Sequence record: ON568341.1
DNA from: Escherichia phage UE-S1
Reading direction: 5' to 3' (one strand)
DNA: 64,000 bases
The notes beneath the pieces are model-generated. The model saw only the letters and a program-made list of their open reading frames with translations. It made no database searches and had not been told where the DNA came from. Below are positions 1 through 64,000 of this stretch, piece after piece. A program made the translations under genes and the position numbers. Numbering within the stretch: position 1 is the stretch's first letter; the number at the start of each line of letters is the position of its first letter.

Positions 1-1920
1 ACCACTAGTGATATTCTGTTGAATAATATCCTGAAAATGTAGAGTATAGTCTCCTTGATTAATATATATAATATTGGAGTTATATGGGTTATTTTGTAAG
101 TTAATCGGAACTTCATATGCACCTAATTCTTTATCAGGTGTTACGGTTCTACTATAAGTTCTAATTTGAATAACAGAATCATCATCTAAATCTACCGAAC
201 TATCAAGTGTGATGCTTTGTACTTGGCCTTTTGATACATTCTTTGTATATTTTGATACATTAACACCATCGACATTAACTTCAATAATATCAGAATCATT
301 ATCTAAAACTTTTTGAGCTAATTCAAACGTATGATCATATTTTAAAATCTGAATACCATCACCACTAATCTGATGCCAGTCCAAATAAGTTTCACGTTCT
401 GCTTTATAGTACTGATATGTTCTATCAACTTCAATAACATATGCATACATACCATCAACAGGTTCTTTGAACACTTCCATGTCATATACAGTACTGAATA
501 CTCGATACATGTCAGTGCGTTGGACCTGTGGAGTTTGTTTTACATATTGTTTAGAGTATTCGTTTGAACGAACCCAATCAGTTTTTAGATTCATTTTATT
601 ATTTTCATCAATAATGTTATAATAATACAATCCACCAATTTCAACTTCAACACCAAGATGATCATATGTATAACGTTGTGATTGCAAAAAGTTTTCATAG
701 GTGTAATAGTTATAATCACCAAGTTCAATGTTATACCCATATACACTATCAGTAGCGTAATTATAATTTATTTTAAAACCAAATAATTGTGAACCTTTAA
801 AGTTACTGGATGGGTATGTTGTACTATTATCTAGTTTAATCCCATTGCGATCATAAAGTTGGAATTTTGGGAAGACGTTAACACTAGGTTTAGACTGTGC
901 ACGAACCCACAAATTACCATTCCAAAACATAGAACTATTACCATATTCATTACCTTTGGTAATTAAAACAACATCTCCATCCTGTGGTTCACCACTTGGA
1001 CGAGATTCTGATTCTTCATCGGGGTCTAGTGCTAAGCCATAAACACGTGTACCATCTTGCATTTTTTTAACATATACTTTATAAATCCTATTGTTTTCAC
1101 CATCGTTACCAATACTAGTGAATAGAATACGCATACCATCTTGTGGAATAATACCATCAATACGAATACCACTATTGACATCTTTTTGGATAATATCTTC
1201 AGGTTTAATATTATCAGAAAAAAGTTCAACTGTACCACGGAATTTCGTACCGTAGTTAATTAGCTCAATGTTTTTATTATATTCAATAATTGGTGCACGA
1301 GCACGAATAAAACGAGCATCTTGCATTAATTCTTCGGTCAAGATTGAACCATCTTCCAGTGTCTCACCTAAAGTATACCAAAAGTTTTGTAATGACCAAG
1401 TATTACCATTAAGTGCACCACGTTCCATGACAATGTAGTCAGGAGTAGTAATATTATAAGAGTTTTTTGTATCCCAAAGATATGAGCTAAAATTATTCAT
1501 TTTATTTGGGTTAATTGCAGGTGTCCATGCGTAAAACTTACCGTTAAATAAGCGACTTTCATTATCGGTTAGTGCTCCATAATGACTCATGTACCCAACC
1601 AGATCATCATAAAATTGAATTGAACGAATAGTCGAATCATCATTTTTAGAGACGTAAGCAGTGGACAACTGATATAGTTGTCGAGCAACAGTACTTTCGT
1701 GTAAAAAGATATTACCAGCAGCGGCTGGAGAACCCATATCACCAATATAACCGTCAACTAATTCGTTTTCAGCCGGATTAAACCATTGTTGAATAACATC
1801 ATCACTGACTTTCTGAATATCTTCTAAGCCTTGCATCCACTCAGGCAATCTTTTAATAAAAAGCTTTTTCTGTACTGCTTCAGCCATCTGTGTAGGTTGA
1901 AACTTAAAATTATTAGTCAT
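1..1920 (-). CDS. Large virion structural protein, partial (N-terminal 640 codons; C-terminus beyond window start); baseplate wedge (gp7-like) or fibre candidate
   Basis: Open minus-strand frame from ATG at 1920 (revcomp ...GGAGTCCAGAAAATGACTAAT...) to position 1 with no stop seen on manual translation; absent from ORF track because no stop lies in window. Sits downstream of gp25-like and gp6-like genes. Function by position only. Confidence 0.5.
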   Translation of the reverse strand, partial: MTNNFKFQPTQMAEAVQKKLFIKRLPEWMQGLEDIQKVSDDVIQQWFNPAENELVDGYIGDMGSPAAAGNIFLHESTVARQLYQLSTAYVSKNDDSTIRSIQFYDDLVGYMSHYGALTDNESRLFNGKFYAWTPAINPNKMNNFSSYLWDTKNSYNITTPDYIVMERGALNGNTWSLQNFWYTLGETLEDGSILTEELMQDARFIRARAPIIEYNKNIELINYGTKFRGTVELFSDNIKPEDIIQKDVNSGIRIDGIIPQDGMRILFTSIGNDGENNRIYKVYVKKMQDGTRVYGLALDPDEESESRPSGEPQDGDVVLITKGNEYGNSSMFWNGNLWVRAQSKPSVNVFPKFQLYDRNGIKLDNSTTYPSSNFKGSQLFGFKINYNYATDSVYGYNIELGDYNYYTYENFLQSQRYTYDHLGVEVEIGGLYYYNIIDENNKMNLKTDWVRSNEYSKQYVKQTPQVQRTDMYRVFSTVYDMEVFKEPVDGMYAYVIEVDRTYQYYKAERETYLDWHQISGDGIQILKYDHTFELAQKVLDNDSDIIEVNVDGVNVSKYTKNVSKGQVQSITLDSSVDLDDDSVIQIRTYSRTVTPDKELGAYEVPINLQNNPYNSNIIYINQGDYTLHFQDIIQQNITSG

Positions 1921-1969
1921 TTTCTGGACTCCATATAATTCGTTCATTCATTTATTTTATTTATTAGAT

Positions 1970-1993
1970 AAAAAAGGCGTTCCGAAGAACGCC
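1970..1993 (-). terminator. Rho-independent terminator after the 1153-aa baseplate gene
   Basis: Hairpin ggcgttc-cgaa-gaacgcc (1976-1993); plus-strand A6 at 1970-1975 gives a U-run on the minus transcript. Confidence 0.55.
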
Positions 1994-2002
1994 AGTGTAA
2001 TA

Positions 2003-5000
2003 TTAAGAACCAATATTTATATTGCTTTTAGCTAATGAGTTAACTATTTGAACATTTTCTACTGATGCCGTACTCAAAAATATTTGGTCCGAACGTGATG
2101 GAATTTCAAATAGTGACCCAAATTTTGAATTTGGATTTTGTGCAACAATAACAATTGTACTAATATGTCTCCCCAATTGGGAATGTATATAAGTACACAA
2201 ATCAGTGTAATAGAAACTTTCACCAAAATCCCAATTATCAACATTAAAATATTCATTTGTTAATGCAATAACATTTTGACGAATTTCATCGTCACTCATA
2301 GTACTATTTGGTAATTTAACAACTTTAAAATCAGCTTTATAGTCTTCAGCAGCACTATTGCCAAACAATGGTAGGTACTCTGCACTATGCCAAATAATAC
2401 TGTCACTGATGACAATTTTTTGCTCAACATCTTTGAACATATTTTTCAATTCAACTGATGTAGGTGGTTTTGGGATACTTCCAACTGCATTATTTTTCAA
2501 CCACACATCAACTTCGGTTTTATACGAGTTAGTTAGAACATACATATCAATTAAGTTTGTTCTACTTGGATCAATGCGATTATCGTCAGGTGCATAATGT
2601 TTCCAATGGAAGTCAATACTTGTACGAGCATTTGTTTTGACTGTGTATTGTGCAGTAACATCTTTATAACCATAGTAATCCAACTTCTGATTCTCATCAG
2701 AATTAGTACCCATGTTGTTAATTGTACGATAAAATGCGAGTTCTGGTGTAACAGTTATGGTGTCATCTGAATATGTCAAATTACTAATTAATTGACCCAA
2801 ACGATCATTGTTGTTACCAACGGTTTGTTCGATGAAATAATATTTACCATCATATTTAAAACACACTAAGAATCCAGAACCTTTACTGTACAATCCACTC
2901 AATGAGTTAGAACGAATTGCATTATTTCGTACAAATTCAGTTCTTTTATATGTATTAGGTTCAGCTAATGCTTGTTCCATCGTATAAGACCAAGATGAAT
3001 CTAGAAACGTGAATGTATCATTTGGTAAAGATAGAACTGAAATAGTAAAATCATTATTTTCTTTGAATATCAAAATACCACCATATTTCAATGCATCAGT
3101 ACCTGACCATTCTGGAACAATTTCTTTAAATTGGTTTGGTTCCAATGGTATACCATTACTATCTACTTTTCTAGATGTGACAATAATACGAGAGCCATCA
3201 AGATATCCATTTTCTTGCTGTATTGTATCATAAATTTGAAAATCAATATTACTCGTCAGTCCAGAATTGTTAGTACTGGTGGTGTTCGAAGATAAAATTT
3301 CAATCTTATCGCTTTGAACAGTGCCAGTACTAATATCAGTTATTTTTTTGGATGAAACAAAGTAAAATTTCACTTTATCCCCACCAACGAATATATATTC
3401 AATACCATTAGCGTCAAATTCCCAAGTTTCTGCTGTATATTTTACATTTATAACAACCAAAACTTCATGACCATTATACATAATAGTATCATCATTCGTA
3501 CTTACTTCTACCGGAACCCATGCAGTTGTTTCTTTGTCATGCACAATGACAAAATCAGTTTTCTTATCCAACATTGCAGAAATAGATTGAACTTCAACGG
3601 AATCAAACCTAGTTCTATATGGTAATATATAATCAATTGCTTGCATTCTACTTGGTACGGATGTACTTAATACATAAAACCCATTATCTAATACACTAAC
3701 AATACTTGCCCATACTGTAGTGGTAGAGTTAGAAAATTTAATCAAAGTACCCACCTGATACGAGCCATATACAGTCCCAGATGAACCCAAAATTCTACCA
3801 TATGTATTTGTAGTATAATTTGAATTATATACAGGCGTCCATGATTGTTGGATTTCAATGCCAATCGTATTGGAAGGGTAAGCTTGATAGCGTTGTATTA
3901 CCGCATTTTCACCAATCAATGGTTGAATATTATCAATAACAATGCTGGCATTAGTTTTTGTTGTTGGTAGTAATAGTGACCTATTAAATTTAGTATTTTC
4001 TTGATATAATGCCCCGTCATCACTAAACACATCAGTGTTTTGGTATTTTCCAGTAGGATCATTGATGTCAATAAATCTAGACTGACCACTATAAATTCTA
4101 TTAATAGCTTTCGACTTAAGCACTGTATTCCCTAAACTAAGGGGTGCTATATTATAATCTTCACCATTAACAAAGCGGTTTTGTGTATAGTACATTTGTG
4201 GTGCACGTGCTTTAATCTGCTCAATTGTCTCAGCACTTTGTGCACGATCTGATTCATATTGTAATGAAAAACGTACATCCAACGTACTAGATTCATAACT
4301 TGATTGTGTTTTAGTTCGATATGTATACTTTACACTTTTATTTTGAATTTCTGATGTTTTAATGTTATACGTTTTACCATTACTGACGCGATACCACACG
4401 CGAAAAGTTCCACGCGGCACAACACCACTTCTAGAATCTGGATATTTAATTGTTATTTGGTCTTTGTCACGTGTTGAAACAGCAAAAATTGTTTTTAATT
4501 GACGGTTAACCGTATTATATGCAATACTTTCCATAGATGGTACTTTTGTCCATTTCGCACGCACAATACCATCTTCATTAATTTCTTGAACCCAAACATC
4601 AGTTTCGTTTATATTATCAACGTTTACATCTTGTATTCTATTTTCTTCACGAATATTATATTGATAATCTTGATATGTCAACGTCCCTTGTATAAAATAT
4701 ACAAAAAAACCAGTATTTGGTGAACTGAATCCATTACCATCATTTTGATAGACAATATATTTTTGTTCTTGCGGTTCTGGGTGACGTTCCTCAACACCAA
4801 CGGATGTAATGTCAGGGTTTACCACTTCAAATGTCATAGATTCACCATTTACTGTTGCAACAAATGGTATACTTGGTGCAGTCATTGGAATTGTATTCAT
4901 CCTATACAATTGTCGAGATACACCATTAACATCAATACGTTTAACTGGGTTACCAAATTGATTAGTACTAACAAATGAGCTATTCATAACAAGAATGAAG

Positions 5001-5464
5001 TTTTCATACCAATTTGCATCCATCGGGTCATTCCAACGAATAATTTTATCTTTTAGCGATTCATTGAAACTATTACGAACATCTTGGTTAGTTTTAATTT
5101 CAGTTAATTTAGCAACTGCACGACCAGGATAAGAACGGCGTGGTGCATAAGAAATCATTTTAGCTAGTTTTAGAACTGATGCACGACGTGTTGCAGTATC
5201 TAAAAAGTTTTCACGTGTGTTTAAATCCATACGAAATGCCAAGTTCTGTCCTAGCATAGAAATTGTATCCAGAATAAAAATGAATTGGTCATTTTCAATC
5301 CAGTCATTGAATGAATCAGGATACGTTTGACGCAAATAATCAATCATACTCTGGCGAATAGTATCAAAATCATATGCAGTAAGATTGATTTTATAAAAAC
5401 TTTCATAAACTTGAGTCCAATCTTCACCACTATATAAATTTGATTGCCTTTTTTGTTGTGACAT
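2003..5464 (-). CDS. Baseplate wedge protein, gp6-like (1153 aa)
   Basis: Long ORF directly downstream of gp25-like gene, as in the conserved gp25/W - gp6/J - gp7/I myovirus baseplate order; RBS AAAGGAA before ATG; ATAAATA late-promoter-like box on minus strand at about 5511-5517. Assignment by size and synteny, not by motif. Confidence 0.45.
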   Translation of the reverse strand: MSQQKRQSNLYSGEDWTQVYESFYKINLTAYDFDTIRQSMIDYLRQTYPDSFNDWIENDQFIFILDTISMLGQNLAFRMDLNTRENFLDTATRRASVLKLAKMISYAPRRSYPGRAVAKLTEIKTNQDVRNSFNESLKDKIIRWNDPMDANWYENFILVMNSSFVSTNQFGNPVKRIDVNGVSRQLYRMNTIPMTAPSIPFVATVNGESMTFEVVNPDITSVGVEERHPEPQEQKYIVYQNDGNGFSSPNTGFFVYFIQGTLTYQDYQYNIREENRIQDVNVDNINETDVWVQEINEDGIVRAKWTKVPSMESIAYNTVNRQLKTIFAVSTRDKDQITIKYPDSRSGVVPRGTFRVWYRVSNGKTYNIKTSEIQNKSVKYTYRTKTQSSYESSTLDVRFSLQYESDRAQSAETIEQIKARAPQMYYTQNRFVNGEDYNIAPLSLGNTVLKSKAINRIYSGQSRFIDINDPTGKYQNTDVFSDDGALYQENTKFNRSLLLPTTKTNASIVIDNIQPLIGENAVIQRYQAYPSNTIGIEIQQSWTPVYNSNYTTNTYGRILGSSGTVYGSYQVGTLIKFSNSTTTVWASIVSVLDNGFYVLSTSVPSRMQAIDYILPYRTRFDSVEVQSISAMLDKKTDFVIVHDKETTAWVPVEVSTNDDTIMYNGHEVLVVINVKYTAETWEFDANGIEYIFVGGDKVKFYFVSSKKITDISTGTVQSDKIEILSSNTTSTNNSGLTSNIDFQIYDTIQQENGYLDGSRIIVTSRKVDSNGIPLEPNQFKEIVPEWSGTDALKYGGILIFKENNDFTISVLSLPNDTFTFLDSSWSYTMEQALAEPNTYKRTEFVRNNAIRSNSLSGLYSKGSGFLVCFKYDGKYYFIEQTVGNNNDRLGQLISNLTYSDDTITVTPELAFYRTINNMGTNSDENQKLDYYGYKDVTAQYTVKTNARTSIDFHWKHYAPDDNRIDPSRTNLIDMYVLTNSYKTEVDVWLKNNAVGSIPKPPTSVELKNMFKDVEQKIVISDSIIWHSAEYLPLFGNSAAEDYKADFKVVKLPNSTMSDDEIRQNVIALTNEYFNVDNWDFGESFYYTDLCTYIHSQLGRHISTIVIVAQNPNSKFGSLFEIPSRSDQIFLSTASVENVQIVNSLAKSNINIGS

Positions 5465-5520
5465 AATTTATTCCTTTAAATCAGTAAAGTACTAGTTCAG
5501 TACTGGGAATTATATAGAAA

Positions 5521-5549
5521 TATTTATTCAAAAAGAAAAGCACTCAGAA
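5521..5549 (-). terminator. Hairpin terminator/attenuator between gp25-like and gp6-like genes
   Basis: Inverted repeat aaagcactc-agaa-gagtgcttt with flanking T/A run. Confidence 0.4.
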
Positions 5550-5565
5550 GAGTGCTTTTTCTTAG

Positions 5566-5961
5566 TTATAAAGACGATACAGAATATGTTGCCATTCTAT
5601 TATTACTTCTTGCATCAAAGACTATAGAAAGTTCTTCTACCGTATTCAATACAACGTATTGTAATACGATATTCATTTGGTATCCATATTCAATTCTTGA
5701 AATTTGTATGTTTTTAAGATTTAAGCGTGGATCTAAGCTAATAATCCTACGTGCATCTGCTTCTAAAAGGTTAATAGTATTATATCCTTCCAATTCAAAC
5801 AACAAATCCCATGCAATAAACCCATAGTCTGCATCGAATGCTCTTTCGCCTTTTTTTGTATTAAAATGATTCATCAAATCCTGACGAACCAATTCATTAT
5901 CATACAACGTTTCAGTTCTACCCACAACTGGTGTAGAGAAACCTTTGAAAACAACTGCCAT
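5566..5961 (-). CDS. Baseplate wedge subunit, gp25/GPW-like (131 aa)
   Basis: Size and residue pattern (…KKGERAFDADYGFIAWDLLFE…) resemble T4 gp25 / P2 gpW family; position between spike/lysozyme and wedge genes. Confidence 0.75.
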   Translation of the reverse strand: MAVVFKGFSTPVVGRTETLYDNELVRQDLMNHFNTKKGERAFDADYGFIAWDLLFELEGYNTINLLEADARRIISLDPRLNLKNIQISRIEYGYQMNIVLQYVVLNTVEELSIVFDARSNNRMATYSVSSL

Positions 5962-5974
5962 TGTCTATTTCCTT

Positions 5975-6463
5975 TTATACGGATTCGACGATACGTGCCA
6001 TCTTTTCCGCTCTAGAAGTGGTTTGTTTATACCATGTACTATCACGCAATTCTTTACCAGCAGTTTTATAATCAGCTTTACCTAATGCGGACATTGCTTT
6101 TTTGAATTTCAAAACTTTGGTTTTACCCATTTGGAATACCATCATCCACAATACACGTTGTACCTGTACTGGTGCTGTCATACCAAACTGTTCATAAATG
6201 GATTTTGCGTCATTGTACGCAGTTTGAGCATCTTTAATAAGAAGTTGGTCTGCTTGTTCTTCAGTTAAACCATTTTTGAAGTTCTCGTTGGGAAGAACTA
6301 AATGACCATAACCAATAGTATCAAGTCCGAGGCTATCTTTATATACCCAAAACTTATCATTTTTAAAATATCCAAGTTTTTTTTGATAAGAAATTGTACC
6401 TTCAAACTCTTTAATTTCTTTAAAAAACTGCTCATCTGTATTTTTAATTTCCCATTTACTCAT
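5975..6463 (-). CDS. T4-type lysozyme (GH24), stand-alone; probable endolysin (162 aa)
   Basis: Motifs EFEGT…DTIGYGH…MVFQMG…WYKQT…RA match the T4 lysozyme family; own late-type promoter on minus strand (TATAAATA at 6480-6487) and RBS GAGGA. Confidence 0.85.
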   Translation of the reverse strand: MSKWEIKNTDEQFFKEIKEFEGTISYQKKLGYFKNDKFWVYKDSLGLDTIGYGHLVLPNENFKNGLTEEQADQLLIKDAQTAYNDAKSIYEQFGMTAPVQVQRVLWMMVFQMGKTKVLKFKKAMSALGKADYKTAGKELRDSTWYKQTTSRAEKMARIVESV

Positions 6464-6499
6464 AAAGACATCCTCATTTTATTTATAGTACTGAAATAT

Positions 6500-9163
6500 T
6501 TATTGACATGCCTCCAAACGTCGAGCCATTAACTCAGCACGGCGTGTCGTTTGGCGATACCAAGCCGAATTACGGATTTGTGCTGCTGCTTGTTTATAAT
6601 TTCCTTTCGCTAATTCAGATAACATTGTTTTAAATTTAAGAACTCCACCTTTGCCCATTTGAAATACCATTTGACATAGAACTTGCTGTGCCATATAAGG
6701 AGTTTTCATGTTATATGATGCATAAATTGATTTAGCATCATAAATTGCTTTACTACTATCACGAACAAGCATATCATTTGCTTGTTGTTCAGTTATACCA
6801 GAAGAAAAGTTTTCGCCATTCACGATTAAATGACCGTAACCAATAGTTGGGTAGCCACGACTATCCAAATAACGCCAGAATTTACCATTTCGATAATACC
6901 CTTTTGCTTGTTGATATTGCATAGTACCCTCATATTCCTTTAATTCGGAAATAAATTGAGAATCACCTGGGACAATTTTCCAATCTATTGCAGTTTTATC
7001 TACATTACCGACATTATATGTTGGTTGTACAACTGGTGTAGATGATACACCACTTCTCTGTGTTCTTCTTTTACGAGGTACATGTCGTGAGCCACGCTGT
7101 GAATAACCAGTACCAATTGTTTTAATTTTGGTAGTAACGACCAATTCATCACTATCAACGGATGGTTGTACTACTGCTTGCGGTGAAGATTGATTTGTTG
7201 CTTGACCTGCAATCAATGTTTTATTAGCTGCATCTGCACCAATACCAGTTTGTGATGCATAAAATAATCCTGGGTCAACTGAACCACTAAAGCCGAGGAC
7301 GTTAGCTGACGTTACACGTATTTCAAATTGCATAACACCATTTGCTTTACCAATGACCTGTCCCTTTTGAACTACATCCTTGTTTAGTAAATTCGTTTGA
7401 ATATTATAAAATATAGATTTATAACCAGATTTATGTTGAATCAAAATCCCACCATTAGTAATTACAACAACACCACCATCTGGTGCAACAACATCTCCTT
7501 TACATTGTATTTCCCATCCAGAACGGTCAGTCTTTCCTCCATTTTGTGTTGGAATGCCTTTTCCCCAATAGCCGTATTGACGAATGGTCCCACTACACGG
7601 CATATACATATGCAAACCTTCATATGTAATGCTATACCCAGTCATTCCAGTATCAGATACCATTAAATCTTGTGTTTGAACTTGTTCGGTTTCGGGTGTA
7701 TAGTTCACAAACTGAATAGCTTCAGTTTCTTGAGCTTCAGGAATTTCTGGTGTAACATCATTTGCAGGCTGTGGCTGAACAGGGGATTCACTTGAAATCT
7801 TCCCCCCACCTTGTCTTGGTGGTTCAACATAACTACCATGGTTTTTCGCATCAACCCATGAAACAATGTCATGAATGTGTTCATTAAGACCAGCAGATGG
7901 TGTTCTGAAATTTGGTGCAGTAAATTCAGCAGTACCGCTATTACCACCACTATTAACTGTTAATGTTTGACCTCCACCACTAACAATTGCTGAAGATGAA
8001 CCAATTAAGTTTGCAGATGTAGAAGCAGAAATAGACGCATTTGAACCAGCAGTAATATCAGTACTGCTACCACTTTGCATACGTAAGGACGCAGCAGTGA
8101 CCAGTCGAAGATCAGCACCGGAATTAACCACAACTTGTCCACCAACTTTTGCATCAAGAGTTCCAATTAGATCTAATTTAGTATTGGCTCCTACGCGTGC
8201 ATTAAAATCTTGACCCGTTTCAATATTATATGAACGACCAGCAGTGATGTTAATATCTTGCCCTGCACGAATATTGATATTCTTATCACAGTGCATGTCA
8301 ATATCCCCTTCACCAGTAAATTTTATACGGGCGGTCCCATCACGATTAATTAAAAGTACATCCCCCGTTGCTTCTGATAATAAAAGTTGTGCACCACTAC
8401 GGGTTTTTATTACAACTCCTTCATTTTTACGAGAACCAACACGGGTGTCGTTTACTGGGTTATTGAATTGTGTATCTTGATATCCATCTGGGTCTTGATC
8501 CCATGTGGGTGCAGTTAATTCCTCTTCGGTATAGCCATCATCAATGATGAAACTATTTCCACGTGGGGATGACATCCCATATACAGTACTCGTTGTTTGG
8601 CGAGTACTACTTCGGTTAGCAAGGCCAGCTTCTTCATCATACAAAAGGTTTTGCTTTTTAAGACCAGCAATAATTGGAACATTTGCATATTTGTCTTGCA
8701 TATCAGTAGTGAGTGTGTTACGATCATAGTCAGTAACAGGAAGAGGCATATCTGTTCCGCTATAATTACTAACATCTGTTGCCATACCAGGGACCATAGT
8801 ATTCATGCGATGGTCATATACACAACCAATCCAATACGCTTGAAATGTACGAGCCTGTGCGAAAATCACAACAACAGTGCACCCAACATCAGGCGGCACA
8901 GCCCAGAATCCATAACCTTTAGGATACTGTCCATAAGCATCTGCACTTGGAATACCTGGTGTTTTACCAGCAAAAGGAGACATATAAGATGCCTCAATCC
9001 ATGATTCTTTTGAATTTTTATCGCTTTGTGAACCTTGTATCCAAACTTTTAACTTTCCAGATTTAGTTGGATCTCTATTATCCATAACTGTTGCTAATTG
9101 TGGATAAGCTGGGTCAAAACGACCCAACTGTTGTTGTGCATACTTTTTACTTGTATCTGCCAT
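6500..9163 (-). CDS. Baseplate central spike, gp5-like (887 aa): N-terminal gpV/OB-fold, Gly/Ser/Thr-rich beta-helix-like repeats, degenerate M23-like segment, C-terminal T4-type lysozyme domain
   Basis: N-terminus KVWIQG…GFWAVPPDVGCTVVVIF (gp5/gpV OB-fold pattern); central repeats (VGANTKLDLIGTLDAKVGGQVVVNSG…); C-terminal ~160 aa (EYEGT…TIGYGH…MVFQMGKGGVLKFK…WYRQTTRRA) about half identical by eye to the adjacent stand-alone lysozyme. Confidence 0.75.
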   Translation of the reverse strand: MADTSKKYAQQQLGRFDPAYPQLATVMDNRDPTKSGKLKVWIQGSQSDKNSKESWIEASYMSPFAGKTPGIPSADAYGQYPKGYGFWAVPPDVGCTVVVIFAQARTFQAYWIGCVYDHRMNTMVPGMATDVSNYSGTDMPLPVTDYDRNTLTTDMQDKYANVPIIAGLKKQNLLYDEEAGLANRSSTRQTTSTVYGMSSPRGNSFIIDDGYTEEELTAPTWDQDPDGYQDTQFNNPVNDTRVGSRKNEGVVIKTRSGAQLLLSEATGDVLLINRDGTARIKFTGEGDIDMHCDKNINIRAGQDINITAGRSYNIETGQDFNARVGANTKLDLIGTLDAKVGGQVVVNSGADLRLVTAASLRMQSGSSTDITAGSNASISASTSANLIGSSSAIVSGGGQTLTVNSGGNSGTAEFTAPNFRTPSAGLNEHIHDIVSWVDAKNHGSYVEPPRQGGGKISSESPVQPQPANDVTPEIPEAQETEAIQFVNYTPETEQVQTQDLMVSDTGMTGYSITYEGLHMYMPCSGTIRQYGYWGKGIPTQNGGKTDRSGWEIQCKGDVVAPDGGVVVITNGGILIQHKSGYKSIFYNIQTNLLNKDVVQKGQVIGKANGVMQFEIRVTSANVLGFSGSVDPGLFYASQTGIGADAANKTLIAGQATNQSSPQAVVQPSVDSDELVVTTKIKTIGTGYSQRGSRHVPRKRRTQRSGVSSTPVVQPTYNVGNVDKTAIDWKIVPGDSQFISELKEYEGTMQYQQAKGYYRNGKFWRYLDSRGYPTIGYGHLIVNGENFSSGITEQQANDMLVRDSSKAIYDAKSIYASYNMKTPYMAQQVLCQMVFQMGKGGVLKFKTMLSELAKGNYKQAAAQIRNSAWYRQTTRRAELMARRLEACQ

Positions 9164-9176
9164 ATTTTTTTATTCC

Positions 9177-11426
9177 TTAGTCAACTATACTATCGTGACG
9201 TTTAAGTGCACGGATTACAATTGCAGCTTGAATTTGTTGTGTAAAAGAACCACCTGCACCAAAATCATGAACGATTTTATTAACACGATAAATTGTTTGA
9301 TTAAACGTAGTTGGTGTATTAATATCCAATACACCAGTGTTATCATTAATTGACACTACTGGTTGTAATTTTAATAATAGATATGCTTCAGATGTTATGT
9401 AGTTTGCTACGTGATAATCATCTGGATTAATTTCCATATCCTCACCATTAATTACTTGCTCTAGATATTGTAAGTACGAGTAATCACTCCATCCTAACCA
9501 ATATGGATCACCAACTACACGCATATCAAGCTTGCACAAAAAAGGTCTATTGTAATAGTTGTCACGTATTTTACGTCTATCCATTTCATATGTACTACTG
9601 TTATCGTTTAGAGAAGCCGATAACGTCGTTTCATTATTGGTTGCTTCAGTAGGCATTGTGAATACTTCACCATAACGATGTCCAATCCCATCAGTTCCTT
9701 CATCGTTTTCTTCATATGTAGTGACATAATCTTCAATATATTGTGGTAACACATTTACTTGATAATTATTATAACGGTCTTGTTCTTCAGCGTTCCCGAC
9801 CTGCATTTGGTTTTTAGCCAACGTATCAATTTCTGACAATAAATCTTGTTGGTCTTTTGTTAACATTCCACCCATATCACGTGTTACACGCAAATCACTT
9901 GTTTTTGCCCATGCATCTGGTATACTATTATATTGCACACCTTGTATATTCAATTCTTGTGAGTTATGTGTACCAGAATGGTTTGCCACGTCTTGAATTG
10001 GCCCTGGGTTACGGGTAGTGGCTACGAAAAATTGTTGGTCAAATTTTAAATCCAAATCAATTATCTCACTATTAAGACCACTAAACTGATAATTATAAGT
10101 TTTTATATTCAATTTTGGTTTTTGATCGATAGGATCTACATATTTTTCCGCATTCTCAAAGAAATATTCAAATGTGAAATTTTCTGGTTGTAAATCAGAT
10201 TCATGTACAATATCACCTATCTTAAATTTAACTATATAAAAAATAACTTTATAAACTGAAGTGTTACGATAATTATCAAAACCAATATATTGTTTTATTG
10301 GTATAATATTAACAAATTGTCGTACACTGGTGCTCTCATCTGCTTGTACTGTACAAGTATCAATAACATCATCAATAATTCTGGATATAGGAGTACTTGG
10401 GTTCCATGAAAAGTTTTTAGAACCTTGGGTTCCACTTTTAGTTGTTCCAGCTTCTGCCATTTGTTTAGAATCATAATTTATAAACAAATCTTGTAAATCA
10501 GGAGCAACTTTAAATTCAAAAAATTTGCCATCAGATAATTCACCAAATTTATATCTAAGATACCCATATTGTTGGTCAGCCATCTGATTTAATTTATCTT
10601 CCAAATCAAAACAGAAATCACCAAAGTTTTCAGCCGTACAATTAAATGGTTCTTTAAGTGTCCATTCAATATTATCAACCAATGCTGCTCTATTATGAAC
10701 TAAACTCATAGAATACATCATAGTACTTCCACTTTGTGATGCACTAGCCGTTATACTATTAATTTTAACTGACCATCTTCGTGTTGTTTCAGGAATAATT
10801 TCAGGGATTCCATTCTTATTAAAACCTATGAACTTTAATTCCAATATCAAAGGTAAGTCCATGAATTTATGAAATCTAAGTTTATTACTTAACGATATTA
10901 GTTCATCATATAGACTCATACTATTATTTTCAGACATATTAAGAACAGCCGTATTGAAACAATAGTTAGTTGTCATTCCAGGTGTGGATGGTCCAGCTTG
11001 CGTCATTTGTACACTTGTGATATTATATTTTCCACTAACACCACTTTCAGATATAACATGACGCTGCACGTCGGCATCTGGATAAAGCCAAAAATTTTTA
11101 AAATCATCCTTATCCAACGCAAACAGACAAAAATGCCAAGTTGGATTATCATATTTTAATAGTTTGTTGTTGTATGGTATCACAAATTGACTTAAATCTA
11201 AATCTTCATAAACTTGTCCCATACCAGCACTCTGTGATGGCAATGACTCAACATTACTAACATTTGCTTTATAGTTATTTTTTGTAATAGCTTTCACGTC
11301 ATTTTGTAATGTATTAGCGGTAGCTTTCAAACTATCCAATGAATTAGATGCAGTTGTTTTTGTCTTCTTATTAATACTTGAAATATCATTTTGAAAATTA
11401 TCAACTGTACTTCGTAAATCTGCCAT
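9177..11426 (-). CDS. Putative baseplate hub protein (gp27-like position), 749 aa
   Basis: Immediately upstream of, and nearly abutting, the gp5-like gene on the same strand; no diagnostic motif recognised, call by synteny only. Confidence 0.3.
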   Translation of the reverse strand: MADLRSTVDNFQNDISSINKKTKTTASNSLDSLKATANTLQNDVKAITKNNYKANVSNVESLPSQSAGMGQVYEDLDLSQFVIPYNNKLLKYDNPTWHFCLFALDKDDFKNFWLYPDADVQRHVISESGVSGKYNITSVQMTQAGPSTPGMTTNYCFNTAVLNMSENNSMSLYDELISLSNKLRFHKFMDLPLILELKFIGFNKNGIPEIIPETTRRWSVKINSITASASQSGSTMMYSMSLVHNRAALVDNIEWTLKEPFNCTAENFGDFCFDLEDKLNQMADQQYGYLRYKFGELSDGKFFEFKVAPDLQDLFINYDSKQMAEAGTTKSGTQGSKNFSWNPSTPISRIIDDVIDTCTVQADESTSVRQFVNIIPIKQYIGFDNYRNTSVYKVIFYIVKFKIGDIVHESDLQPENFTFEYFFENAEKYVDPIDQKPKLNIKTYNYQFSGLNSEIIDLDLKFDQQFFVATTRNPGPIQDVANHSGTHNSQELNIQGVQYNSIPDAWAKTSDLRVTRDMGGMLTKDQQDLLSEIDTLAKNQMQVGNAEEQDRYNNYQVNVLPQYIEDYVTTYEENDEGTDGIGHRYGEVFTMPTEATNNETTLSASLNDNSSTYEMDRRKIRDNYYNRPFLCKLDMRVVGDPYWLGWSDYSYLQYLEQVINGEDMEINPDDYHVANYITSEAYLLLKLQPVVSINDNTGVLDINTPTTFNQTIYRVNKIVHDFGAGGSFTQQIQAAIVIRALKRHDSIVD

Positions 11427-11437
11427 GTGTTACTCCA

Positions 11438-11752
11438 TTAGCCTATGTTTCGAGTACCATTAAGATAGTTTTGTACTCTTTGATTTGCTGGTATTCTAAT
11501 TGTTACTCCACTTTTAAAATTATATATAGGATCTTCTCCTAATATATCTGGATTTAACAATGCAAAAATATAATATAGACGTTCATTGCCATACATCTCG
11601 TAGGCTAAACGCCAGGGTTGATATTCATACTTCAATGGGATCTCATAAAAATCATCAGTATCAGCAGGAACTATATCTCGTGGTAAATTATAACCAAGAT
11701 ACCAAGATTGTTTCACCTTAGCATAAGGTGAGTATTGACTATAGTTGGACAT
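11438..11752 (-). CDS. Hypothetical baseplate-module protein (104 aa)
   Basis: ORF in the minus-strand baseplate operon; start overlaps upstream gene stop. Confidence 0.4.
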   Translation of the reverse strand: MSNYSQYSPYAKVKQSWYLGYNLPRDIVPADTDDFYEIPLKYEYQPWRLAYEMYGNERLYYIFALLNPDILGEDPIYNFKSGVTIRIPANQRVQNYLNGTRNIG

Positions 11753-12483
11753 TAAATAAATCCTCCTTTGCGTAATAGTTCACCTCGTTTAAATGCATTG
11801 AGGTTAAACGTTTTAGTCATATAATCAGATGTCGGTTGTTCTTCAAGTTGTAACATAACTGATATTTTTTGTGGAACCCAAACTTCATCTTGTGGATTCA
11901 TATATCCAGTACTTCTAAGTTGTTCGAAGAATTTTCTACTATCCATATCGGATAAATTAAAAGTACTGTCACTACTATTCAAAGGAACTTGAATATAAGA
12001 AACATCATTAGGATATGTAAAATTATAAGATTTTAAAATTACCGGAATATCATTATATGTGTAACGACCATATCCACTTAAAAGTAAAATTGGTGGTGGT
12101 GCACCAGCAATTGCCAATTCGGGGTTATTAGCAGATGCTGCTTGTCTACCAAAATCCATCAATGAAACCGAACGTATAAAATGAACACATGCCAATGCAT
12201 ACATGGCTTCTGCTGCCGTATTAGCATAAAATTCACCCTGAATAGTGAAAACCGTATTGGTGGTGTTTTTGTAATTATTATAGTTACTATTGGTATGTAT
12301 AGGTGACTGTGTTTCATACTGAATTGACCTTTGTTCAGTAATTATTGGTGTTACAGTCCAAACCAACCCATTAGTTGGACGCAGAAACGAAAGTAGTGTT
12401 GGTTCGGAGCTATCCCCGAAATCACCATATACATAGTTAGCACCTGCGGCTTTAGGTCGTAATCGAATTCTACGATCAATCAT
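11752..12483 (-). CDS. Hypothetical baseplate/tail protein (about 244 aa from ATG at 12483; ORF track extends to a GTG at 12540)
   Basis: GGAG RBS 9 nt before ATG(12483, MIDRR…); late promoter TATAAATA on minus strand at 12518-12525. Confidence 0.4.
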   Translation of the reverse strand: MIDRRIRLRPKAAGANYVYGDFGDSSEPTLLSFLRPTNGLVWTVTPIITEQRSIQYETQSPIHTNSNYNNYKNTTNTVFTIQGEFYANTAAEAMYALACVHFIRSVSLMDFGRQAASANNPELAIAGAPPPILLLSGYGRYTYNDIPVILKSYNFTYPNDVSYIQVPLNSSDSTFNLSDMDSRKFFEQLRSTGYMNPQDEVWVPQKISVMLQLEEQPTSDYMTKTFNLNAFKRGELLRKGGFI

Positions 12484-12517
12484 CTTTTGATTCTCCATCA
12501 TAAGGGAACATTTGATG

Positions 12518-12525
12518 TATTTATA
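12518..12525 (-). promoter_or_regulatory. Late promoter (TATAAATA) for the minus-strand baseplate operon
   Basis: Exact TATAAATA on minus strand about 34 nt upstream of ATG 12483. Confidence 0.5.
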
Positions 12526-12527
12526 CG

Positions 12528-12556
12528 TGGGACAAAACACTTTTTGGTGCTATAAT
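12528..12556 (+). promoter_or_regulatory. Sigma70-like promoter with phage-specific upstream box (GTGGGACAA-N14-TGCTATAAT)
   Basis: Member of a recurrent motif family (see findings); about 57 nt upstream of gp55-like start. Confidence 0.5.
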
Positions 12557-12613
12557 AACATTGATGGTATAAGGATTGTATCTATTGGATTTAAACATGG
12601 AGAGTTGAATATA

Positions 12614-13453
12614 ATGACAAATAGACCAAAGCGTAAAAAGTATCTCAATAATGCTGATTTACTTCGTGAAATACAAAAAAGTAAGATTTCATATTGCTGG
12701 TTATTAGACAAATCATATAGTATGTATGATTATATCGTTTTTCATGAGTCAGAAATTACTGCTGAGTTACTTGAAAAAGCAAAAGCAGCACGAATTAAAC
12801 GACTTAACAATGAAATGCTTGATAGTATTCGTGCAAAGGAAAATATGAGTGCTAAAAAAGCGAAAGAATATGCAGAAGAAAATAATCTAGTTATTACTGA
12901 TGTTCCAATTGATGAAGTAGTTATTCGTGTTATTACAGATGAACACATCCCACCAGATACTAGAGTTAATTTTGAACCTTTCAAACATTATATCGTAGAT
13001 AATGAAGGTATTCTTTATGAAGTATGTCGCTCTCATTGGAAAGGTGACCTTGAATCTGGGGAATTTAGTACTGTTCATGGTAAAATAACAAATGAACTAG
13101 GGAAAATGTTCATTAAACTAGCAGAGGAAATCTCACATAAATCTAACTATAGAAACTATACATACTTAGATGAAATGATGGGTGATGCAAGAATACAATT
13201 AGTTAAAAATGCACTTCTCTTTAAAGAGAGTATTCTTTATAAAAAAGACAAACCCGCTGTACAACTAAATCCTTTCTCTTACTATACATCATTCGTAAAC
13301 AATAGTTTTCGTTCAATTTTGAATAGTGAGAAAAATGTTCGAAATATACGTGATGATTTACTTGAAATGCATGGCTTTACACCATCACATACACGTCAAA
13401 TTGAAATTGAATTGAACATGATTGAAAGGAAAAATGAAGATGGCACTGTTTGA
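12614..13453 (+). CDS. Late-transcription sigma factor, gp55-like (280 aa) with about 110-aa internal insertion
   Basis: N-terminus (RPKRKKYLNNADLLREI) and core/C-terminal segments (GKITNELGKMFIKLAEEISHKSNYRNYTYLDEMMGDARIQLVKN; NPFSYYTSFVNNSFRSIL) resemble T4 gp55 as recalled; RBS GGAGAG; adjacent to gp47/gp46 as in T4. Start taken at ATG 12614 rather than ORF-track 12512. Confidence 0.7.
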   Translation: MTNRPKRKKYLNNADLLREIQKSKISYCWLLDKSYSMYDYIVFHESEITAELLEKAKAARIKRLNNEMLDSIRAKENMSAKKAKEYAEENNLVITDVPIDEVVIRVITDEHIPPDTRVNFEPFKHYIVDNEGILYEVCRSHWKGDLESGEFSTVHGKITNELGKMFIKLAEEISHKSNYRNYTYLDEMMGDARIQLVKNALLFKESILYKKDKPAVQLNPFSYYTSFVNNSFRSILNSEKNVRNIRDDLLEMHGFTPSHTRQIEIELNMIERKNEDGTV

Positions 13454-14471
13454 TAAAGCAATTACATTCACTGATATCCATTTAGGTTTAAAGAATAACA
13501 GCAAGCAGCACAATGAAGATTGTTTAAACTTCATTAAATTTATGATTGATGTAGCTAAAAAAAATAATATTAAATTTTGTGTTTTTATGGGTGATTATTT
13601 TCACAATAGAAGTAATATAAATATCCAAACACTAAACTATGGTTTACAAATACTTCAATTACTAAATGATAATTTTGAAAAAGTTTATTTTCTAGTTGGG
13701 AACCATGATATGTATCACAAAAACAAACGTGATATAACAAGTATCAACATGGCCCAAGTTTATGAAAATATAGAATTCATAAACGAAATTACAACGATTG
13801 ATGATTGTACTTTTATTCCTTTCATGATTGAAGATGAATATAAGTTGTTACCACAACTAAAAAGTAAGTATGTTTTTGGACACCTAGAATTACCAGGTTA
13901 CTTACTTAACAAAATGGTCGAAATGCCCGACCATGGTAAAGAAACAGAGGGTTCTTTTGGTGGTTGTGAGTATGTTTTTAGTGGGCATTTTCATAAGAGA
14001 CAATCAAAAACAACATCAAAGGGAACTCGTGTAGTTTATACTGGTAATTGTTTCCCACATAATTTTTCCGATACATGGGATGATGCAAGAGGTGTGATGA
14101 TTTTAGAACATGGAAAAGAACCAATTTTCAATTCTTGGACAGAAGCACCAAAATATAGAACATTTACACTTTCAGAACTTTTGACTGACCCAAGTTATTA
14201 TCTTCAAGAGAATACAATTTCAAAGGTTCAAGTTGATATTGCGATAACTACAGATGAAATTAGTTTTATTCGTGATACTTTCACTAAACTTTATAACATA
14301 CGTGAATTTAACGTAGTTACTAGTAAACAAAGTATATCAGAATTGATTGAAGATGGTAAAAGCTTTGAAAGTACTGAGTCAGTTGATGAGATTGTTTTAC
14401 AACAAATTATGGAAATTGATTCACCAATGTTCGATAAAAATCTTCTAATCCAAATTTACAGATCGCTATAA
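13440..14471 (+). CDS. Recombination nuclease subunit gp47 (Mre11/SbcD-like phosphoesterase)
   Basis: Calcineurin-like phosphoesterase motifs FTDIHLG, GDYFHN, GNHD, GHLE, SGHFH; RBS AAAGGA; overlaps gp55-like stop. Confidence 0.9.
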   Translation: MALFDKAITFTDIHLGLKNNSKQHNEDCLNFIKFMIDVAKKNNIKFCVFMGDYFHNRSNINIQTLNYGLQILQLLNDNFEKVYFLVGNHDMYHKNKRDITSINMAQVYENIEFINEITTIDDCTFIPFMIEDEYKLLPQLKSKYVFGHLELPGYLLNKMVEMPDHGKETEGSFGGCEYVFSGHFHKRQSKTTSKGTRVVYTGNCFPHNFSDTWDDARGVMILEHGKEPIFNSWTEAPKYRTFTLSELLTDPSYYLQENTISKVQVDIAITTDEISFIRDTFTKLYNIREFNVVTSKQSISELIEDGKSFESTESVDEIVLQQIMEIDSPMFDKNLLIQIYRSL

Positions 14472-14479
14472 GGGAATAT

Positions 14480-16627
14480 ATGCTAAACATTACACGTATA
14501 TCAATGAGGAACTTCTTTTCATTTGGGAACGCACCACAATCAATAGAATTGAATAGTTCTGATATTTCATTAGTTCTTGGGCAAAATAATGATGCAGTTA
14601 TTGAAGGTGGTGATAGCACTGGACGACGAAATGGAGTAGGGAAAAGTGCTATTATTCAAGGATTAGTTTTTGGCTTATTTGGGAAAAGTATTGGTAATGA
14701 TATTAAAATTCCCAACCTAGTCAACAAAACTAATGGCAAAAATTGTGAAGTAGTTATAGAGTTTGAAAAAGATGGTGTGCAATATATAGTTGAGCGTGGG
14801 AGAAGTCCTACGTATTTCAATTTTATCACATTAGGAAAAGATAATAAGATTGAAGATGAATCGAGAGGTGAAAAAAAAGACACACAAGAAGATTTGAATG
14901 AAATTCTTGGAATATCTCAATTATTATTTGAACATATTGTAGTTCTTAATGCGAACGTAGAACCGTTTTTGGCTTTATCATCTCAAAAACAACGTGATAT
15001 GATAGAAGAACTTCTTGGAATAACACAGTTGACTGAAAAAGCTGAAATTCTAAAGGAGATGTACAAGGATACTAAACGTTTAGCCGAACAAGAAAAGTTC
15101 AAAAATGAAACTGTGGCTGCAAGCAATGAACGCATTCAAAAAAGTATTGAAGTACTTCAAGAACAGGCTAACCAATTTGAGATTGATAAAAGTAATAGAG
15201 TATCTAAGCTAAATGAAGAGTTGAATATATATAAAACTTTAGATTTCAATGATCTCTACCAAGCTGCTGAAGAGAAAGAGAAAGCTCTTATTCATAACGC
15301 AAAGCGTGGTGAAATTGAACGCCGTGTACAAGAGTTGGCTTTAAAATATGATGCTTATGAACGTGAACTTGAAACGTCCAAGCGAGTGTTAAATCTAAGC
15401 ATTGATAATTTAAAAACGATTGATATTAGTTCGGAATTGGAAAATCACAAGGAGTTGGAAATATGGAAACAGTTAGAGGCTATTCTTAAAGAGAATAATA
15501 ATCAAAAACGTTTCAAAGAACAAAAGCTCAACTCACTAAAAGTTGCGTTGAATGGATATAAATGTTCAATTAATACTGAAATCGATAAATTATCAACAGT
15601 TGAAAGCAGTAAATGTCCACTTTGTATGTCTGATTTGGAACATAACGAACATACATCTTCAATTAAAGACAAAATTCAAAGTTCTATTAGTGATCTTCAA
15701 ACCAAAATTGATAGTTCTTCTTCAGAAATTGAAACATTACTTAAAGAAATTGAGAGTATTGAGATTTTTGATATGCCACCTAAACCAGTGACATACTATA
15801 ATACACTTTCAGAAGCACAAATGCATGAACATAAGCTTCAAGAACTGATTAAAAAGAGCGAAGAAGAACCAATAAACATCTATGCTAACGAACTTATGTC
15901 ATCATATGATGAACTTAACTCATATGAACTAATGGAAGTACCAGATACATTAAACAAGTACGAAGTTAAAGAGCTAGAAATGACCGTAAGCTCGTTATCA
16001 CAGCAATTAGAACGTGAATTGAAGACTACTAACACTTTTATTAGCCAAATTAACACCCTTAAGACAGATTCTTTAGTTACAATAGACTATAGTGACTATA
16101 ATAATCTTGATAAAATGTCAAATCACCAAGATTTTTTGGTTAAATTACTATTGAACAAGGATTCTTATGTCCGTAAGCGTATTATTGAGCAAAATATCTC
16201 ATATTTGAATACACGACTTCAGTATTATATCGATATGTGCGGTTCTGAGCACAATGTTGTCTTTTTGAATGATTTGAGTGTTGAAATTGAGAAAAGTGGG
16301 CAGTACTTTGACTATAAACAGCTTAGTAGGGGTGAGCGTACAAGGGTAAACATCGCATTATCTTGTGCTTTCCGTGATACATATGAGTCATTATACCAAA
16401 GTATTAATATTCTTATCATTGATGAGATGATTGACCAAGGTCTTGACTCAAGTGGTGTTCTACGTGTGTGGTCTATCTTCCAAGATATGGCTGCTGTACG
16501 TGGTAAGAATGTTTATGCTATTTCCCACAGAGAAGAGTTACTTTCTAAGACTGAAAAAATCCTCAAAGTTGTTAAAGAGGACGGATTCAGTACTGTTGAA
16601 TATGCAACTCTTGATGATGTTTTCTAA
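14480..16627 (+). CDS. Recombination nuclease ATPase gp46 (Rad50/SbcC-like)
   Basis: Walker A GRRNGVGKS, long coiled-coil, CxxC zinc-hook (CPLCMSD), Walker B/D-loop LIIDEMIDQGLD. Confidence 0.9.
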   Translation: MLNITRISMRNFFSFGNAPQSIELNSSDISLVLGQNNDAVIEGGDSTGRRNGVGKSAIIQGLVFGLFGKSIGNDIKIPNLVNKTNGKNCEVVIEFEKDGVQYIVERGRSPTYFNFITLGKDNKIEDESRGEKKDTQEDLNEILGISQLLFEHIVVLNANVEPFLALSSQKQRDMIEELLGITQLTEKAEILKEMYKDTKRLAEQEKFKNETVAASNERIQKSIEVLQEQANQFEIDKSNRVSKLNEELNIYKTLDFNDLYQAAEEKEKALIHNAKRGEIERRVQELALKYDAYERELETSKRVLNLSIDNLKTIDISSELENHKELEIWKQLEAILKENNNQKRFKEQKLNSLKVALNGYKCSINTEIDKLSTVESSKCPLCMSDLEHNEHTSSIKDKIQSSISDLQTKIDSSSSEIETLLKEIESIEIFDMPPKPVTYYNTLSEAQMHEHKLQELIKKSEEEPINIYANELMSSYDELNSYELMEVPDTLNKYEVKELEMTVSSLSQQLERELKTTNTFISQINTLKTDSLVTIDYSDYNNLDKMSNHQDFLVKLLLNKDSYVRKRIIEQNISYLNTRLQYYIDMCGSEHNVVFLNDLSVEIEKSGQYFDYKQLSRGERTRVNIALSCAFRDTYESLYQSINILIIDEMIDQGLDSSGVLRVWSIFQDMAAVRGKNVYAISHREELLSKTEKILKVVKEDGFSTVEYATLDDVF

Positions 16628-16639
16628 TTAAAAGATAAA

Positions 16640-16662
16640 GGGAGCCTTAGCTCCCTTTTTTT
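16640..16662 (+). terminator. Rho-independent terminator after gp46 (overlaps the stop of the convergent minus-strand gene)
   Basis: gggagc-ctta-gctccc followed by T7. Confidence 0.7.
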
Positions 16663-17138
16663 ACATCAACCATATTTAATTTACCGTCCTTAATCAGCTT
16701 TCTAGCTTGTTTTGCACGAGTAGTAGTGTTACTGCCAGGGACAACTCCGAACCCTTCCAGAATCTCGTTTTGCTGCGTTGCTGGGAGCCTTTTAAATTTA
16801 TTAGTATCCACTGTTAGTGCCGTGTGATGTATAACTTGCTCTTCTGGTGGAATATTATTGTTCTTTTCAAGGTAGTCAGCAAGGTTGCGTAGTACTTCAT
16901 GCAATGGCTTATCTGTTAAATGACTAAGACAGCGTTTAAATGAATTTGCAACCCTTCCTTCCCATCCATTCACCTCATTTTGAAGAACCTGTCTACAATG
17001 TTGATTTCCACCATGATAGTGATCCAGAACTGGTTTAGTTATTTTTATGCCTATGATGGGGTCAATGCCATTTTGTTTATTTAGCAATTCAGTTCGATAG
17101 TTTGCAGCATCCTTACTATCTTTTAATCTTTTTTTCAT
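16647..17138 (-). CDS. Putative recombination endonuclease VII-like protein (163 aa)
   Basis: Segment LDHYHGGNQHCRQVLQNEVNGWEG resembles the EndoVII LDHDH…CN…EG core; size close to T4 gp49; neighbourhood of gp55 as in T4. Canonical Cys ligands not all obvious. Confidence 0.45.
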   Translation of the reverse strand: MKKRLKDSKDAANYRTELLNKQNGIDPIIGIKITKPVLDHYHGGNQHCRQVLQNEVNGWEGRVANSFKRCLSHLTDKPLHEVLRNLADYLEKNNNIPPEEQVIHHTALTVDTNKFKRLPATQQNEILEGFGVVPGSNTTTRAKQARKLIKDGKLNMVDVKKGS

Positions 17139-17227
17139 AATTCCTCACCAAACTATTTGTCATCACAATATTTATAGATTAGTTATTTGCAATATTTTAA
17201 GTACTTAATGAATATTTTATAAAAATA

Positions 17228-17257
17228 GTGAGACAACTTTAAAATTTGTGCTATAAT
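17228..17257 (+). promoter_or_regulatory. Promoter (GTGAGACAA-N15-TGCTATAAT) driving the ORF-free locus
   Basis: Same box and spacing as the primase promoter at 56742-56771. Confidence 0.5.
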
Positions 17258-17263
17258 ATTTGT

Positions 17264-17736
17264 TGTAGTAATGACAATCCTGTTGAATGCAGAAATGCAT
17301 ATAAATGAGAACCTGATCCTATCGAAAATGTAGATGGCAGATGAGCAGTTCAACAGTGCGATGAGCAGAAGAAACCCGTCAGATGTGGGCATAGTTTGAA
17401 CCCCTCACGGCAATGCGGCTCAATAAAGAACTCCGATAAGCATACAGAGAGTTCCTAGATAGACATATAAGGATCGCACCTTACCAGATTTGCTAAGGGA
17501 GTTTATTAAGTGATTTTAATAAACAGCCTGAAGTTTGATTGTATAGACTTTCAGGTGAGTGTCAGGATGATTAAGACTGACGACCGTTGCATATGACCGT
17601 GATAGGGAGAAACCGAGCAACCCGCTTCCGTTTGCGATTGATCTTTTTACAATATAGATCCGTCCAAAATTCACGATACAATAAATGCTGAAACCATCAG
17701 CGTCAAGAAATAGAGACTTCATTGTCTCTTTTTTAT
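17264..17736 (+). ncRNA. Candidate structured non-coding RNA (about 470 nt), class unknown
   Basis: Bounded by promoter 17228-17257 and terminator 17712-17736; no plus-strand ORF of 60 aa or more; visibly higher GC than flanks; several local stem-loops (e.g. cccctgcgggggg at 17748-17760 just downstream). Confidence 0.3.
17712..17736 (+). terminator. Rho-independent terminator ending the ORF-free transcript
   Basis: agagac-ttcatt-gtctct followed by T6. Confidence 0.6.
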
Positions 17737-17951
17737 TGTCTTCATTCCCCTGCGGGGGGATGAAAATGTCCTCAACAAATCCCGTCAAGTATTAAATCTT
17801 TTAAAGTTCTTTATAATTAATTTAATGAAATGAATATGAGTTACGTAGTAACGAATATTCTTCAGCTAACGAATGAAATGAGTTAGATGAATCCAATAAT
17901 ATTAAAATTAATTCTTCCATAATTCAATTCAAATAATTCTGTAGTTTAATG

Positions 17952-17979
17952 AAAAAAAAAACCAGCAACAATGTGCTGG
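17952..17979 (-). terminator. Rho-independent terminator of the minus-strand operon ending at 17991
   Basis: Hairpin ccagca-acaatg-tgctgg preceded on plus strand by A10 (U-run on minus transcript). Confidence 0.65.
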
Positions 17980-17990
17980 TCGTGTGGGAT

Positions 17991-18200
17991 TTAGTGCTTC
18001 TCGTTTTGTTTTTTAATTTTTTTATTAAAAGACTTAACTAATAAGTCTCTATCTATTAATGGCATATTAAGAAGTGTTCCGTAATCAATATTATCCATAT
18101 ACACAGAACACTCCATTAGTGCATTTTTGATTTCTGACTTATTCAGTTCTATCTCCTTCAGTACTTCTTGTATTTCTTCAGGAGATGACTGGAGAAGCAT
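17991..18200 (-). CDS. Hypothetical protein (69 aa)
   Basis: Start overlaps upstream stop (TAATG coupling); followed by terminator. Confidence 0.4.
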   Translation of the reverse strand: MLLQSSPEEIQEVLKEIELNKSEIKNALMECSVYMDNIDYGTLLNMPLIDRDLLVKSFNKKIKKQNEKH

Positions 18201-19036
18201 TACTCGAAAAAATGACTAGGATCATATTTTAGTCCATCAATTTCCCATTGATGATTACATCCATCACACTCAACTTCCATACTATGCGATACTCCAATTT
18301 CAAGTACTTCATCCATTTTTTCACGAATTAGTTTAAGAACTCCTTTTGATTGTTGTCCAAGCCACTCATTAATGAATTCTTTTTCAACTACTTCATCACC
18401 ATCTGGAGTGATGATTTTTGCAATAACTCCACCAATCATATCAAAGTTTAGTTGTGCCATATTTTCAAATACTTCAGAAAATATTTTTACTTTTTCGTCT
18501 TGTTCAATCTCAGCAGTTTCTAGAAACTTAGTTTTCTGCTGCTCACTGAACATACGCTCAGCAAACGATGAATATTCTTTCCATGTTAGTGGTCTAAACT
18601 CTAAACGTAGTCCATTATCTAAATCAATAGATGGGATTTCTTCGAATGCTTGTGCAGTTTCAAGAAGATATGATAGATTACGTTCAAAACGACCTTCTTT
18701 TTCACATTCAGGACATACAGCGTTAATATCATATGTTTCTTCTTTAGATGCAACTTTAATAGCAATAAGAAGCATTTCAACGTCATTTACATATAACTCA
18801 TCAGCATCAATAACATTAGGAACACAGTTTTCAATGACACGTGATACTGCATCGCCGTTTAGTAACATATCTGGTGTATTGAGTGTCATTTCATCACGTG
18901 CACTACGTGCACAAACGCCACATTTGACACCTTTTGGACCTAAAACTCCGTCTTTATAAGGAATAATGCCGTTAGTAACTAATTTTGTACTGATCTCTTC
19001 AATTTTAGTGTACTTAGCAAGTGGATTCATAGCCAT
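18200..19036 (-). CDS. Hypothetical zinc-ribbon protein (278 aa; CxxC pairs at N-terminal, central and C-terminal positions)
   Basis: CGVC…CPEC…CDGC cysteine pairs; divergent from the plus-strand late operon. Confidence 0.45.
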   Translation of the reverse strand: MAMNPLAKYTKIEEISTKLVTNGIIPYKDGVLGPKGVKCGVCARSARDEMTLNTPDMLLNGDAVSRVIENCVPNVIDADELYVNDVEMLLIAIKVASKEETYDINAVCPECEKEGRFERNLSYLLETAQAFEEIPSIDLDNGLRLEFRPLTWKEYSSFAERMFSEQQKTKFLETAEIEQDEKVKIFSEVFENMAQLNFDMIGGVIAKIITPDGDEVVEKEFINEWLGQQSKGVLKLIREKMDEVLEIGVSHSMEVECDGCNHQWEIDGLKYDPSHFFE

Positions 19037-19127
19037 TTTTGTTAAATCTCCATGTAATAAATGTGTTTATAGTATTTATGACCCCAATAAAAATTAAATA
19101 AACCATTTTTTATAATCACAATAGTTT

Positions 19128-19135
19128 TATAAATA
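19128..19135 (+). promoter_or_regulatory. Late promoter TATAAATA (context ATAAATATTTC)
   Basis: Exact TATAAATA 33 nt upstream of ATG 19168. Confidence 0.55.
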
Positions 19136-19167
19136 TTTCTATAATACATTTATTAAAAGGGAATGTT

Positions 19168-21372
19168 ATGGCTGGAAATACAAGTGATTACCTACTCCAG
19201 CAGTTGGTTAATCAAACTAAAGATAACAACGATAGTTTGAGTGCTATACGTGAGTTATTGGCTGAAAATATAAAAAATGACAGAAAGAAGTCTGGTTCTA
19301 AAAGTGGAAAACGCAATAGTAGCAATTCATCAAGTACTGGAAATCGTGGTTCACGAACTAGTAACAAGAGTGCTGATGGTAAAGAATTTGGTAAAATATT
19401 CAAATCATTATCATCGGAAGTATCAAATGTTGGTAAAACTATGATGAGCACTTCTGCAAATGTTAGTAATGTTGTCAATTCAATGGGAATGAGTGCATCT
19501 TCATTTGCTGGAACATTGTCAATGATTCCTGGTCCTGTTGGTGCAGCAGCAACTGCTTTTAAATTGGTCGCTGACGTTGGTATGGCAGTATATAATGTAT
19601 TAAACGCACAACTTGAAGTTTATAATAGAATAAACAGTGCTGGTGTTGCCCTATCTGAAGGTTATGGTTCCATATTAAAAGGTGCAGGTGCATCAATGAT
19701 GAGTGTTGATGCATTTGGTGAAGCATTACAAACACATAGTTCTGTTGTTGCACAATTGGATGGAGCATATGGTGATGGTGTTTCTACCTTTGGTAAATTA
19801 TTGGGTACTGTACAACAGGCACAAAATCAATTAGGCTTATATGGAGTATCACAGAAAACATTAACTGATTTAACTGCACGTAATATTAAATTCCAAAAGC
19901 AATTTGGTGGAAGAGAAATGTTACGTAGTATGGATCAAGCAAAAAGCACTGAACAGTTTATTATGAGCATGACTAAGTTCAGTAAAAGTATGGGTGAATC
20001 AGTTGATGCACTATTAAATAAAACACAAAACTTAGATAAATCATTAGACACACGTTCAATGCAAATAGCATTACAAAACTATTCTGGATTATCTGGTAAA
20101 GCAGCGGTTGAAACATCAAAAGCATTTAACGAAGCTGCTGCAAGTATGGGTGATGCGGGTGCTGATTTTCTACGTTTGATTTCACATCGTTTGACGATTG
20201 GTGGTGTACCAGATGATTTATTGACTCCAGTACTTAATCAATTCGCCGACTTAGGTGAGAACTTGGTACGTAGTGGCGTTACTGATTCACAAGAAATTCG
20301 TCGCCAGCAGATAGAATTTGTTAAAAAGAACAAAGAATTAATAAAGCAAGATTTATTACATCAGATTAATTTAGGAAACACTACTGCTGCAATCTTCAAC
20401 CAACAACTGCTTGATATGGAAGCTGCGATAAACGATCCTAAGAGTCAACCAGCAGATAAACTAACACAATTCACTGATAGATTCAATAGATGGATTAGTA
20501 AAGAATTTTCTGCACCATTTAATAAAATGTACGCAGATACTCAAAATTCTATTGCCGATTACCTTACTGATATTGCTGATCGAACCGATGGTGCATGGGA
20601 GTTTATTGGTCAGTTAGCACTTGATGGGTTTGGTTTAGTTCCAATTGCGAAAGATGCAGTTGCGTATTTGGATAGGATTGGTGGTGAGTTTGAGCAGTGG
20701 TTAGAAGGTTTAGGTACTGAAATTTTTGGTAGTGGATACAATAAAGTTTCAGAATCATTTAATAATTTCATGAATAACTTAATGGATTTACCTGGTAAAT
20801 TATGGGATTCAGTCAAAGGTTGGTTTGGTGGTTCAAGTGATAAAGTAAAAGTTGATAATAACCCTGTTACTGATGGTGCTGAAAAAGTTAACAGCTACTT
20901 CGAAGAAAAAATGAATTCATTTGGTGATTATATTTCTAATTCATTTGATCATTTTTTAAAATGGAATTCAAGCAGGAACTTCAAACAGCCCAAACCATTA
21001 GATGAATCTGTAGCAGAAAAACTTATTAGTAGTGGTCTTGAAAATAAACCAAGTGCAACTGCTAGAATAGAAAAATCTGAACATGTTGCACCTTATGTTA
21101 CTATTACTCCTAAAACATTCGATAAATCAGCATGGGGTCCGAATGAACCACCGATTCAAGCACAACCTGACGATTATGAGTCAATGAAAGCGATGATAAA
21201 TAATGGTAGTAGTATGGCAAATGCTAATAATAATGCCACAATTTCAGAAGACATGAAAGAATTACTTAAAAAACTTGCTGATGTTAACGAGCAATCCCTA
21301 TCTGCTGTACAACAGACAAATAACTATCTAAGAACTATCTCTGAAAACACTCAAGGTGAGAGAAACAGTTAA
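19168..21372 (+). CDS. Virion-associated protein, possibly tape-measure-like (734 aa)
   Basis: Late promoter; Ala/Gly/Ser/Gln-rich, helix-prone composition with hydrophobic segment (PGPVGAAATAFKLVADVGMAVY); function by composition only. Confidence 0.3.
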   Translation: MAGNTSDYLLQQLVNQTKDNNDSLSAIRELLAENIKNDRKKSGSKSGKRNSSNSSSTGNRGSRTSNKSADGKEFGKIFKSLSSEVSNVGKTMMSTSANVSNVVNSMGMSASSFAGTLSMIPGPVGAAATAFKLVADVGMAVYNVLNAQLEVYNRINSAGVALSEGYGSILKGAGASMMSVDAFGEALQTHSSVVAQLDGAYGDGVSTFGKLLGTVQQAQNQLGLYGVSQKTLTDLTARNIKFQKQFGGREMLRSMDQAKSTEQFIMSMTKFSKSMGESVDALLNKTQNLDKSLDTRSMQIALQNYSGLSGKAAVETSKAFNEAAASMGDAGADFLRLISHRLTIGGVPDDLLTPVLNQFADLGENLVRSGVTDSQEIRRQQIEFVKKNKELIKQDLLHQINLGNTTAAIFNQQLLDMEAAINDPKSQPADKLTQFTDRFNRWISKEFSAPFNKMYADTQNSIADYLTDIADRTDGAWEFIGQLALDGFGLVPIAKDAVAYLDRIGGEFEQWLEGLGTEIFGSGYNKVSESFNNFMNNLMDLPGKLWDSVKGWFGGSSDKVKVDNNPVTDGAEKVNSYFEEKMNSFGDYISNSFDHFLKWNSSRNFKQPKPLDESVAEKLISSGLENKPSATARIEKSEHVAPYVTITPKTFDKSAWGPNEPPIQAQPDDYESMKAMINNGSSMANANNNATISEDMKELLKKLADVNEQSLSAVQQTNNYLRTISENTQGERNS

Positions 21373-21383
21373 GGACGAAAATA

Positions 21384-23123
21384 ATGAGTTGGAAACGACA
21401 TATGACAGTGGGAAGGTCAAAGCTATCGACTATCCCAAATCAGTCCAATAATAGCAATAAATCAACAGGAACAAAAACCAATTTTGCTTCCTATCTTCCA
21501 GTTGTATATAATGGATTGGCAAACCGTACTGAACGTTATAGTCAGTATGAGCAAATGGACCAAGACCCTGAAATTAGAACTGCATTGAATATCATTGCTG
21601 ACTTTTGTACTCAAAGTACTGAAGATTATGGTTTACCATATAAAATAAAATACAAAGATGATATTGGGGATACTGAAGTAACAACGATTGAAGATCGTTT
21701 AGATGCATGGACTGAACAAAATGATTTTAAAACACGAATGTATGAGATTGTACGTGGTCTTTTGAAATATGGGGACCAGTTTTTTATCCGAGATCCAGAA
21801 ACATTTGATTGGTATTGGGTGAGTCCAAAAAACGTCGAACAAGTATTTGTTAATGAAGCAACTGGGAAAACACCAGTAATTTATTACATACGTGATGTAT
21901 CATTAAACTTAAAAGATAAAGTTTATAGTAATCTACAAGTTGGATTCGATAAAACCGCTTATCCTGGTGCTATTCCTACAACAATGGGTGGTGGTGGTTC
22001 TGTCGCTGCTGGCGGTGCATCTGGATTCACTAGTCAAGGTAATACTGCTGACCCTTTCAGCACTAATGGTCAATTAGATGTTATTCCTGTTGGTGCAGAA
22101 CACGTAATCCATTTGACGCTAAATACTGGACAAGATGGAGTATGGCCTTTTGGTACTAGTATACTTGAGGATGTATTCAAAGTTTATAAACAAAAAGAAC
22201 TTCTAGAAGATAGTATCATAATTTATCGTGTACAACGTGCTCCAGAACGTCGTGTTTTTAAAATCGATGTTGGTGATATGCAAGCACATCAGGCAATGGC
22301 TTATGTGGAAAGATTTAAAAATGAAATTCATCAGCGTAGAATACCTTCAAACAAAGGTGGAAGTACTTCTTTAATGGATGCAGCATATAATCCTTTAAGT
22401 ATATTAGAAGATTACTTTTTCCCACAAACTTCTGAAGGTCGTGGTTCGGATGTTCAAACTTTACCAGGTGGTGATAACTTAGGGCAAATTGATGACTTAC
22501 GCTACTTCAATAATAAATTGATACGTGGTCTTCAAATACCAGCTTCCTATCTACCACAAGGTCCAGATGATGGTGGTGTTTCATTATTTGGTGATGGTGC
22601 AACACAAGCTATGGCAAGTGAATTACGATTCAATAATCAATGTATGCGTTATCAGCGTTTAGTTGCGAAACATTTTGATGCTGAATTCAAAAGATTTATG
22701 GTAAAAAATGGATATAATATTAGTACTTCATCATTTGAAGTCATTATGAATCCACCAATTAACTTAGCTTCTTATCGTAAAGCTGAATTGGATGCTAAAT
22801 TAATTAATACATATCTACCTCTTAATGATTTACCTTATATGGCTAAACAAACAATTCTTGAGAAAATGGGCTTTTCTAAAGCAGATATTGTTAAGAATGA
22901 ACAAATGTGGTTACAAGAGAATCCACAAGATGGTTCTCAACCTTCTAGTGGTGAAGAAGATTCTGCTGGATTACAGTCTGTTGGTATTGATGCACCAAAT
23001 GACCCAGGTATGGATCTTGGTATTGACGGTGATGGTAATTTAGAAAGTGCTGATTCCGAATATCAAGAACAACAAAGTGGAAGTGATGGTTTCAATCCTA
23101 ATAATTTAGGCAATTCTTTTTAA
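21384..23123 (+). CDS. Portal vertex protein, gp20-like (579 aa)
   Basis: Size and position heading the 20-67-68-21-22-23-like head cluster; no motif-level confirmation. Confidence 0.6.
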   Translation: MSWKRHMTVGRSKLSTIPNQSNNSNKSTGTKTNFASYLPVVYNGLANRTERYSQYEQMDQDPEIRTALNIIADFCTQSTEDYGLPYKIKYKDDIGDTEVTTIEDRLDAWTEQNDFKTRMYEIVRGLLKYGDQFFIRDPETFDWYWVSPKNVEQVFVNEATGKTPVIYYIRDVSLNLKDKVYSNLQVGFDKTAYPGAIPTTMGGGGSVAAGGASGFTSQGNTADPFSTNGQLDVIPVGAEHVIHLTLNTGQDGVWPFGTSILEDVFKVYKQKELLEDSIIIYRVQRAPERRVFKIDVGDMQAHQAMAYVERFKNEIHQRRIPSNKGGSTSLMDAAYNPLSILEDYFFPQTSEGRGSDVQTLPGGDNLGQIDDLRYFNNKLIRGLQIPASYLPQGPDDGGVSLFGDGATQAMASELRFNNQCMRYQRLVAKHFDAEFKRFMVKNGYNISTSSFEVIMNPPINLASYRKAELDAKLINTYLPLNDLPYMAKQTILEKMGFSKADIVKNEQMWLQENPQDGSQPSSGEEDSAGLQSVGIDAPNDPGMDLGIDGDGNLESADSEYQEQQSGSDGFNPNNLGNSF

Positions 23124-23196
23124 ACATAAATAACAGTGTATAAGAATGAGGGTTTATATTAGCCCTCATTTATAATGCATATTTCAAGGAGATTGA

Positions 23197-23424
23197 ATGT
23201 TAAAGGACATCTTTGAATCTAGCAGTGATTCAATGTACGACCCTGAAGATGATCAGAACGTATATAAAATTACTGACTCCAGAAAACCAAAACTAACATT
23301 ACAAGTATTAAATAACTTAAGAAAGTATCGTGAATTTAAAGCACATGAGGAACAACGCCGCAAAAATGTGGTTGCTGTTGTTTATGCATCTACCCCAACA
23401 GGTGATGATTCTGGATTAATGTAA
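23197..23424 (+). CDS. Small prohead-core-like protein (gp67 position)
   Basis: Position between portal and acidic core protein; RBS AAGGAG. Confidence 0.35.
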   Translation: MLKDIFESSSDSMYDPEDDQNVYKITDSRKPKLTLQVLNNLRKYREFKAHEEQRRKNVVAVVYASTPTGDDSGLM

Positions 23425-23525
23425 ATCAAAAATCGCACTTTTTTAAGCTTTTAAAAAAGGTGATTTTATTCAGTACTAAATAATATCATACTTTATACGA
23501 ATATAATATATCTATGGAGGATATA

Positions 23526-24356
23526 ATGGCGAATTTAAAACTACTACAAGAAGCAATTGCGGCGTTTGCAAATGGTGAACAAGATATTGCTGATAAAAAA
23601 ATGCGTAAGTATTTTGTTGAGCAAGCACAAGAAATTAACAAGAAGCTAGAAGAAAGCATGGAAGATGAAGACGAGGAAGTTGAAGTCGAAGATGAAGAAC
23701 AGCTTGACGAAGATTTTGATGTGCAACCAGATGCTGGTCTAAATGCTGAAATCGAATACACACTTGGTGAAGAAGATGAAAGTGCAGAAGATGAAGTTGA
23801 GTTTTCTGCTGATGCTGATGGTGACGGTGAAGATGATGTTGATGTGGAAGTGAAGGCAGATGCTGATGTTCCTTCTGAAGATCAATGGGAATCAATTCAG
23901 GATGCTTTCCGTGGTTTACAACAAATGTTTGATGAAATTGGTGATGGCGAAGTTGACCTAGATTCCGATGAAGAAGTTGAAGATAGTGAAGAAGAAGTCG
24001 GCGTTGACGGTGAAGACGAATTTGCTGACGTTGAATTCGGTGATGAAAAAATTGGTGAATCCTTCAAACTAGAAAAAGTTGCACCTGTCGACAAGAAAGA
24101 AAAAGCTGGTACTCATACTAAATCCCCAGTAGCACCTGAAGCAAAATCCCCAGTAGCAGGAGCAGAACCAGTTAAATTTGCAAAGAAAACTGATCAAGCA
24201 CCACTAGTAGACCTAGATGATAAATCTGTTCTACCAAAAGATAACCTTGATCTTGGTAAAAATGCTCGCGGTGAAATGAAAGATGTAAAAGCACCAAAAA
24301 CTACTGCATCAAATTCTAAATCACCACTAAGTAAAGCACAACCTAAAGTAAAATAA
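23526..24356 (+). CDS. Highly acidic prohead core/scaffold-associated protein (gp68 position)
   Basis: Long Asp/Glu runs (EDEDEEVEVEDEEQLDEDFD…); GGAGG RBS 7 nt before ATG 23526; late-type leader almost identical to that of the capsid gene. Confidence 0.45.
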   Translation: MANLKLLQEAIAAFANGEQDIADKKMRKYFVEQAQEINKKLEESMEDEDEEVEVEDEEQLDEDFDVQPDAGLNAEIEYTLGEEDESAEDEVEFSADADGDGEDDVDVEVKADADVPSEDQWESIQDAFRGLQQMFDEIGDGEVDLDSDEEVEDSEEEVGVDGEDEFADVEFGDEKIGESFKLEKVAPVDKKEKAGTHTKSPVAPEAKSPVAGAEPVKFAKKTDQAPLVDLDDKSVLPKDNLDLGKNARGEMKDVKAPKTTASNSKSPLSKAQPKVK

Positions 24357-24376
24357 ATAAATGAAAGGAGATCATT

Positions 24377-25000
24377 ATGAGTAGTATGATACGTGAATGG
24401 TCTTCATTCAATGATTCTAAAGTTGTTTTGGAACATCGTGATAATGGGTTTGGTGGGCGTGATTGTTACCTTCGTGGTATTGCAATTCAAGCAGACCAAC
24501 GCAATTTGAACGAGAGAATTTACCCTTTATCTGAAATTACAAGAGCAGTAAATAATATGAATCAGCGTTTAGCTAAAGGTGAAAGTATTCTTGTTGAATG
24601 TGACCATCCAGAAACACTGACTATTAATTTAGACCGAGTAGCAGCAATGATTACTAAGGTTTGGATGGAAGGTGCAAATGGTATGGCTGAAATCAAATTA
24701 CTTGATACTGCACATGGTCAGAATATCCGTAAAATGCTAGAGGCTGGTGTAAAACTTGGTGTAAGTTCTCGCGGTTCCGGTAACGTAGATTATAATGGAA
24801 TAGTTTCTGATTTTGAAATTATCACTATTGATATTGTTGCTCAACCTAGTGCTCCAGAAGCATACCCAACAGCGGTATTTGAATCTCTGATGAGTAAGTA
24901 CGGATCACCTTGTAATGGTTCTAAAAAAATCACTGAATCTAAAAAAGTAAATAATTTAGATTCTGAAATATACGATTTTTTCAAGAAATTAAAAGGTTAA
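24377..25000 (+). CDS. Prohead core protease, gp21-like (207 aa)
   Basis: Size and synteny (immediately upstream of scaffold and major capsid genes). Confidence 0.6.
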   Translation: MSSMIREWSSFNDSKVVLEHRDNGFGGRDCYLRGIAIQADQRNLNERIYPLSEITRAVNNMNQRLAKGESILVECDHPETLTINLDRVAAMITKVWMEGANGMAEIKLLDTAHGQNIRKMLEAGVKLGVSSRGSGNVDYNGIVSDFEIITIDIVAQPSAPEAYPTAVFESLMSKYGSPCNGSKKITESKKVNNLDSEIYDFFKKLKG

Positions 25001-25011
25001 CATTTTAAAAA

Positions 25012-25019
25012 TATAAATA
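25012..25019 (+). promoter_or_regulatory. Late promoter TATAAATA upstream of scaffold gene
   Basis: Exact TATAAATA followed by hairpin and RBS AAAGGAGAG. Confidence 0.5.
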
Positions 25020-25066
25020 TCTGTATGTTGAAGTACAGATATTTCAGTACTTAAAGGAGAGAACGA

Positions 25067-26182
25067 ATGTCTAAATTAGAAAAGCTTCTAAAAGAATCAT
25101 CTCTTTCTGATGAGGCAAAACAGCTAATTCAGGAAGCATGGAATGAAGAAAAGAATACACTAGCCGCAGAGATGCGTGAAGAAATGAAAGGCCGTTATCA
25201 GCAAGATTTGGCTGAATTAACCGAAGGGTTGAACACTATGGTTACTCAAGTCATTGCTGAAGAAATGGGTGCTGTATATGAAGAGAAAAAACGTCTTGTT
25301 GAAGACCGTGTAACTCTACGTAAAACACTAAGCAATTTCTCTGCGTTTTCAAATTCTGTTTTGGCTGAAGAAGTTAAACAAATGCGTAAAGAGCGTAAGC
25401 ATCTGCATGAATGCATGGGTAAATTCGTTAATTTTTCTAACGGTATCCTAGCAGAAGAACTAAAAGAATTCCACACAGAAAAACGTCAACTGGTTGAAGC
25501 TCGTGTAAAATTACTTGCAGAAGGTTCACGTCAAATTGCTGAAGCTCGTAATAACTTCATCAAACGTACATCTGAAAGTGCTGCTAAATATATTGCAGAG
25601 ACAACACAGAAGAATCTATATGCGTTAAAACAAGATCTAGTGGAAGCGAAACAAAATATGTTTGGTCGTAAAATCTTTGAAGCATTTGCTCAAGAATTTA
25701 ATGTCAAACAATTCAATGAAAATTCATTGCTACGTTCACTAACTGAAACAATTAAATCTAAAGAAGATGAAATTGATCAAGTTAAGCAAGAACTACATGA
25801 AACTGTTAATGCGGTTAAAGCTGCTAAAACTAAACTACGTATTATGGAAGATGCACAAGCCCGTAATGCGATTATGTCAGAACTAGTAAAACCACTAACT
25901 GCACAGCAAAAACAAATTATGGAATCCCTTCTAGCAACTTCACCTACTGAAAAGCTTAAAGAAGATTTCAGTAAGTACCATAAGTCAGTACTTAACGGTA
26001 CTAAAGTAAATGAATCTGCTACCACTCGTCAAGCAGTTCAGTCTTCCGCTAAGAAAACTCTTGCAGAAGGTAAAGTGATCACTGGCAACCGTCAGGCTAT
26101 TGTTGAAAGCGAAGAAATGACCGCTGACGATATGGCATTCCTAAAAGAACTCGATGTTCTTTCGGGTATCAATAAAAAATAA
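25067..26182 (+). CDS. Prohead scaffold protein, gp22-like (371 aa, coiled-coil)
   Basis: Charged, helix-prone, Glu/Lys/Ala-rich; directly upstream of major capsid gene. Confidence 0.6.
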   Translation: MSKLEKLLKESSLSDEAKQLIQEAWNEEKNTLAAEMREEMKGRYQQDLAELTEGLNTMVTQVIAEEMGAVYEEKKRLVEDRVTLRKTLSNFSAFSNSVLAEEVKQMRKERKHLHECMGKFVNFSNGILAEELKEFHTEKRQLVEARVKLLAEGSRQIAEARNNFIKRTSESAAKYIAETTQKNLYALKQDLVEAKQNMFGRKIFEAFAQEFNVKQFNENSLLRSLTETIKSKEDEIDQVKQELHETVNAVKAAKTKLRIMEDAQARNAIMSELVKPLTAQQKQIMESLLATSPTEKLKEDFSKYHKSVLNGTKVNESATTRQAVQSSAKKTLAEGKVITGNRQAIVESEEMTADDMAFLKELDVLSGINKK

Positions 26183-26220
26183 ACATTTTAAAGCATTTTA
26201 ATAATCAATTTTTTCAGTTC

Positions 26221-26228
26221 TATAAATA
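26221..26228 (+). promoter_or_regulatory. Late promoter TATAAATA for the major capsid gene
   Basis: Exact TATAAATA 46 nt upstream of ATG 26274; RBS AAGGAG. Confidence 0.6.
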
Positions 26229-26273
26229 ATATCATACTGAAAAACGAATATAACATCTTTAAGGAGATATATA

Positions 26274-27449
26274 ATGTCACAACTACTAAATGAATCCAAA
26301 TGGGTAGCAGTAAAAGAGAAACTAGTTGAAGGTCTACAGGGTACTCGTAAGTCTGTAATGGAAACTGTTCTTGATAACCATCGTAAAGTTATGCTAACTG
26401 AATCCGCAACTTCTGGTGCAACTACCGCTGGTAATATCGCTACACTAAACAAAGTGATTCTACCAATTATGCGTCGTGTAATGCCAACTGTTATTGCTAA
26501 CGAAATTATCGGTGTTCAGCCTATGACTGGCCCAGTCGGTCAAATTCACACCCTACGTGTACAATATGCTGATAATGCACCTGGTGTTATCGCTGGTGAA
26601 GAAATGCTTTCTCCATACAAAATCGCTAAATCCTACTCTGGTGAACTAAATTCTGATAACAGCAATCCTCAAGCTGCTCCTACTAGCCAACTAGAAGGTA
26701 CTATGGGTCGTCGCGTTAACATCCGTATTCTACGTGAAACAGTTGAAGCGAAATCTCGTCGTCTATCTGCACGTTGGACTGTTGAATCTGCACAAGATGC
26801 TCAATCCCAACATGGTGTTGACGTTGAAGCAGAACTAATGGCTGCAATCGCTCAAGAAGTTACCGTAGAAATCGACCAAGAGCTACTAAGCCGTCTACGT
26901 GCACTACCTGGTGCTGCTGCTGTAACTTATGACCAATCTAAAGTTACTGGTGTTGCAACCTTCGTTGGTGATGAGCACGCTGCTCTAGCAACTCTAATTA
27001 ACCGTCAAGCAAACGAAGTTGCTCGTCGTACTAAGCGTGGTGCTGCAAACTGGGCTGTTGTTTCCCCAACTGCACTAACCATTCTACAATCTGCTACTAC
27101 TTCTAGCTTTGCACGTACCACTGAAGGTACTTTCGAAGCACCAACTAACGTTAAGTTTGTAGGTACTCTAAATAGCACTATGCGTATTTTTGTTGATACT
27201 TATGCAAGTGATTCAGAAGATATTCTAATTGGTTATAAAGGTAATGCAGAAACTGATGCTGGTGTGTTCTATTGCCCATACATCCCACTAATGGCATCCG
27301 GTACTGTAATGGACCCTAACACTGGTGAATTGGTCACAACCTTCCTCACTCGTTATGGTTACGTACAACTCACTGACTCAACCAGTAGCTTGGGTAATGC
27401 TGCGGATTACTACAGCAAAATCGCTATCAAAAACGTTACTTTCATGTAA
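26274..27449 (+). CDS. Major capsid protein, gp23-like (391 aa)
   Basis: Blocks GVQPMTGPVGQIHTLR, IEAKSRRL and GYKGNAETDAGVFYCPYIPL match T4 gp23 as recalled; strong RBS and late promoter. Confidence 0.9.
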   Translation: MSQLLNESKWVAVKEKLVEGLQGTRKSVMETVLDNHRKVMLTESATSGATTAGNIATLNKVILPIMRRVMPTVIANEIIGVQPMTGPVGQIHTLRVQYADNAPGVIAGEEMLSPYKIAKSYSGELNSDNSNPQAAPTSQLEGTMGRRVNIRILRETVEAKSRRLSARWTVESAQDAQSQHGVDVEAELMAAIAQEVTVEIDQELLSRLRALPGAAAVTYDQSKVTGVATFVGDEHAALATLINRQANEVARRTKRGAANWAVVSPTALTILQSATTSSFARTTEGTFEAPTNVKFVGTLNSTMRIFVDTYASDSEDILIGYKGNAETDAGVFYCPYIPLMASGTVMDPNTGELVTTFLTRYGYVQLTDSTSSLGNAADYYSKIAIKNVTFM

Positions 27450-27492
27450 TATTGATTTTTGTAGAATTTATAGAATAAAAAACTTTTATACT

Positions 27493-27518
27493 AGGGACTC
27501 TTCGGAGTCCCTTTTTTG
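27493..27518 (+). terminator. Rho-independent terminator after capsid gene
   Basis: agggactc-ttcg-gagtccct followed by T6. Confidence 0.75.
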
Positions 27519-27603
27519 GTTTTTATATAACTAAAAGATCTTGACAGTACTTAACAATTGTAGTATCATACGTGTAAATAAAGAAAAGAACTCGGAGAAA
27601 ATC

Positions 27604-29199
27604 GTGTTAGAAGAAATCAAGAAGTTTTTATCAGAGAAAAATGTTCGTGGTGTTAAATCTGCTCTGCAAGCAAAATCTGTATACATTGAATTCCTGCGAG
27701 AGATGTTTGGTGATATCGATCTTAATGAAATGATTTATATGGTATTGAATGATATTACTTCAGTGCCGAATGCTGAATGTGGTGACAAAGCTAAGTTTAT
27801 AAGTATTACCGAAGGATATTCTTACAAGTGCAATAAACCATTTCAAGGAAAAGGAAAATGCCTTATCTGTTGCTCCGCAGTTGCTAGGAAACGTAAAGAA
27901 ACTTACAAAGAAAAAACTGGTTATGATAACCCGGCACAGAATCCAGAAATTCAAAAGAAAATAGGGTATACCAATGAACAACGTTATGGCACTCGTATTG
28001 CTCAACAATCTGAACAAGTAAAGCAGAAATCAATAGAAACTAATATTAAAAAGTATGGTGTTGTTCATCCATCACAGTTGGAAAGTAATAAACAGCAACG
28101 TTTACAAACGGTACAAGAAAAGTATGGTATCAATAATGTATGGCAACTTAATAAAGGTCTTAGTGCACGTTATGAACAGTTTAAAACACGATTTGAACAG
28201 GATGGTAAATTTACTCTTTTAAGTGATGAATCCCATTATGATAATAGCAATGACGCAACTCATGCAATCATGCACTGGAAATGTAATGAATGTGGTAATG
28301 AGTTTGATAAAGTTGCTCTTTGCTTACGCTGCCCTAAGTGTGAACCATATTCATCCAGTACTGAAGAAGTAAATCTTTATAATTACATTACCTCTATCTA
28401 TAGTGGTGTGGTTATTCAAAACAGCCGCAACATCATCAAAGGTAATGAGATTGATATCTTCATCCCAGAATTGAAACTTGGTATTGAGTTCAATGGTGAG
28501 TATTGGCATCGTGATGAAGTTCGTGGTAAAAACTATCATCAATCCAAATACTTCAAAATGAAGGAAGCAGGATACAAACTTATCACTATCTATAGTAATG
28601 AATGGTCAAATAAAACTGAAATTGTTAAGAATCGTTTGAAAAGTTTGATTAGTGTGGATAGTAAAATCTATGCTCGTAAGTGTGAAGTTAGATTGGTTGC
28701 CCATGAAGAATGTGATAAATTTTTGTATGAACATCATATTCAAGGACCATGCCAATCATCAATCAAACTTGGACTTTACTATAATGATGATTTGGTTGCT
28801 TTGATGACATTTGGTGCACCACGATTTAACAAGCAGTATGAATATGAATTACTGCGTTATTGTTCTAAAGGAACAGTTGTTGGGGGTGCATCGAAACTGT
28901 TAAAACATTTTGAACGTATGTATCTTCCTAAATCTCTTCTTTCATACGCCGATATGAACTGGAGTACTGGTAATTTGTATGAAAAAATTGGTTTTACTTT
29001 AGAAGAAGTAACTCAACCTGGTTATTTTTACTATGATAGAAAAAACGAAGTTGTTTATTCTCGCCATCAATGCCAAAAACAAAAACTTATTAAAAAATAT
29101 AATTTTGATAGTTCTATGACAGAGAAGGAAATGACAAAAGAATTAGGATACTTTAGAATCTATGATTGTGGTAACTTAGTTTATAAAAAGATTTACTAA
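27604..29199 (+). CDS. Multidomain homing-endonuclease-like protein, paralog 1 (GTG start; Cys clusters, tandem KYGV repeats, PD-(D/E)XK-like core, conserved C-terminal domain)
   Basis: Start set at GTG 27604 (RBS GGAG) by alignment with paralog at 62121 (VLEEIKKFL vs MIIDELKKFL); repeats …QEKYGINNVWQL…; core IDIFIPELKLGIEFNGEYWH; C-terminal block YELLRYCSKGTVVGGASKLL shared with paralog. Confidence 0.5.
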   Translation: MLEEIKKFLSEKNVRGVKSALQAKSVYIEFLREMFGDIDLNEMIYMVLNDITSVPNAECGDKAKFISITEGYSYKCNKPFQGKGKCLICCSAVARKRKETYKEKTGYDNPAQNPEIQKKIGYTNEQRYGTRIAQQSEQVKQKSIETNIKKYGVVHPSQLESNKQQRLQTVQEKYGINNVWQLNKGLSARYEQFKTRFEQDGKFTLLSDESHYDNSNDATHAIMHWKCNECGNEFDKVALCLRCPKCEPYSSSTEEVNLYNYITSIYSGVVIQNSRNIIKGNEIDIFIPELKLGIEFNGEYWHRDEVRGKNYHQSKYFKMKEAGYKLITIYSNEWSNKTEIVKNRLKSLISVDSKIYARKCEVRLVAHEECDKFLYEHHIQGPCQSSIKLGLYYNDDLVALMTFGAPRFNKQYEYELLRYCSKGTVVGGASKLLKHFERMYLPKSLLSYADMNWSTGNLYEKIGFTLEEVTQPGYFYYDRKNEVVYSRHQCQKQKLIKKYNFDSSMTEKEMTKELGYFRIYDCGNLVYKKIY

Positions 29200-29216
29200 A
29201 ATACGGGAGAATACGG

Positions 29217-29567
29217 ATGTTAACTGTATACAAATTTAACAAAGAAGAGTACTTAAAGAGTCAGTACTCAAATATAGAAATAAATGTTCCTTATGGTACG
29301 TTAGTTGGATATGATGAAGCCACTGAAACATTGTATTATAATGATGATAGATTGGATTATAGTTTAGATTCTTTCATAGAAGATATACTTAATACACAAA
29401 CTGAAGATATGTTGTATGAAGAATACATCGATCATTATAGAGAACGTATGTCGGTGCTGCATTCTGATGCTCCTGTACTAAACATAGCACAAGAACCATC
29501 GGAATTTCAGCCACATAATCCTTTTCAACGTTTAATTGATATTGGTTTAAAATTCACTATTAGTTGA
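29217..29567 (+). CDS. Hypothetical protein (116 aa)
   Basis: ORF with RBS GGGAGAA. Confidence 0.4.
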   Translation: MLTVYKFNKEEYLKSQYSNIEINVPYGTLVGYDEATETLYYNDDRLDYSLDSFIEDILNTQTEDMLYEEYIDHYRERMSVLHSDAPVLNIAQEPSEFQPHNPFQRLIDIGLKFTIS

Positions 29568-29606
29568 TAGATAAATATCTCCATATTAATGATGGAGATT
29601 GAATCT

Positions 29607-29915
29607 ATGTCACAGATATGTTATGTTATAATAAACTCTGCATGGCCTGACTATGTTAAGATTGGTTTCACTTCTAAATCTGAAATGACAGAGCGTTTGA
29701 GAACGTATCAGACAGCTACCCCGTTTCGTGATTTTGAAGTTTATCATGAAGTTCACTTTGAAGACGCACGTTTAGCTGAAAAAGAGATACATAAAAGGCT
29801 TAAACAAATGAATGCAACTAGACAACCAAACACGGAGTGGTTTAAAATGTCTAAAAAAATAGCAGCAAACATCATTGATTCTGTGTGGGATGATATGGAT
29901 AACGACTTGCTATAG
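29607..29915 (+). CDS. GIY-YIG-superfamily / T5orf172-like domain protein
   Basis: Pattern CYVIINSAWPDYVKIGFTSK…RLRTYQTATPFRDFEVYH…EWF typical of T5orf172-type domains; GGAG RBS before ATG 29607 (ORF track start 29589). Confidence 0.45.
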   Translation: MSQICYVIINSAWPDYVKIGFTSKSEMTERLRTYQTATPFRDFEVYHEVHFEDARLAEKEIHKRLKQMNATRQPNTEWFKMSKKIAANIIDSVWDDMDNDLL

Positions 29916-29955
29916 GAATAAATATAGTATATATTAATCATAAAGGGATTTATAC

Positions 29956-31566
29956 ATGAGCATAAGTTTTAATAACCCATTGGATACAATGACCAGTACT
30001 GGTGCTAATGGATCTTTAGAACTAATAGTGCTTGGTGGTACACCAACTAACCCAAGACCTATTCGTTTTAATTCGTCATCAGTTATTATACCAGTAAAAA
30101 CACTACCTACTGGTGAGCAAGGTGCAATGGTTTTTGATAGAAATGAATTAGTTTTGAAGTATCATAACGGTACAAGTTGGATTGCAGTGTACGATAATGA
30201 TACTATTTTGGAGCCAATTAGGATTTCACTAGATGAAGTAAACAGAAAACTAAATTTAAAGGTAGAAAGTGTAACATATAGTAGCAGTTCTGTTCCAAGT
30301 GCAAGTATAAGTGGAACTAATTTAAATATTGTATTCCCTACTGTGTCTACGGGTGGTTCTGGCCCTACTGGACTTTATACTTCACTAAAACCTGGGGCTA
30401 TTACACAATATTCATTGACTTCTGGTCAATCGGTTGCTAGTATACGCGAACAAATGTCAGGACAATCGAATGGACAAAGTGGACGAAACGGTTCACAAGG
30501 TGCTCCGTGGAAAACGTCAGACGGTTGGTGTTTTGCTGATGGTATGTGGTGGCAATGGGAGGGGGAAAATGGTACAATTACCAAACAAGTACCAAACCTT
30601 AACCAAAACGCGTATTTAAAAGGTATATCCACATCGGGTGTAACTAAAACTGATAGTGTTATTGGTAGTAGCGGTAATATTAGCGGCACAGTATTAAGTG
30701 TTGCCCAGTTACCATCACACTCATTTAGTTTTAGTGGGACCACTAGTGCTGCTGGTCGTCACGGTCATAGTCAGGCACTAAAAGGTAATGACCGTAGTGG
30801 TCTAAATGCAATAACATCTAGTAGAGATAATGGCATCCCAACTGTAATCAGTAATATTAATGAAGCACCCGACCATGTTCACTCATTTAGTGGAAACACA
30901 AACACACTTGGTGGAAATCAGCCACATTATCATGGCATTAGTAACATTGATGTGGAACACTTAAACGTCGCCTACCTATATAACATTGCTGAATCTAACG
31001 TCGCATTGAGCGAAAAAGTTGCAAATAAACGTTATGTACTAAAAACTGGTGATACAATGACTGGTTCATTGACTATTGCAAACAGTGCATCCATACAGTC
31101 AAATGATACATCATTAGTTCTTTATTTCCGCAATGCAAGTGGTGGTGAACGTGCAGCGGTATATCATAACTCATCAAACAATACCTTGAGATTACGTTCC
31201 GGTGGTGCTGAAGTAGCTGTAAACTCTTCTGGTAACTTATCTGCTCCATCTTTAACTGTTTCTACTAACTCAGCTACTGTTGGTGGCAAAAATATTGTTC
31301 GTTCTATTAACGGAAATGCAGCAGATGGTAATGGTAATGTTACATTACAAATTAGTGCTAATAATGTACAAAGTGTACGTTTGAGTGCAAGAATTGAAAC
31401 TGGTAAAATGTCTGACAAGTCGTGGACATATACACCGGAGGGTTCCTTTATGGATGGAATATATCTTTCTGTAAATGGTAGCTCTGGTACACACGTCGAA
31501 CGCCTAAGTTATCGTTTTATTCAAGTACAAATTAATGGCAACTGGGAAACTGTACGTCCACAATAA
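29956..31566 (+). CDS. Tail-fibre-like protein with His-rich (HxH) segment (536 aa)
   Basis: Fibre hallmark KTGDTMTGSLTI; HxH boxes (GRHGHSQ, PDHVHSF, PHYHGI); Ser/Thr/Gly/Asn-rich. Confidence 0.6.
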   Translation: MSISFNNPLDTMTSTGANGSLELIVLGGTPTNPRPIRFNSSSVIIPVKTLPTGEQGAMVFDRNELVLKYHNGTSWIAVYDNDTILEPIRISLDEVNRKLNLKVESVTYSSSSVPSASISGTNLNIVFPTVSTGGSGPTGLYTSLKPGAITQYSLTSGQSVASIREQMSGQSNGQSGRNGSQGAPWKTSDGWCFADGMWWQWEGENGTITKQVPNLNQNAYLKGISTSGVTKTDSVIGSSGNISGTVLSVAQLPSHSFSFSGTTSAAGRHGHSQALKGNDRSGLNAITSSRDNGIPTVISNINEAPDHVHSFSGNTNTLGGNQPHYHGISNIDVEHLNVAYLYNIAESNVALSEKVANKRYVLKTGDTMTGSLTIANSASIQSNDTSLVLYFRNASGGERAAVYHNSSNNTLRLRSGGAEVAVNSSGNLSAPSLTVSTNSATVGGKNIVRSINGNAADGNGNVTLQISANNVQSVRLSARIETGKMSDKSWTYTPEGSFMDGIYLSVNGSSGTHVERLSYRFIQVQINGNWETVRPQ

Positions 31567-31576
31567 GGAGTGTGTG

Positions 31577-32086
31577 ATGCAATTAACAAATTTTAAGATG
31601 TATGACAAAGAAGGTGGTAATTCTAATTCATTATATATGATTTCTGATGAAGGTATGGATTGGTATGATTCTCGTGGATTGTTTGACATTAATAAAGCAA
31701 AATTTATGTATGATAATAATGGTCTGATTGTTTCAGCATCATACAACATTCACGAATTAGTACCTTTGGGTTTTAGCGTTGCTGAAATAGATTATGATGG
31801 GGATATCAATAAACTATATGGTATGGTTTATGATGGTAACACTATTAGTGAATATGTTGAAACTAAAGAAGAAAAAAATGAACGCTTAAAAAATGAATTG
31901 GCAAATTTAAAATATATGGCAATCCAAGAAATCAGCCACTTAAAAACCGCTATGGATCTTGGTTTAGCAACGGATGAAGAATCAGTATTGTTTGGGAAAT
32001 TAAAAGAATATGTAACACAATTATCTTCAATTAAACCAGCAGATATGATTAAGAAAACATTTTCATTCCCAGTTAAACCTGAATAA
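31577..32086 (+). CDS. Putative tail fibre assembly chaperone (169 aa)
   Basis: Immediately downstream of fibre gene with GGAG RBS; function by position only. Confidence 0.3.
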   Translation: MQLTNFKMYDKEGGNSNSLYMISDEGMDWYDSRGLFDINKAKFMYDNNGLIVSASYNIHELVPLGFSVAEIDYDGDINKLYGMVYDGNTISEYVETKEEKNERLKNELANLKYMAIQEISHLKTAMDLGLATDEESVLFGKLKEYVTQLSSIKPADMIKKTFSFPVKPE

Positions 32087-32123
32087 AAAATTGGGACAGT
32101 GGATATAACTGTGATACACTTAA

Positions 32124-32158
32124 GTCATCTCACTAATGGTAGTGAGATGACATTTTTT
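32124..32158 (+). terminator. Rho-independent terminator after the fibre/chaperone pair
   Basis: 11-bp stem gtcatctcact / agtgagatgac followed by T6. Confidence 0.7.
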
Positions 32159-32183
32159 CAAAACACATGGAGATATACAAAAA

Positions 32184-32486
32184 ATGGCTAAATCTAAAAA
32201 AGAAGTTAAAGTAGAAATTCGTGATCTAAACGATGAACAACGTAAACGTCTCGGTGATGCACTTAATAACATTGTTGTACAACTTACTTTCATTGATGAT
32301 ACCAAAGCATCCTTGTCAGATTTTGTTTCTAGTATTTCAGATGAACTAGGTATCAATGCATCTGATATCAAGCAAGCTGCACAGCGTATGTACAAAGGTG
32401 ATTACTTTGATAAACAAAGCAAACTAGATAACATCGAAACTATCCTAAGTGTTACTAATAATCTACCACAAGCAGATGATTACTAA
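32184..32486 (+). CDS. Hypothetical protein (100 aa)
   Basis: ORF with RBS GGAGATA upstream; followed by hairpin 32510-32536. Confidence 0.4.
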   Translation: MAKSKKEVKVEIRDLNDEQRKRLGDALNNIVVQLTFIDDTKASLSDFVSSISDELGINASDIKQAAQRMYKGDYFDKQSKLDNIETILSVTNNLPQADDY

Positions 32487-32509
32487 TTTCTAATAAAATA
32501 TATTCAATG

Positions 32510-32536
32510 GCCTCCAGTGACGGAGGCTTTCTTTTT
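32510..32536 (+). promoter_or_regulatory. Hairpin plus U-run immediately upstream of the DNA polymerase RBS (terminator and/or translational operator)
   Basis: gcctcc-agtgac-ggaggc followed by tttcttttt, ending about 30 nt before ATG 32566. Confidence 0.4.
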
Positions 32537-32565
32537 AACTTAATAAACGTAAGGGAATATAAACG

Positions 32566-35500
32566 ATGTATATCGATGCTTATATGGAACGTAAACGTAC
32601 TGGTGATATTCTTCATGTTGTGGAACGTAAAAATGGTAAACGCATTCTACGTGAATTGGACCCAGTATATGAATATTATGTTGAATCACCACAAGGAACA
32701 CATAAAACTGTTTATGGTACAATGGCTAAACATTTTGAGTTTCAAACCCAAGCTCAAATGAATAAAAGTGTAGAGAAACACAAAAGTGAAGGTCTACGTA
32801 TTTTTGAAAGTGATTGTAATATCATATTCAAAACCTTAGCTAAAGAATATATGGGGAAAGGTTCACCAGATTTGAATATCGTATTCTTCGATATTGAGAC
32901 TGACTTCCATAAGAAATTTGGTTATGCTCCACCATCGGACCCATTTAACCGCGTAACTGCTATTTCTTTATATCAATCATGGACTGGAAAAGATTATGTA
33001 CTTACTTTACCACCAGTTGATATGGAAATTTATGAAGCACAAGATATTGTTCGTAAACTAAATGAAGAAACAAATGATCCTAACAGTACTGTGATTCTAT
33101 ATACAGACGAAAAGGAAATGTTTATGGAATTCTTTAGTTTAATTGATGACTCTGATGTTATTTCAGGATGGAATAGTGAATTTTTTGATATTCCATATAT
33201 GATCAATCGAACTAAAAAAATCTTCAATGAAGCAACGACTGCTCGTTGGTGTTTATGGAATAAAAAACCAAATTCACGTGAAGCCGATAACTTTGGAAAA
33301 ACTGTACAAACTTATGATCTGGTAGGACGTGTTCATCTAGATTACTTGGCTTTGTATAAAAAACATGCTGGGCAAGTTGAACAATCTTATAAACTAGATT
33401 ATATTGCTGAAAAAGTAACAAAAGAAAATAAAGTATCTTATGAAGGTTCATTGGATAAACTTTATAGAGAAGATTACATTACTTTCTTGCGTTATTCTAA
33501 ACAGGATAGTATTCTTCTTAAAAAGATTGATGCTAAATGTGACTATATCAACCTACACAATCGTCTTGCACATAAAGAGTGTGTACTTATTAGTACAACA
33601 ATGGGTTCAGTAGCACTAATTGACACTGCTATTATTAACTTAGCACATAGCCGTGGTGAAGTTGTTTTTAACAAAGCACCTAAAGACGATGTTGAGTTTG
33701 ATCCAGAAATGGAATATTATAGTGATGATGGTGAAGATGAAGAAGAGAAAATCAGTGCAAAAGCCGCAGGTGCATGGGTACAAGATCCAGTTTTGGGACT
33801 TGTAAGTGACCTTGGATGTACTGACTTTAACTCTCTTTATCCTACAGTTCTACGTACATTGGGAATGAGCACAGAATGTATTCTTGGTCAATTACGTCAA
33901 GATTATACGGATGCGTATCTTGCAGCTAAAATTCAGGAACAGAAAAATAAATCCAAATCTAGATCATTTGAACCAGACTGGACTGCCGCATGGCATGGTT
34001 TGTTTGCTGCTGTTGAGTTCACTATGGTTCATGAAAAGTCAGAAGAAACATTGATTGTAGATTTAGAAGATGGGAGTTCTTTTAAAGCAACTGGAAAAGA
34101 ACTATATGATATTATTTTTGCAGAAGATAGTACTATTGTTCTAAGTGCAAATGGAACCTTGTTTGATAAATCAAAATCTGGTGTAATTCCAGATATTCTT
34201 ACACAATGGTATTCTGAACGTAAAGCTCAACAAAAAATGGTTATTGATTACAAACATATGTGTACTGATGGTTGGGAGTTTAATGGTCATGAAAAAGTTG
34301 AACCACTATTGACAAACTATACCCCAGGAACTATGTTTAGAACTAATATCCATGATAACGATCCTGTATACTTACTTCGCAAAGAAATTGGCAAAGGACA
34401 ATGGGATGAAGTTGCTAAGTTGATTGTAGAAAATGGATTAGTACTTAAAGATGGTCGCATTTACTGTCCTAAAGAAGAAAAAGATTACTTCAAACAACGT
34501 AGTGCTTTCTGGAAACAGAACCAACAGATTCGTAAAATTCTTCTAAACAGTCTATATGGTGCACTACTGAACAAAGGTTCTCGTTTCTTTGATAAGCGTT
34601 TGGGTCAATCTGTCACATTAACTGGTCGTTCGATGACTAAGCATATGGCAAGTCGTATCAATGAAATTACAACTGGTGTATATATTCATCACGGCGGTTC
34701 TGTGATCTATGGGGACACTGACTCTGTGTACTTTAGTGTAACGCATTATCTAAAAGAACAAGGCATTCCATATAATTTATCTAAAGAAGAAATTGTTGAT
34801 ATGTATATTAAAATTGGTGAAGAAGTTGGTGAATCTTTTCCATCATTTATGCATCAAATGTTCAACACTGGTATTGAAAAAGGTAAGATTGTTGGGGCAG
34901 ACCTTGAGATGGTTGGTTCCCGTGGATTATTCTTGAAGAAAAAACGTTATGCAATTTTGAAGTACTGGGAAGATGGATTTCGCAAAGATATTGATGGTAA
35001 ACCTGGTGAAATCAAAGCTATGGGTCTTGAAATTAAACGTTCAGATACACCAAAATACATCCAGAACTTCCTAGAAGAGACTCTAATTGCACTACTGGTA
35101 GGTGAGAATGAACAACAGTTAAAACAGCGTGTACGTGCTTTTAAGGACGTATTTAAAGATATGCCTGTGCATGAAAAAGGCTCACCAAAAACTGTAAAAA
35201 ACTACACAAATTTAGAGGCCGAATATCAACTAACAGGTAAGTGTAAGGTTGGGCACGTTCTTGCTGGTATTCAATGGAACCGCTTACGTGAAGTTTATGA
35301 TGATAAAACTGTCCCAGAAGTAACTGATGGAACAAAAGTAATTGTTTGTAACTTAAAAGATAATCCAATGGGGATTAAAGCAGTTGGTTATCCAATTGAC
35401 TGTGTTGAGTATCTACCTGAATGGTTCTTAGAACTACCATTTGACACTGAAAAAATGGAAGAGATTGTTCTAACTAAAAAATTAGAGAATATTTTTGGTA

Positions 35501-35571
35501 TTTTAGATATGGATATTGGTATTCATGAAAAAAGTACTGCATCAGTAAACAATGGATTCTTCACTTGGTAA
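32566..35571 (+). CDS. DNA polymerase, family B, gp43-like (1001 aa)
   Basis: Exo I motif FFDIETDF; Pol motif C YGDTDSVYF; Pol motif A-like LYPTVLRTLGMS; RBS AAGGGA. Confidence 0.95.
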   Translation: MYIDAYMERKRTGDILHVVERKNGKRILRELDPVYEYYVESPQGTHKTVYGTMAKHFEFQTQAQMNKSVEKHKSEGLRIFESDCNIIFKTLAKEYMGKGSPDLNIVFFDIETDFHKKFGYAPPSDPFNRVTAISLYQSWTGKDYVLTLPPVDMEIYEAQDIVRKLNEETNDPNSTVILYTDEKEMFMEFFSLIDDSDVISGWNSEFFDIPYMINRTKKIFNEATTARWCLWNKKPNSREADNFGKTVQTYDLVGRVHLDYLALYKKHAGQVEQSYKLDYIAEKVTKENKVSYEGSLDKLYREDYITFLRYSKQDSILLKKIDAKCDYINLHNRLAHKECVLISTTMGSVALIDTAIINLAHSRGEVVFNKAPKDDVEFDPEMEYYSDDGEDEEEKISAKAAGAWVQDPVLGLVSDLGCTDFNSLYPTVLRTLGMSTECILGQLRQDYTDAYLAAKIQEQKNKSKSRSFEPDWTAAWHGLFAAVEFTMVHEKSEETLIVDLEDGSSFKATGKELYDIIFAEDSTIVLSANGTLFDKSKSGVIPDILTQWYSERKAQQKMVIDYKHMCTDGWEFNGHEKVEPLLTNYTPGTMFRTNIHDNDPVYLLRKEIGKGQWDEVAKLIVENGLVLKDGRIYCPKEEKDYFKQRSAFWKQNQQIRKILLNSLYGALLNKGSRFFDKRLGQSVTLTGRSMTKHMASRINEITTGVYIHHGGSVIYGDTDSVYFSVTHYLKEQGIPYNLSKEEIVDMYIKIGEEVGESFPSFMHQMFNTGIEKGKIVGADLEMVGSRGLFLKKKRYAILKYWEDGFRKDIDGKPGEIKAMGLEIKRSDTPKYIQNFLEETLIALLVGENEQQLKQRVRAFKDVFKDMPVHEKGSPKTVKNYTNLEAEYQLTGKCKVGHVLAGIQWNRLREVYDDKTVPEVTDGTKVIVCNLKDNPMGIKAVGYPIDCVEYLPEWFLELPFDTEKMEEIVLTKKLENIFGILDMDIGIHEKSTASVNNGFFTW

Positions 35572-35726
35572 GGAGTTAGATAATATGGTTATTGTAAATG
35601 AAATCGAACTAAATTATGATGAAGTAAACGACACTTTCACCAATGCAGTATTGAACATTACTGAAGAAAGTGTAAATGATGCATGGGAAAAATATGTAGA
35701 ATGGGCTGCATTACAAGGTAAAAATA

Positions 35727-36023
35727 ATGAGTAATATATATAAGCGTATTGGAGAAGTTCTGGAAGGTAATGGTATCATTAATTCAGTTCTAGCATACGA
35801 TAATAATGAAGAGATGGTTCTAATTGGTGCTGGTTTTACCCGCACTGGTTCGGTGGAAGTTGATGGCGAAATTGCTGATATCTACACTATTGTGAAAAAG
35901 CGTAATGTTGTTTTTGTGGATGATGTGTATACATTAAAAGACTTGGCAAATTTACGTAATAAAATTGGCATGAGTTCCACTATTGATAAACCTTATCTTA
36001 AACGTTGGAACACAAAATTCTGA
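35727..36023 (+). CDS. Hypothetical protein (98 aa)
   Basis: ORF downstream of polymerase. Confidence 0.35.
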   Translation: MSNIYKRIGEVLEGNGIINSVLAYDNNEEMVLIGAGFTRTGSVEVDGEIADIYTIVKKRNVVFVDDVYTLKDLANLRNKIGMSSTIDKPYLKRWNTKF

Positions 36024-36031
36024 TAAAAAAA

Positions 36032-36062
36032 ATGAGACAAGCATCATTTTTTGAGATATAAT
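36032..36062 (+). promoter_or_regulatory. Promoter (ATGAGACAA-N16-TATAAT)
   Basis: Motif family member, about 64 nt upstream of ATG 36126. Confidence 0.45.
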
Positions 36063-36125
36063 GGTGCTTGTAGTAATCTGACATAAACACATTTTTGATT
36101 AACAAATAGAACGGAGAATTATATA

Positions 36126-36857
36126 ATGGATCTACGCAACGTATTACGTGACCTTGTAAACACAACCAGTGGTATTGACTTCTCTTGTATTGCTGTAAGT
36201 AGTGAAGACCGTGGTGAAGGGCAACGTGTATATCTAGAAGCGTACACAGATGACCGAACTCTAGTGATGCGAGCATATACTAAAGAGGATGTTCCTGAAG
36301 TTCAGGGTCGCTTTGGGTTAGGAAATCTAGGTCTTCTTCAGGGTCTAATGTCTCTAAAAACATACAGTACTGAAGGAACAACAATCACATCAAATGTCAA
36401 AGACGGTTCTGTAAAAAGTCTAGCATTTAAATCTGAAGATGCAAGCACTACATTTATGGTACAAGCTGAAAAACTTATTCCAGTACAACCACGTTTTCAT
36501 GAACAACCATATGACGTACAGGTTATTCCTAGTGCAGCAAAAGTTCAAGAACTAAAGAGTTTTTCTGGTGTATTTAAATCATTCAGTTCTCTCGTAACTC
36601 CGTATACTGATGGTGACACACTATACTTTCACGTTGGTGAGAAAAACAAAAGCAACCACGTTGGTTCACTAGCTTTTTCTAAAACTGATGGAGAATTGGG
36701 ACTTGGATTTGGATATAATATTGATCGAGTACTTCAAGCACTATCTCGTGTCTCTAATGCTGAATCTGTATCACTTGGTATCACAAAAACTGGTATGTTA
36801 AATGTCACACTAGATACTGGAATTGCTGTATACAAATTTTATGTAACTGGTTGCTAA
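36126..36857 (+). CDS. Hypothetical replication-module protein; possible sliding clamp (gp45 position), 243 aa
   Basis: Own promoter and hairpin; location after polymerase; no diagnostic motif, so function is positional guess. Confidence 0.25.
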   Translation: MDLRNVLRDLVNTTSGIDFSCIAVSSEDRGEGQRVYLEAYTDDRTLVMRAYTKEDVPEVQGRFGLGNLGLLQGLMSLKTYSTEGTTITSNVKDGSVKSLAFKSEDASTTFMVQAEKLIPVQPRFHEQPYDVQVIPSAAKVQELKSFSGVFKSFSSLVTPYTDGDTLYFHVGEKNKSNHVGSLAFSKTDGELGLGFGYNIDRVLQALSRVSNAESVSLGITKTGMLNVTLDTGIAVYKFYVTGC

Positions 36858-36922
36858 TATAAATAACGGGGAACAAGTTGTTCCCCGAATTAGTTTGATT
36901 TAAAAGTAAAGGAATACAAAAA

Positions 36923-37129
36923 ATGCCATTATATACATATCGTTGTGAAAAAGAAGAATGTAAACATAGTATGGAAAAAATTGTTAAAATTGCTAATCGT
37001 GATGAACCCCATGACTGTCCTAAATGTAATGGTAAAAAGACTATGAAGTTAGAAGTATTCACACCAGGTGATAAAGGTGCTAATCTTTATTTCCGTGGAA
37101 AATGGTTTGCAAATACTGGAGGATACTGA
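36923..37129 (+). CDS. FmdB-family zinc-ribbon protein (68 aa)
   Basis: MPLYTYRCEKEEC…HDCPKCNG arrangement typical of FmdB-type zinc ribbons. Confidence 0.55.
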   Translation: MPLYTYRCEKEECKHSMEKIVKIANRDEPHDCPKCNGKKTMKLEVFTPGDKGANLYFRGKWFANTGGY

Positions 37130-37130
37130 T

Positions 37131-37430
37131 ATGAAAATTAAAATGATTAATGATTACGTTCTTGTTCGTCAAATTGAAGCACAGAATAAAAGTTCTGGTG
37201 GTATTATTCTAGGGAATGTTGAGCCACCATGCATTGGTATGGTAATTTCCGTTGGTCCAGGTAAAGTTCTACCGAACGGACAACTAGCAGAGCATGATAT
37301 TAAAGAAGGTGATATGGTTGTATTTGGACGTTCATCTTTGAACACTCCCCTAACTGAAGATCTTGGTGGTGGAGAAGACACATACTATGTAATGAAAATC
37401 GAAGAGATTTTTGGTAAGAAAAATGGCTAA
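37131..37430 (+). CDS. GroES-like co-chaperonin (T4 gp31 functional analog), 99 aa
   Basis: Cpn10 pattern MKIKMINDYVLVRQ…GGIILGN…GMVISVGPGKVLPNGQ…IKEGDMVVFGR; GGAGGA RBS before ATG 37131 (ORF track start 37068 is upstream extension). Confidence 0.7.
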   Translation: MKIKMINDYVLVRQIEAQNKSSGGIILGNVEPPCIGMVISVGPGKVLPNGQLAEHDIKEGDMVVFGRSSLNTPLTEDLGGGEDTYYVMKIEEIFGKKNG

Positions 37431-38148
37431 AAATAAATTTATACCATTTTGGATGATCCCTGCTCACTGGGGACTTTCTGGTAAGGCAAAAGAAATAGCC
37501 AAAGCATATTACTACAATGATGATTATGAAGCTGATATGAAGATTGCAGAATTGACATATCTAACTCCATATGAAGTTGAAGTAGCACAATTGGATATCA
37601 AAAAGAAATATGGTGTAATAGAAGAGTTAGAATATCTAATTGCTATACTAGATGTAGAATTGAAATATTCCAAAATTACTCGTGAACAGTATGATGTTAA
37701 AGTTCTTGATGCAAAATTGAGTACTGGTGCAATCACTGAAAAAGAATATGATATGGAAATCATCGAGCTAATGCCAGATGGTGATGAAAAAAGACTAAAG
37801 GCTATTGAATTTGCATATCGTTATGATGAAATCACACAAAGTGAATATTCTAAGGAAATATATACACTTCGAAAAGAGCCTTGGATTGATTTGAATGTGG
37901 TTCTTGACCCTGAAACAAATGAAGTTGAGTTTGTGTTTGATTATAATGAATATTTCTGGAAAAAACTGAAAGCGGAAGGTCATCCAGGTAATGACGAAGA
38001 AGAAATTATCGATAATTTTGTTAGAGACTTAGGTCGCAAACTTGCTACAGATGATTTCAGTGATGATTATGACGCAAAGTTGGTGAGTGTGAACGAAGGA
38101 TTAGACAAGCTACCTGGTTTACCTGAAGGATTTCGTTCATATAGATAA
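37423..38148 (+). CDS. Hypothetical protein (241 aa)
   Basis: ATG 37423 overlapping GroES-like stop; followed by bidirectional terminator. Confidence 0.4.
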   Translation: MAKNKFIPFWMIPAHWGLSGKAKEIAKAYYYNDDYEADMKIAELTYLTPYEVEVAQLDIKKKYGVIEELEYLIAILDVELKYSKITREQYDVKVLDAKLSTGAITEKEYDMEIIELMPDGDEKRLKAIEFAYRYDEITQSEYSKEIYTLRKEPWIDLNVVLDPETNEVEFVFDYNEYFWKKLKAEGHPGNDEEEIIDNFVRDLGRKLATDDFSDDYDAKLVSVNEGLDKLPGLPEGFRSYR

Positions 38149-38158
38149 AATATAAAAA

Positions 38159-38186
38159 GGAGAGCGTGTGCTCTCCTTTTCTTTTG
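38159..38186. terminator. Bidirectional terminator between convergent genes
   Basis: ggagagc-gtgt-gctctcc with A-run upstream and T-run downstream. Confidence 0.7.
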
Positions 38187-38193
38187 TAATATG

Positions 38194-38883
38194 TTAAACC
38201 AATGCTGGAAGATATTGGAATAGTTTAATACCGAAATCCCCTGCTGCATCAGCGGCCTGTGAACGTAGATAAACTTCAGTGACCCCATCTTTAGCAAGTA
38301 GTGGAACACCAGTTAGATCATCAATTAGTAGGCGACCTTCTTCATATTCAGTACTTGGAACGCCTTGTGGTGATTTTAGATCTTTGTTAAAAACACTAGC
38401 ACGTTCAACTAGGAATGTGATAACAGACGCATCATCAAGACTAACTTTACCAGCACTAATAACACCATCTGGTGCGTTGGTGAAACCAGTAACTGGAAAC
38501 ACTTCACTACCATTTCCTGCAATGTTGGATGTTGCAATAACAACTGCACGTTGTTGTACAACATCTACGATGCGTTTTACGTTAGTTTGTGCCGCATAGG
38601 ATGCATTGTAATCTGATTCTAGTGATTCTAGAACGAAAGCAGAACCATCAACACGCTTGATACCTTTATCATTTAGGTATGCTAGAATTTCTTCTGGGAT
38701 ATCAGTGTTTAGAAAACGTTGTAAACCTACATAAGAGGAAACTGCTCCTGTTACAAGAACGTTCACGTCACCAAGTTTACTAATAGCAATAGATGCTAGG
38801 GCGTTAGTACCACAAAAGTAACCTAGAATACGCTCAAATGAATACCCATTGATACGTTCAAAAGAAGTATTAGTATTTGACAT
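38194..38883 (-). CDS. Late structural protein, paralog A (229 aa); tail-tube-fold candidate
   Basis: Paralogous to adjacent gene (shared LQQRAVLVTTS / VQQRAVVIATS, VFNKQ/VFNKD); beta-rich composition; ATAAATA-like boxes upstream of the pair on minus strand. Confidence 0.4.
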   Translation of the reverse strand: MSNTNTSFERINGYSFERILGYFCGTNALASIAISKLGDVNVLVTGAVSSYVGLQRFLNTDIPEEILAYLNDKGIKRVDGSAFVLESLESDYNASYAAQTNVKRIVDVVQQRAVVIATSNIAGNGSEVFPVTGFTNAPDGVISAGKVSLDDASVITFLVERASVFNKDLKSPQGVPSTEYEEGRLLIDDLTGVPLLAKDGVTEVYLRSQAADAAGDFGIKLFQYLPALV

Positions 38884-38898
38884 AATATTACCTCTCTA

Positions 38899-39498
38899 TT
38901 ATAGTTGAACTGGAAGAGCAGCACGTACTTTAATAGCTACAGCAGTAGATGCACCTGCATCACCAACACCATCAGTTCCTTGACTTACGAAAGTTTTAGT
39001 ACGAAAAACTTTAGCTTGTGCAATAGATTTAGCTAGGTCAACAGTTGGATCAACTGGAGCAGGACATGCAGAACCTGGACGAACTTCTTGTTTATTAAAT
39101 ACGTCTTGACGTTCACAGATGAAAGTCAATGCAACAGAGTTAGCACCACCTTTAACATCAGTACCGCTAGTACCAAATGCAACTACGTTTGGGTTAGCAT
39201 TTTTAAAATCTTCAGGAATAACAACTTCTGCATCAAGAGCAAGTAGTGAAGTCGTTACAAGAACAGCACGTTGCTGTAGTAGTTGAGTAACCATGAATAG
39301 GTTATATTGTGCATTGCTTAGTGCAGTTTGATATGCATCAGCTTGAGCATCAGAACCATCGGACACAACTTTAGTAGTACCGATTTCAACATCAGTTGGT
39401 AGGTCGATTACGATGGTTACAAAACCGTTGTTGCCACCCCACCATTCACGTGCAACACCAGACATACCATAGTTACGGTTAAAAGAATTAAGACTCAT
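38899..39498 (-). CDS. Late structural protein, paralog B (199 aa); tail-tube-fold candidate
   Basis: See paralog A; strong RBS (AAGGAGAT on minus strand). Confidence 0.4.
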   Translation of the reverse strand: MSLNSFNRNYGMSGVAREWWGGNNGFVTIVIDLPTDVEIGTTKVVSDGSDAQADAYQTALSNAQYNLFMVTQLLQQRAVLVTTSLLALDAEVVIPEDFKNANPNVVAFGTSGTDVKGGANSVALTFICERQDVFNKQEVRPGSACPAPVDPTVDLAKSIAQAKVFRTKTFVSQGTDGVGDAGASTAVAIKVRAALPVQL

Positions 39499-39621
39499 GA
39501 AAATCTCCTTGTCGAATTTTGTGCAGGTTCATCCTGCTTAAAGTTATTTATCAAAAAATATTCCTAGCATTTAAATTTACTGGAATAATTAATGAATTTC
39601 TATGATATTATTTATCAAAAA

Positions 39622-45897
<6,276 letters not shown>

Positions 45898-45943
45898 GAT
45901 GTTTGTCAAGGTGATGAGCCTTGACAAACAGAGTTAAAAAATA

Positions 45944-45972
45944 TGGGACAGTATAAAAACCTGTGCTATAAT
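45944..45972 (+). promoter_or_regulatory. Promoter (TGGGACAGT…TGTGCTATAAT) for gp32
   Basis: Extended -10 at 45962-45972; long A-rich leader to ATG 46061. Confidence 0.5.
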
Positions 45973-46060
45973 GTAAAACGTTGAAGGAACAATTAAGTTT
46001 CTGAAACATTGAAGCCAATTAACAAATAACAAAGAAACCCCAATATCAAGGAAGAAATAT

Positions 46061-47113
46061 ATGAAATCTCTAGCTGAAATTCGTGCACACCTAAAAGCAG
46101 AACAAGAAAAAGCAGAAGCTCAAAAGAATGGTACATTTACTGGCGAGCGTAAAGCTGATTCGTTCTTAGCTTTCTGGAACGTACCTTATAACGAACCACT
46201 AAACCTACGTTTTCTACCAGATGCAGATGAGTCTAACCCATTCTTCTGGCGTGAACGTGACATGATTAACCTAACTTTCAATGGTGTAGTCGGTATGCAC
46301 ACTGATAAAGTTACCGTTCAAGTGCCTTGTAATGAAATGTGGGTTCCTAAATCTTGTCCGGTACTGAAAGAAGTACGTCAATGGTTCCAAAGTGCGAATG
46401 AAACAGGGAATGAAGAGCTAAAAGCAATGGCTGGTCGTTACTGGAAGAAGAAAACCTATCTAATGCAATGTTTTATTGCCCCTGATAGTGTTGCAGTAAA
46501 AGACGACATTGCACCAGAAAATCCAATTCGTCGAATTCTGGCTAACAAAGATATCTTTGATAAAGTTAAATCTATCCTACTAAACCCAGGTATCAAAGAA
46601 TCACCAACTCACTACGTTCAAGGTCGTGATTTTGGTATTGTTAAAACTAAGAATGGTGGTGGTTATAATAGCTATGACATGTCACAATTCTCCATGTCAG
46701 AACGCCCACTCAACGAAGAAGAACTTGCAGCAATTGAAAAATATGGTCTATTCAATCTAAATGATTTTATGCCAAAACAACCAACTCCAGAAGAGTTAAA
46801 AGCAATTGAAGAAATGTTTGAAGCATCTGTAAATGGTGAAGCATATGATCCAGCACGTTGGGCATTTGCATATCGTCCAGCAGGTGTACCAAAACCTAAT
46901 ACTGGAACTGTTGCTGAATCAAAACCAACTCCTGCTCCAGCACAACAAGAGTCAGTACCTGCATCAGTAGCACCTACTGCACCAGTTACACCAGCACCAC
47001 AAGCTGCTCCAGTAACTCCAGCAGCTACTCCAGCAGTAACCACTCCTGAAGCACCAAAAGAACAACTATCTGCATCTGCACTAGTTGCTCGTTTGAAACA
47101 ACAAGGTAAATAA
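46061..47113 (+). CDS. Single-stranded DNA-binding protein, gp32-like (350 aa)
   Basis: LRFLPDADESNPFF block resembles the gp32 core (IRFLP…PF in T4 as recalled); position before uvsX; Pro/Ala-rich C-terminal tail. Confidence 0.65.
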   Translation: MKSLAEIRAHLKAEQEKAEAQKNGTFTGERKADSFLAFWNVPYNEPLNLRFLPDADESNPFFWRERDMINLTFNGVVGMHTDKVTVQVPCNEMWVPKSCPVLKEVRQWFQSANETGNEELKAMAGRYWKKKTYLMQCFIAPDSVAVKDDIAPENPIRRILANKDIFDKVKSILLNPGIKESPTHYVQGRDFGIVKTKNGGGYNSYDMSQFSMSERPLNEEELAAIEKYGLFNLNDFMPKQPTPEELKAIEEMFEASVNGEAYDPARWAFAYRPAGVPKPNTGTVAESKPTPAPAQQESVPASVAPTAPVTPAPQAAPVTPAATPAVTTPEAPKEQLSASALVARLKQQGK

Positions 47114-47131
47114 TAGTTTTTGAAAAGGTAA

Positions 47132-47160
47132 GGGGCAACAGAGTTTGCCCCGTTTTATTT
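47132..47160 (+). terminator. Rho-independent terminator after gp32
   Basis: ggggcaa-cagagt-ttgcccc followed by gttttattt. Confidence 0.65.
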
Positions 47161-47181
47161 CATGAAATTCAAGGAGCGAAT

Positions 47182-48301
47182 TATGAAAATGACAAGTGGT
47201 TTTGCGAACATTCTTAAAAACAGTACTGGTAGTGTTAAAAAGAATACTGGTGTTAGTGTTGGTTTTCATGATCCAGATACATGGGTTAGCACTGGTAACT
47301 ATGCACTAAACTATCGTATCAGTGGATATTTTGACCGTGGTATCCCACTAGGAAAAGTAACTATGTTTGCTGGTGAATCAGGTAGTGGTAAATCTTTTAT
47401 CGTATCTGGTAACATTGCACGTGAAGCTCAAAAACAAGGCATCTTTGTTGTTATGATTGACACAGAGAACGCATTGGATTCTGATTGGCTTCAAGCACTT
47501 GGTGTTGACACTTCTGAAGATAAACTGTTGAAAGTCAATATGGGTATGATTGGTGACGTTGCAAAATTCACCTATGAGTTCATTGAAGGCTATCGTAAAG
47601 AATACGAAAATACACCTAAAGATGAACGTCAAAAAGTATTGTTTATTATTGATTCAATTGGTATGCTAAACACTGAAGTAGCCAATGATCAAATGAAAGC
47701 GGGTAATCTTAAAGGTGATATGGGTCATAAACCCAAACAGCTTAAAGCATATATCACAAACTGTGTAAACTCTATTGGTTCATTGAACATTGGCATGGTT
47801 TGTGTGAACCATTCATACGAATCTCAGGACATGTTTAACCCAGATCCTAAAGTTTCAGGTGGTAGTGGTTTGATTTATGCTTCATCTATGGTTATCGCAA
47901 TGGGTAAATTAAAACTTAAAGAAGATGAAGATGGAAATAAAACTTCCGAAGTAAATGGTATTCGTGCTAAATGTAAAGTCATGAAGACTCGTTACAACAA
48001 GCCGTTCGAAGATGTAGAAATTAAAATTCCTTGGGATAAAGGTATGGACCCACGTAGTGGTCTACTAGATATGTTTGAAAAATACGGTCTAATCACTAAA
48101 TCAGGTAACCGTCTATTGTATGTTGATATTGTAACTGGCGAACAGATTCTAAAATATCGCAAAGAGTGGATGCGTAATGAAGATTCATGTCTTGATTTGG
48201 TAATGCATCAATTTAAAAATCATCCTTTGATTGAAGAAGTTAAAGAAGAAGAAAAAGGTGATGAAACTTTTGGTACTGATGTTGATATTAGTGAGGAATA
48301 A
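47182..48301 (+). CDS. uvsX: UvsX recombinase (RecA-like)
   Basis: Walker A GESGSGKS; blocks FIIDSIG, VCVNHSYESQDMF, DPRSGLLDMFEKYGL match T4 UvsX as recalled; RBS AAGGAG before ATG 47182. Confidence 0.9.
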
Positions 48302-48762
48302 TGAAACCTTGGCATTGGATTATCAAAGATGATAAATCTAAAATTATTGAAATGATTGAGTTCTTTAACAAAGAAATTGAAGAGGCTCGTTGTGAAGTAA
48401 AGAAGATTGGCATCATTGAAAAAATTGCTCAAGAGATTCCTGGCTGGCATGAGACGCGTCTAAGCCAGCTTCAAGAACTTGAAGCAGTATTGGAAATGTT
48501 AGAAATTGAAATGCGTCAGATACAAGCCGAGAAGTTCAAATACTTTCTCGAAGGATACCGCCGTGCACTATCTTCATCTGACTGTAAAAAGTATGTTGAG
48601 GGTGATAAAGATGTTTGTGAGTTAGCAGAACTTATAAACGAGGTATCTTATATAAGAAATACATATTCCAGTATTGTTAAATCCTTAGAGATGAAAGCTT
48701 TTCAGTTAAACAATATTGTGAGACTACGTGCCGCTGGTATTGAAGATAGCCGACTTGACTAA
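48301..48762 (+). CDS. Hypothetical protein (153 aa)
   Basis: TAATG-coupled to uvsX. Confidence 0.4.
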   Translation: MKPWHWIIKDDKSKIIEMIEFFNKEIEEARCEVKKIGIIEKIAQEIPGWHETRLSQLQELEAVLEMLEIEMRQIQAEKFKYFLEGYRRALSSSDCKKYVEGDKDVCELAELINEVSYIRNTYSSIVKSLEMKAFQLNNIVRLRAAGIEDSRLD

Positions 48763-48778
48763 TATAAATTAAATAAAA

Positions 48779-48805
48779 GACAGTTTAAATAAAACTGTCT
48801 TTTTT
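48779..48805 (+). terminator. Rho-independent terminator
   Basis: agacagtt-taaata-aactgtct followed by T5. Confidence 0.65.
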
Positions 48806-48821
48806 GTTAGGTAATACGGTT

Positions 48822-49541
48822 ATGGGTGCAAATAATAAAAAGCAAACAACAGAACAATTTATAGAAAAATCAAAATCAATTTATGGTGATATATTCTTAT
48901 ATGATAAAACAGTATATGTGAATGTAAATTCAAAAGTTATTGTAACTTGTAAAATACATGGTGATTATGAGCAATTTGTTAAAGTCCATTACAACGGTGC
49001 TGGATGTACTAAATGTTCAAGACGCTCCAAACATACAACTGAAACCTTCATTGAGGAAGCTAATAAAATACATAATGATAGATATAACTATGATAAAGTT
49101 GTATATGGCAAAAACAACAAGCAAAAACTCACTATAACTTGTAAAATACATGGTGATTTTTTACAAAGAGCAAATGATCATTTATCAGGAAAGGGTTGTA
49201 TTAAATGTGCAATATCTAATAAAATGTCCAAGGCAGTTAAAGACATACGTGACGTTTTGGATATGAAAAATGTATCGTATGAAATGGAAAAAACGTTTGA
49301 TGATTGTAAAAATATACTTCCTTTGAGATTTGATTTTTATCTTCCAACGTTTAATATGTGTATTGAATACGATGGTCTTCAACATTTTGAATCATGTGGT
49401 TGGGGCGGTGAAGAAAAACTAAAACTAACTCAGAAAAATGATAAAATAAAGAATGATTATTGTATTCAAAATAATATTAAATTGTTGAGAATAAAATACG
49501 ATGAAGATCATATTAAAATTGTTCTAGAAAATATATCATAA
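48822..49541 (+). CDS. Homing-endonuclease-like protein: duplicated Cys/His zinc-ribbon-like module plus PD-(D/E)XK/Vsr-like core
   Basis: Two repeats of CKIHGD…GxGCxKC; core LRFDFYLPTFNMCIEYDGLQHFE resembling the cores of the two large HE-like paralogs. Confidence 0.4.
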   Translation: MGANNKKQTTEQFIEKSKSIYGDIFLYDKTVYVNVNSKVIVTCKIHGDYEQFVKVHYNGAGCTKCSRRSKHTTETFIEEANKIHNDRYNYDKVVYGKNNKQKLTITCKIHGDFLQRANDHLSGKGCIKCAISNKMSKAVKDIRDVLDMKNVSYEMEKTFDDCKNILPLRFDFYLPTFNMCIEYDGLQHFESCGWGGEEKLKLTQKNDKIKNDYCIQNNIKLLRIKYDEDHIKIVLENIS

Positions 49542-49563
49542 GGACGCATATCGCGTCCTTTTT
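49541..49563 (+). terminator. Rho-independent terminator
   Basis: aggacgc-atatc-gcgtcct followed by T4. Confidence 0.6.
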
Positions 49564-49581
49564 CTATGTGAGATTAAAAAA

Positions 49582-50400
49582 ATGACAAAATTAAATGAAT
49601 TCTTATCAAATATAGCAGTTCTTGATACTGAAACCACTGGTGTTGAAAGTGATGATGATATTATTGAATTTAGTATCTCATATCCATATACTTCACATGA
49701 AAACATTGATACTATTGATAACTATACATTGCGATATAAACCACTGAAAGATATTCCACCAGAAGCATCGGCTGTTCACTTTATCAGTACTGAGGATGTA
49801 GCTAATTGTGTTGGGTATAAAGATGATTTAGATAACATAGATGCACTTATGGGATGCCGTAAGTATTTTGTTGGTCATAATGTACAATTTGACCGTAGAA
49901 TGATGGTAGATAATGAATATAAATATCGTAACTCAGTTTCACAGTACTTACTCGATGAAGATAAATGGATTTGTACTCTTCGTTTGGCTAAGAAAATGTT
50001 TGCAGAAGATACCGAATATAAAAACTTAACTCTAAGTTATTTGTGGTATAAGTTTGGATGCCATCGAGATGTTCACAGACCTATTAATGCTCACGCGGCA
50101 AAAGATGATGTATTCATGTGTTATCAGGTTCTAATCAAATTGGTTGAAATTGCCATCGAACGTGGTCATATTGATTCCAATGGGGATATTGGTGAACAAA
50201 TAGTAGCTTTTTGTAACACCCCAATGCGTTATCAATTCATGCCATTTGGTAAACATAAAGGTGAGCCAATGAATACAGTACCATTGAATTACATTGAATG
50301 GATGATCACTAATAGTGACATTTTAGATGCAAGTAACCCTAACTGTGATAAAGATTTAGTATATACATTTGAGTACGAATATAATACTCGAACTAATTAA
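49582..50400 (+). CDS. DnaQ-like 3'-5' exonuclease (DEDDh; DexA-like)
   Basis: Exo I VLDTETTG, Exo II FVGHNVQFDRRM, Exo III HRPINAHAAKDD. Confidence 0.7.
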   Translation: MTKLNEFLSNIAVLDTETTGVESDDDIIEFSISYPYTSHENIDTIDNYTLRYKPLKDIPPEASAVHFISTEDVANCVGYKDDLDNIDALMGCRKYFVGHNVQFDRRMMVDNEYKYRNSVSQYLLDEDKWICTLRLAKKMFAEDTEYKNLTLSYLWYKFGCHRDVHRPINAHAAKDDVFMCYQVLIKLVEIAIERGHIDSNGDIGEQIVAFCNTPMRYQFMPFGKHKGEPMNTVPLNYIEWMITNSDILDASNPNCDKDLVYTFEYEYNTRTN

Positions 50401-50415
50401 TAAAGGTAATCATGG

Positions 50416-51900
50416 ATGAAAACTTGTAAGTTAACCTTATTGGATGAGGTGAATTGTAAATTTGAGGGACTTGATCCCTCAATTAGACAAAAGATGATTC
50501 GTGCAACTGAATATGTGTTACCATATGCAAAGTTCACACCAGCAGGACGTATTGGACGTTGGGATGGTAAAGTTCAGTTTATGAATTTAGGTGGAACAAC
50601 TTATTATCATATGTTAGATAAGTTATTGCCTATTCTTGATGAAGCTAAGATTGACATTGAATTGGTAGATCATAGGGTAGATTATGGATTTAAATTTGAC
50701 CCTATTGATGAAGATATTTTTAGTGATGTTGTATTCGGTGCAGGACACCACATGGAAGGTAAATCCATAAAACTACGTGAACATCAAGTTAATGCGGTTA
50801 ATGCATGTTTGGCTAATCCACACGGATTACTATTGGCAGCTACTGGTGCAGGTAAAACACTCATTACTGCTGCATTGTCAAAGAAAGTGCAAGAGTATGG
50901 ACGTTCTGTTATAATAGTACCAAGTACTGACTTAGTACAACAAACATATGATGACTATATTATGTGTGGGTTGGATACTGGTATGTTCTATGGTTCACAA
51001 AAAGATTTTGGTCACCAACATACTATTACAACGTGGCAATCATTTAACTCTCTATGGAAGAAAACCAAGAAAGGTGAAATTGAATTAACTGAACAAGATG
51101 TTAATGATTTTATCGATGGAGTAGTTTGTGTTATCGTTGATGAGTGTCAAGGTGCAGGTGGTGACGCATTAGTTCAAGTACTATCTAAAGTTATGAACAA
51201 CGTACCATTACGTTGGGGTCTTACTGGTACAATTCCGAAAGATCCGGTTGTCGCCGCAAAAATCAAATGTAATGTTGGTGATGTTATATTTAAAATAACT
51301 GCAAAGGAATTACAAGATAAACAGATACTAAGTACATGTAATGTAAATTGCATAAAACTAAAAAGTAGTATGAAGTTTGCATCATATGCTGAAGAGTTGA
51401 AATACTTAGTAACTGACAGAGATAGAATGGCATATGTAGCATCATTGATATCTGCGTTATCTGAATCAGGAAACACTTTAGTTTTAGTAGATAGGCTTGA
51501 AGCGGGTGAGTTGTTATGTGAATTTTTAGGTATTCCCAAATCAGAATTTGTTCGTGGAGAAACTAAAAAGAAAGATCGAGAATCATCATATGGTGAAATT
51601 CGTTGGGCTGATAATAAAATACTTATTGCGACATACGGTGTTGCCAGTACTGGTATCAGTATTTCAAGGTTATACAATGTAGTATTGATTGAGCCAGGAA
51701 AAAGTTTTGTAAGAACTATACAATCAATCGGACGTGGATTACGCCGAGCAGAAGATAAAGACCATGTGGAAATATATGATATTAGTGGTTCTAATAAGTA
51801 TAGTGCAAAACATTTACGTGAACGTTTAGCATATTATAAGGAAGCACAATATCCGCATAGTATAATAGATGTTAAAGATTGGGAAAACACAGCGGGATAA
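50416..51900 (+). CDS. uvsW: UvsW-like SF2 DNA helicase
   Basis: Walker A LLAATGAGKT, DExQ-type VIVDECQ, C-terminal ATYGVASTGISISRLYNVVLIEPGKS…IGRGLRR matching T4 UvsW as recalled. Confidence 0.85.
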   Translation: MKTCKLTLLDEVNCKFEGLDPSIRQKMIRATEYVLPYAKFTPAGRIGRWDGKVQFMNLGGTTYYHMLDKLLPILDEAKIDIELVDHRVDYGFKFDPIDEDIFSDVVFGAGHHMEGKSIKLREHQVNAVNACLANPHGLLLAATGAGKTLITAALSKKVQEYGRSVIIVPSTDLVQQTYDDYIMCGLDTGMFYGSQKDFGHQHTITTWQSFNSLWKKTKKGEIELTEQDVNDFIDGVVCVIVDECQGAGGDALVQVLSKVMNNVPLRWGLTGTIPKDPVVAAKIKCNVGDVIFKITAKELQDKQILSTCNVNCIKLKSSMKFASYAEELKYLVTDRDRMAYVASLISALSESGNTLVLVDRLEAGELLCEFLGIPKSEFVRGETKKKDRESSYGEIRWADNKILIATYGVASTGISISRLYNVVLIEPGKSFVRTIQSIGRGLRRAEDKDHVEIYDISGSNKYSAKHLRERLAYYKEAQYPHSIIDVKDWENTAG

Positions 51901-51921
51901 ACCCGCTGTTTGTGATATAAT
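51892..51921 (+). promoter_or_regulatory. Candidate promoter (GCGGGATAA-N15-TATAAT); upstream box lies inside the UvsW terminator hairpin
   Basis: Hairpin acagcggg-ataaa-cccgctgt at 51889-51909 overlaps the box, so promoter status is uncertain. Confidence 0.3.
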
Positions 51922-51955
51922 GTGTCATATGTAAACAACAAGGATGTGGAATAAA

Positions 51956-52384
51956 ATGGAATTGAGATCTAGTATTGCTTTTGTCTGTGACCAAGAAACG
52001 TTAGAGGTTATGGATGTATTGTTGAATGATGATGGTATTATGGATGACATGGTGTCTTCTCTTGACTATATTCCTGAACTAGAAACGGATGATACTAACG
52101 TATGGAGATGTAACATTGATGGCGATTCGTGGATTAATATCTATGAATTACAAACACGAATTGATTCTAAGGTTGAATCATTGAAATATGATATCATCTA
52201 TGCAAGTACTGATACAAAAACTTTTATTGATGTAGTAAGTCTAAGTGGTAATTTTGATTCATATCTTGATACTGATGTGGATAAAATTCAAGAGATGTGT
52301 GATACATACGGACTTGAATTTTATGGTGCAGAAGATTTGGATGACGAAGACTATTACGATGATGAAGAAGAATCACAGTACTAA
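51956..52384 (+). CDS. Hypothetical acidic protein
   Basis: ORF; Asp/Glu-rich C-terminus. Confidence 0.4.
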   Translation: MELRSSIAFVCDQETLEVMDVLLNDDGIMDDMVSSLDYIPELETDDTNVWRCNIDGDSWINIYELQTRIDSKVESLKYDIIYASTDTKTFIDVVSLSGNFDSYLDTDVDKIQEMCDTYGLEFYGAEDLDDEDYYDDEEESQY

Positions 52385-52393
52385 GGAGACGAT

Positions 52394-52891
52394 ATGAACG
52401 TATTAACACCAGAAAATACATCTTTTGATATGGATTTAGTAACAGAACATATCCCTGAAGAAATGTATTGTGTTTTGGATTTAAGTCCAAATGGTGAATC
52501 TGATTTTTATTTTAGACATATTCTAAACACCGTATCATTTAATAGTATTAGTGCTGATCTTCAAATTGGTGAAAAGATTATTCAAGTGCCTTTAGGATGG
52601 CAAATTATGTTAGGGGATGAAGAAACTGGTATGGTTGAGATGTGCACAATTGAAAACATTCTCAACATGAAAGAACCAAAAGCTTTTGTTTATAATCCTA
52701 TCCGTTCGATGTATCCTAAGTTTGAGCCAGTAAAAGTACTACGTGTATTTGCTTTAACAACTAAGTGGCAAATTCCAATGCTACCGAAAAAGAATTTACT
52801 CTGTGTGCCGTTACATAGTGGTGAAAATCCACCATGTGTGTACTTTGCAGATGAAAATGAAAAAATTCAAGATTTGTATCTAGGAGTATAA
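52394..52891 (+). CDS. Hypothetical protein (165 aa)
   Basis: ORF with RBS AAGGAGA. Confidence 0.4.
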   Translation: MNVLTPENTSFDMDLVTEHIPEEMYCVLDLSPNGESDFYFRHILNTVSFNSISADLQIGEKIIQVPLGWQIMLGDEETGMVEMCTIENILNMKEPKAFVYNPIRSMYPKFEPVKVLRVFALTTKWQIPMLPKKNLLCVPLHSGENPPCVYFADENEKIQDLYLGV

Positions 52892-52895
52892 AATA

Positions 52896-53738
52896 GTGTT
52901 TGATTTCAGTGATATTAAAAATAAGTCAGTCGATGATGATAAACCAACACAGCAGTCTTTTTCTATTGCTGAATTTCTAAAACATATTGACCGTGCTGAT
53001 TATAAGTTCTATAATGACATGACAGAAAAAGAACGAAAAGAGTTTACACCTTATACTGTTTTGCGATGGGTAAGCTCTTTGGATGATTCTCTTCAAGTTA
53101 CATATCCAAGTAGTAAAGTTGAAAAAGTATTTGGTAAATGGAAAGCTGGTGGTAAGGAAACATTAACTGAACTAGTAACTGAATTGAAGTCTTCTGGGAC
53201 TAATGTTTCATCAGTAACCAAGTACTGTCACGGTGACTATGATTGGCGTATTAAATTTGCGGTTCAATCTAAAGATGCCGCACAAAAATTAATATCATCA
53301 ATGACAGAATTTGGTGTAACTGGTTCGGAAATTGTGTCATTAGTAGATACTGAAGTTGTAAAATATCAACTTATTATGCTGAATGACATGGTTAATGATG
53401 GTTTTTGGGATATGAAAGAACATCCAGAATTAGTATATCAACTTATGTGCTCAGTGCATGATATGATTGGTGGACAAGAAATGCCCCGTAATTGGTTGAA
53501 TTTTTCTAAAAATTTCAAAAAAGCAAACAATGAACTATTTGAATTAATTAAAAGTTCACAACCTGATACTATTTCTACTCAAATGAATGAAGATGAATAT
53601 AAAATTGTTTTATTACAGTATGATAAAAAATCATTTGAAACATTTCTTGACAATAATGGTTTACAAGATAATGAAAAGAAATCTATGATGAAATTGTTTA
53701 AAGATGAATGTAAAAAATATGGCAAAGAAATCAAGTAA
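52896..53738 (+). CDS. Hypothetical protein (280 aa; GTG start)
   Basis: RBS AGGAG 9 nt before GTG 52896. Confidence 0.4.
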   Translation: MFDFSDIKNKSVDDDKPTQQSFSIAEFLKHIDRADYKFYNDMTEKERKEFTPYTVLRWVSSLDDSLQVTYPSSKVEKVFGKWKAGGKETLTELVTELKSSGTNVSSVTKYCHGDYDWRIKFAVQSKDAAQKLISSMTEFGVTGSEIVSLVDTEVVKYQLIMLNDMVNDGFWDMKEHPELVYQLMCSVHDMIGGQEMPRNWLNFSKNFKKANNELFELIKSSQPDTISTQMNEDEYKIVLLQYDKKSFETFLDNNGLQDNEKKSMMKLFKDECKKYGKEIK

Positions 53739-54429
53739 TAAAGTATACACCTGTAAATTTTGTGACCGTGAATTTAAACGAGAAGAAACTGTCAGCACAC
53801 ATAAATGTATAAAACGTGACCGATACGAAGACCGCCAAAGCCGCCAGATGATGGAGGCTTTTCGTATATATATGCAATTTATGGAATTGAATAAGTTCCC
53901 ATTTAAAAAAGGCGTGGAGCCTTTTATTGCTTTTATAAAATCGAAGTACTTTAATGATTTTTATAGTTTCGCAGAATACTATTTGAATAATAGAGATATT
54001 ATAAATGTGGACGAGTTTGTAAAGAACTTGATTATCACTAACAGACCAATTACTGAATGGAGTACGTATAAAGCAAAAGATGAATGGATATTAAAAACTA
54101 TTCGTGCAGAACATCCAAAAGAAGCTATTGCACGAAGTGTAATATCATTGGTTGAATGGGCTGAAAAGTTGAATGTACAATGGAACACTTTCTTTGAAAA
54201 TGTAAGTTCTGCTCGTGCAATTGCATGGATAGAGAGTGGTAAAATTTCACCGTGGATTATATGGCTTGCTCCTAAAAAAAGTACTAATAAGTTTTTTAAA
54301 AAACTATCAAACTCAGAAATTGAATATATACTTAAATACATCGATCCAAGTTATTTTGAAATAAAAACTATAAAATACAAAAAGGATTGTGATGAAATTA
54401 AGATTATGCTATGTGAGGCAGGATTATGA
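53704..54429 (+). CDS. C2H2-type zinc-finger protein (241 aa)
   Basis: YTCKFCDREFKREETVSTHKC near N-terminus. Confidence 0.4.
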   Translation: MNVKNMAKKSSNKVYTCKFCDREFKREETVSTHKCIKRDRYEDRQSRQMMEAFRIYMQFMELNKFPFKKGVEPFIAFIKSKYFNDFYSFAEYYLNNRDIINVDEFVKNLIITNRPITEWSTYKAKDEWILKTIRAEHPKEAIARSVISLVEWAEKLNVQWNTFFENVSSARAIAWIESGKISPWIIWLAPKKSTNKFFKKLSNSEIEYILKYIDPSYFEIKTIKYKKDCDEIKIMLCEAGL

Positions 54430-54755
54430 ATGGAAAAAGTATATATAACAAAATACCAGAAGGGTATGTACCTGTACCTAAAGAACAAAAATCAAAACAA
54501 ATATCTCTACTTAGACAAGGATCTATTACTGAAATAACACTAGATGGCAAAACATTTCAAGTTCACGATCCGGCTCGTGTTGAAAAAATAATTTCTTTAG
54601 TTGAAAGACATGAAGAGCGATTTTTTAGTTTGAGTCAGGAGTTAGCAAAGACAAAACAAAATTGTAAAATATTAGAGAAACAAATATCAACGTTAGTTAA
54701 TACAGTTAAACAGTTACAGGAGCAAATAAAAAATGCAGGATTTGACCGATTCTAA
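54426..54755 (+). CDS. Hypothetical coiled-coil protein (109 aa)
   Basis: ORF, start overlaps upstream stop. Confidence 0.35.
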   Translation: MNGKSIYNKIPEGYVPVPKEQKSKQISLLRQGSITEITLDGKTFQVHDPARVEKIISLVERHEERFFSLSQELAKTKQNCKILEKQISTLVNTVKQLQEQIKNAGFDRF

Positions 54756-55371
54756 ACATTATAGAAAGGCCCGAACTGATATTGACATTGACTTCAAGGA
54801 TAGTAAAAGTGTAATTGCAAAACTTCCTTGTGTACGAAGTACTGAAAAAATTACGGAGGATGGTTTAATCCCCCATAATAGTGGTGTTCATTTTGACAAT
54901 ATACCAACTGATCCAATTACTGGTTTGGCTAGTATACAATATAAAGAAGCTGAAAGGTTAGGATATCAAAAAGTTGATATTCTTTCACAGTCAGCTTACG
55001 TGTATGTTCGTGATAGAGAACATTTAAAAGAACTAATGAATCAGGAACCAAATTGGGATTTATTGTTAGAACCCGAAATAGTAGAGCATCTCTCGCAAAT
55101 TAAAAAACATGTAACATTGTTAAATGTATGGAAGCCTAAATCAATCGACGAACTGGCAATGTTTATTGCCATGATTCGCCCAGGAAAAAGGCAGTGCCAA
55201 AGTATGAACACATGGGACGAGGTAAAAGCCACCATATGGGACTACAGTACTATTGGCACGGACCAAGCAGGAAATAAATTACGATATTTCAAAAAGCCAC
55301 ATGCTTATGCATATAGCTTAATGATTGTTGTTCAACTAAATGCTTTAGTTGAACATCTTACTTCTTCTTAA
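54733..55371 (+). CDS. Hypothetical protein (212 aa)
   Basis: ORF. Confidence 0.35.
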   Translation: MQDLTDSKHYRKARTDIDIDFKDSKSVIAKLPCVRSTEKITEDGLIPHNSGVHFDNIPTDPITGLASIQYKEAERLGYQKVDILSQSAYVYVRDREHLKELMNQEPNWDLLLEPEIVEHLSQIKKHVTLLNVWKPKSIDELAMFIAMIRPGKRQCQSMNTWDEVKATIWDYSTIGTDQAGNKLRYFKKPHAYAYSLMIVVQLNALVEHLTSS

Positions 55372-55591
55372 GTGCCACATTACGACGTTTGATGCGTTTC
55401 TGTGGCAAATTGCTTAAAGAAACTACTGGACCACATACGAAATTCACCGATTGTGTATCGAATCTCTGTGTGTACGGTTCAAATTTCTCCATCTCTTCTT
55501 GAAAGAATAGACAAACTGGAATGGTTCTATTACTTTGCCACCACCAATCATGTGCTATACTTAACAATTCGTCTTGCATTGATTCATTCAT
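55358..55591 (-). CDS. Candidate small antisense-oriented protein with basic C-terminus (77 aa)
   Basis: Only sizeable ORF in the gap 55372-55767 apart from an overlapping plus-strand ORF of similar length; protein-like composition; low confidence. Confidence 0.2.
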   Translation of the reverse strand: MNESMQDELLSIAHDWWWQSNRTIPVCLFFQEEMEKFEPYTQRFDTQSVNFVCGPVVSLSNLPQKRIKRRNVALKKK

Positions 55592-55767
55592 ATCATCGAA
55601 ACAATAAAGAGTTGTATACTGTTTGCTTTTGATTTTGATGATACCAATAAACGTTTTACCATCATACTGGATTACAGTAATGAATGGTGGGATAGTGTTA
55701 TATGATTCATATTAGTTCCATAAATATTAGTATAAATTTATACCTATTATTTATGGAAGGAAAAACT

Positions 55768-56745
55768 ATGGCTCATCACGGCGTGTTTATGTACCCTTAT
55801 AATCAGGAAGTATCATTGGGCAATTTTAATATGCCATTTAGTAATGAAAAACTAACTATCTATCGAGGGGCAAATAATAATTTATCTTTTACTGTTCACA
55901 ACGCTGATGGAAAATATACTTTATTGAAAGATAATGAATATCTTACATTTATGATTTTTGATGCACGAAATAATACTAAACTATTTGATGTTGTATTGGA
56001 AAAGCAAGAACCAAGTTGGTTATCAGAAAGTGGTCAAGCTCGTCAAACATTGGGAAATAAAAAGAAAGTATACTATGGATGTATTGTTCCAGCAGGAGTT
56101 ATTCAAGATACCAGTCCTGGTTCTAAATATAGATGGAGCATTACTAAAGTAACTATGGATGGTTCACTTATAGAACCAACACAATATCTATACACTGGAA
56201 TGAACTTTGAGGCATCAGCGGAGCTAATAATTTCAGACCAAGCAGCCCCAGTATTTGTTCCTAGTACTGAAATATCTACAGACAAAAATTCAGCCTGGAC
56301 ATCAATAAAGCGTTTATATAATGAACCAATTGGTAATGGTATGATAGGTGAGTATGATATACTCGCATCAACTCCACTTCCAGCACAAATGCAGTATGGG
56401 TTGGTTGATGGGCTAAGTAGCATTGCAATCTATTTTGATAAATTCATTGGAAGAATACAGTTACAAGGATGTTTGTGTAATAATGTACCTAATGATAATG
56501 AAAATTATAAATGGTTTATAATCAAATTAGATGGAAAGGATTATATTGAAAATGGGATTGATATTGATGGATTTCCAAAAGAACTTGATGGTATTCAAGC
56601 ATTTAATTTCAAAGGAAATTATATGTGGTTGCGAATCGTAGTAGCAATTCATCCTAAAAATGTTCCAGTACCATACGACTATGCTGCTGTGCGAAAAGTG
56701 TATGATCCTTTATTAACTGTACCTAAAATTTTGATTCGCAGGTGA
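55768..56745 (+). CDS. Hypothetical protein (about 326 aa)
   Basis: RBS GGAAGGA before ATG 55768 (ORF track start 55702). Confidence 0.4.
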   Translation: MAHHGVFMYPYNQEVSLGNFNMPFSNEKLTIYRGANNNLSFTVHNADGKYTLLKDNEYLTFMIFDARNNTKLFDVVLEKQEPSWLSESGQARQTLGNKKKVYYGCIVPAGVIQDTSPGSKYRWSITKVTMDGSLIEPTQYLYTGMNFEASAELIISDQAAPVFVPSTEISTDKNSAWTSIKRLYNEPIGNGMIGEYDILASTPLPAQMQYGLVDGLSSIAIYFDKFIGRIQLQGCLCNNVPNDNENYKWFIIKLDGKDYIENGIDIDGFPKELDGIQAFNFKGNYMWLRIVVAIHPKNVPVPYDYAAVRKVYDPLLTVPKILIRR

Positions 56746-56771
56746 GACAAAATTAGAAGGTGTGCTATAAT
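56742..56771 (+). promoter_or_regulatory. Promoter (GTGAGACAA-N15-TGTGCTATAAT) for primase/helicase operon
   Basis: Identical box and spacing to 17228-17257. Confidence 0.55.
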
Positions 56772-56800
56772 CATTTGTAAGAAAAGACAAGGATTAACTT

Positions 56801-57856
56801 ATGAACGCTGTACAAAACATAATGGCACAAATAATGAATGATCCAGTACCTTCAATTGGTACATGGTCACATCACAATTGTCCCGCTTGTGTGTTCAGAG
56901 GACATTCAAGGCCGGATACAAAGCACCGTGGTAATCATATGTTCAATGCAGATGGTTCCGTATCATATAACTGCTTTAACTGTAGTTTAAAAACGGGTTG
57001 GCAGCCTGGAAAATATATGAGCAAAGATATGGAGTCTTTGCTCATTTCTTTTGGTGCACAAGATAAAGAAATAGAATTAGTTAAGTTTTATATTAAAGAA
57101 ATGGTTGATAGTGGAGATTACGCTACACAAGAAACGGTTGTATCAAAATTATATGATAGAATAACTGTGCGTGATTTACCATCAAATGCTAAAACATTTT
57201 GGGAATGGGCTTCGTTACCAGAAGACAAAATTCCCCGAGAATTTTTGAGTGTTTTGCATAACGTCAATGAAAGAAACCCATACTTATTAGATTTAGAATT
57301 ATATTGGTCACCCAATAAAGAACATAAAATGTATGATAGATTTATTATTCCTTATTTCATGAATGGGAAAATCATTGGATACACAGCAAGACACAAATTA
57401 AAAGATCCCGGAAGTACATACAGGTTTATAAATCAAGTAAGTACAAATATACTATATAATTATGATTTATTAAAAGATGATAGAATAAAAACAATTTTAG
57501 TATGTGAAGGGCCGTTGGATGCTGCATTGATGGGTGGAGTATCTGCAAATAACTTTAAACTATCCAATGTACAAATTGATGTATTAAAAGATGCACAACA
57601 AAAAGGTAAAAAAGTAGTTATTGTTCCAGACCGAGACAAAGATGGGTTAATAACAATAGAACAAGCACTTGAAAATGGATTCAGTGTGTCGTTCCCAGAC
57701 TTTGGTGCAGTTAGAGAAGGGAGTACTATACGTCACATCAAAGATTTCGAAGAAGCGTGTTCACGTTTTGGAAGGTTATTTTGCTTGCAATTAATACACG
57801 ATAGTATAGTAGATGAGCCATTTTATATAAAAGCTCAAACAGAAAAATGGATGTAA
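56801..57856 (+). CDS. DNA primase, gp61-like (zinc-binding domain plus TOPRIM)
   Basis: Cys cluster NCPAC…YNCFNC; TOPRIM ILVCEGPLDAALMGG. Confidence 0.9.
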   Translation: MNAVQNIMAQIMNDPVPSIGTWSHHNCPACVFRGHSRPDTKHRGNHMFNADGSVSYNCFNCSLKTGWQPGKYMSKDMESLLISFGAQDKEIELVKFYIKEMVDSGDYATQETVVSKLYDRITVRDLPSNAKTFWEWASLPEDKIPREFLSVLHNVNERNPYLLDLELYWSPNKEHKMYDRFIIPYFMNGKIIGYTARHKLKDPGSTYRFINQVSTNILYNYDLLKDDRIKTILVCEGPLDAALMGGVSANNFKLSNVQIDVLKDAQQKGKKVVIVPDRDKDGLITIEQALENGFSVSFPDFGAVREGSTIRHIKDFEEACSRFGRLFCLQLIHDSIVDEPFYIKAQTEKWM

Positions 57857-57878
57857 TACATATAATGAGGGAACATAG

Positions 57879-59399
57879 ATGATTCAAAGCACAATGGATG
57901 TGAAACAATATGGGATTAATGCACAACAATACTTATTATCTCAGATTTTCAGTAATCCTGATTTATATGTACGTTGTAAAAATATCCTTAAACCTGAATA
58001 TTTTGATAAAACATTTCATGAAAGTATTAAGTACGTTCATGATTATGCAGCAAAATATAGTTCATCACCAACTTTAAAAGATATTGAAGTTAAAGGTGGT
58101 TATCAATACGACCAATATGAAGTTCAAGAATTACATAAACAATCAGTACTGGATACATGTGGTGAATTTTGCCGACACAAAGCATTAGCATTAGCTGTGG
58201 AAAAGGGAATGGAACTTGTCCATCAGAAAAAATATGGTGGGATAGAAGAACTAATTCGTGAAGCAATGCTGGTAACTGTACAGAATGAGTTAGGTTTGGA
58301 CATTTTTGAAAATCCAGAAGATACTATTCGTTCACTAAGTTCAATGCAAGGGTCATTTAAGAGTGGATGGGAAACACTTGATTACAAACTTTTCGGTGGC
58401 TTTGGGCGTAGAGAGTTAGAGATTTTTGCGGCTGCATCAGGTGGTGGTAAATCAGTAGTATTGCAAAATTTAGCAGTTAACTTTGCTAAAGCTGGAATGA
58501 ATGGTGCATACATCTCTCTAGAACTAGCTGAAGAGTTAGTTGCGGTTCGTATTTATGGTATGATGACTGAATCGAAACTCAGTAACGTAAAAAATGAAGC
58601 TGAAAAGATTGGATTTGCTGTTAAAGTTGAAGGTAAAAACAGTGGTATGTTGCGTATTAAACGCTTACCTGAATCTGTGACAACAACGGACGATATCGAA
58701 AGTTATCTACGTGAATTACAAATTAAGATGGAAATCAAACTTGATTATGTATGTGTGGACTATTTGGACCTATTAACTTCTAATCGTCTTGGACCAAATG
58801 ATAAATCCAATACATTTACTAAAGATAAATTTGTATCAGAAGAATTACGTGCTCTTGCATCAAAAATGGATTTGACTGTATTCACGGCATCTCAGTTTAA
58901 CCGTAGTGGCATGGACGAAGATAAGAAAAGTCAAAGTCAGATTGCTGGTGGTATTTCAAAAATTTATACTGCGGATAACGTAATTTATATTGAAGCAAAA
59001 AAAGACACTGGGGAATTATGGTTTGATTTTCAAAAAACACGTAACAGTAGTGCAGTAGGTTCTCGCTTACGTATGTCCTATGATATTGACTCATTGCGAG
59101 TTCTTGATCACGCAATTACAGTACAACAAATGGAAACAGAAGGTAACGGATTCCGTCACAGTGGTGTTTCTAAGATTGGTGGAGGAAATATGGCATTACC
59201 TCCTAGTACAATGCAAACATTGCGTCATACGCTTTCTGGTACATCAAATTCATTATCTACACAACCAAACAAACAAGTATTACTAAATACTGAGAGTGCT
59301 CCTAACACAACAACACAAAATGAATTACAGCCCCCGCAGCCACATGCAGGTTCTGAACGTGTTCATGCAATGAAGCAATGGTTAAATCAAAGGAAATGA
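57879..59399 (+). CDS. Replicative DNA helicase, gp41-like (DnaB family)
   Basis: Walker A AASGGGKS; DnaB-like blocks (…DYLDLL…, …SQFNRSG…). Confidence 0.85.
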   Translation: MIQSTMDVKQYGINAQQYLLSQIFSNPDLYVRCKNILKPEYFDKTFHESIKYVHDYAAKYSSSPTLKDIEVKGGYQYDQYEVQELHKQSVLDTCGEFCRHKALALAVEKGMELVHQKKYGGIEELIREAMLVTVQNELGLDIFENPEDTIRSLSSMQGSFKSGWETLDYKLFGGFGRRELEIFAAASGGGKSVVLQNLAVNFAKAGMNGAYISLELAEELVAVRIYGMMTESKLSNVKNEAEKIGFAVKVEGKNSGMLRIKRLPESVTTTDDIESYLRELQIKMEIKLDYVCVDYLDLLTSNRLGPNDKSNTFTKDKFVSEELRALASKMDLTVFTASQFNRSGMDEDKKSQSQIAGGISKIYTADNVIYIEAKKDTGELWFDFQKTRNSSAVGSRLRMSYDIDSLRVLDHAITVQQMETEGNGFRHSGVSKIGGGNMALPPSTMQTLRHTLSGTSNSLSTQPNKQVLLNTESAPNTTTQNELQPPQPHAGSERVHAMKQWLNQRK

Positions 59400-59402
59400 T
59401 AA

Positions 59403-59675
59403 ATGTCTAGTAAATCCAATAAAAAGAATCTACTTGATAGTATAGTTGACTATACCCCAGAGAAAGATACGTTACAGAGTTTTAGTAATCGTGCAGACCA
59501 TGCAATAAACTCTGTGATTCATTTGTTGGAGAGCATTGAAGATGAATTTAACCAAACTGATGCTGAAGATTTGAAAAAGCGTTTATTTCTAAGTATAAAA
59601 AACCGAGATTATAAAAAGTTTCAAAAAGGGTTAGAGAATATAGCACTTGATGAAAAACGTAATAAGGGTCATTAA
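59403..59675 (+). CDS. Hypothetical protein (90 aa)
   Basis: ORF. Confidence 0.35.
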   Translation: MSSKSNKKNLLDSIVDYTPEKDTLQSFSNRADHAINSVIHLLESIEDEFNQTDAEDLKKRLFLSIKNRDYKKFQKGLENIALDEKRNKGH

Positions 59676-59676
59676 T

Positions 59677-59841
59677 ATGAAGAAAAAGAATATTAAAGAG
59701 AATGCATCCACAGCATCTACTTCGGCAGGTGCAATTGCATCTGTCAGCACTGGTTTACATTATCCATTACATCGTAGATTGCCTCCAACTAACTTCTTTG
59801 GGTATAAAGTAGTAGAGATAAAAGATAAGGATAAAGAATGA
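59677..59841 (+). CDS. Hypothetical small protein (54 aa)
   Basis: ATG 59677 after upstream stop. Confidence 0.25.
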   Translation: MKKKNIKENASTASTSAGAIASVSTGLHYPLHRRLPPTNFFGYKVVEIKDKDKE

Positions 59842-60230
59842 AACCCTATACTTTCTACACGATACATACTGTAGTAGATATTGGTGACGGTAAAACCCCA
59901 ACAATCATAGATTCAAAATTCACTGGTGCTATGAACTTGTCTAGATTGTTGGAAGCAATTATGGTATATGATTATCCTATGATGGTAAGTGTTGTTAAAA
60001 ATGAAGTTGATTTATATAAAGATAATAATTCATCTTTTTATAATATACCAATTACATGGGGTAAATGTACAATAAGCACATTTAAATTCGCTATACCAAT
60101 GGATGTTGAACTTCGATTACATGGTATTCCATTAGTTCTACCAACTGAACTAAATGGAAAACGAATAACTAAATTTATCACATCTGGTGATGATATCAAC
60201 ATTAGCATCAGTAAACAGACCTTTTCTTAA
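59838..60230 (+). CDS. Hypothetical protein (130 aa)
   Basis: ATGA-coupled start. Confidence 0.4.
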   Translation: MKPYTFYTIHTVVDIGDGKTPTIIDSKFTGAMNLSRLLEAIMVYDYPMMVSVVKNEVDLYKDNNSSFYNIPITWGKCTISTFKFAIPMDVELRLHGIPLVLPTELNGKRITKFITSGDDINISISKQTFS

Positions 60231-60287
60231 TTGTGATAAATATCATAAAGCAAGACAGAGGTCTTTTTTATTTTTTATGGAGAAAAT

Positions 60288-61232
60288 ATGGATATAAACC
60301 AAACAGCAACAGAACTTCAAAAGTTCGCAGACGCACATAATTTGAATGTTGATGTTTCTGTCATTCTTGATAATATGGATGCAGGTGATTTCATTACTTT
60401 AAATTCTGCGATTGATAATTCCGATAATCGTGAAATATTTCAAATTTTGCAAAAATATAAAGCACAGATGAGTGAGTGTTATGAATATTTCAGTACTAAT
60501 AATTTGAATAAACATATCAATGAAAGTACTGAGCTACATAGCATTGTTGATGCAATGACTCTAAAGCAACTGGAAGAGACATACACTAAAAAATATACTT
60601 ATTCTGATACATCGAAGCTAACTACCCAAGAATTAAAAGCGATTGTATTTGAAGATTTTCAAAATCAAGCAACTCAAATGCAATCTAAGCAAATTGCTAA
60701 AATGAATGTTTCACAAGGACAACAGCAAGTTAATCCACAAACTCAAGCGAAAATAAAACAGGCTGAGTTACAAAGGAACGCTAATAATATGAAAGTTAGT
60801 GTTCCGGGAACACAAAGCGGTACTGATTCAGTAGAACCTGTTGTTGGTGTAGATCCAGGTCAAACACCAGAGCAAACATTGGTAATTACTAAAAGCGGTA
60901 CTAAACCAAATGAGTTAAATGTTTTCCCATTGAATGATGTTAATCCTATCGATAACCAAAATAATCCAATACGTGAGGAAAAATCCCCACAAGAAATTAA
61001 CAGTGAACTAATGGGAGATGCAAGCTTAGAGCCTGATAGTAATCCTGATTCACCATCACCATTATCATATCATGCACCTGGTATGGGTGAAATGATTCAT
61101 GCTATTTCTGATATTGAAAAGGAAGATGATATTTATGGTGATGAAAGTGTAATGGCAAATCAGTCGCAATCTGATAATGATGATATGGTAGATCAAATTA
61201 TTGATTATTGTCATCGTATGCGAGGTCGCTAA
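60288..61232 (+). CDS. Hypothetical Gln/Asp-rich protein (314 aa)
   Basis: ORF. Confidence 0.4.
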   Translation: MDINQTATELQKFADAHNLNVDVSVILDNMDAGDFITLNSAIDNSDNREIFQILQKYKAQMSECYEYFSTNNLNKHINESTELHSIVDAMTLKQLEETYTKKYTYSDTSKLTTQELKAIVFEDFQNQATQMQSKQIAKMNVSQGQQQVNPQTQAKIKQAELQRNANNMKVSVPGTQSGTDSVEPVVGVDPGQTPEQTLVITKSGTKPNELNVFPLNDVNPIDNQNNPIREEKSPQEINSELMGDASLEPDSNPDSPSPLSYHAPGMGEMIHAISDIEKEDDIYGDESVMANQSQSDNDDMVDQIIDYCHRMRGR

Positions 61233-61450
61233 TGAGAACAGTACTGAATGTGTATGGTCATAATACGATGGTTTCCAATGAAGAATACAAACTATTACAA
61301 AAGATAAAAGCACGTGATACTGTTCCAGTTGAAAAGGTTAATGAATATTATCAAGAACTTGCTGATAAAATGGTATCACGCGGTGTTCTAAATAAAATAG
61401 AAAATGGTGATGGTACTGAATCATATCAAACAGTTAGGAGTAGTAAATGA
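61232..61450 (+). CDS. Hypothetical small protein (72 aa)
   Basis: TAATG-coupled ATG 61232. Confidence 0.3.
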   Translation: MRTVLNVYGHNTMVSNEEYKLLQKIKARDTVPVEKVNEYYQELADKMVSRGVLNKIENGDGTESYQTVRSSK

Positions 61451-62124
61451 ATTACGAATATGATCAACAATCAGTCAATCAGATGGCTGATTTGTTAAGT
61501 GGTCTTAATGATATTGAAGCTGGTGAGACACACAATGCGGCAGGTGTACCATATAAAGCTAGTGGTGATATTGGTGCAATGACCGCTATTTTAACTTCAT
61601 TAAATGAAGCGGGTATGGACTATGGTACTGAACCCGAACCTACACATCCGAACGTAGTGCCATATAACGCACCATTTAACGAACACATGAATGGACAACC
61701 ATATGTTCAGCCTATGGTACATCGTTCACCTCCTAAACCGAAAACCAACTGGAGTTTAGTTGAAGAAAAGGTACAAGGTACGAAATCTACTAAAGTTTAT
61801 AGCATTAAGTGTAACCATAGTTCACAAATTATCATGAATAATATTATGATGTATGAAGCAGCACTTACTTTAGTTAACCTTCTTAACGAAGGGAGAATGT
61901 TGACAGATGCTAAAATTCTTGGTATAATTAGTTCGGGTTTGCAATATACAAATGTTATAAGCGAAGCATTAAAAGCAGCCCATAAACGCCAACGTGTACT
62001 TAATGAATCAAAGTATGATGAAGCAAAAGATTTAGATATAATCATTGCAGAAAAGAAAGCAGAAGCTTATAAATTAAAAGAGCGTGTGTTAAACTTTCTT
62101 AAAAATGAAGGGTATATCACTTGA
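61447..62124 (+). CDS. Hypothetical protein (225 aa)
   Basis: ORF. Confidence 0.4.
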   Translation: MNYEYDQQSVNQMADLLSGLNDIEAGETHNAAGVPYKASGDIGAMTAILTSLNEAGMDYGTEPEPTHPNVVPYNAPFNEHMNGQPYVQPMVHRSPPKPKTNWSLVEEKVQGTKSTKVYSIKCNHSSQIIMNNIMMYEAALTLVNLLNEGRMLTDAKILGIISSGLQYTNVISEALKAAHKRQRVLNESKYDEAKDLDIIIAEKKAEAYKLKERVLNFLKNEGYIT

Positions 62125-63872
62125 TTATAGATGAATTGAAGAAATTCTTAAAAAGCAAAAACAAAAAAACATGGGTTAAGTTGGTAAACAATAATGAAGT
62201 ATATTTTAAATATGTTCGTGAATTGTTCCCAACTAAACCCATGAATGAAGCATTATATCTTATAATGAACGATATGGTATGTGCACCATCTGCCCCATGT
62301 GGTTCTGAATGTAAATTTATTAATGGTTCATATGATAAGTATTGTTCTAAACCAACAAAACCAAACAAAAATCGTGATAATGGTTTTTGTGTAGTATGTA
62401 ATGAACATTGGAAGAACACCAAACTCAAAACTACTAAACAAAAATGCATTGATACTTATGGAGTCGAATACCATTGGCAAAGAAATGATGTAAAGGACAA
62501 AATAAAAAGTACTAATATGAAACGATATGGTGTTGAACACAATTCACATATCGAACATGTTCTTGAAAAACGAAAGGAAACTTTCATTAAAAGATATGGT
62601 GTTGAATCACCTTTGGCATCTGTTGAAATTCGTGATAAGATAAAAGCAACAAACATTGAAAAATATGGTGTTGAAAATTATGGAAGTACTGATGAATGTA
62701 TAGAAAAACGAAATAAAACAATGATGGATTTGTATGGTGTTAATAATGCACAACATGTAACGAAATTTTTAAATGAATCAAAGGTTACGAAAGCTAAAAT
62801 TAGGTATGATAAAATTTTATCTATTATTAACCCTTCATATAAAGAACTTTTTGAATATGATGACTTAATTGATTCTACTAATGAAAGTAAACTTCCGTAT
62901 TATTGTGAAATACACAAAGGGTTGTTTTATAGTAATTATAAATATGGTATAGTTTGTAGTGTTTGTAATCCACCCGTGTATAGTTCCATACAAAATGAAA
63001 TAAAGAATTTTGTGTCAACATTGACTGAATGTGACATTATTATGAATGATCGAAGTAATGGGTATGAATATGATATATACATCCCTGAACTTCAGATAGC
63101 AATAGAAGTTAATGGTATGTATTGGCACAAAAGTGATATGGTTGATAAGTATTATCATAGGGCAAAAACAATAAATTCAATCGAACGTGGTATTAGATTG
63201 ATACATATATTTGAAGATGAATGGTACAGTAAACAGAAAATTATTAAAAATAGATTAATGAACGTTTTTCAATGTTCTAGTAAGATTTATGCCAGAAAAT
63301 GTATTGTTAAAAAAATCAATACAAATATTTGTTATGATTTCCTAAACACTAATCATATACAAGGATATACTAGAACTGGAATAAACTATGGTTTGTTTTA
63401 TAAACAAGAACTGGTTGCAGTAATGACGTTCAGTAAAAGTCGATATGATAAAAAATTTGAATATGAGCTAATACGATACTGCTCACGTGGAACTGTTGTT
63501 GGTGGTGCTGGTAAATTATTGTCTGCATTTGAGCGTGATTACAAACCATTGTCGTTGATGAGCTACGCAGACTTGAATTGGGGTTCTGGACAGTTATACA
63601 TATCTCTTAACTTTGAAAATTTAGGATATACAGAACCAAAATATTTTTATTATGATCCAAAAACAAAACAGCGTTTTTCTAGACAAAAATTTAGAAAACA
63701 TAAATTGATTGAAATGGGATACAACTCATCTAAAACCGAAGAAGAGATATGCTTGGGTGAAATTGGATTGTATAAAATATACGATTCTGGCAATTGTAAA
63801 TTTGCTAAATATTATTACAACATAAACATTACAGGAGATATTGAAAAATGTCCAAATCGTACAAAAAACTAA
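62121..63872 (+). CDS. Multidomain homing-endonuclease-like protein, paralog 2 (TTG start)
   Basis: Same architecture as 27604-29199: KYGV repeats (…KRYGVEHNSHIEHV…KRYGVESPLASVEIR…EKYGVENYGSTDE…), core YDIYIPELQIAIEVNGMYWH, C-terminal YELIRYCSRGTVVGGAGKLL; only in-frame start near the N-terminus is TTG 62121. Confidence 0.5.
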   Translation: MIIDELKKFLKSKNKKTWVKLVNNNEVYFKYVRELFPTKPMNEALYLIMNDMVCAPSAPCGSECKFINGSYDKYCSKPTKPNKNRDNGFCVVCNEHWKNTKLKTTKQKCIDTYGVEYHWQRNDVKDKIKSTNMKRYGVEHNSHIEHVLEKRKETFIKRYGVESPLASVEIRDKIKATNIEKYGVENYGSTDECIEKRNKTMMDLYGVNNAQHVTKFLNESKVTKAKIRYDKILSIINPSYKELFEYDDLIDSTNESKLPYYCEIHKGLFYSNYKYGIVCSVCNPPVYSSIQNEIKNFVSTLTECDIIMNDRSNGYEYDIYIPELQIAIEVNGMYWHKSDMVDKYYHRAKTINSIERGIRLIHIFEDEWYSKQKIIKNRLMNVFQCSSKIYARKCIVKKINTNICYDFLNTNHIQGYTRTGINYGLFYKQELVAVMTFSKSRYDKKFEYELIRYCSRGTVVGGAGKLLSAFERDYKPLSLMSYADLNWGSGQLYISLNFENLGYTEPKYFYYDPKTKQRFSRQKFRKHKLIEMGYNSSKTEEEICLGEIGLYKIYDSGNCKFAKYYYNINITGDIEKCPNRTKN

Positions 63873-64000
63873 TGGAAACTGCTTCTCGTGCTGAAGCAAT
63901 GAAATTCATTAAATTGAATGAATCTAATATTGAAAAGGCAGAAATTGTCCTTTCAGTTAAAGGTGAAATTGTTGATAAATTACAACGTCAATCAGAGGTT
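63872..64000 (+). CDS. Hypothetical protein, partial (N-terminal 43 codons; continues beyond window)
   Basis: TAATG-coupled ATG 63872; open to window end. Confidence 0.3.
   Translation, partial: METASRAEAMKFIKLNESNIEKAEIVLSVKGEIVDKLQRQSEV

Follow-up and report, generated by a model that had tools for sequence, protein, structure and literature searches.

Where along its chain does the central spike of this jumbo phage carry a lysozyme, what else lies beside that domain, and why does a second lysozyme gene sit next to the spike gene? A first-pass annotation had proposed that the spike runs from an OB-fold through beta-helix-like repeats, a LytM/M23-like barrel and a basic linker to a lysozyme at its extreme C-terminus, and that the neighbouring gene is a duplicate of that lysozyme with a late promoter of its own and a separate role in lysis. 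We examined these proposals in the window, which is the whole 64,000-nucleotide stretch of Escherichia phage UE-S1 DNA (ON568341.1), using Pfam, profile comparisons, AF2 models and a family alignment of 45 sequences sharing 37-91% identity with the window spike.

Genomic context of the spike and lysozyme genes

DNA comparison identifies the window as part of an Asteriusvirus jumbo myophage (121Q/PBECO4-like; 121Q/RaK2-type). The window is about 89% identical to ph0011 and 121Q, and the spike-gene region shares 88-89% DNA identity with Asteriusvirus genomes; judged by its sequence, the window is a new species-level variant at about 89% DNA identity. Both ORFs exist as first called:

6500..9163, minus strand: central baseplate spike gene, an ORF of 887 aa, orthologue of 121Q gp587, RaK2 gp078, CBB_240 and phAPEC6 gp241
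5975..6463, minus strand: stand-alone GH24 lysozyme of 162 aa (PF00959, 37.9 bits), orthologue of 121Q gp586, LysUE1, CBB_239 and RaK2 ORF073

The gp53-, gp25- and gp6-like neighbours of the spike gene place it in a baseplate cluster, and the order gp53-like, 749-aa virion protein, spike, lysozyme, gp25-like, gp6-like is kept in Asteriusvirus genomes. Over 70 phage genomes have annotations of the pair of spike and free-lysozyme genes, which forms PHROG 13211. The free-lysozyme gene sits directly between spike and gp25 in Asteriusvirus, GAP32, CBB, XaC1, XbC2 and fHe-Yen9-04, and the same placement is found in pEa_SNUABM, Serratia BF, fENko-Kae01, 7t3 and Munch; in RaK2 extra ORFs are inserted, yet the gene is still directly upstream of gp25. 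At about 12.6-13.45 kb the window also encodes a late sigma factor of the gp55-like kind.

Orthologues of the spike are 880-894 aa long, with identical domain order and neighbours. Amino acid identity is about 59-94% to Asteriusvirus, GAP32 and Erwinia/Yersinia members, and the C-terminal half is 48-91% identical over 72 phage records (66% for RaK2). Mass spectrometry has found the orthologues phAPEC6 gp241, CBB_240 and the fENko-Kae01 protein in virions; it did not pick up RaK2 gp078 or the hub protein of XacN1.

The spike ends in a lysozyme located behind the beta-helix

The spike chain divides into the following segments, listed from the N-terminus:

8816..9097, minus strand: OB-fold, residues 23-116 (Pfam PF04717 Phage_base_V, 29.8 bits against a cut-off of 23.8)
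8429..8815, minus strand: conserved segment of about 125 aa, residues 117-245, between OB-fold and beta-helix (invariant columns)
7904..8416, minus strand: predicted triple-stranded beta-helix needle, residues about 250-420 (Pfam DUF2345, profile A3, composition)
7829..7903, minus strand: apex-like segment TPSAGLNEHIHDIVSWVDAKNHGSY, residues 421-445, with the HxH motif H429 and H431 (45/45 invariance and weak PDB matches)
7643..7828, minus strand: linker rich in Pro, Glu, Gln and Val, residues 446-507 (composition, pLDDT)
7244..7642, minus strand: degenerate LytM domain (peptidase M23-fold), residues 508-640, zinc ligands absent (Pfam and alignment)
6983..7243, minus strand: second linker, residues 641-727, with G691-S692-x-x-V-P696-[RK]-[RK], here RGSRHVPRKRRTQRSG (alignment)
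6503..6982, minus strand: GH24 (T4-type) lysozyme domain, residues 728-887 (Pfam Phage_lysozyme PF00959 at 765-882, 46 bits)

Pfam, profiles and the 45-member alignment thus bear out the order first proposed, from OB-fold through beta-helix, ligand-less LytM barrel and basic linker to the terminal T4-type lysozyme. The lysozyme is not central, and no second beta-helix comes after it: the Phage_lysozyme match ends 5 residues from the C-terminus with nothing behind. A T4 gp5 architecture was rejected for the window spike, the lysozyme being located at 728-887, behind the helix.

The OB-fold is predicted to dock the spike to hub and tube. The segment that follows it (residues 117-245) gave no Pfam match and no lysozyme signal; it is also present in relatives that match just the N-terminal part, and its invariant columns include P125, P142, R148, Q171, D176, R188, G196 and D208-G210. 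AF2 pLDDT is 48-68 over this segment, which occupies the slot filled by the lysozyme domain in T4 gp5. That the Gly/Ser-rich repeats form a beta-helix is upheld both by Pfam, with a DUF2345 match (PF10106, VgrG beta-helix) at 278-329 scoring 34.2 bits against a cut-off of 30.7, and by profile A3 (residues 240-450). This profile finds VgrG beta-helices (E=3e-6 and 1e-5) and, with less significant values, the central spike of cyanophage A-1(L) (4e-4) and C-terminal fragments of T4 gp5 (about 0.01). Residues 271-425 are rich in Gly, Ser, Ala and Thr. In the AF2 monomer, pLDDT is about 80 over 250-390 and falls to 36-51 over 400-460, where the model is unreliable.

In the terminal lysozyme domain, the catalytic residues E745, D767 and T773 correspond to E11, D20 and T26 of T4L, and the catalytic E, D and T are conserved in 44/45, 44/45 and 33/45 family members, respectively. 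By sequence the domain appears intact, and muramidase activity is predicted.

A beta-helix ahead of a C-terminal lysozyme was already remarked on in RaK2 gp078 in 2013 (PMC3622015), and the same unusual order was noted for CBB_240 in 2017 (PMC5259590). The spike architecture is real but already described for close relatives. In both papers the segments on either side of the beta-helix had no assignment (PMC3622015; PMC5259590). What our comparisons appear to add is the assignment of these segments to a degenerate LytM domain and to an HxH apex motif, together with sister spikes that carry other C-terminal enzymes.

A putative histidine-cage apex and two linkers within the chain

H429 and H431 are kept in 45/45 family sequences. 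In the PDB, profile A4 best matches apexes of spikes, namely phi92 gp138 (E=0.18, with the HxH motifs aligned) and 9ndy_G, a 'puncture apparatus' (E=1.1), and the apex matches overall, at E=0.18 to 1.5, are statistically weak. HxH serves to recognize apex domains of spikes (bioRxiv 10.1101/2023.02.25.529910), and we regard the segment as a putative metal-binding histidine cage. As in P2 gpV and phi92 gp138, the motif stands directly behind the beta-helix, but it is not placed at the C-terminus as it is in those spikes: 456 residues follow H431. An internal His-cage apex motif ahead of C-terminal domains is an addition to the earlier papers.

An apex model poses a difficulty of its own, in that about 450 residues per chain must emerge past a sharp apex.

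The linker that follows (residues 446-507) differs in length among family members and is probably flexible, to judge from AF2 pLDDT values below 50 for 447-460 and 491-511. The second linker contains the basic stretch VPRKRRTQRSG singled out in the first-pass annotation, and within it Pro696 is indeed invariant. Across the 45-member alignment G691 and P696 never vary and basic residues prevail at 697-698; over 683-718 pLDDT stays below 50.

A conserved LytM domain without zinc ligands

Residues 508-640 have the M23/LytM beta-barrel fold, although the Peptidase_M23 match at 549-608 scores 20.2 bits, under the cut-off of 28.7. The predicted lack of HxxxD and HxH ligands extends to the whole family, with His at the canonical ligand positions in 0/45 aligned members. 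The HxxxD position reads G549-W-x-I-Q553, the FEIR segment and the YxH position are likewise without His, and histidine occurs in the domain only as H518 and as H577, which is not a ligand. An active M23 peptidase was ruled out, all zinc ligands and the catalytic His being missing, and we classify the domain as a degenerate LytM.

W550, R616, G624, G627 and D630-P631-G632 are invariant in this domain among the 45 members, and its lineage is found only in the spike family. Since the zinc-ligand His residues are absent in 45/45 sequences and the domain is nevertheless strongly conserved, it would appear to be under selection for a non-catalytic function. The domain is most likely a peptidoglycan-binding or protein-docking module and not a peptidase.

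Origin and expression of the stand-alone lysozyme

The 162-aa protein and the spike domain both match PF00959 and have the T4L fold. They had been described as about half identical, and over spike residues 728-886 identity is 84/159, or 53% (E=1e-58). The free enzyme retains the catalytic residues E21, D43 and T49, and a 13-aa insertion is common to both. The idea of a duplication also gains support, in that spike domains and free copies from different genera fall into distinct clades (bootstrap 0.855 and 0.61; together 0.83). In a Vibrio phage the spike domain is present and no adjacent free copy was found. On the sequence evidence, the lysozyme duplication is taken to be ancient and a single event.

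A candidate promoter precedes the free-lysozyme gene:

6480..6487, minus strand: TATAAATA, T4-type late-promoter motif, 16 nt upstream of the free-lysozyme ATG

Of the 11 copies of this motif in the window, six are found no more than 70 nt ahead of a gene (binomial P=5.5e-7; P=0.0014 by shuffling), and the motif has been proposed as a late promoter in CBB and GAP32 (PMC5259590). The claim of an own late promoter therefore stands for the window lineage but does not carry over to GAP32, XaC1 and fENko-Kae01, where the motif is absent upstream of the orthologue; in these phages the free lysozyme must be co-transcribed with the spike.

A proposed role of the stand-alone lysozyme at lysis

The division of labour between entry and lysis that had been proposed for the two lysozymes fits part of the evidence. 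In vitro, the orthologous enzyme LysUE1 is muralytic (PMC12805682); LysUE1, with 96% similarity to 121Q gp586, lyses cells with EDTA. Free-lysozyme orthologues are absent from the phAPEC6 and CBB virion protein lists and bear no LC-MS/MS note in the fENko-Kae01 record, but the gp25-like protein is likewise absent from both lists and without such a note, so that the absence of a small, low-copy protein from these data is weak evidence. What complicates the proposal is a third GH24 paralogue elsewhere in these genomes, consisting of an N-terminal membrane anchor, LysM and GH24 (e.g., phAPEC6 gp293c), which is the endolysin candidate of the literature. No holin was identified. With some doubt, we take the likeliest role of the free lysozyme to be at lysis, where it would attack the wall from inside the cell like the holin-dependent T4 e enzyme and beside the membrane-anchored LysM-GH24 paralogue.

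Alternatively, the 162-aa lysozyme may cooperate with the spike at entry, either as an accessory present in few copies in the baseplate or virion or as a factor in assembly, and the membrane-anchored LysM-GH24 paralogue would then be the true endolysin. The fixed position of its gene between spike and gp25 across genera, which in RaK2 survives as a place directly upstream of gp25, speaks for such a role, as does the lack of an own promoter motif for the GAP32, XaC1 and Kae01 copies. The CBB authors, moreover, took CBB_187 (TM, LysM and lysozyme) to be the endolysin and CBB_238-240 to be possibly baseplate-associated (PMC5259590), and phAPEC6 gp293c shares the CBB_187 architecture. Against this stand the absence of the protein from the virion data described above, its bare GH24 fold with no recognizable docking domain, and the solubility and activity of the free enzyme on its own, as LysUE1 illustrates. 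T4 offers a further precedent in the other direction, its free endolysin being a paralogue of the gp5 lysozyme domain. We judge the baseplate role to be rather unlikely and retain a T4 e-like function at lysis as the preferred reading.

A model for the spike at entry, and its alternatives

We consider it probable that the protein is a trimeric central baseplate spike and the functional counterpart of T4 gp5 and P2 gpV, a judgement that covers the whole proposed explanation, including the role of the free lysozyme. The N-terminal OB-fold would seat the spike on hub and tube, residues of about 250-420 would form a VgrG/gp5-type triple beta-helix needle, and H429/H431 would close the needle with a histidine-cage apex like those of P2 gpV and phi92 gp138. 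The chain would run on past the apex through a flexible linker of about 60 residues into the dead LytM domain and the intact GH24 domain. Sheath contraction may then drive the spike, with its C-terminal domains, through the outer membrane into the periplasm, as suggested by P2 and T4; spike translocation into the periplasm has been shown for P2 gpV. Once there, the lysozyme would cut glycan strands locally and let the tube pass. The free lysozyme would have arisen long ago as a tandem copy of the lysozyme domain; its gene would be read late together with the baseplate operon and, in the window lineage, possibly also from its own TATAAATA promoter.

The C-terminal domains could, however, be cut off the spike during assembly, at G-S-x-x-V-P-[RK]-[RK] or in the Pro-rich linker, such that the mature needle ends at the HxH apex and the enzymes ride non-covalently or are lost, analogous to the maturation of T4 gp5, which is cleaved in the course of assembly. 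Spike HxH apexes usually lie about 12-20 residues from the C-terminus, compared with 456 here, and the invariant G691 and P696, with mostly basic residues at 697-698, stand out in an otherwise variable, low-confidence linker. Yet the phAPEC6 virion table gives only a predicted mass of 95.9 kDa and 7 peptides for gp241, we know of no protease for tail proteins of these phages, and evolved VgrGs deliver large C-terminal domains without cleavage; we regard processing of this kind as unlikely. A different elaboration concerns the dead LytM domain, which might act as a regulator like EnvC, NlpD or DipM that activates host AmiA/B/C or other autolysins at the puncture site, host enzymes cutting peptide stems and the phage lysozyme cutting glycan. 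Loss of the ligands in all 45 members alongside strong conservation, in a lineage restricted to the spike family, is consistent with this idea, but active M23 enzymes score almost equally (Csd3 14.7, StM23 14.2), so that the fold match cannot tell the active from the degenerate class, and a plain peptidoglycan-binding or structural role covers the same data. Regulation of host autolysins by this domain thus seems quite improbable to us. Still more speculative, and in our view very improbable, is the combined notion of the spike as the phage equivalent of an evolved VgrG, with an internal histidine-cage apex followed by deliverable cargo, whose dead LytM recruits host periplasmic amidases or another host autolysin as an EnvC/NlpD-like activator; if true, entry would rest on a phage muramidase together with peptidoglycan hydrolases hijacked from the host. 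The reading we prefer remains an uncut spike in which the LytM domain binds peptidoglycan or docks a protein partner.

Comparison with known systems

The T4 gp5 plan is not universal among the spikes of contractile tails. An entire clade of jumbo phages, joined by sister clades from metagenomes, has exchangeable domains for cell-wall degradation behind the tip of the needle, much like the evolved VgrGs of T6SS. In practical terms, the analysis yields a corrected domain-level annotation of two genes in the window, and an orthologue of the free GH24 enzyme has already been tried as an antibacterial.

T4 gp5 and gene e resemble the locus in pairing an OB-fold and triple beta-helix spike bearing a GH24 lysozyme with a separately encoded free GH24 paralogue, and T4 also shares TATAAATA late promoters and a gp55-type sigma factor. 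In T4 gp5, however, the lysozyme lies between OB-fold and helix and a separate PAAR protein, gp5.4, forms the tip, whereas in the window spike the lysozyme comes last, a dead LytM domain is added and HxH follows the helix. The free paralogue adjoins the spike gene in the window, unlike in T4, and a third paralogue exists. P2 gpV and phi92 gp138 share the OB-fold, the beta-helix and an HxH right after the helix, metal binding being a prediction for the window spike; their apex ends the protein about 12-20 residues past HxH and binds Fe through six histidines, while in the window spike 456 residues follow.

Evolved VgrGs, among them VgrG-3 of V. cholerae with its C-terminal peptidoglycan hydrolase, have a beta-helix homologous at the profile level (E=3e-6) and, appended behind the helix, enzymes that relatives exchange as modules. 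Proteins related to the window spike in its N-terminal part alone likewise carry other C-terminal enzymes: an active M23 plus a trypsin-like domain, GH19, or GH24. Evolved VgrGs differ in having a gp27-like N-terminal half, a T6SS locus and a blunt helix end capped by PAAR, where the window spike has no gp27-like half, a phage baseplate setting and an HxH apex. The likeness to evolved VgrGs noted in the first-pass annotation holds as an analogy, given the profile match and the swapped enzymes, but not as an identity, the protein being a phage gene product without a gp27-like head. Classification as a true VgrG was rejected, because the spike starts with an OB-fold at residue 23, has no gp27-like head and belongs to a phage baseplate operon.

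Lysozyme and M23 domains are also united in the tail-tip proteins phi29 gp13 and cyanophage A-1(L) hub gp15, but there the M23 domain is active and the carrier is a knob or hub, whereas the LytM domain of the window spike is without ligands. In having a degenerate LytM domain the spike instead resembles the cellular regulators or scaffolds EnvC, NlpD, DipM and SpoIIQ, which share only 21-23% identity with the phage domain.

Genomic context of the spike gene

Megablast of positions 5500-9500 matched 44 phage records, the best being Escherichia phage ph0011 (89.2%), followed by 121Q (88.8%) and by PBECO4, G17, and phAPEC6 (about 88%), and the window therefore derives from an Asteriusvirus-type jumbo myophage. 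The ORFs of the spike and the free lysozyme both lie on the minus strand, 36 nt apart, in a block of baseplate genes beyond which a gp55-like late sigma factor gene is encoded divergently.

Genes of the baseplate block
2003..5464, gp6-like gene
5566..5961, gp25-like gene
5975..6463 (-), free lysozyme, 162 aa
6500..9163 (-), spike, 887 aa
9177..11426 (-), 749-aa virion protein, directly upstream of the spike
11438..11752, gp53-like gene

PHROG 13211 covers the spike end to end (887/887, 1788 bits), so the protein is already in reference collections. Its orthologues have already been annotated, and discussed in the literature, and the spike represents no new type. The RaK2 study described a beta-helix flanked by unassigned regions, a C-terminal lysozyme, and three lysozyme paralogues (PMC3622015). 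In the CBB study (2017, PMC5259590), CBB_238 was annotated as gp25-like, CBB_239 as a T4-type lysozyme, and CBB_240 as a gp5 N-terminus with a C-terminal lysozyme, and all three were called possibly baseplate-associated. The fENko-Kae01 and JP4 papers mention neither the spike nor the free lysozyme. To this published work our analysis adds the firm assignment of a degenerate LytM domain, the recognition of a putative internal His-cage motif, and the swappable C-terminal domains of the wider spike family.

The 749-aa protein had no sequence match in Pfam, NCBIfam, or PDB. It is conserved in Asteriusvirus, RaK2, GAP32, XaC1, and a PA5oct-like phage, and is a candidate gp27-like hub; Vibrio phage 2.275.O lacks it, and there the spike directly follows the gp53-like gene. 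An HNH homing endonuclease gene (gene 584, annotated as group I intron-associated; 11224-11988 of the 121Q sequence L001) separates the gp25-like and gp6-like genes of 121Q. Just 101 nt (5465-5565) lie between these genes in the window, and a mobile element of the 121Q type is thus absent from this phage. The mechanical ORF list overextends two divergent genes (11752..12540, with a GTG start, and 12512..13453, with a TTG start). The 121Q annotation (genes of 732 and 840 nt) puts the true starts close to 12483 and 12614. About 130 nt (12484-12613) then lie between the two divergent genes and hold, at the head of the baseplate operon, the T4-type late-promoter motif TATAAATA at 12518-12525(-).

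Domain architecture of the spike

The first-pass annotation had read the spike as an OB-fold, beta-helix-like repeats, a LytM-like segment, and a terminal lysozyme. Pfam returned four matches, and an NCBIfam search yielded nothing further except a sub-threshold match to a gene-transfer-agent endolysin.

Pfam matches in the spike
Residues 23-116, OB-fold (PF04717), above cut-off
Residues 278-329, DUF2345 (VgrG beta-helix), above cut-off
Residues 549-608, Peptidase_M23, E=7e-4, below cut-off
Residues 765-882, Phage_lysozyme

A profile of residues 240-450 from 18 family members matched beta-helices of VgrG at E=3e-6 and 1e-5 and the cyanophage A-1(L) central spike at 4e-4. It also matched spikes of further contractile injection systems and C-terminal fragments of T4 gp5. 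These matches identify the Gly/Ser/Ala/Thr-rich repeats as a gp5/VgrG-type needle. No domain follows the lysozyme, in which Glu745 and Asp767 (E11 and D20 of T4 lysozyme) are each retained in 44 of 45 homologues and Thr773 in 33 of 45. The initial observation was accurate and its anatomical reading sound, from the domain order through the dead LytM domain to the terminal lysozyme; the lysozyme is not central, and the repeats are helix. A monomer AF2 model of the whole spike had a pLDDT of 69.8, and of 36-51 at residues 400-460, the trimeric helix and apex being beyond what a monomer represents.

Between the OB-fold and the helix, exactly where T4 gp5 has its lysozyme, residues 117-245 (8429-8815, about 125 aa) are strongly conserved; Pro, Arg, Asp, and Gly are invariant at many positions. 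No family was detectable for this segment, and its AF2 model was mediocre.

Directly after the helix, H429 and H431 of the sequence TPSxGLNxHIHxH are invariant across 45 aligned full-length homologues, whose identity to the window protein is 37-91%. In the apex of P2 gpV and phi92 gp138, HxH makes up a cage of six histidines that binds Fe, and the motif serves to recognize apex domains (bioRxiv 10.1101/2023.02.25.529910). At E<=10, a profile of residues 372-447 matched no more than ten sequences in the PDB. The top match was phi92 gp138 (E=0.18, HxH aligned), with two more gp138 entries next; in another, the 207-aa 'puncture apparatus' protein 9ndy_G, NEHTHHYYWTD is aligned with NEHIHDIVSWVD of the window (E=1.1). 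Each match is insignificant alone; taken together they are specific, and the H429/H431 motif is probably a His-cage apex.

Two linkers separate the domains that follow. Residues 446-507 are rich in Pro, Glu, Gln, and Val, variable in length, and modelled by AF2 with low confidence. Residues 641-727 hold a basic stretch in which G691 and P696 never vary and most sequences have Arg or Lys at 697-698.

A degenerate LytM domain

A profile of residues 508-645 (24 sequences) matched the solved LytM/M23 domains of SpoIIQ (1.5e-6), LasA (1.9e-6), DipM (5e-5), and zoocin A, and more weakly EnvC (E=0.03). The strand corresponding to HxxxD reads G549-W550-x-I-Q553, with G in 43 and W in all of the 45 aligned members, and position 553 is Asp in only three of them. 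The HxH stretch reads V-M-Q-F-E-I-R and has no histidine in the 45 members; the sole conserved histidine of the domain, H577, occupies the non-ligand 'IxH' position. A MAFFT alignment to the active M23 domain of P0097, a relative matching the N-terminal part of the spike, placed the HWGID strand well and misplaced the HxH region, so the absence of HxH rests on the zero histidines in this stretch. Judged from the alignment, the catalytic machinery is lost in all 45 members, and the segment suspected of lacking ligands is indeed a degenerate LytM domain with empty ligand positions. An exhaustive profile search confined this lineage to the spike family: seven cluster representatives scored below 1e-30, all of 870-985 aa with the domain equally placed, and a gap followed down to generic M23 domains at 1e-17.

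Exchangeable C-terminal domains

Database searches identified 86 full-length spike homologues and a further 31 proteins matching only the N-terminal 33-47%, with one exception at 68%. C-terminal domains of four N-terminal-only relatives were as follows.

C-terminal domains of N-terminal-only relatives
P0090, C-terminal GH24
P0097, canonical M23 (HWGID ... HLHLE) and a trypsin-like domain
P0111, GH19 domain
P0116, two GH24 domains

At the same locus, the PA5oct-like phage Ettore encodes a 477-aa spike without C-terminal domains. Given these other domains and the bare spike of Ettore, the spike core is a platform for exchanged wall-degrading domains.

In P0090, P0091, P0097, P0111, and P0116, the HxH segment is replaced by P-[TQYF]-[HF]-E-P-[WYC]-x(1-3)-H, e.g., PTHEPWPHHENLDP. 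This motif stands at the end of the helix region, is followed by variable enzymatic domains where these are present, and might serve as a different kind of tip or as a junction element.

The free lysozyme and its duplication

The free lysozyme is 53% identical to spike residues 728-886 (84/159, E=1e-58) and has an intact Glu, Asp, Thr triad. The two also have in common 13 extra residues, inserted between the catalytic Glu and Asp, that T4 lysozyme lacks. Expression of LysUE1, the 162-aa orthologue of Asteriusvirus UE-S1, yielded a muralytic protein whose activity is stronger with EDTA (PMC12805682).

The two genes adjoin in Asteriusvirus, GAP32, CBB, XaC1, XbC2, fHe-Yen9-04, the Erwinia pEa_SNUABM phages, Serratia BF, fENko-Kae01, 7t3, and Munch. 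Four small ORFs separate them in RaK2, where the free-lysozyme gene nevertheless keeps its place immediately upstream of gp25, and in Vibrio phage 2.275.O the spike carries a lysozyme domain and a free copy is absent there. NJ trees grouped the enterobacterial and Xanthomonas spike domains with a bootstrap of 0.855 and, in a separate clade, the free copies with 0.61; the two clades were joined at 0.83, with the Vibrio spike domain outside. This separation indicates one old duplication and no later gene conversion. Recent duplication or conversion was rejected, as paralogues within a genome were never each other's closest relatives.

A tblastn search found no third lysozyme in the window; the only weak hit, at 22617-22907 (E=0.05), fell within the portal gene and was rejected. 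The third GH24 paralogue is encoded elsewhere. In phAPEC6 it is gp293c (37101-38027 of the phAPEC6 sequence L008), a 308-aa protein with an N-terminal hydrophobic anchor and LysM, in which the insertion between the catalytic residues Glu and Asp is longer still. The genes around it are non-structural, and one adjoining it is a homologue of ribosome-associated inhibitor A. CBB_187 has the same architecture of transmembrane segment, LysM, and lysozyme; it was named the endolysin, with homologues in 121Q, GAP32, and RaK2, and the CBB authors reported that this gp293c homologue was toxic to clone (PMC5259590).

A probable late promoter upstream of the free lysozyme

A copy of TATAAATA at 6480-6487(-) precedes the free-lysozyme ATG by 16 nt, with a GAGGA Shine-Dalgarno sequence between. 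Over the whole window the motif is no more frequent than chance predicts (11 vs. 10.96 expected), and its placement alone is significant. The stretches up to 70 nt upstream of same-strand gene starts account for 3.3% of the sequence and hold six of the 11 copies (binomial P=5.5e-7); shuffling these upstream regions with their composition preserved gave a mean of 1.0 copies (P=0.0014).

Gene-proximal copies of TATAAATA
6480 (-), upstream of the free lysozyme
12518 (-), upstream of the first baseplate-operon gene
17169 (-), upstream of an endonuclease VII-like gene
19128 (+), upstream of the virion-protein gene before the portal gene
25012 and 26221 (+), upstream of two genes in the head-gene block

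These six copies are probably gp55-dependent late promoters; for CBB and GAP32, the late promoter has been proposed to be ATAAATA (PMC5259590). The motif also precedes the free-lysozyme orthologues of 121Q and RaK2, but not those of fENko-Kae01, GAP32, and XaC1, so the private promoter is a lineage feature outside the conserved design.

Proposed roles and comparison with known spikes

The domain identities, the lost LytM ligands, the retained lysozyme residues, and the ancient duplication are direct observations, and orthologous spikes are, according to the literature, present in virions, having been detected by mass spectrometry in phAPEC6, CBB, and fENko-Kae01. We propose that the trimeric spike would be driven, as shown for P2 gpV, into the periplasm at contraction, where its tethered lysozyme would open murein locally and the dead LytM domain might bind peptidoglycan or a partner protein. 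A rather unlikely, though still live, alternative is that the C-terminal domains are released from the spike by proteolysis, as the basic stretch in the second linker might suggest.

The free lysozyme may act from within at lysis, alongside the anchored LysM-GH24 enzyme, the most tentative element of this model. Its gene stands in the baseplate block, and the protein is missing from the phAPEC6 and CBB virion lists and has no LC-MS/MS note in the fENko-Kae01 record; the gp25-like protein, too, is missing or carries no such note in all three virion sources. We regard a baseplate-associated free lysozyme as a less likely but live rival and favor the role at lysis.

The spike continues for 456 residues after HxH, whereas gpV, gp138, and 9ndy_G have fewer than about 20. 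Evolved VgrGs follow the same platform logic; the phage spike differs from them in having no gp27-like half and in operating within a phage.

Follow-up and report, generated by a model that had tools for sequence, protein, structure and literature searches.

A late sigma factor of the T4 gp55 type that very probably carries a domain inserted between its first two helices

The gene at positions 12614–13453 of the DNA analysed here, a 64,000 nt stretch of Escherichia phage UE-S1 (record ON568341.1; hereafter the window), is highly likely to encode a T4 gp55-type late sigma factor with a domain inserted between the first two helices of the protein. The gp55-type identity that the initial annotation had proposed is supported alike by the sequence, the predicted fold, the order of the genes and the motifs of late promoters. 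According to sequence comparisons and the predicted model, the extra residues were inserted inside the protein, where they separate the N-terminal helix from the remainder of the sigma region 2 fold. The gene is already known, and public genomes correctly annotate it as encoding a late sigma factor; the literature searched mentions it only as ‘gp55-like’, with no description of the inserted domain or of the missing tail.

T4 gp55, which consists of a region 2 domain only, is the textbook example of a minimal sigma factor. To work efficiently it depends on gp45, the sliding clamp, and on the co-activator gp33, and late transcription is thereby coupled to replication.

Gene, start codon and neighbourhood

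The features in and around the gene are as follows.

12529..12556, plus strand: sigma70-type promoter-like site with an extended −10 element (GGGACA, 16 nt spacer, TG-c-TATAAT); consensus match only
12599..12604, plus strand: ribosome-binding site GGAGAG, 9 nt 5′ of ATG 12614, read directly from the sequence
12614..13453, plus strand: putative late sigma factor CDS, gp55-type, 279 aa plus stop (ATG 12614, TGA 13451–13453)
13440..14471, plus strand: gp47-like (SbcD/Mre11-type) nuclease gene, its start overlapping the sigma gene end by 14 nt (121Q annotation)
14480..16627, plus strand: gp46-like gene, downstream of the gp47-like gene (121Q annotation)

The 3 kb of DNA around the sigma gene is 92% identical to that of Escherichia phages 121Q and PBECO4, which we take to be members of the genus Asteriusvirus in the RaK2-like jumbo-phage group. 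The protein itself is 98% identical to 121Q gp591 (‘sigma factor for late transcription’). An alternative, longer reading from TTG 12512 is used by some gene callers (P0001, 312 aa), but the N-termini of the homologues all align with ATG 12614 and not with TTG 12512. Because the same start is annotated for gp591 in 121Q and the N-terminus (KRKKYLNNADLLREI) is conserved across 40 homologues at approximately 77% identity, ATG 12614 is not a mis-called start. The length of the protein was given correctly at the outset as about 280 aa, compared with about 185 aa for T4 gp55; the exact figures are 279 and 185 aa.

The gene order 55-47-46 is common to the window and T4, where the genes lie as 55 ... 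47 ... 46 on one strand. In a consensus scan, the promoter-like site matched 10 of the 12 consensus positions as well as the TG, 58 nt 5′ of the sigma gene start. T4 gene 55 is expressed pre-late by the host holoenzyme, and the consensus match at 12529..12556 would fit the same mode of expression for the sigma gene of the window. A free-standing HNH endonuclease gene that lies between the gp6-like and gp25-like genes in 121Q is missing from the phage in the window.

Identity as a gp55-type sigma factor

Profile comparisons place the protein within a family of late sigma factors. phrog_12791 (‘sigma factor for late transcription’) matched at E=8e-154, with aa 3–277 covering profile positions 2–284 of 286, and phrog_234, the T4 gp55 family, matched at E=8e-18. 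When 40 family members were compared with 32 classical gp55 sequences by hhalign, the probability of homology was 98% (E=2.6e-13), and the classical gp55 HMM scored 52–58 bits. Given the phrog_234 and hhalign results, the similarity to gp55 is not spurious. Other searches had no return: phmmer of the window protein gave no match among PDB sequences, Foldseek found nothing in the PDB, and neither the whole protein nor any of 20 insert sequences matched a Pfam family.

A structural model was predicted with AF2 from the 40-sequence alignment (mean pLDDT 87.9, pTM 0.78). The window protein contains a sigma region 2-like helical fold (H1–H4) and the H4–H5 helix-loop-helix, arranged along the protein as listed below.

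12635..12685, plus strand: helix equivalent to gp55 H1, aa 8–24 (KKYLNNADLLREIQKSK), carrying N13; assigned from AF2, conservation, HMM constructs and shuffles
12686..13081, plus strand: inserted α/β domain, aa 25–156 (132 aa); assigned from AF2, the MAFFT gap and conservation
12758..12883, plus strand: helical hairpin within the insert, aa 49–90, its most variable part by pairwise identity
13082..13369, plus strand: equivalents of gp55 H2–H4 (sigma region 2 homology), aa 157–252
13370..13438, plus strand: H4–H5 loop and H5, aa 253–275, from AF2 and alignment; the loop has the conserved pattern G-x-x-P-S-x-T-R

Sigma core residues and C-terminus

The roles of individual gp55 residues are taken from the T4 structure paper, PDB 7D7C/7D7D (Shi et al. 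2021, PMC7892883), in which, for example, N13 lines the pocket for the −9 adenine of the late promoter (PMC7892883). Their equivalents in the window protein are listed here.

T4 E70 and D74, window E187 and D191: β′ clamp-helix contacts in T4; conserved
T4 E77, window I194 (Q195 adjacent): clamp-helix contact in T4; not conserved
T4 N13, F86, Y97 and T99, window N13, F203, Y223 and T225: −10-like element pockets in T4; identical
T4 L54 and R57, window I173 and K176: −10-like element pockets in T4; conservative changes
T4 H95, window F221: −10-like element pocket in T4; changed
T4 R114, window K240: template-strand backbone contact in T4; conservative change

Thus, the promoter-recognition set (T4 N13, L54, R57, F86, H95, Y97, T99 and R114) comprises four identical residues, three conservative changes and one change, and the differences from T4 include Ile and Phe in place of E77 and H95. 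Within the family, N13, F203, F221, Y223, T225 and K240 are conserved at 76–97% across 142 sequences. Judging from these sequence equivalences, the window protein very probably works as gp55 does, on the host core enzyme via the clamp helices and on a single-stranded −10-like element. The AF2 helices at aa 220–252 and 259–275 correspond to the long H4 and H5 of the helix-loop-helix. The H3–H4 loop is longer than in T4 gp55, with 13 aa compared with 4 aa.

T4 gp55 has a C-terminal tail with a sliding-clamp-binding motif, whereas the window protein has neither. It ends ...MIERKNEDGTV, 4 aa after H5, and in alignments the clamp-binding tail (T4 ...SLDFLYEAND) is absent throughout the 121Q/RaK2 branch. 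T4 gp55 deprived of its C-terminal region still binds polymerase and retains basal transcription (PMC7892883). Since the T4 tail is dispensable for basal activity, the missing tail should affect clamp dependence and not identity as a sigma factor. In more distant insert-bearing homologues the C-terminal motifs are of the FDW, FDF or VDI type and look like those that bind the clamp. The insert therefore predates the loss of the tail and did not arise as a replacement for the clamp tether.

Position of the additional residues

Where T4 gp55 has a 13 aa H1–H2 loop (TELANNKDPNKVV), the window protein has a 132 aa α/β domain, a net gain of approximately 119 aa. The initial annotation had described an internal block of about 110 aa; the block is internal and its boundaries were essentially right, corresponding to aa 25–156, yet its size was underestimated. 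The difference in overall length between the two proteins is smaller than the net gain from the insert because the T4 tail of approximately 35 aa is missing and the H3–H4 loop is 9 aa longer.

Several lines of evidence tie the extreme N-terminus to gp55 H1. AF2 predicts a helix at aa 13–25. Residues Y10, N13 and K24, invariant in classical gp55, are matched at identical spacing in the window protein, and their equivalents are conserved at 87–97% across the 142 family sequences. With aa 1–24 supplied as H1, the window protein scored 58.1 bits against the classical gp55 HMM, compared with 40.0 ± 0.9 bits for 300 shuffles, none of which reached the real score. Mean scores over the family were 57.8 bits for aa 1–24 joined to 144–end, 45.2 bits for 118–end and 43.1 bits for 144–end alone, so that the mean gain was 14.8 bits from the N-terminal segment against 2.1 bits from the internal segment 118–143. 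The N-terminal construct outscored the internal one in 39 of 40 sequences, and the sole exception is without its own N-terminus. Likewise, alignment with short gp55 proteins in MAFFT placed their N-termini on aa 1–20 and opened a single large gap inside the window protein.

Local alignments register the protein differently. phmmer leaves T4 gp55 and the window protein unconnected, and BLASTP joins them only at E=2e-4, running T4 aa 7–134 contiguously along window aa 124–248 in the wrong H1 register. phrog_234 pairs aa 125–262 with profile positions 8–135, tblastn matches to cyanophage gp55 begin at aa 124, and the hhalign alignment extends back to aa 132. In the window sequence taken alone, the internal segment also contributes 9 bits and outscores all 300 of 300 shuffles. 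Read literally, these matches would have the gp55-homologous part start at approximately aa 124, with aa 1–123 being an added N-terminal domain whose first helix is merely H1-like. This is improbable to a marked degree. The stretch that would have to serve as H1, aa 123–139, is predicted to be a β-hairpin (AF2, pLDDT >90), whereas H1 of T4 is a helix, and the internal segment loses its advantage once scored across the family. N130, the alternative partner of T4 N13, is variable, in contrast to the strongly conserved positions of Y10, N13 and K24, and the MAFFT alignment does not set the short proteins at aa 124. The profile likeness of aa 8–20 to aa 128–140 is marginal (10.1, compared with 6.9 ± 1.9 for shuffles, 11 of 200 of which reached the real score), and an internal duplication of H1 was not adopted; the internal H1 look-alike is treated as chance, at most a faint trace of duplication in the sequence. 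The default results of BLAST, PHROG and tblastn are misleading here because the local match begins at aa 124. With standard local alignments (BLAST, PHROG, CDD) the N-terminus is mis-registered and the insert takes on the appearance of an N-terminal extension.

A short relative helps to place the insertion. The late sigma factor of the Xanthomonas phage XacN1 (BBA65451, 197 aa) is the most similar of the aligned short forms, at 31% over aligned columns, and shares with the window protein both the N-terminus, NYINNADLL, and the TEELG with which H2 begins. It is without the insert, and its H1 runs almost directly into H2. The XacN1 alignment thus brackets the insertion between aa 17–24 and aa 154–157 of the window protein.

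Anatomy and conservation of the insert

AF2 models the insert as an α/β domain, with pLDDT values of 85–96 per 10-residue block. Its predicted elements are strands at aa 28–29 and 40–42, a helical hairpin at aa 50–76 and 80–89, and strands at aa 104–107, 123–128 and 134–139. Mean pairwise identity is 56% in the β part of the insert and 60% in the sigma core, falling to 34% in the helical hairpin. The hairpin is shortened or absent in homologues of 230–245 aa, P0284, P0338, P0375 and P0386 among them. Across the family the insert ranges from 75 to 240 aa in length, with a median of 140.

The best-conserved residues of the insert are C28, D39, R105, H111, P113, F120, F123, H125, S140, H141, W142, G149 and G156, at 88–99% over 142 sequences and at 96–99% for several of them. 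C28, H111, H125, H141 and H155 are present together in 79 of the 142 family sequences, and this set hints at a candidate metal site. The net charge of the insert is −9 in the window protein and averages −3.4 in the family.

Comparison with inteins

Canonical inteins occur in this sigma family. Roughly one-fifth of the representative clusters (33 of 147) have proteins 400 aa long or longer, nearly all with an interrupted sigma core. Two sites are used: site 1, in 30 proteins, between the equivalents of Y182 and T183, and site 2, in 7 proteins, between the equivalents of N230 and S231.

A family so prone to inteins invites the view that the insert is itself a degenerate, domesticated mini-intein with a HINT fold, which lost splicing and became fixed as a domain. 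At approximately 130 aa the insert is of mini-intein size, and by eye some of its motifs loosely resemble intein blocks, namely the conserved C28, T108-x-x-H111, and H155-G156 near the C-terminal junction. Such an origin is nevertheless extremely improbable. The insert profile compared by hhalign with the 30 and 7 real inteins from homologues gave probabilities of 0.1–0.2%, and the 20 insert sequences had no match to HINT/intein Pfam families. AF2 predicts a long helical hairpin where the HINT fold has strands, and in short family members the Cys and the TxxH motif are only approximately 30 aa apart. The junctions of the insert, K24/I25 and G156/K157, are without Cys1 and without the arrangement of His-Asn plus nucleophile, and the real inteins of the family occupy sites other than that of the insert. 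The degenerate intein was rejected on the grounds of the hhalign probabilities, the Pfam result, the wrong junctions and the wrong predicted secondary structure. The original observation that the insert has no intein hallmarks is borne out by the same hhalign and Pfam comparisons.

Occurrence and relatives of the insert

A profile built from the insert alone was searched against 1.84 billion representative proteins and matched 411 clusters at E<=1e-3, 262 of them at E<=1e-10, where insert-bearing clusters are defined at 50% identity. Among the 150 matches listed, the insert lies near the N-terminus, mostly at approximately aa 20–170, and most of the proteins are 230–330 aa long. The sigma core follows the insert in 11 homologues read directly and in 33 intein-bearing ones mapped with the family HMM, and no other protein context was seen for the insert among the homologues examined. 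Homologues from the 121Q, RaK2, CBB and PA5oct groups (PHROG 12791) are 40–98% identical over their full length and have the same architecture; between the window protein and 121Q gp591, the RaK2 protein, CBB_244 and the PA5oct-group homologues nothing substantive differs.

Outside of this family no relative of the insert was detected. Matches of the insert profile to PDB sequences and Pfam were at chance level only, for example the TFIIS N-terminal domain at E=0.14. In BFVD there is one full-length structural relative, from Myoviridae sp. ctWb16 (TM 0.71), and one near-identical fragment of 134 aa; the remaining significant BFVD matches are short gp55-type sigma factors, and no non-sigma protein with the insert was found in BFVD. 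Conservation and distribution together indicate that the insert is functional and specific to the sigma family.

The direction of change between long and short forms may be considered separately. The long form is highly diverse, with its 411 clusters at 50% identity, its hosts range from Enterobacteria to Pseudomonas, Xanthomonas and Vibrio, and cellular group 1 sigma factors also have an insertion at a probably equivalent junction. These points would suit an ancestral long form, with loss of the block by deletion in the T4-like, cyanophage and XacN1-type gp55. However, short forms are found in several separate lineages (Straboviridae, cyanophages, Stenotrophomonas, XacN1 and Delftia PhiW-14), of the cellular sigma region 2 domains matching the model, most are without any such block, and the insert has no detectable relative outside its clade. 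A single gain of the insert is a simpler account than loss, and an ancestral long form is considered unlikely. In either case only the direction of evolution is touched; the architecture of an internal insertion is unchanged.

Late promoters and co-activators

The T4-type late promoter motif TATAAATA occurs at 11 sites in the window, compared with 10.96 expected, so the total is not above chance. Six of the 11 sites fall in the intergenic 9.5% of the window. Five intergenic sites fall within 80 nt upstream of same-strand genes, at distances of 17–48 nt, and these genes encode baseplate, head and other virion proteins and endonuclease VII. A further site lies close to the sigma gene.

12518..12525, minus strand: TATAAATA, match to the T4-type late promoter motif; seventh site of the 11

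This site is 34 nt upstream of a divergent gene for a structural protein, provided that the start of that gene is 12484, which corresponds to the start annotated in 121Q. As a motif match in this position, it is likely to be a target of the sigma factor of the window.

The same late motif, ATAAATA, has been reported in the Rak2-like phage CBB, in which neither gp45 nor gp33 was found (PMC5259590). Contrary to the CBB paper, Iyer et al. describe gp33 orthologues and PCNA-type clamps in group 2 jumbo phages (PMC7824862). In the replication module of 121Q, a gp44-like clamp loader is present; gp45 and gp33 are not annotated there, and PHROG HMMs found neither among 20 hypothetical proteins of the module, a search that divergent homologues may escape.

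Possible role of the insert

A working model can be outlined from these comparisons. A region-2-only minimal sigma factor of a 121Q/RaK2-like jumbo phage would redirect the host RNA polymerase core to late promoters of the TATAAATA type. By homology, H3 would bind the β′ clamp helices, two of the three T4 acidic residues being kept. H1, H2 and H4 keep most of the pocket residues for the flipped-out bases of the −10-like element (N13, F203, Y223 and T225) and would be expected to hold those bases, and H4 with the H5 helix-loop-helix would guide the template strand, as in T4. The insert may then add contacts to the clamp surface or to upstream DNA, or may dock a regulator. Such contacts could stabilise the holoenzyme or open complex of a sigma factor without a −35-binding domain and, in the 121Q/RaK2 branch, without a clamp tether.

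The closest analogy for the position of the insert is the non-conserved region of E. coli sigma70, which is likewise a lineage-specific insert and probably occupies the same topological junction, between the first helix and the helix equivalent to region 2.1. Judged by aligned lengths, the H1–H2 junction probably corresponds to the region 1.2/2.1 junction of sigma70, and it would face outward and tolerate insertions. The non-conserved region of sigma70 is net acidic, as is the insert of the window protein. It has no sequence or fold homology to the insert in the searches made (Pfam with the protein and 20 inserts; Foldseek against the PDB).

It had been suggested from the start that the insert may be a regulatory or interaction domain, and this is plausible for a block that is as conserved as the core and confined to this sigma family. 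Because the H1–H2 junction likely matches the site of the sigma70 non-conserved region, the insert might by analogy be an accessory module that contacts RNA polymerase or DNA, or a docking platform for a regulator, and this more specific assignment is offered as a tentative possibility. A role mainly in DNA binding is not favoured by the acidity of the insert; on charge, with a net value of −9, DNA binding is unsupported. It is less likely still, and on balance doubtful, that the insert is a possibly metal-binding module that would give the sigma factor an additional hold of its own on the RNA polymerase clamp or on DNA lying 5′ of the −10-like element, allowing late transcription independent of clamp and gp33. 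If true, late transcription in the 121Q/RaK2 group would be a second solution to the problem that T4 solves via a DNA-tracking activator.

Lineage-specific insertions in sigma factors are common. The one described here sets apart a very large clade and is relevant to the way in which minimal sigma factors achieve activation. It marks out a large and diverse group of jumbo-phage gp55 proteins with a conserved extra domain at the H1–H2 junction, which may serve as a natural experiment in how a sigma factor with region 2 only gains promoter affinity or regulation by another route.

Inteins in homologues of the late sigma factor

The sigma core is interrupted by canonical inteins in many metagenomic homologues of the window's gp55-type late sigma factor (CDS 12614–13453, + strand, 279 aa), P0250, P0256, P0271, P0334, P0341, P0347, P0350, P0352 and P0364 among others. 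Two insertion sites are used, and their equivalents in the window are as follows.

Intein site 1: aa 182/183, nt 13159/13160; loop between core helices H2 and H3; 30 proteins
Intein site 2: aa 230/231, nt 13303/13304; core helix H4; 7 proteins

The junctions read ...NWRGY|C...TGN|(S/T)Y.DEM at site 1 and ...KN|CL.G...HS.N|CF.R at site 2. The inteins range from mini-inteins of ~140 aa up to 472 aa, the longest of which presumably contain homing-endonuclease domains. Among the 147 representative clusters of sigma-factor homologues, 33 have proteins with a total length of at least 400 aa. The window sigma factor itself carries no intein. To our knowledge, inteins have not been reported in phage sigma factors.

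A free-standing homing endonuclease distinguishes Escherichia phage 121Q, a close relative, from the window phage. Gene 584 of 121Q, an HNH endonuclease gene of 765 nt with the record remark ‘associated with group I intron’, has the gp6-like baseplate wedge gene on one side and the gp25-like gene on the other, whereas the window has a gap of only 28 nt between these two genes (window 5479–5507 versus 4742–5508 in the 121Q record). For this homing endonuclease the difference is a clean presence/absence.

The insert and the C-termini

Five conserved Cys/His residues are located within the insert (aa 25–156, between H1 and H2) of the sigma CDS.

C28: nt 12695–12697
H111: nt 12944–12946
H125: nt 12986–12988
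H141: nt 13034–13036
H155: nt 13076–13078

Of 142 family sequences, 79 keep all five together, and the commonest replacements are Cys to Ser and H125 to Gln. Judged from sequence, the set may constitute a metal site. The N-terminal helix at aa 8–20 (LNNADLLREIQKS) is similar to the beta-hairpin region at aa 128–140 (VDNEGILYEVCRS), and because of this resemblance BLAST and HMM tools place the T4 H1 on the wrong segment. The profile similarity is marginal (11 of 200 shuffles reach the real score), and the likeness may have arisen by chance or be what remains of an ancient duplication at the edges of the insertion.

More distant insert-bearing homologues (P0093–P0113 of alignment A1), including Vibrio phage 2.275.O and marine contigs, have an acidic linker followed by a C-terminal IFDF, MFDW, MVDI, LFPF or ILTY. 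These endings are similar to the motif with which T4 gp55 and gp33 bind the sliding clamp. Proteins of the 121Q/RaK2 branch, to which the window protein belongs, end in ...GTV or ...GSI, without a tail.

Promoters and gene overlap

T4-type late promoter motifs (TATAAATA) are located 17–48 nt upstream of baseplate, head, other virion-protein and endonuclease VII genes.

6480–6487, − strand: late promoter motif
12518–12525, − strand: late promoter motif
17169–17176, − strand: late promoter motif
19128–19135, + strand: late promoter motif
25012–25019, + strand: late promoter motif
26221–26228, + strand: late promoter motif

The window total of 11 sites is at chance level, yet intergenic DNA, 9.5 % of the window, holds 6 of them. 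The shorter motif ATAAATA has 12 sites similarly placed upstream of genes. Upstream of the sigma gene, the intergenic region between the two divergent genes contains a near-consensus sigma70-type promoter-like site (12529–12556, + strand; GGGACA, 16 nt spacer, extended −10 TGcTATAAT), next to the oppositely directed late motif of the adjoining structural-protein gene. At the downstream end of the sigma gene, its last 14 nt (13440–13453) are shared with the gp47-like gene, whose ATG is at 13440, and this overlap suggests that the two genes are translationally coupled.

Follow-up and report, generated by a model that had tools for sequence, protein, structure and literature searches.

In Escherichia phage UE-S1 (record ON568341.1), positions 17228 to about 17790 of the 64,000-nucleotide stretch that we analyzed, hereafter the window, are almost certainly the autonomous gene of an uncatalogued family of structured non-coding RNAs. 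The family has not been catalogued before and is found in no database. The window DNA is that of a 121Q/PBECO4-like jumbo phage (~94% identity), and the interval itself is conserved, with about 70-75% identity between distant genera.

The gene occupies an 852-bp ORF-free gap (17139-17990) between a 163-aa ORF (16647-17138, minus strand) and a 69-aa ORF (17991-18200, minus strand), the latter followed by a T4_baseplate gene (18200-19036, minus strand). The 163-aa ORF had no match in Pfam; its orthologue is annotated as endonuclease VII in 121Q and GAP32. The initial annotation had described about 850 bp without a credible ORF beside an EndoVII-like gene, and indeed the mechanically called ORFs within the gap are at most 90 aa long. 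A conserved protein-coding frame would have spoken against an RNA gene. We looked for a reading frame or peptide gene across the aligned copies, using phase variability and indels, and found none: column variability by codon phase was 0.216/0.216/0.196, that is, without three-base periodicity, and indel lengths gave 373/138/101 for remainders 1/2/0 on division by three, the majority not being multiples of three. The 91-codon stop-free stretch on the minus strand of the window comprises only 46 codons in 121Q. Several GenBank records place three or four spurious hypothetical proteins over the RNA gene. The interval had also been called GC-richer than its AT-rich flanks, which measurement bears out: GC is 0.40 for 17264-17736 and 0.19 for each flank (17140-17227 and 17796-17858), with a window mean of 0.34. 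The elements of the locus are as follows (paired segments are separated by a colon).

17228-17257, plus strand: promoter with -35-like GTGAGACAA, 12-nt spacer and extended -10 TGCTATAAT; inferred start near 17264
17264-17735, plus strand: RNA core, ~472 nt, beginning at the inferred start and ending with the first U-run; 53-95% identity in 31 copies
17280-17356, plus strand: PK-A, 17280-17287 (CUGUUGAA) with the P3 loop 17349-17356 (UUCAACAG); encloses P1 and P2
17287-91:17296-300, plus strand: P1, with GAAA loop, inside PK-A
17313-15:17338-40, 17318-19:17336-37 and 17321-23:17333-35, plus strand: P2, with conserved loop GAAAAUGUA; compensatory change in 7/8 pairs
17345-47:17357-59, plus strand: P3; pair 17346:17358 is UA in 53, AU in 19 and CG in 14 of 86 sequences
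17362-66:17418-22, plus strand: P4; paired in 85/85 to 86/86
17376-79:17407-10, plus strand: P5, with variable extension 17380-17406; part of 17345-17422
17413-17466, plus strand: T1, a tertiary 3-bp helix of 17413-15 (AUG) with 17464-66 (CAU); joins the P4 internal loop and the P6/P7 junction
17428-33:17449-54, plus strand: P6, in the central domain (17428-17524); 6/6 pairs covary, 97.8% of cells paired
17468-72:17479-83, plus strand: P7; visible in every copy, misaligned by MAFFT at variable loops
17494-17501, plus strand: invariant UAAGGGA(G) of the central domain
17501-09:17516-24, plus strand: P8; like P7, visible in every copy and misaligned by MAFFT at variable loops
17527-34:17547-55, plus strand: P9, in the 3' domain (17527-17701)
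17538-44 with 17676-82, plus strand: PK1; 7/7 pairs covary, 96-100% paired in 86 sequences
17561-65:17577-81, plus strand: P10, in the 3' domain
17586-90 with 17617-21, plus strand: PK2; five positions, each paired in 86/86
17598-602:17671-75, plus strand: P11; 98-100% paired (86 sequences)
17605-09:17625-29, plus strand: P12; 100% paired (86 sequences)
17632-17667, plus strand: P13, variable, in the 3' domain
about 17687-91:17697-701, plus strand: P14, register uncertain
17712-17735, plus strand: P15, intrinsic-terminator-like hairpin (17712-17:17724-29) with U6; -7.9 kcal/mol, compensatory change in 5/6 pairs
17741-17790, plus strand: P16 hairpin (17741-50:17755-64) with CCCC/GGGGGG core, and tail CCUCAACAAAUCCCGUCAAG; -16.9 kcal/mol, strongest conservation in the whole family
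17796-17891, plus strand: AT-rich spacer (17796-17858, GC 0.19), then hairpin H1 (17861-17891) with loop GAAUGAAAUGA
17960-17981, no strand assigned: terminator hairpin of the convergent minus-strand operon, where read-through RNA could next stop; lacks a plus-strand U-run

A near-consensus extended -10 sigma-70 promoter, predicted from the sequence, keeps its position among the homologues. All 31 aligned copies carry TGGAACA, TGAGACA or TTGAACA at a constant distance from a TGnTATAAT-type -10, and the extended form TGnTAnAAT is present in 30 of them; the remaining copy (L054) has TCCTATAAT, which lacks the TG. The initial annotation had placed the promoter at 17228-17257 and matched it to a second site. 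Boxes, coordinates and equal spacing stand, as the same GTGAGACAA/TGCTATAAT boxes recur at 56742-56771, and the spacer given as 15 nt is actually 12 nt. When we searched the window for a second RNA copy, only this promoter recurred, at 56742. Host sigma-70 RNA polymerase would initiate near 17264 and, because the promoter is near consensus, transcription would be early and would require no phage factor.

Covariation shows a fold of three domains, in which at least 16 helices are locked in place by the pseudoknots PK-A, PK1 and PK2 and by one 3-bp tertiary helix. RNAalifold returned 64 pairs, 38 of them with compensatory change. When 94 pairs in 18 helices were tested across 31 copies, 91.3% of cells were paired compared to 38-44% in slid controls, compensatory change was seen in 57 of the pairs (12-26 in slid controls), and the covariation score was 0.371, a value reached by 0 of 500 shuffles and set against at most 0.102 in the controls. 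A structured RNA with local inverted repeats had been proposed from the single sequence and was to be abandoned if homologues lacked covariation; the helices and pseudoknots supported here uphold it. G-U/A-U alternations and U-G wobbles identify the plus strand as the RNA strand. Many unpaired nucleotides are invariant across copies. The invariant UAAGGGAG resembles a Shine-Dalgarno sequence, a likeness on which we only speculate.

The tertiary contacts change their sequence while keeping their complementarity. PK-A is formed by ten different Watson-Crick complementary sequence pairs of 5-8 bp in the 31 copies; in 26 of these, at most 4.3% of loop shuffles equal the observed run, and the remainder have Watson-Crick runs of only 4-5 bp. 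Among 86 sequences, pair 17415:17464 of T1 is GC in 58 and AU in 25, pair 17414:17465 is UA in 79 and CG in 4, and the PK2 pair 17590:17617 occurs as CG (67), UA (15), AU (3) and GC (1). In three copies (L055, L100 and L098) a UUCG tetraloop replaces the entire P5 extension, a natural minimization. Pairing deduced from covariation may be intramolecular or intermolecular, and covariation does not separate the two.

Several further pairings were considered and set aside. Several long-range helices from a helix scan, among them 17410-14:17586-90 and pairings of the G-run with 17625-31 or 17375-79, were dropped on account of invariant or look-alike sequences, and PK2 accounts better for the covariation. 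A loop-loop contact between P3 and P14 (17350:17693) was rejected because the adjacent positions are unpaired, and pairing of 17487-92 with CAAAUC of the tail is seen in the window alone and does not covary. Both sides of a potential pairing between UGA (17342-44) and UCA of the tail are invariant, so that it would give no covariation signal.

The 3' end is less simple than a single stop. A rho-independent terminator had been reported at 17712-17736, and P15 has the expected form of a GC-containing hairpin directly before a U-run, with its stem at 17712-17717/17724-17729, a U6 ending at 17735 and a stability of -7.9 kcal/mol. The accompanying description of a self-contained unit ending at 17736 has to be revised: the most conserved block runs on to ~17790, conservation continues more loosely to ~17891, with another conserved hairpin at 17861-17891. 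The C-run of P16 varies solely from C to U, giving U-G wobbles, and its G-run is nearly invariant; the outer stem pairs poorly in the 86-copy alignment. H1 and a second hairpin, H2, recur 3' of most copies, H2 being degenerate in the window. Some paralogues have a -35-like TTGACA box, or a complete TGGAAC-N18-TATAAT promoter, that overlaps H2. The sequence TAACGAAT is present twice downstream of the RNA, with ACGAA cores at 17851 and 17869, 18 nt apart. P15 is missing in 121Q copy C and in Serratia BF L105-type copies, which retain P16 and the tail. Because two paralogue types thus lack P15 and conserved RNA-type structure lies 3' of it, termination at P15 is probably partial. Most transcripts would stop at P15 and its U6, giving ~472 nt, and some would read through P16 and the tail, giving ~527 nt or longer. 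Efficient termination at P15 would leave the conservation of P16, tail, H1 and H2 unexplained by a trans-acting RNA of 472 nt.

The family comprises 133 matches, with 86 unique full-length copies in 37 clusters at 88% identity. Matches occur in 72 phage records, 36 of them at 60-80% identity and from several genera, and RaK2-like phage genomes carry three to four or more diverged copies each. The copies are intergenic, and the genes that border them are unrelated; neighbors vary among paralogous loci, the downstream genes are non-homologous and no protein gene is linked to the RNA. Single full-length copies with the same promoter are also found in integrase-RNA-cI islands of E. coli, Silvania and related chromosomes; E. 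coli LR-29-1 and an Enterobacter strain are among the carriers. These are small, integrating elements of the integrase-cI type that carry defence cargo, and in a rough distance tree their RNA falls among the phage A-type copies (the type found in the window) at two separate places. A plasmid collection searched for the family gave no match. Looser DNA patterns in IMG/VR produced many chance matches, for example to tRNA genes in a 327-kb phage, which were discarded after nhmmer and inspection. A 286-aa island protein considered as a partner or Rep was also set aside, being hypothetical and membrane-like, with no domain match and no homologue at the phage loci.

No known class accounts for the RNA. 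The Rfam 15 scan, whose scope includes group I/II introns, RNase P, tmRNA, 6S, SRP, ROOL, GOLLD, HEARO, OLE, raiA and self-cleaving ribozymes, had been suggested as a check and gave no match for the whole window at the gathering score. At E up to 10, positions 17100-18050 returned only unrelated matches far below the gathering score, mostly to flanking hairpins; a set of five diverse copies, scanned up to E 0.5, returned only ffs (SRP RNA) and one sub-threshold Thr-leader outside the RNA. The search for a group I core, indecisive in the initial annotation, is thereby settled, as neither group I nor group II models match. Across the window ARAGORN identified no tRNA or tmRNA, and in ten copy-bearing loci nothing that it identified overlaps the RNA, in line with the failure to see a tRNA cloverleaf by eye. 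The published literature that we searched holds no description of this RNA. With more than 400 nt, covarying helices, pseudoknots, invariant nucleotides and no coding capacity it answers to the description of a large ornate non-coding RNA, a likeness in kind only; homology to OLE, GOLLD, ROOL and raiA was looked for and not found.

How might such an RNA work? We see roughly an even chance that, as against the rivals weighed below, the RNA is trans-acting and, folded in three dimensions, binds a factor or assembles with itself. We propose this mechanism by analogy to large structured RNAs of other kinds. The RNA would bind a factor shared by Enterobacterales or belonging to the phage, or associate with itself, and would be neither a leader nor an antisense RNA nor a template. 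Its three to four or more diverged copies per phage genome would increase dosage, and paralogue-specific pseudoknot sequences would prevent mispairing between co-expressed copies. The islands would have acquired the gene from phages at least twice, to exploit or interfere with the same process.

The main rival, an alternative already named in the initial annotation and doubtful in our judgement yet to be taken seriously, is a replication-origin RNA: like ColE1 RNA II or the oriE and oriF transcripts of T4, it would be a primer precursor or R-loop organizer. Its fold would guide a lasting hybrid into place over 17755-17858, where G-run, tail and AT-rich region lie. The 350-kb genome would have several origins, one at each copy, and islands would carry a copy so as to be replicated, and packaged by headful, in a jumbo-phage infection or via host enzymes. 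T4 origins consist of a promoter and an AT-rich unwinding element, oriE having an early promoter and iterons, and minimal T4 origins are roughly 100 bp (PMC3016281). The window shows a promoter at 17228-17257 followed by an A+T-rich element at 17796-17858 (GC 0.19), although, unlike in the minimal T4 origins, ~530 nt of constrained RNA separate them. Several dispersed copies per genome each have an early-type promoter, and beyond a nearly invariant G6 run just past the U-run come the 63 bp with a GC of 0.19 and the short ACGAA repeats. ACGAA occurs in 40 of 46 downstream regions, although within hairpin loops and without regular spacing, and (A/G)CGAA(G/T) four times directly 3' of the E. coli island copy. 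Copy A, that of the window, sits at a strand switch, no replication or packaging gene was recognized in the examined parts of the islands, and the nesting of island RNA at two places among A-type copies agrees with an origin as well. Dispersed copies, the downstream AT-rich stretch with its repeats and the presence in islands fit an origin at least as well as a trans-acting RNA.

The degree of constraint speaks against such an origin. T4 R-loops need no particular RNA sequence, whereas here ~470 nt are constrained, with three pseudoknots and many invariant loops, far exceeding the constraint of any known primer RNA. Moreover, a terminator normally separates the RNA core from the supposed hybrid site, 121Q copies B and C lie away from strand switches, and the repeats are short and irregularly spaced, with no known initiator protein; no initiator gene, as expected for an iteron-type origin, was found.

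A ribozyme, self-cleaving, self-processing or acting in trans as an RNA-processing enzyme, appears improbable. Ribozymes typically have a core of several pseudoknots in which unpaired nucleotides are invariant, as here, and no protein gene is linked, but no Rfam ribozyme model matches and no substrate is evident. A hammerhead-like GAUGAG...GAAA was rejected, as by inspection these motifs misfit the core positions.

We consider it very improbable that the RNA is a cis-acting leader or attenuator whose fold senses a signal and sets P15 read-through into downstream genes. At B- and C-type loci a same-strand gene begins 15-100 nt past the conserved unit, and two paralogue types lack P15, so that the RNA there must be co-transcribed with the downstream gene. 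At the A locus of the window and its orthologues, however, nothing lies downstream on the plus strand and the next genes converge; paralogous loci have unrelated genes downstream, and the highly variable P15 stem has no conserved anti-terminator partner.

A remnant of a mobile intron or retroelement (group I/II intron or retron-type RNA) is largely refuted: the copies are dispersed and multiple, an endonuclease VII or HNH gene lies near two of them, and B-type copies sit just 3' of the upstream gene's own terminator, but models of introns, retrons and other RNAs fail to match, the genes on either side are complete, neither an interrupted gene nor a reverse transcriptase nor an intron-encoded protein is present, the promoter belongs to the conserved unit, and the copies hold syntenic positions across genera and are therefore old and not actively moving.

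Beyond the choice between a trans-acting RNA and these rivals, we tentatively raise the possibility of a new mechanism, centred on RNA and common to giant phages and the small islands that parasitize or resist them, in which this RNA does the work. It might be a folded origin RNA that by itself marks and primes several origins of the 350-kb genome and is copied by minimal satellites for their replication and packaging, or it might represent a new class of ribozyme or of self-assembling RNA machine. The occurrence in virulent jumbo phages and in defence-cargo integrase-cI islands suggests an RNA-mediated phage-island interaction, and if the origin reading is true, the RNA would offer the first handle on how replication starts in RaK2-like genomes. 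To our knowledge, large RNAs with comparable conserved tertiary structure are rare, and nearly all known ones (rRNA, RNase P, group I/II introns, tmRNA, OLE, GOLLD, ROOL) revealed new biochemistry. As the hosts (E. coli and relatives) are well studied and the phages 121Q, PBECO4, GAP32, RaK2 and CBB are culturable, the RNA is directly testable, and ~86 distinct sequences are already available for structure work.

Among known systems, tmRNA and RNase P RNA are comparable in length, in pseudoknot number and in having conserved single-stranded cores. Unlike them, the present RNA shows by inspection no tRNA-like acceptor or T-arm, tag frame or P4-type core, and neither ARAGORN nor Rfam matches it. 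ColE1 RNA II and the T4 oriE, oriF and oriG transcripts resemble it as promoter-driven transcripts of several hundred nt, and multiple origins per genome would parallel the multiple copies. ColE1 RNA II is not known to have pseudoknots, and its conservation is far weaker. The present transcript leads into a G-run and an AT-rich region, and oriE also has an early promoter and short repeats; in contrast, T4 R-loops have no RNA sequence requirement (PMC3016281). Here a terminator precedes the putative hybrid site.

PA5oct, a jumbo phage related to the RaK2/121Q group, encodes ncRNA001-004, ORF-free transcribed regions of 236-619 nt, two of which each account for 1-5% of phage reads; these abundant lncRNAs are verified by RNA-seq, no known promoters were found for them and no structure is reported (PMC7318152). 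The resemblance is one of analogy only, and homology was rejected for ncRNA001 and ncRNA002, in whose region nhmmer found no similarity to the present family.

GOLLD and ROOL are large ornate RNAs of Firmicutes phages and prophages. They share with the present family a size class of about 500-800 nt, phages or mobile elements as carriers, many conserved helices and pseudoknots, a non-coding nature and the lack of a fixed protein-gene neighbor. Sequence and structure are not homologous, with no cmscan match even at E up to 10, and the present family differs in residing in Enterobacterales, in the three to four or more diverged copies that a genome carries, all under separate sigma-70 promoters, and in having no nearby tRNA gene, save one ~9 kb away in a GAP32 locus. 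Cryo-EM shows that GOLLD and ROOL form RNA-only multimeric cages (10.1101/2024.12.08.627333).

The pRNA of phi29 is unlike the present RNA in being ~170 nt long, single-copy and tied to a terminal-protein packaging motor, and the two are not homologous. We know of no such motor in T4-like phages. Nevertheless, pRNA is a structured phage RNA whose loop-loop 'pseudoknot', supported by covariation, turned out to join separate molecules into a ring. By analogy, PK1 or PK-A could likewise be intermolecular.

The gap at 17139-17990 (852 bp) is flanked by minus-strand genes on both sides, and the ORFs in it are purely mechanical and no longer than 90 aa, in agreement with the initial annotation, which had described an ORF-free region between an EndoVII-like gene and a minus-strand operon. 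The elements of the locus are as follows.

16647-17138, minus strand: left neighbour, a 163-aa ORF without a Pfam match, whose orthologues in phages 121Q and GAP32 are annotated as endonuclease VII
17228-17257, plus strand: RNA promoter, GTGAGACAA, 12 nt, TGCTATAAT
17712-17717/17724-17729, plus strand: P15, a terminator-like hairpin with U6 directly 3'
17741-64, plus strand: P16, a hairpin of -16.9 kcal/mol
to ~17790, plus strand: tail, CCUCAACAAAUCCCGUCAAG, which together with P16 forms the family's most conserved block
17796-17858: AT-rich stretch, GC 0.19
17991-18200, minus strand: right neighbour, a 69-aa ORF
18200-19036, minus strand: next gene, T4_baseplate family

The GC-richer interior and the rho-independent terminator that had been proposed were both recovered, with a GC content of 0.40 within the interval, 0.19 in each flank and 0.34 in the window, and with hairpin 17712-17729 followed by U6. 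The promoter lies where it had been placed and its boxes and spacing recur identically at a second site (GTGAGACAA-N12-TGCTATAAT, 56742-56771), but the spacer had been miscounted as 15 nt and is 12 nt. A further hairpin at 17960-17981 (ACCAGCA..TGCTGGT), with an A-run and a T-run on its sides, terminates the convergent minus-strand operon and was found again downstream of A-type copies, the paralogue type of the window, in many phages.

The window region is ~94% identical to Asteriusvirus phages (121Q, PBECO4, phAPEC6 and others). Using BLAST, the interval ~17300-17800 matched distant RaK2-like jumbo phages at ~70-75% identity (Munch/7t3, EJP2, Erwinia phages, Serratia BF, Yersinia fHe-Yen9-03/04, GAP32, CBB and XbC2), with only partial matches in RaK2 and K64-1, and four to six places matched per genome. 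As the best match was syntenic (endonuclease VII/baseplate hub) in some genomes and lay at a different locus in others, genomes carry paralogues. In IMG/VR, pattern scans and subsequent nhmmer searches yielded three copies in 121Q (192.7, 247.4 and 326.5 kb, all on the plus strand), four in GAP32 (loci L020, L151, L152/L110 and L153), four in Serratia BF (L011, L012, L105 and L147) and at least three in CBB (L034, L112 and L156). Copies within one genome share only ~60-73% identity. A metagenome scan added 66 loci, so that the family now has 133 hits; it comprises 86 unique full-length RNAs, and clustering at 88% identity gives 37 groups. Clustering of neighbouring genes places the copies in phages at four or more syntenic loci. 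In Salmonella phage Munch (L002 513-1469), the endonuclease VII and RNA genes are separated by an inserted 318-aa ORF with DUF723 and treble-clef zinc-finger matches; other phages do not have it, and it has the look of a free-standing, mobile insertion of the endonuclease type.

For 31 distinct copies, RNAalifold predicted 64 pairs, of which 38 show compensatory changes, and further structural elements were added by inspection, helix scan and mutual information. The resulting model, whose helices are all canonical in the window sequence, comprises:

5' domain: helices P1 to P5
17280-87 (5' strand) with P3 loop 17349-56: pseudoknot PK-A
central domain: helices P6 to P8, surrounding an invariant UAAGGGA(G)
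17413-15 with 17464-66: T1, a 3-bp tertiary contact
3' domain: helices P9 to P14
P9 loop 17538-44 with 17676-82, immediately 3' of P11: pseudoknot PK1
17586-90 with P12 loop 17617-21: pseudoknot PK2

We counted 94 pairs in 18 helices over the 31-sequence alignment, sliding the 3' partner by 1-3 columns as control. Paired cells amounted to 91.3% (38-44% in slid controls), 57 pairs were changed on both sides (12-26 when slid), and the covariation score was 0.371 (at most 0.102 when slid; attained by none of 500 shuffles). Covariation among homologues thus bears out the structured non-coding RNA first proposed here. The low-scoring helices (P7, P8 and outer P9) adjoin variable-length loops misaligned by MAFFT, and their hairpins are discernible in every single sequence. 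PK-A is formed by ten distinct Watson-Crick complementary sequence pairs among the 31 copies (for example CUGUUGAA/UUCAACAG, CUGAUUGA/UCAAUCAG, CUGAAAGG/CCUUUCAG, ACAACGG/CCGUUGU and AUGUUGG/CCAACAU); at most 4.3% of loop shuffles attained the observed run in 26 copies, the other five having Watson-Crick runs of only 4-5 bp. Among the 86 unique sequences, all seven PK1 pairs covary and are 96-100% paired, each of the five PK2 positions is paired in 86/86 (four pair types at 17590:17617), and the T1 pair 17415:17464 is G-C in 58 and A-U in 25. Three copies carry a UUCG tetraloop in place of the whole P5 extension, a natural minimisation.

A ~35-nt hairpin module (GCGAU..UUUUUACAAUAUAGAUCCGUCCAAAAUU) lies within P13 of the window (17636-17669; compared with L008 1409-1450, L013, L014 and L207) and within P8 in GAP32 and in 121Q copies B and C. 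The E. coli island copy carries it in both helices and the 121Q orthologue of the window copy in neither. The module seems to shift from helix to helix and from copy to copy, for which recombination among paralogues may be responsible.

The unit had been taken to close at the U-run. This did not hold, as conservation runs on through P16 and the tail. P15 is wholly absent from 121Q copy C and from the BF L105 type, two types of paralogue that keep P16 and the tail. Throughout the 86 sequences the P16 G-run is nearly invariant, its C-run is substituted solely to U and its outer stem pairs poorly, so the G-run is conserved beyond pairing. These C-to-U changes and the G-U/A-U alternations fit no strand other than plus, from which the RNA is therefore read. 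After the AT-rich stretch most copies have a hairpin with a ACGAAGUGAA-type loop (H1; 17861-17891 in the window) and a second covarying hairpin (H2), degenerate in the window, which overlaps a TTGACA box or, for certain paralogues, a complete promoter that matches the RNA's own in type. We infer partial termination at P15 and the existence of longer RNA forms; the downstream part may function as DNA. In 121Q copy C (L013 2840-2885, ~192.8 kb), a terminator-like hairpin with U7 (GGUGAC..GUCACCUUUUUUU) directly follows the -10 box, at the transcript start and ahead of the PK-A strand.

Variability is flat across codon phases (0.216, 0.216 and 0.196), most indels are not multiples of three, and not even the window and 121Q share a conserved open frame, confirming the lack of a credible ORF. 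Lacking a coding signal, the CDSs annotated across the RNA gene are very probably spurious; three or four 'hypothetical proteins' lie there in GenBank PP886230, PQ390715, PQ330092, OR699282, OR699188 and others, and two 23-aa CDSs over the orthologous region in the Yersinia phage fHe-Yen9-04 record. Shine-Dalgarno-like motifs occur at 17494-17501 (invariant UAAGGGAG), 17602-17611 (AUAGGGAGAA) and 17755-17768 (GGGGGGAUGAAAAUG), and AUG codons are present; the short frame after GGGGGGAUGAAAAUG is not conserved, copies differing by a 1-nt indel. That these motifs touch the 16S rRNA 3' end is pure speculation.

The Rfam 15 scan suggested at the outset matched no known family: nothing reached gathering score in the whole window, and nothing meaningful appeared at E up to 10 for the region or up to 0.5 for five diverse copies. 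ARAGORN calls overlap none of the copies, so tRNA and tmRNA were rejected and the reported absence of a cloverleaf is upheld.

Beyond phages, a BLAST search of 5,426 complete E. coli genomes gave copies in two, and a strict pattern applied to a set of genomes from 100,044 species retrieved three members, from Silvania hatchlandensis, from Enterobacteriaceae RIT714 and from a metagenome-assembled genome. In E. coli LR-29-1 the copy is full-length (427 bits), has the promoter, P15, P16 and tail seen in phage, and lies on a ~10.7-kb island between ffs (SRP RNA gene) and ybaA (L207 4958-15302, NZ_AP027515.1). This island contains an IS3-split tyrosine integrase, the RNA, hypothetical genes, the PDC-M45 candidate defence genes (DuOB, DUF488 and DUF4326) and a small serine recombinase; ~700 nt more non-coding sequence lies 3' of the RNA. 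By neighbouring-gene clustering, most of nine island loci share one order: an integrase (large serine or tyrosine recombinase), the RNA on the same strand, a convergent cI/LexA-type repressor (missing from LR-29-1), a Cro-like repressor, a 286-aa hypothetical, membrane-like protein frequent in Enterobacter and Klebsiella chromosomes, and an LprI-like protein. We recognised no replication or packaging genes in the island parts examined. Cargo includes DarT and ADP-ribosylglycohydrolase, whose genes follow each other in this order in Silvania hatchlandensis (L204 1368-3728). An ADP-ribosylglycohydrolase gene also lies just 3' of the B-type copy of phage XbC2 (L009 2025-2888), which may be coincidence. 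Island RNAs fall at two separate places within phage A-type clades of a rough distance tree, which suggests that phages and islands have exchanged the RNA two or more times.

These data show that a compactly folded RNA has a gene of its own, which is autonomous, conserved and present in multiple copies. Host RNA polymerase would transcribe it early, as the promoter is near-consensus sigma-70 and of a type probably shared with another phage gene. The RNA would act in trans, since no gene is consistently linked, genes downstream of paralogous loci are unrelated and nothing lies downstream on the plus strand of the A locus; a cis-acting leader is accordingly very improbable. Invariant unpaired nucleotides, dense within a pseudoknotted scaffold, point to a factor-binding, catalytic or self-assembling RNA. 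The host clade, Enterobacterales, is the sole constant over all contexts, so the simplest candidates for a partner would be a component of the host, a core component of the phage, or the RNA itself. Within a genome, PK-A and PK1 sequences differ between paralogues (PK1 of the three 121Q copies: AUUGUAU, AUCGAAU and GUCAUAU), which would block cross-pairing, be the pairings intra- or intermolecular. We give a trans-acting binder or assembly an even chance.

The main rival, an RNA serving a replication origin, is unlikely yet deserves weight. Several dispersed copies, an early-type promoter, a G-run with an AT-rich stretch and short repeats 3' of it, and islands devoid of a recognised replication gene would all suit it, as would T4, whose origins combine a promoter with an unwinding element, oriE having an early promoter and iterons (PMC3016281). 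However, T4 R-loops require no specific sequence (PMC3016281), no known primer RNA is under such constraint, the terminator stands ahead of the supposed hybrid site, and 121Q copies B and C lie away from strand switches. A ribozyme, which the dense invariant nucleotides would also fit, is doubtful. An intron was rejected, the flanking genes being complete and the unit having its own promoter, and we consider an intron or retroelement next to negligible.

As for the RNA itself, we found no description of it in literature accessible without subscription, nor a counterpart there for its multi-copy state, own promoters and occurrence in virulent jumbo phages as well as integrative islands. The related phage PA5oct has lncRNAs verified by RNA-seq (PMC7318152), which show no sequence similarity to it in the region examined. 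We rate the RNA as a new class, with the caveat that 'large structured RNA of unknown function' is already a descriptive category. While homologous neither to GOLLD, ROOL and OLE nor to any other Rfam family, it is similar in kind to these three: large ornate RNAs, frequently on mobile elements.

Follow-up and report, generated by a model that had tools for sequence, protein, structure and literature searches.

A near-duplicate pair of predicted late expression signals in the head-gene block of Escherichia phage UE-S1

Introduction

In the head-gene block of Escherichia phage UE-S1, the genes for an acidic head protein and for the major capsid protein are preceded by spacers that closely resemble each other. 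What do these spacers specify, and how did so similar a sequence come to stand before two different genes? An initial annotation of a 64-kb stretch of this phage (64,000 nucleotides of ON568341.1; hereafter the window) proposed that the leaders before ATG 23526 and ATG 26274 are near-duplicates, that they are a copied cassette for the highest-abundance head proteins, and that they belong to a late promoter set matching a gp55-like sigma factor. The window comes from an Asteriusvirus-like (121Q/PBECO4, Rak2-like) jumbo myovirus with a genome G+C content of 34% and spacers of low complexity. Here we refer to the spacer before the acidic-protein gene as cassette A and to that before the capsid gene as cassette B.

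Results

The two cassettes and their genes

The cassettes and the features adjoining them are as follows.

23429 to 23467, plus strand: A/U-rich hairpin followed by a U-run, terminator-like, ending the upstream small-gene unit directly 5' of cassette A
23475 to 23482, plus strand: late -10-type box of cassette A, ACTAAATA, with 6/8 matches to TATAAATA
23488 to 23525, plus strand: predicted 5'UTR of the acidic-protein mRNA, 38 nt, with ACGAATATAA at 23497-23506 and SD GGAGG at 23516-23520
23526 to 24356, plus strand: acidic virion protein gene (276 aa, pI 4.05, 84 D+E residues)
26221 to 26228, plus strand: late -10-type box of cassette B, exact TATAAATA
26234 to 26273, plus strand: predicted 5'UTR of the major capsid mRNA, 40 nt, with ACGAATATAA at 26244-26253 and SD GGAG at 26263-26266, then ATATATA and ATG
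26274 to 27449, plus strand: major capsid protein gene, gp23 family (Pfam Gp23, E = 5.5e-90; phrog_138)
27493 to 27522, plus strand: intrinsic terminator 3' of the capsid gene, an 8-bp G+C-rich stem and then a T-run

Both start codons of the initial annotation are right. The mechanical ORF call for the acidic protein begins at 23514, an in-frame ATG 5' of 23526, and the later start is preferred because of the annotation of relatives and the GGAGG at 23516-23520. The gene occupies the position of T4 gp68, between portal and prohead protease, and its product matches phrog_15696, "virion structural protein" (E = 1.9e-124). As its orthologue in phAPEC6, gp228c, is virion-associated with modest mass-spectrometry coverage, the description "highest-abundance head proteins" suits the capsid protein and does not extend to the acidic protein. 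The terminator 3' of the capsid gene has a counterpart at the homologous place in the G17 annotation.

The hairpin directly upstream of cassette A is stable (-13.8 kcal/mol, z -5.8; 0/200 shuffles equally stable) and shows compensatory stem changes between genera, as judged by eye. The stretch 5' of cassette B that aligns to it does not fold (0 kcal/mol). The box of cassette A is not TATAAATA but ACTAAATA, which is off consensus at two positions and in this respect counts against the explanation that we favor below. In other genera this position reads (T/A)ATAAATA. Variants of this kind are known from relatives: the late consensus described for the T4-related phage Aeh1 has (a/g)C at -13/-12, and cassette A shows the same C at -12 (PMC2988020), and CTAAATA variants are found among the predicted late promoters of CBB (PMC5259590).

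Neither leader has significant structure (z -0.5 for cassette A, +0.7 for cassette B), and a small hairpin around the cassette A SD (TATATC…GATATA) is not significant. A conserved RNA structure was rejected since both leaders fold like shuffles and no better, and a known RNA element was ruled out by an Rfam scan of 23000-27700, which gave merely two sub-threshold chance matches outside the leaders. Sigma-70-like promoters were absent from the plus strand of both spacers, with matches fewer than in shuffles, and were discarded as drivers of the cassettes. GAATATA was likewise set aside as a general upstream motif, its remaining occurrences being plain SD-to-ATG spacers.

Similarity of the cassettes

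The claim of near-duplicate leaders was borne out: the likeness covers ~60 nt at 77% identity and is the top pair among the 2415 formed by all pairings of the 100-nt upstream regions (70 regions) in the window. In the alignment of 23469-23528 with 26215-26276, 49/64 columns (77%) are identical, including a 16-nt block, TAAATAATATCATACT (23477-23492 in cassette A, 26223-26238 in cassette B), the 10-nt block ACGAATATAA noted above, and an 8-nt block, ATATAATG, that takes in the start codon. The pair scored 73, with a runner-up of 33 and a mean of 16.7 (sd 3.3), and this score was attained by 0/5000 shuffles, the highest of which reached 46. The core 16-mer and the leader part were each significant alone (0/5000 shuffles). 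Farther 5', in the terminator-like part, the likeness was weak (p ~0.008), and homology reaching into this stretch was dropped because unrelated spacers match equally well.

The similarity is unique within the window and within whole genomes. BLAST found two places of the cassette per Asteriusvirus genome (three in ph0011), the two lying inside the conserved head-gene block, and ATATCATACT occurs only in cassettes A and B in 121Q; further cassette copies were rejected on these grounds. The other late promoters of the window have only the 7-mer ATAAATA in common with the cassettes.

ATAAATA as a predicted late promoter motif

Of all 7-mers in the upstream regions of the window, ATAAATA has the strongest enrichment, occurring in 16/70 regions with 1.2 expected. 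Its orientation in these regions is strongly biased (17 sense vs 2 antisense), and 0/2000 shuffles matched its placement and orientation. The total count of TATAAATA in the window is at the level expected by chance (11 vs 10.96); what is non-random in these boxes is their placement and orientation, not their number. The distance from box to start codon is 15-71 nt (median 38). Besides those of the cassettes, boxes of the window include the following.

1958 to 1964, minus strand: ATAAATA before a short ORF starting near 1920
5521 to 5527, minus strand: ATAAATA(TTTC) before the baseplate wedge gene 2003-5464, directly 3' of a terminator hairpin
6480 to 6487, minus strand: TATAAATA before the tail lysozyme / baseplate gene 5975-6463, with TTCAGTAC directly before it, as in cassette A
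12518 to 12525, minus strand: TATAAATA before the structural gene 11752-12483
17169 to 17176, minus strand: TATAAATA before the endonuclease VII gene 16647-17138
19073 to 19079, minus strand: ATAAATA before the baseplate hub gene 18200-19036, forming a divergent pair with the box at 19128
19128 to 19135, plus strand: TATAAATA before the structural-protein gene at 19168
23126 to 23132, plus strand: ATAAATA before the small gene 23197-23424 (T4 gp67 position)
24353 to 24359, plus strand: ATAAATA 24 nt 5' of the prohead protease gene (24377), overlapping the acidic-protein stop codon
25012 to 25019, plus strand: TATAAATA before the scaffolding-protein gene (25067)
29918 to 29924, plus strand: ATAAATA before the tail fibre gene at 29956 (gene name from annotation)
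36858 to 36865, plus strand: TATAAATA before the small gene 36923, head of a GroES-like and virion-protein cluster
39545 to 39551, minus strand: ATAAATA before the virion structural gene 38899-39498
44546 to 44552, plus strand: ATAAATAATATTATA before the virion structural gene at 44583

The boxes that the initial annotation placed at 19128 and 25012 (plus strand) and at 6480, 12518, and 1958 (minus strand) are present. That given as 5511 also exists, its true position being 5521-5527 on the minus strand, and the "TTTC" extension of the consensus is found at only 3 of about 20 sites and is not a general feature. The scaffold-gene box is kept in 11 Rak2-like genomes and absent in PA5oct, and its counterpart in CBB is Porf_256 (PMC5259590, Table S7). 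The box at 24353 is present in Asteriusvirus (as CTAAATA in WPEC5), Munch, and EJP2, and is a weaker candidate because it is missing in Eneladusvirus, Mimasvirus, RaK2, and XaC1.

In 121Q, where as in the window late and early genes are classed from annotation and not from timing, ATAAATA precedes 13/37 genes (35%) of the head/baseplate block, 7/63 genes of the tail block, and 5/354 genes of the early region (50-200 kb, 150 kb in all; 0-2% per 50-kb bin). The matches include genes for tail sheath, tail tube, baseplate, fibre, and scaffold. Across 31 sites in 121Q there is no conserved -35, the information content being at most 0.35 bit at all positions from -40 to -1; the sixth nucleotide after the box is A in 21/31, and downstream positions are mostly A or T. 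Based on this A and on T4 geometry, we infer that transcription from cassette A starts at the A of CATAC at 23488, and the start of cassette B would lie at 26234.

In silico, then, the proposed set stands: it is -10-only and orientation-specific, lies before virion and morphogenesis genes, lacks a -35, and is accompanied by an encoded gp55-family sigma. The sites match a predicted T4-type late promoter set, which would depend on that sigma and would be active late in infection, with start sites at the predicted positions. The motif is not new, as it was independently proposed earlier as a late promoter for CBB and GAP32 (PMC5259590). In the literature searched we found no TSS, RNA-seq, or timing data for Rak2-like enterobacterial phages; the PA5oct RNA-seq paper gives only TATAATA/TTGAC promoters and the RaK2 genome paper does not discuss promoters.

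As a separate observation, the palindrome AGTACT is ~9-fold over-represented genome-wide (~1 per 386 bp). A tie between TTCAGTACT and late promoters was rejected because this density makes one or two promoter-adjacent sites expected by chance, and the literature searched held nothing relevant on over-representation of AGTACT or CAGTACTG.

The gp55-like sigma factor

The initial annotation's gp55-like sigma is indeed encoded in the window, with both PHROG and tblastn support.

12614 to 13453, plus strand: gp55-family late sigma factor, 279 aa, the gp55-like part being residues ~125-262

The protein matches phrog_12791, "sigma factor for late transcription" (E = 8e-154), and phrog_234 (E = 8e-18), and has tblastn matches to cyanophage gp55 (1e-9 to 1e-6). 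Its 121Q orthologue carries the RefSeq name "sigma factor for late transcription". Pfam gave no match, and a phmmer search for PDB relatives gave none. A hydrophobic clamp-binding tail is not obvious by eye at its C-terminus. Homologs of the gp33 co-activator and the gp45 sliding clamp are not reported in CBB (PMC5259590), and there were none among ten window proteins scanned against PHROGs. Because these homologs were not found and the sigma has no obvious clamp-binding tail, the activation of late promoters in UE-S1 may differ from the T4 mechanism.

Conservation of the cassettes across lineages

We compared the cassettes across Asteriusvirus, Munch, EJP2, Eneladusvirus, Mimasvirus, RaK2, and XaC1. 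The two intergenic regions are kept at orthologous places in at least six Rak2-like lineages and have in common the skeleton TAAATAA-N3-CATAC … GGAG … ATG, in which TAAATA, CATA, and GGAG are invariant across genera in both cassettes. In 22 aligned sequences, CATA and GGAG are invariant and the final C of CATAC nearly so. Before the capsid gene, (G/C/T)ATAAATAA is kept in 11/11 Rak2-like genomes, and the 71 nt from 26210 to 26280 are 100% identical across >20 Asteriusvirus genomes, compared with 79-88% at third-codon positions of the MCP gene. Both cassettes are better conserved between phages than these third-codon positions.

The likeness of the cassettes to each other has a narrower distribution. 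The A-B score is 66-80 in Asteriusvirus and 25-38 in other lineages (null ~19, sd 3), although this restriction to Asteriusvirus rests on a short, AT-rich tract and depends on its alignment. By a reconstruction that is likewise alignment-dependent, ~41 of the columns common to A and B are ancestral to both lineages and ~18 are Asteriusvirus-specific. The "copied cassette" thus reflects a real likeness, but not a simple recent copy, as ~41 columns are ancestral and the high score is found only in Asteriusvirus. Since near-identity is confined to that genus, the comparison most likely points to local homogenization, or convergence, atop an old common design. The tract of only ~60 AT-rich bases is below what can establish the direction or the reality of gene conversion.

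Discussion

We consider it likely that each cassette is a complete late expression signal, and that the two became nearly identical through short-patch exchange or parallel selection on an old design. The first part of each would be a late promoter of T4 type with a -10 element alone. Its box reads TATAAATA in cassette B and, as a variant, ACTAAATA in cassette A, and the promoter is presumably recognized by the host RNA polymerase together with the phage gp55-like sigma from 12614-13453. The second would be the transcription start, on the A that lies in the conserved CATAC six nucleotides past the box, and the third a short leader (38-40 nt), A/U-rich and essentially unstructured, ending in a strong SD (GGAG/GGAGG), an ATATA spacer, and ATG. 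The old skeleton, TAAATAA-N3-CATAC … ATCT … GGAG … ATATA-ATG, stands before both genes in each of the Rak2-like lineages examined. The near-identity in Asteriusvirus would go back to gene conversion, in which short patches of sequence were exchanged between the two sites 2.75 kb apart, or else to selection acting in parallel on both.

A rather unlikely but possible alternative is that there was no copying at all, each spacer having been tuned separately for strong late transcription and for the best start region and RBS, as very abundant proteins demand. This is consistent with the fact that, of ~59 columns in which A and B agree, ~41 also occur in the out-group consensus of both lineages (promoter box, CATAC, T-run, GGAG, and ATATAATG), and with the retention of this skeleton in other genera despite a low overall A-B score. 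However, the remaining late promoters of the window share just the 7-mer, and the Asteriusvirus-specific identity includes the exact 10-mer ACGAATATAA in a leader part with no recognized function. In cassette A this 10-mer drifts (to ACGAATGTAA in 121Q and ATGAATGTAA in WPEC5), which resembles the decay of a historical copy more than a function under maintenance.

Less probable still is that the shared leader segment 5'-AUAC…ACGAAUAUAA acts after transcription, as a translational enhancer or as the operator of a phage RNA-binding protein, and so puts the most abundant virion proteins under joint control. The tail-sheath leader has ATAAATAA-N3-TATACGAATAT(A)TTCGAATA in the four lineages examined (Asteriusvirus, the Munch-like phage SE_PL, GAP32, and RaK2, with small changes) and has ATACGAATATA in common with cassette A and ACGAATATA with cassette B, whose leader is invariant in >20 genomes. 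On the other hand, the 9-mer is not over-represented genome-wide (7 vs 5.2 expected), its chance of occurring in one more late leader is ~0.02 by a post hoc estimate, the cassette A copy tolerates two substitutions in WPEC5, the 9-mer is lacking before head genes in genera other than Asteriusvirus, and leaders A and B have no conserved RNA structure. We doubt that the Asteriusvirus-specific part (an AUAC start with ACGAAUAUAA ~10-15 nt downstream), which the tail-sheath leader also has and retains across lineages, is a functional leader element. If it were, it would couple the translation or stability of the capsid, sheath, and acidic head protein mRNAs and would have spread among leaders by short-patch recombination. 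Chance likeness of two AT-rich spacers, which the low G+C content, low-complexity spacers, and unremarkable overall TATAAATA count might have suggested, is refuted by the pair score, the separate block tests, and conservation of both regions above synonymous sites, and its probability is negligible.

The preferred reading, two late expression signals of old common design, has clear parallels in known systems. T4-type late promoters (TATAAATA, gp55-dependent; Geiduschek & Kassavetis 2010, PMC2988020) resemble the predicted ones of UE-S1 in lacking a -35, in their 8-bp TATA-like box, which lies roughly a helical turn ahead of the start and is followed by AT-rich sequence, in occurring in either orientation before virion and morphogenesis genes, and in the presence of a gp55-family sigma. 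They differ in that the conserved core in UE-S1 is 7 bp (ATAAATA), its sigma has an extra N-terminal part of ~120 residues, and gp33 and gp45 homologs are not identified in the Rak2-like group. "Promoter 3" (ATAAATA), predicted before structural genes in Pectobacterium phage CBB and also in Cronobacter phage GAP32 (PMC5259590, Table S7), is the same motif in the same phage group with the same proposed late role. The CBB list includes CTAAATA variants and the scaffold-gene promoter but omits the capsid gene (257) and acidic-protein gene (254), and that publication describes neither the near-duplicate pair nor its confinement to Asteriusvirus.

Terminator hairpin and promoter modules that recur within one genome are also known as PeSL (promoter-early stem-loop) cassettes of T4-like myoviruses, which can act as sites of homologous exchange (PMC2839356, PMC4122927). 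PeSLs have early promoters and many copies and flank variable genes in hyperplastic regions, whereas the UE-S1 pair has two copies, a late-type box, and a place in a conserved head block. We rejected an assignment of the cassettes as PeSLs because they lack a sigma-70-like plus-strand promoter, only copy A has a folding hairpin, and their BLAST places are neither many nor hyperplastic.

The leader of the T7 major capsid gene, gene 10, is unstructured and A/U-rich, with the leader/RBS sequence CTTTAAGAAGGAGATATACATATG. The UE-S1 capsid leader ends in CTTTAAGGAGATATATAATG, which is close to it. Phage and promoter type are unrelated to those of UE-S1, and the two leaders have probably converged on a sequence that favors efficient initiation.

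As an expression signal, the twin cassette is of an ordinary phage type, its core motif is known from earlier predictions in related phages, and none of these results changes current understanding. What they provide is a concrete map of predicted late transcription units in the Asteriusvirus head-gene block, with boxes, inferred starts, leaders, and terminators, to which the capsid and acidic-protein promoters missing from the published list for the relative CBB are added. The pair is a small case in which regulatory DNA of a phage core module has evolved in concert or been tuned in parallel, and it could be of use as a compact strong late promoter and RBS part. More broadly, the sequences suggest that late promoter logic in the style of T4 reaches the Rak2-like jumbo phages. 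As the T4 co-activators were not found there, one may ask by what means the longer gp55-like sigma becomes active.

The head-gene block

Megablast searches with positions 22000-28000 of the window matched 72 phage records, the closest of which (121Q, PBECO4, G17, phAPEC6, slurp01 and ph0011; 92-94% identity) belong to Asteriusvirus, a genus of Escherichia jumbo myoviruses. The head genes are in a T4-like order, based on the annotations of G17 and 121Q and on Pfam and PHROG scans:

21384-23123, portal
23197-23424, 75-aa protein
23526-24356, acidic virion protein (276 aa, pI 4.05, 84 D+E)
24377-25000, prohead protease (Peptidase_S77)
25067-26182, scaffolding protein
26274-27449, major capsid protein (Pfam Gp23, E = 5.5e-90)
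27493-27512, G+C-rich terminator 3' of the capsid gene

An orthologue of the acidic protein was identified in phAPEC6 virions by mass spectrometry. Directly 3' of the terminator is an ORF for a 552-aa homing/HNH endonuclease-like protein (27541-29199; phrog_3339, DUF7487), at which alignment to the window ends in most Asteriusvirus relatives; ph0011 alone aligns further. Similar nuclease ORFs are present at 48804-49541 and 62121-63872, both with 69-nt (23-aa) repeats encoding …KYGV….

Similarity of the two spacers

The initial annotation described near-duplicate spacers before ATG 23526 (acidic protein; copy A) and ATG 26274 (capsid protein; copy B), and the sequences match that description. 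From TTCAGT to the ATG, 49 of 64 columns are identical (77%), including exact blocks of 16 nt (TAAATAATATCATACT), 10 nt (ACGAATATAA) and 8 nt (ATATAATG). In an all-versus-all comparison of the 70 upstream regions in the window (2415 pairs; mean score 16.7, sd 3.3), the pair scored 73 and the runner-up 33; a score of 73 was reached in none of 5000 shuffles. When the alignment was divided, the core and the leader were each significant separately, and the likeness farther 5' of the core was unconvincing. Copy A is preceded by a stable hairpin, A/U-rich and followed by a U-run (23429-23467; -13.8 kcal/mol, z -5.8); the equivalent stretch 5' of copy B has no fold. Neither leader has significant structure or an Rfam match, and no sigma-70-type promoter was predicted on the plus strand of either spacer.

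A predicted late promoter motif

The TATAAATA motif occurs 11 times in the window, which equals the chance expectation, so its raw count is uninformative and its placement is what counts. No 7-mer, the Shine-Dalgarno words included, was as enriched in the 80 nt 5' of genes as ATAAATA (16 of 70 regions versus 1.2 expected, p = 4e-14), which had 17 occurrences in sense and two in antisense orientation; no shuffle of the same regions (0 of 2000) matched the 16 regions bearing it. The genes that follow encode baseplate, lysozyme, endonuclease VII, head, tail-fiber and other virion proteins. The TTTC extension proposed in the initial annotation was found at only 3 of about 20 sites, and a minus-strand box it placed at 5511 is in fact at 5521-5527.

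In the complete 121Q genome, the share of called genes with the motif 5' of them is 13 of 37 in the head and baseplate block (300-348 kb), 7 of 63 at 250-300 kb (the tail block), 5 of 65 at 0-50 kb and 1 of 87 at 200-250 kb, but just 5 of 354 in a 150-kb stretch of small ORFs of early type. Genes for tail sheath, tail tube, baseplate, fiber and scaffold proteins are among those preceded by it. A logo of 31 sites has no conserved position 5' of the box, and thus no -35 element, while the sixth nucleotide after the box is A in 21 sites and C in none. This agrees with the published description of T4 late promoters, in which a TATA box of 8 bp precedes the start by roughly one helical turn, the downstream segment is AT-rich and there is no -35 conservation (PMC2988020). 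The copy A box is ACTAAATA; an (a/g)C variant at -13/-12 is described as the late consensus in Aeh1, a phage related to T4 (PMC2988020), and the late promoters predicted for phage CBB include CTAAATA variants.

Right after the TATAAATA box of the scaffold gene is a conserved inverted repeat, ATATCTGTA…TACAGATAT (25020-25045), with orthologous sites in relatives (sequence pieces L002-L012) and arms that vary in compensatory fashion between genera. As it overlaps the inferred start, it may act as a hairpin at the 5' end or else as a palindrome that binds a protein; the fold of its downstream part was not significant. A second promoter-like repeat, TG(A/G)GACA-N~16-TGTGCTATAAT, with an extended -10 and an unusual -35, precedes replication and recombination genes (17228-17257, 36050-36077, 39612-39650, 45934-45972 and 56742-56771). 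It fits a class described in CBB and GAP32, TGAAACG…TGnTATAAT, whose members are probably promoters of the middle type.

A gp55-family sigma factor

The gp55-like sigma factor that had been noted in the window is borne out by the product of 12614-13453, which matches PHROG 12791 (sigma factor for late transcription, E = 8e-154). Its residues 125-262 match PHROG 234 (late sigma transcription factor, E = 8e-18) and are linked to cyanomyovirus gp55 by tblastn (E 1e-9 to 1e-6); Pfam and PDB sequence searches gave no match. The protein exceeds T4 gp55 by about 100 residues. Its N-terminal region of about 120 residues is additional and has no family match, and its C-terminus (…MIERKNEDGTV) does not obviously resemble the hydrophobic tail by which T4 gp55 binds the clamp. 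Neither gp33 nor gp45 homologues were found in CBB by its authors (PMC5259590) or among ten window proteins scanned here. The extra N-terminal region, the C-terminus and the reported lack of gp33 and gp45 homologues together suggest that the mechanism of late transcription activation may differ from that of T4.

Conservation among relatives

We compared both spacers in 121Q, WPEC5, Munch, EJP2, Yersinia fHe-Yen9-04, Serratia BF, Erwinia pEa_SNUABM_44, GAP32, XbC2, RaK2, XaC1 and PA5oct. In all but PA5oct, whose capsid gene has no separate signal 5' of it, both genes are preceded at the same location by one common skeleton: a T-run, (N)ATAAATAA, three variable bases, CATAC, an A-rich stretch, ATCT, GGAG, ATATA and the ATG. 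TAAATA, CATA and GGAG are invariant in 22 aligned sequences. Between phages, both spacers vary less than capsid-gene third codon positions (for example, 95% and 97% versus 79% identity to WPEC5), and 71 nt of copy B are identical in >20 genomes.

The within-genome score between A and B is 66-80 in three Asteriusvirus genomes, but just 25-38 outside the genus (null ~19, sd 3). BLAST with copy B as query gives two places in each Asteriusvirus genome, apart from three in ph0011 (OP557969.1), and a single place in Munch-like phages. About 41 of the identical A/B columns agree with the out-group consensus for both lineages as well, against about 18 that are Asteriusvirus-specific. The latter include the ACGAATATAA block, of which the ACGAA part is ancestral in copy B, while the entire block is new in copy A, where it is drifting inside the genus (ACGAATGTAA in 121Q, ATGAATGTAA in WPEC5).

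The tail-sheath leader has the form ATAAATAA-N3-TATACGAATAT(A)TTCGAATA in the four lineages examined (Asteriusvirus, Munch-like phage SE_PL, GAP32 and, with small changes, RaK2); its ATACGAATATA also occurs in copy A and its ACGAATATA in copy B. By our own estimate, the chance of the shared 9-mer recurring in one further late leader is ~0.02, so this is a hint and not a finding. The sheath upstream region (12795-12850 of 121Q piece L019; also L021-L024) is strongly conserved between genera, with a palindrome, CGAATATTCG (CGAATATATTTCG in 121Q), immediately after the inferred start.

An over-represented palindrome

AGTACT occurs at 83 sites in the window versus ~16 expected (e.g., 6487-6492, 23472-23477 and 25046-25051), often within CAGTACTG or TTCAGTAC, and CAGTACT 72 times versus 6.3 in shuffles. 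The 121Q genome (L014-L020) has 903 AGTACT sites versus 100 expected and 194 of CAGTACTG versus ~4.4, in early and late regions alike. Many other 6-bp palindromes (CAGCTG, CCATGG, CTCGAG, CGTACG and others) are wholly absent. Among 77 genic sites, 51 are AGT-ACT (Ser-Thr) in frame, a codon pair more over-represented than any other (17 expected); between genera, these sites turn over at synonymous positions. The enrichment is common to all Rak2-like loci examined and is not seen in PA5oct; our literature search found no published explanation.

Interpretation of the pair

Judged from sequence, copies A and B are best read as two strong late expression signals, each of which would consist of a promoter, a start region and a leader that is unstructured and has a strong ribosome-binding site. 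They would share an old common design, followed by extra homogenization in Asteriusvirus. The similarity described in the initial annotation is confirmed, and the interpretation given there, including the idea of a copied cassette, is supported in part. For the Asteriusvirus-specific identity we favor short-patch exchange over pure convergence, because the shared 10-mer has no recognized function and is decaying in copy A, although this judgment rests on 60 AT-rich bases. The matches of the sheath leader to both copies are a lead in the opposite direction. Among concepts for regulatory modules that recur within T4-like genomes, the PeSL cassette comes closest, but PeSLs are early promoters in many copies in variable regions (PMC2839356, PMC4122927), which places the pair outside that class.

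Our literature search found no transcript-start data for enterobacterial Rak2-like phages, and the RNA-seq study of PA5oct reported only TATAATA/TTGAC promoters. A T4-like late promoter, ATAAATA, was already proposed before structural genes of CBB (35 sites) and GAP32 (PMC5259590); the CBB list includes the scaffold gene but not the capsid and acidic-protein genes, and does not mention the twin cassette. The pair is a further case of a known type of element, its late motif having already been predicted in relatives.
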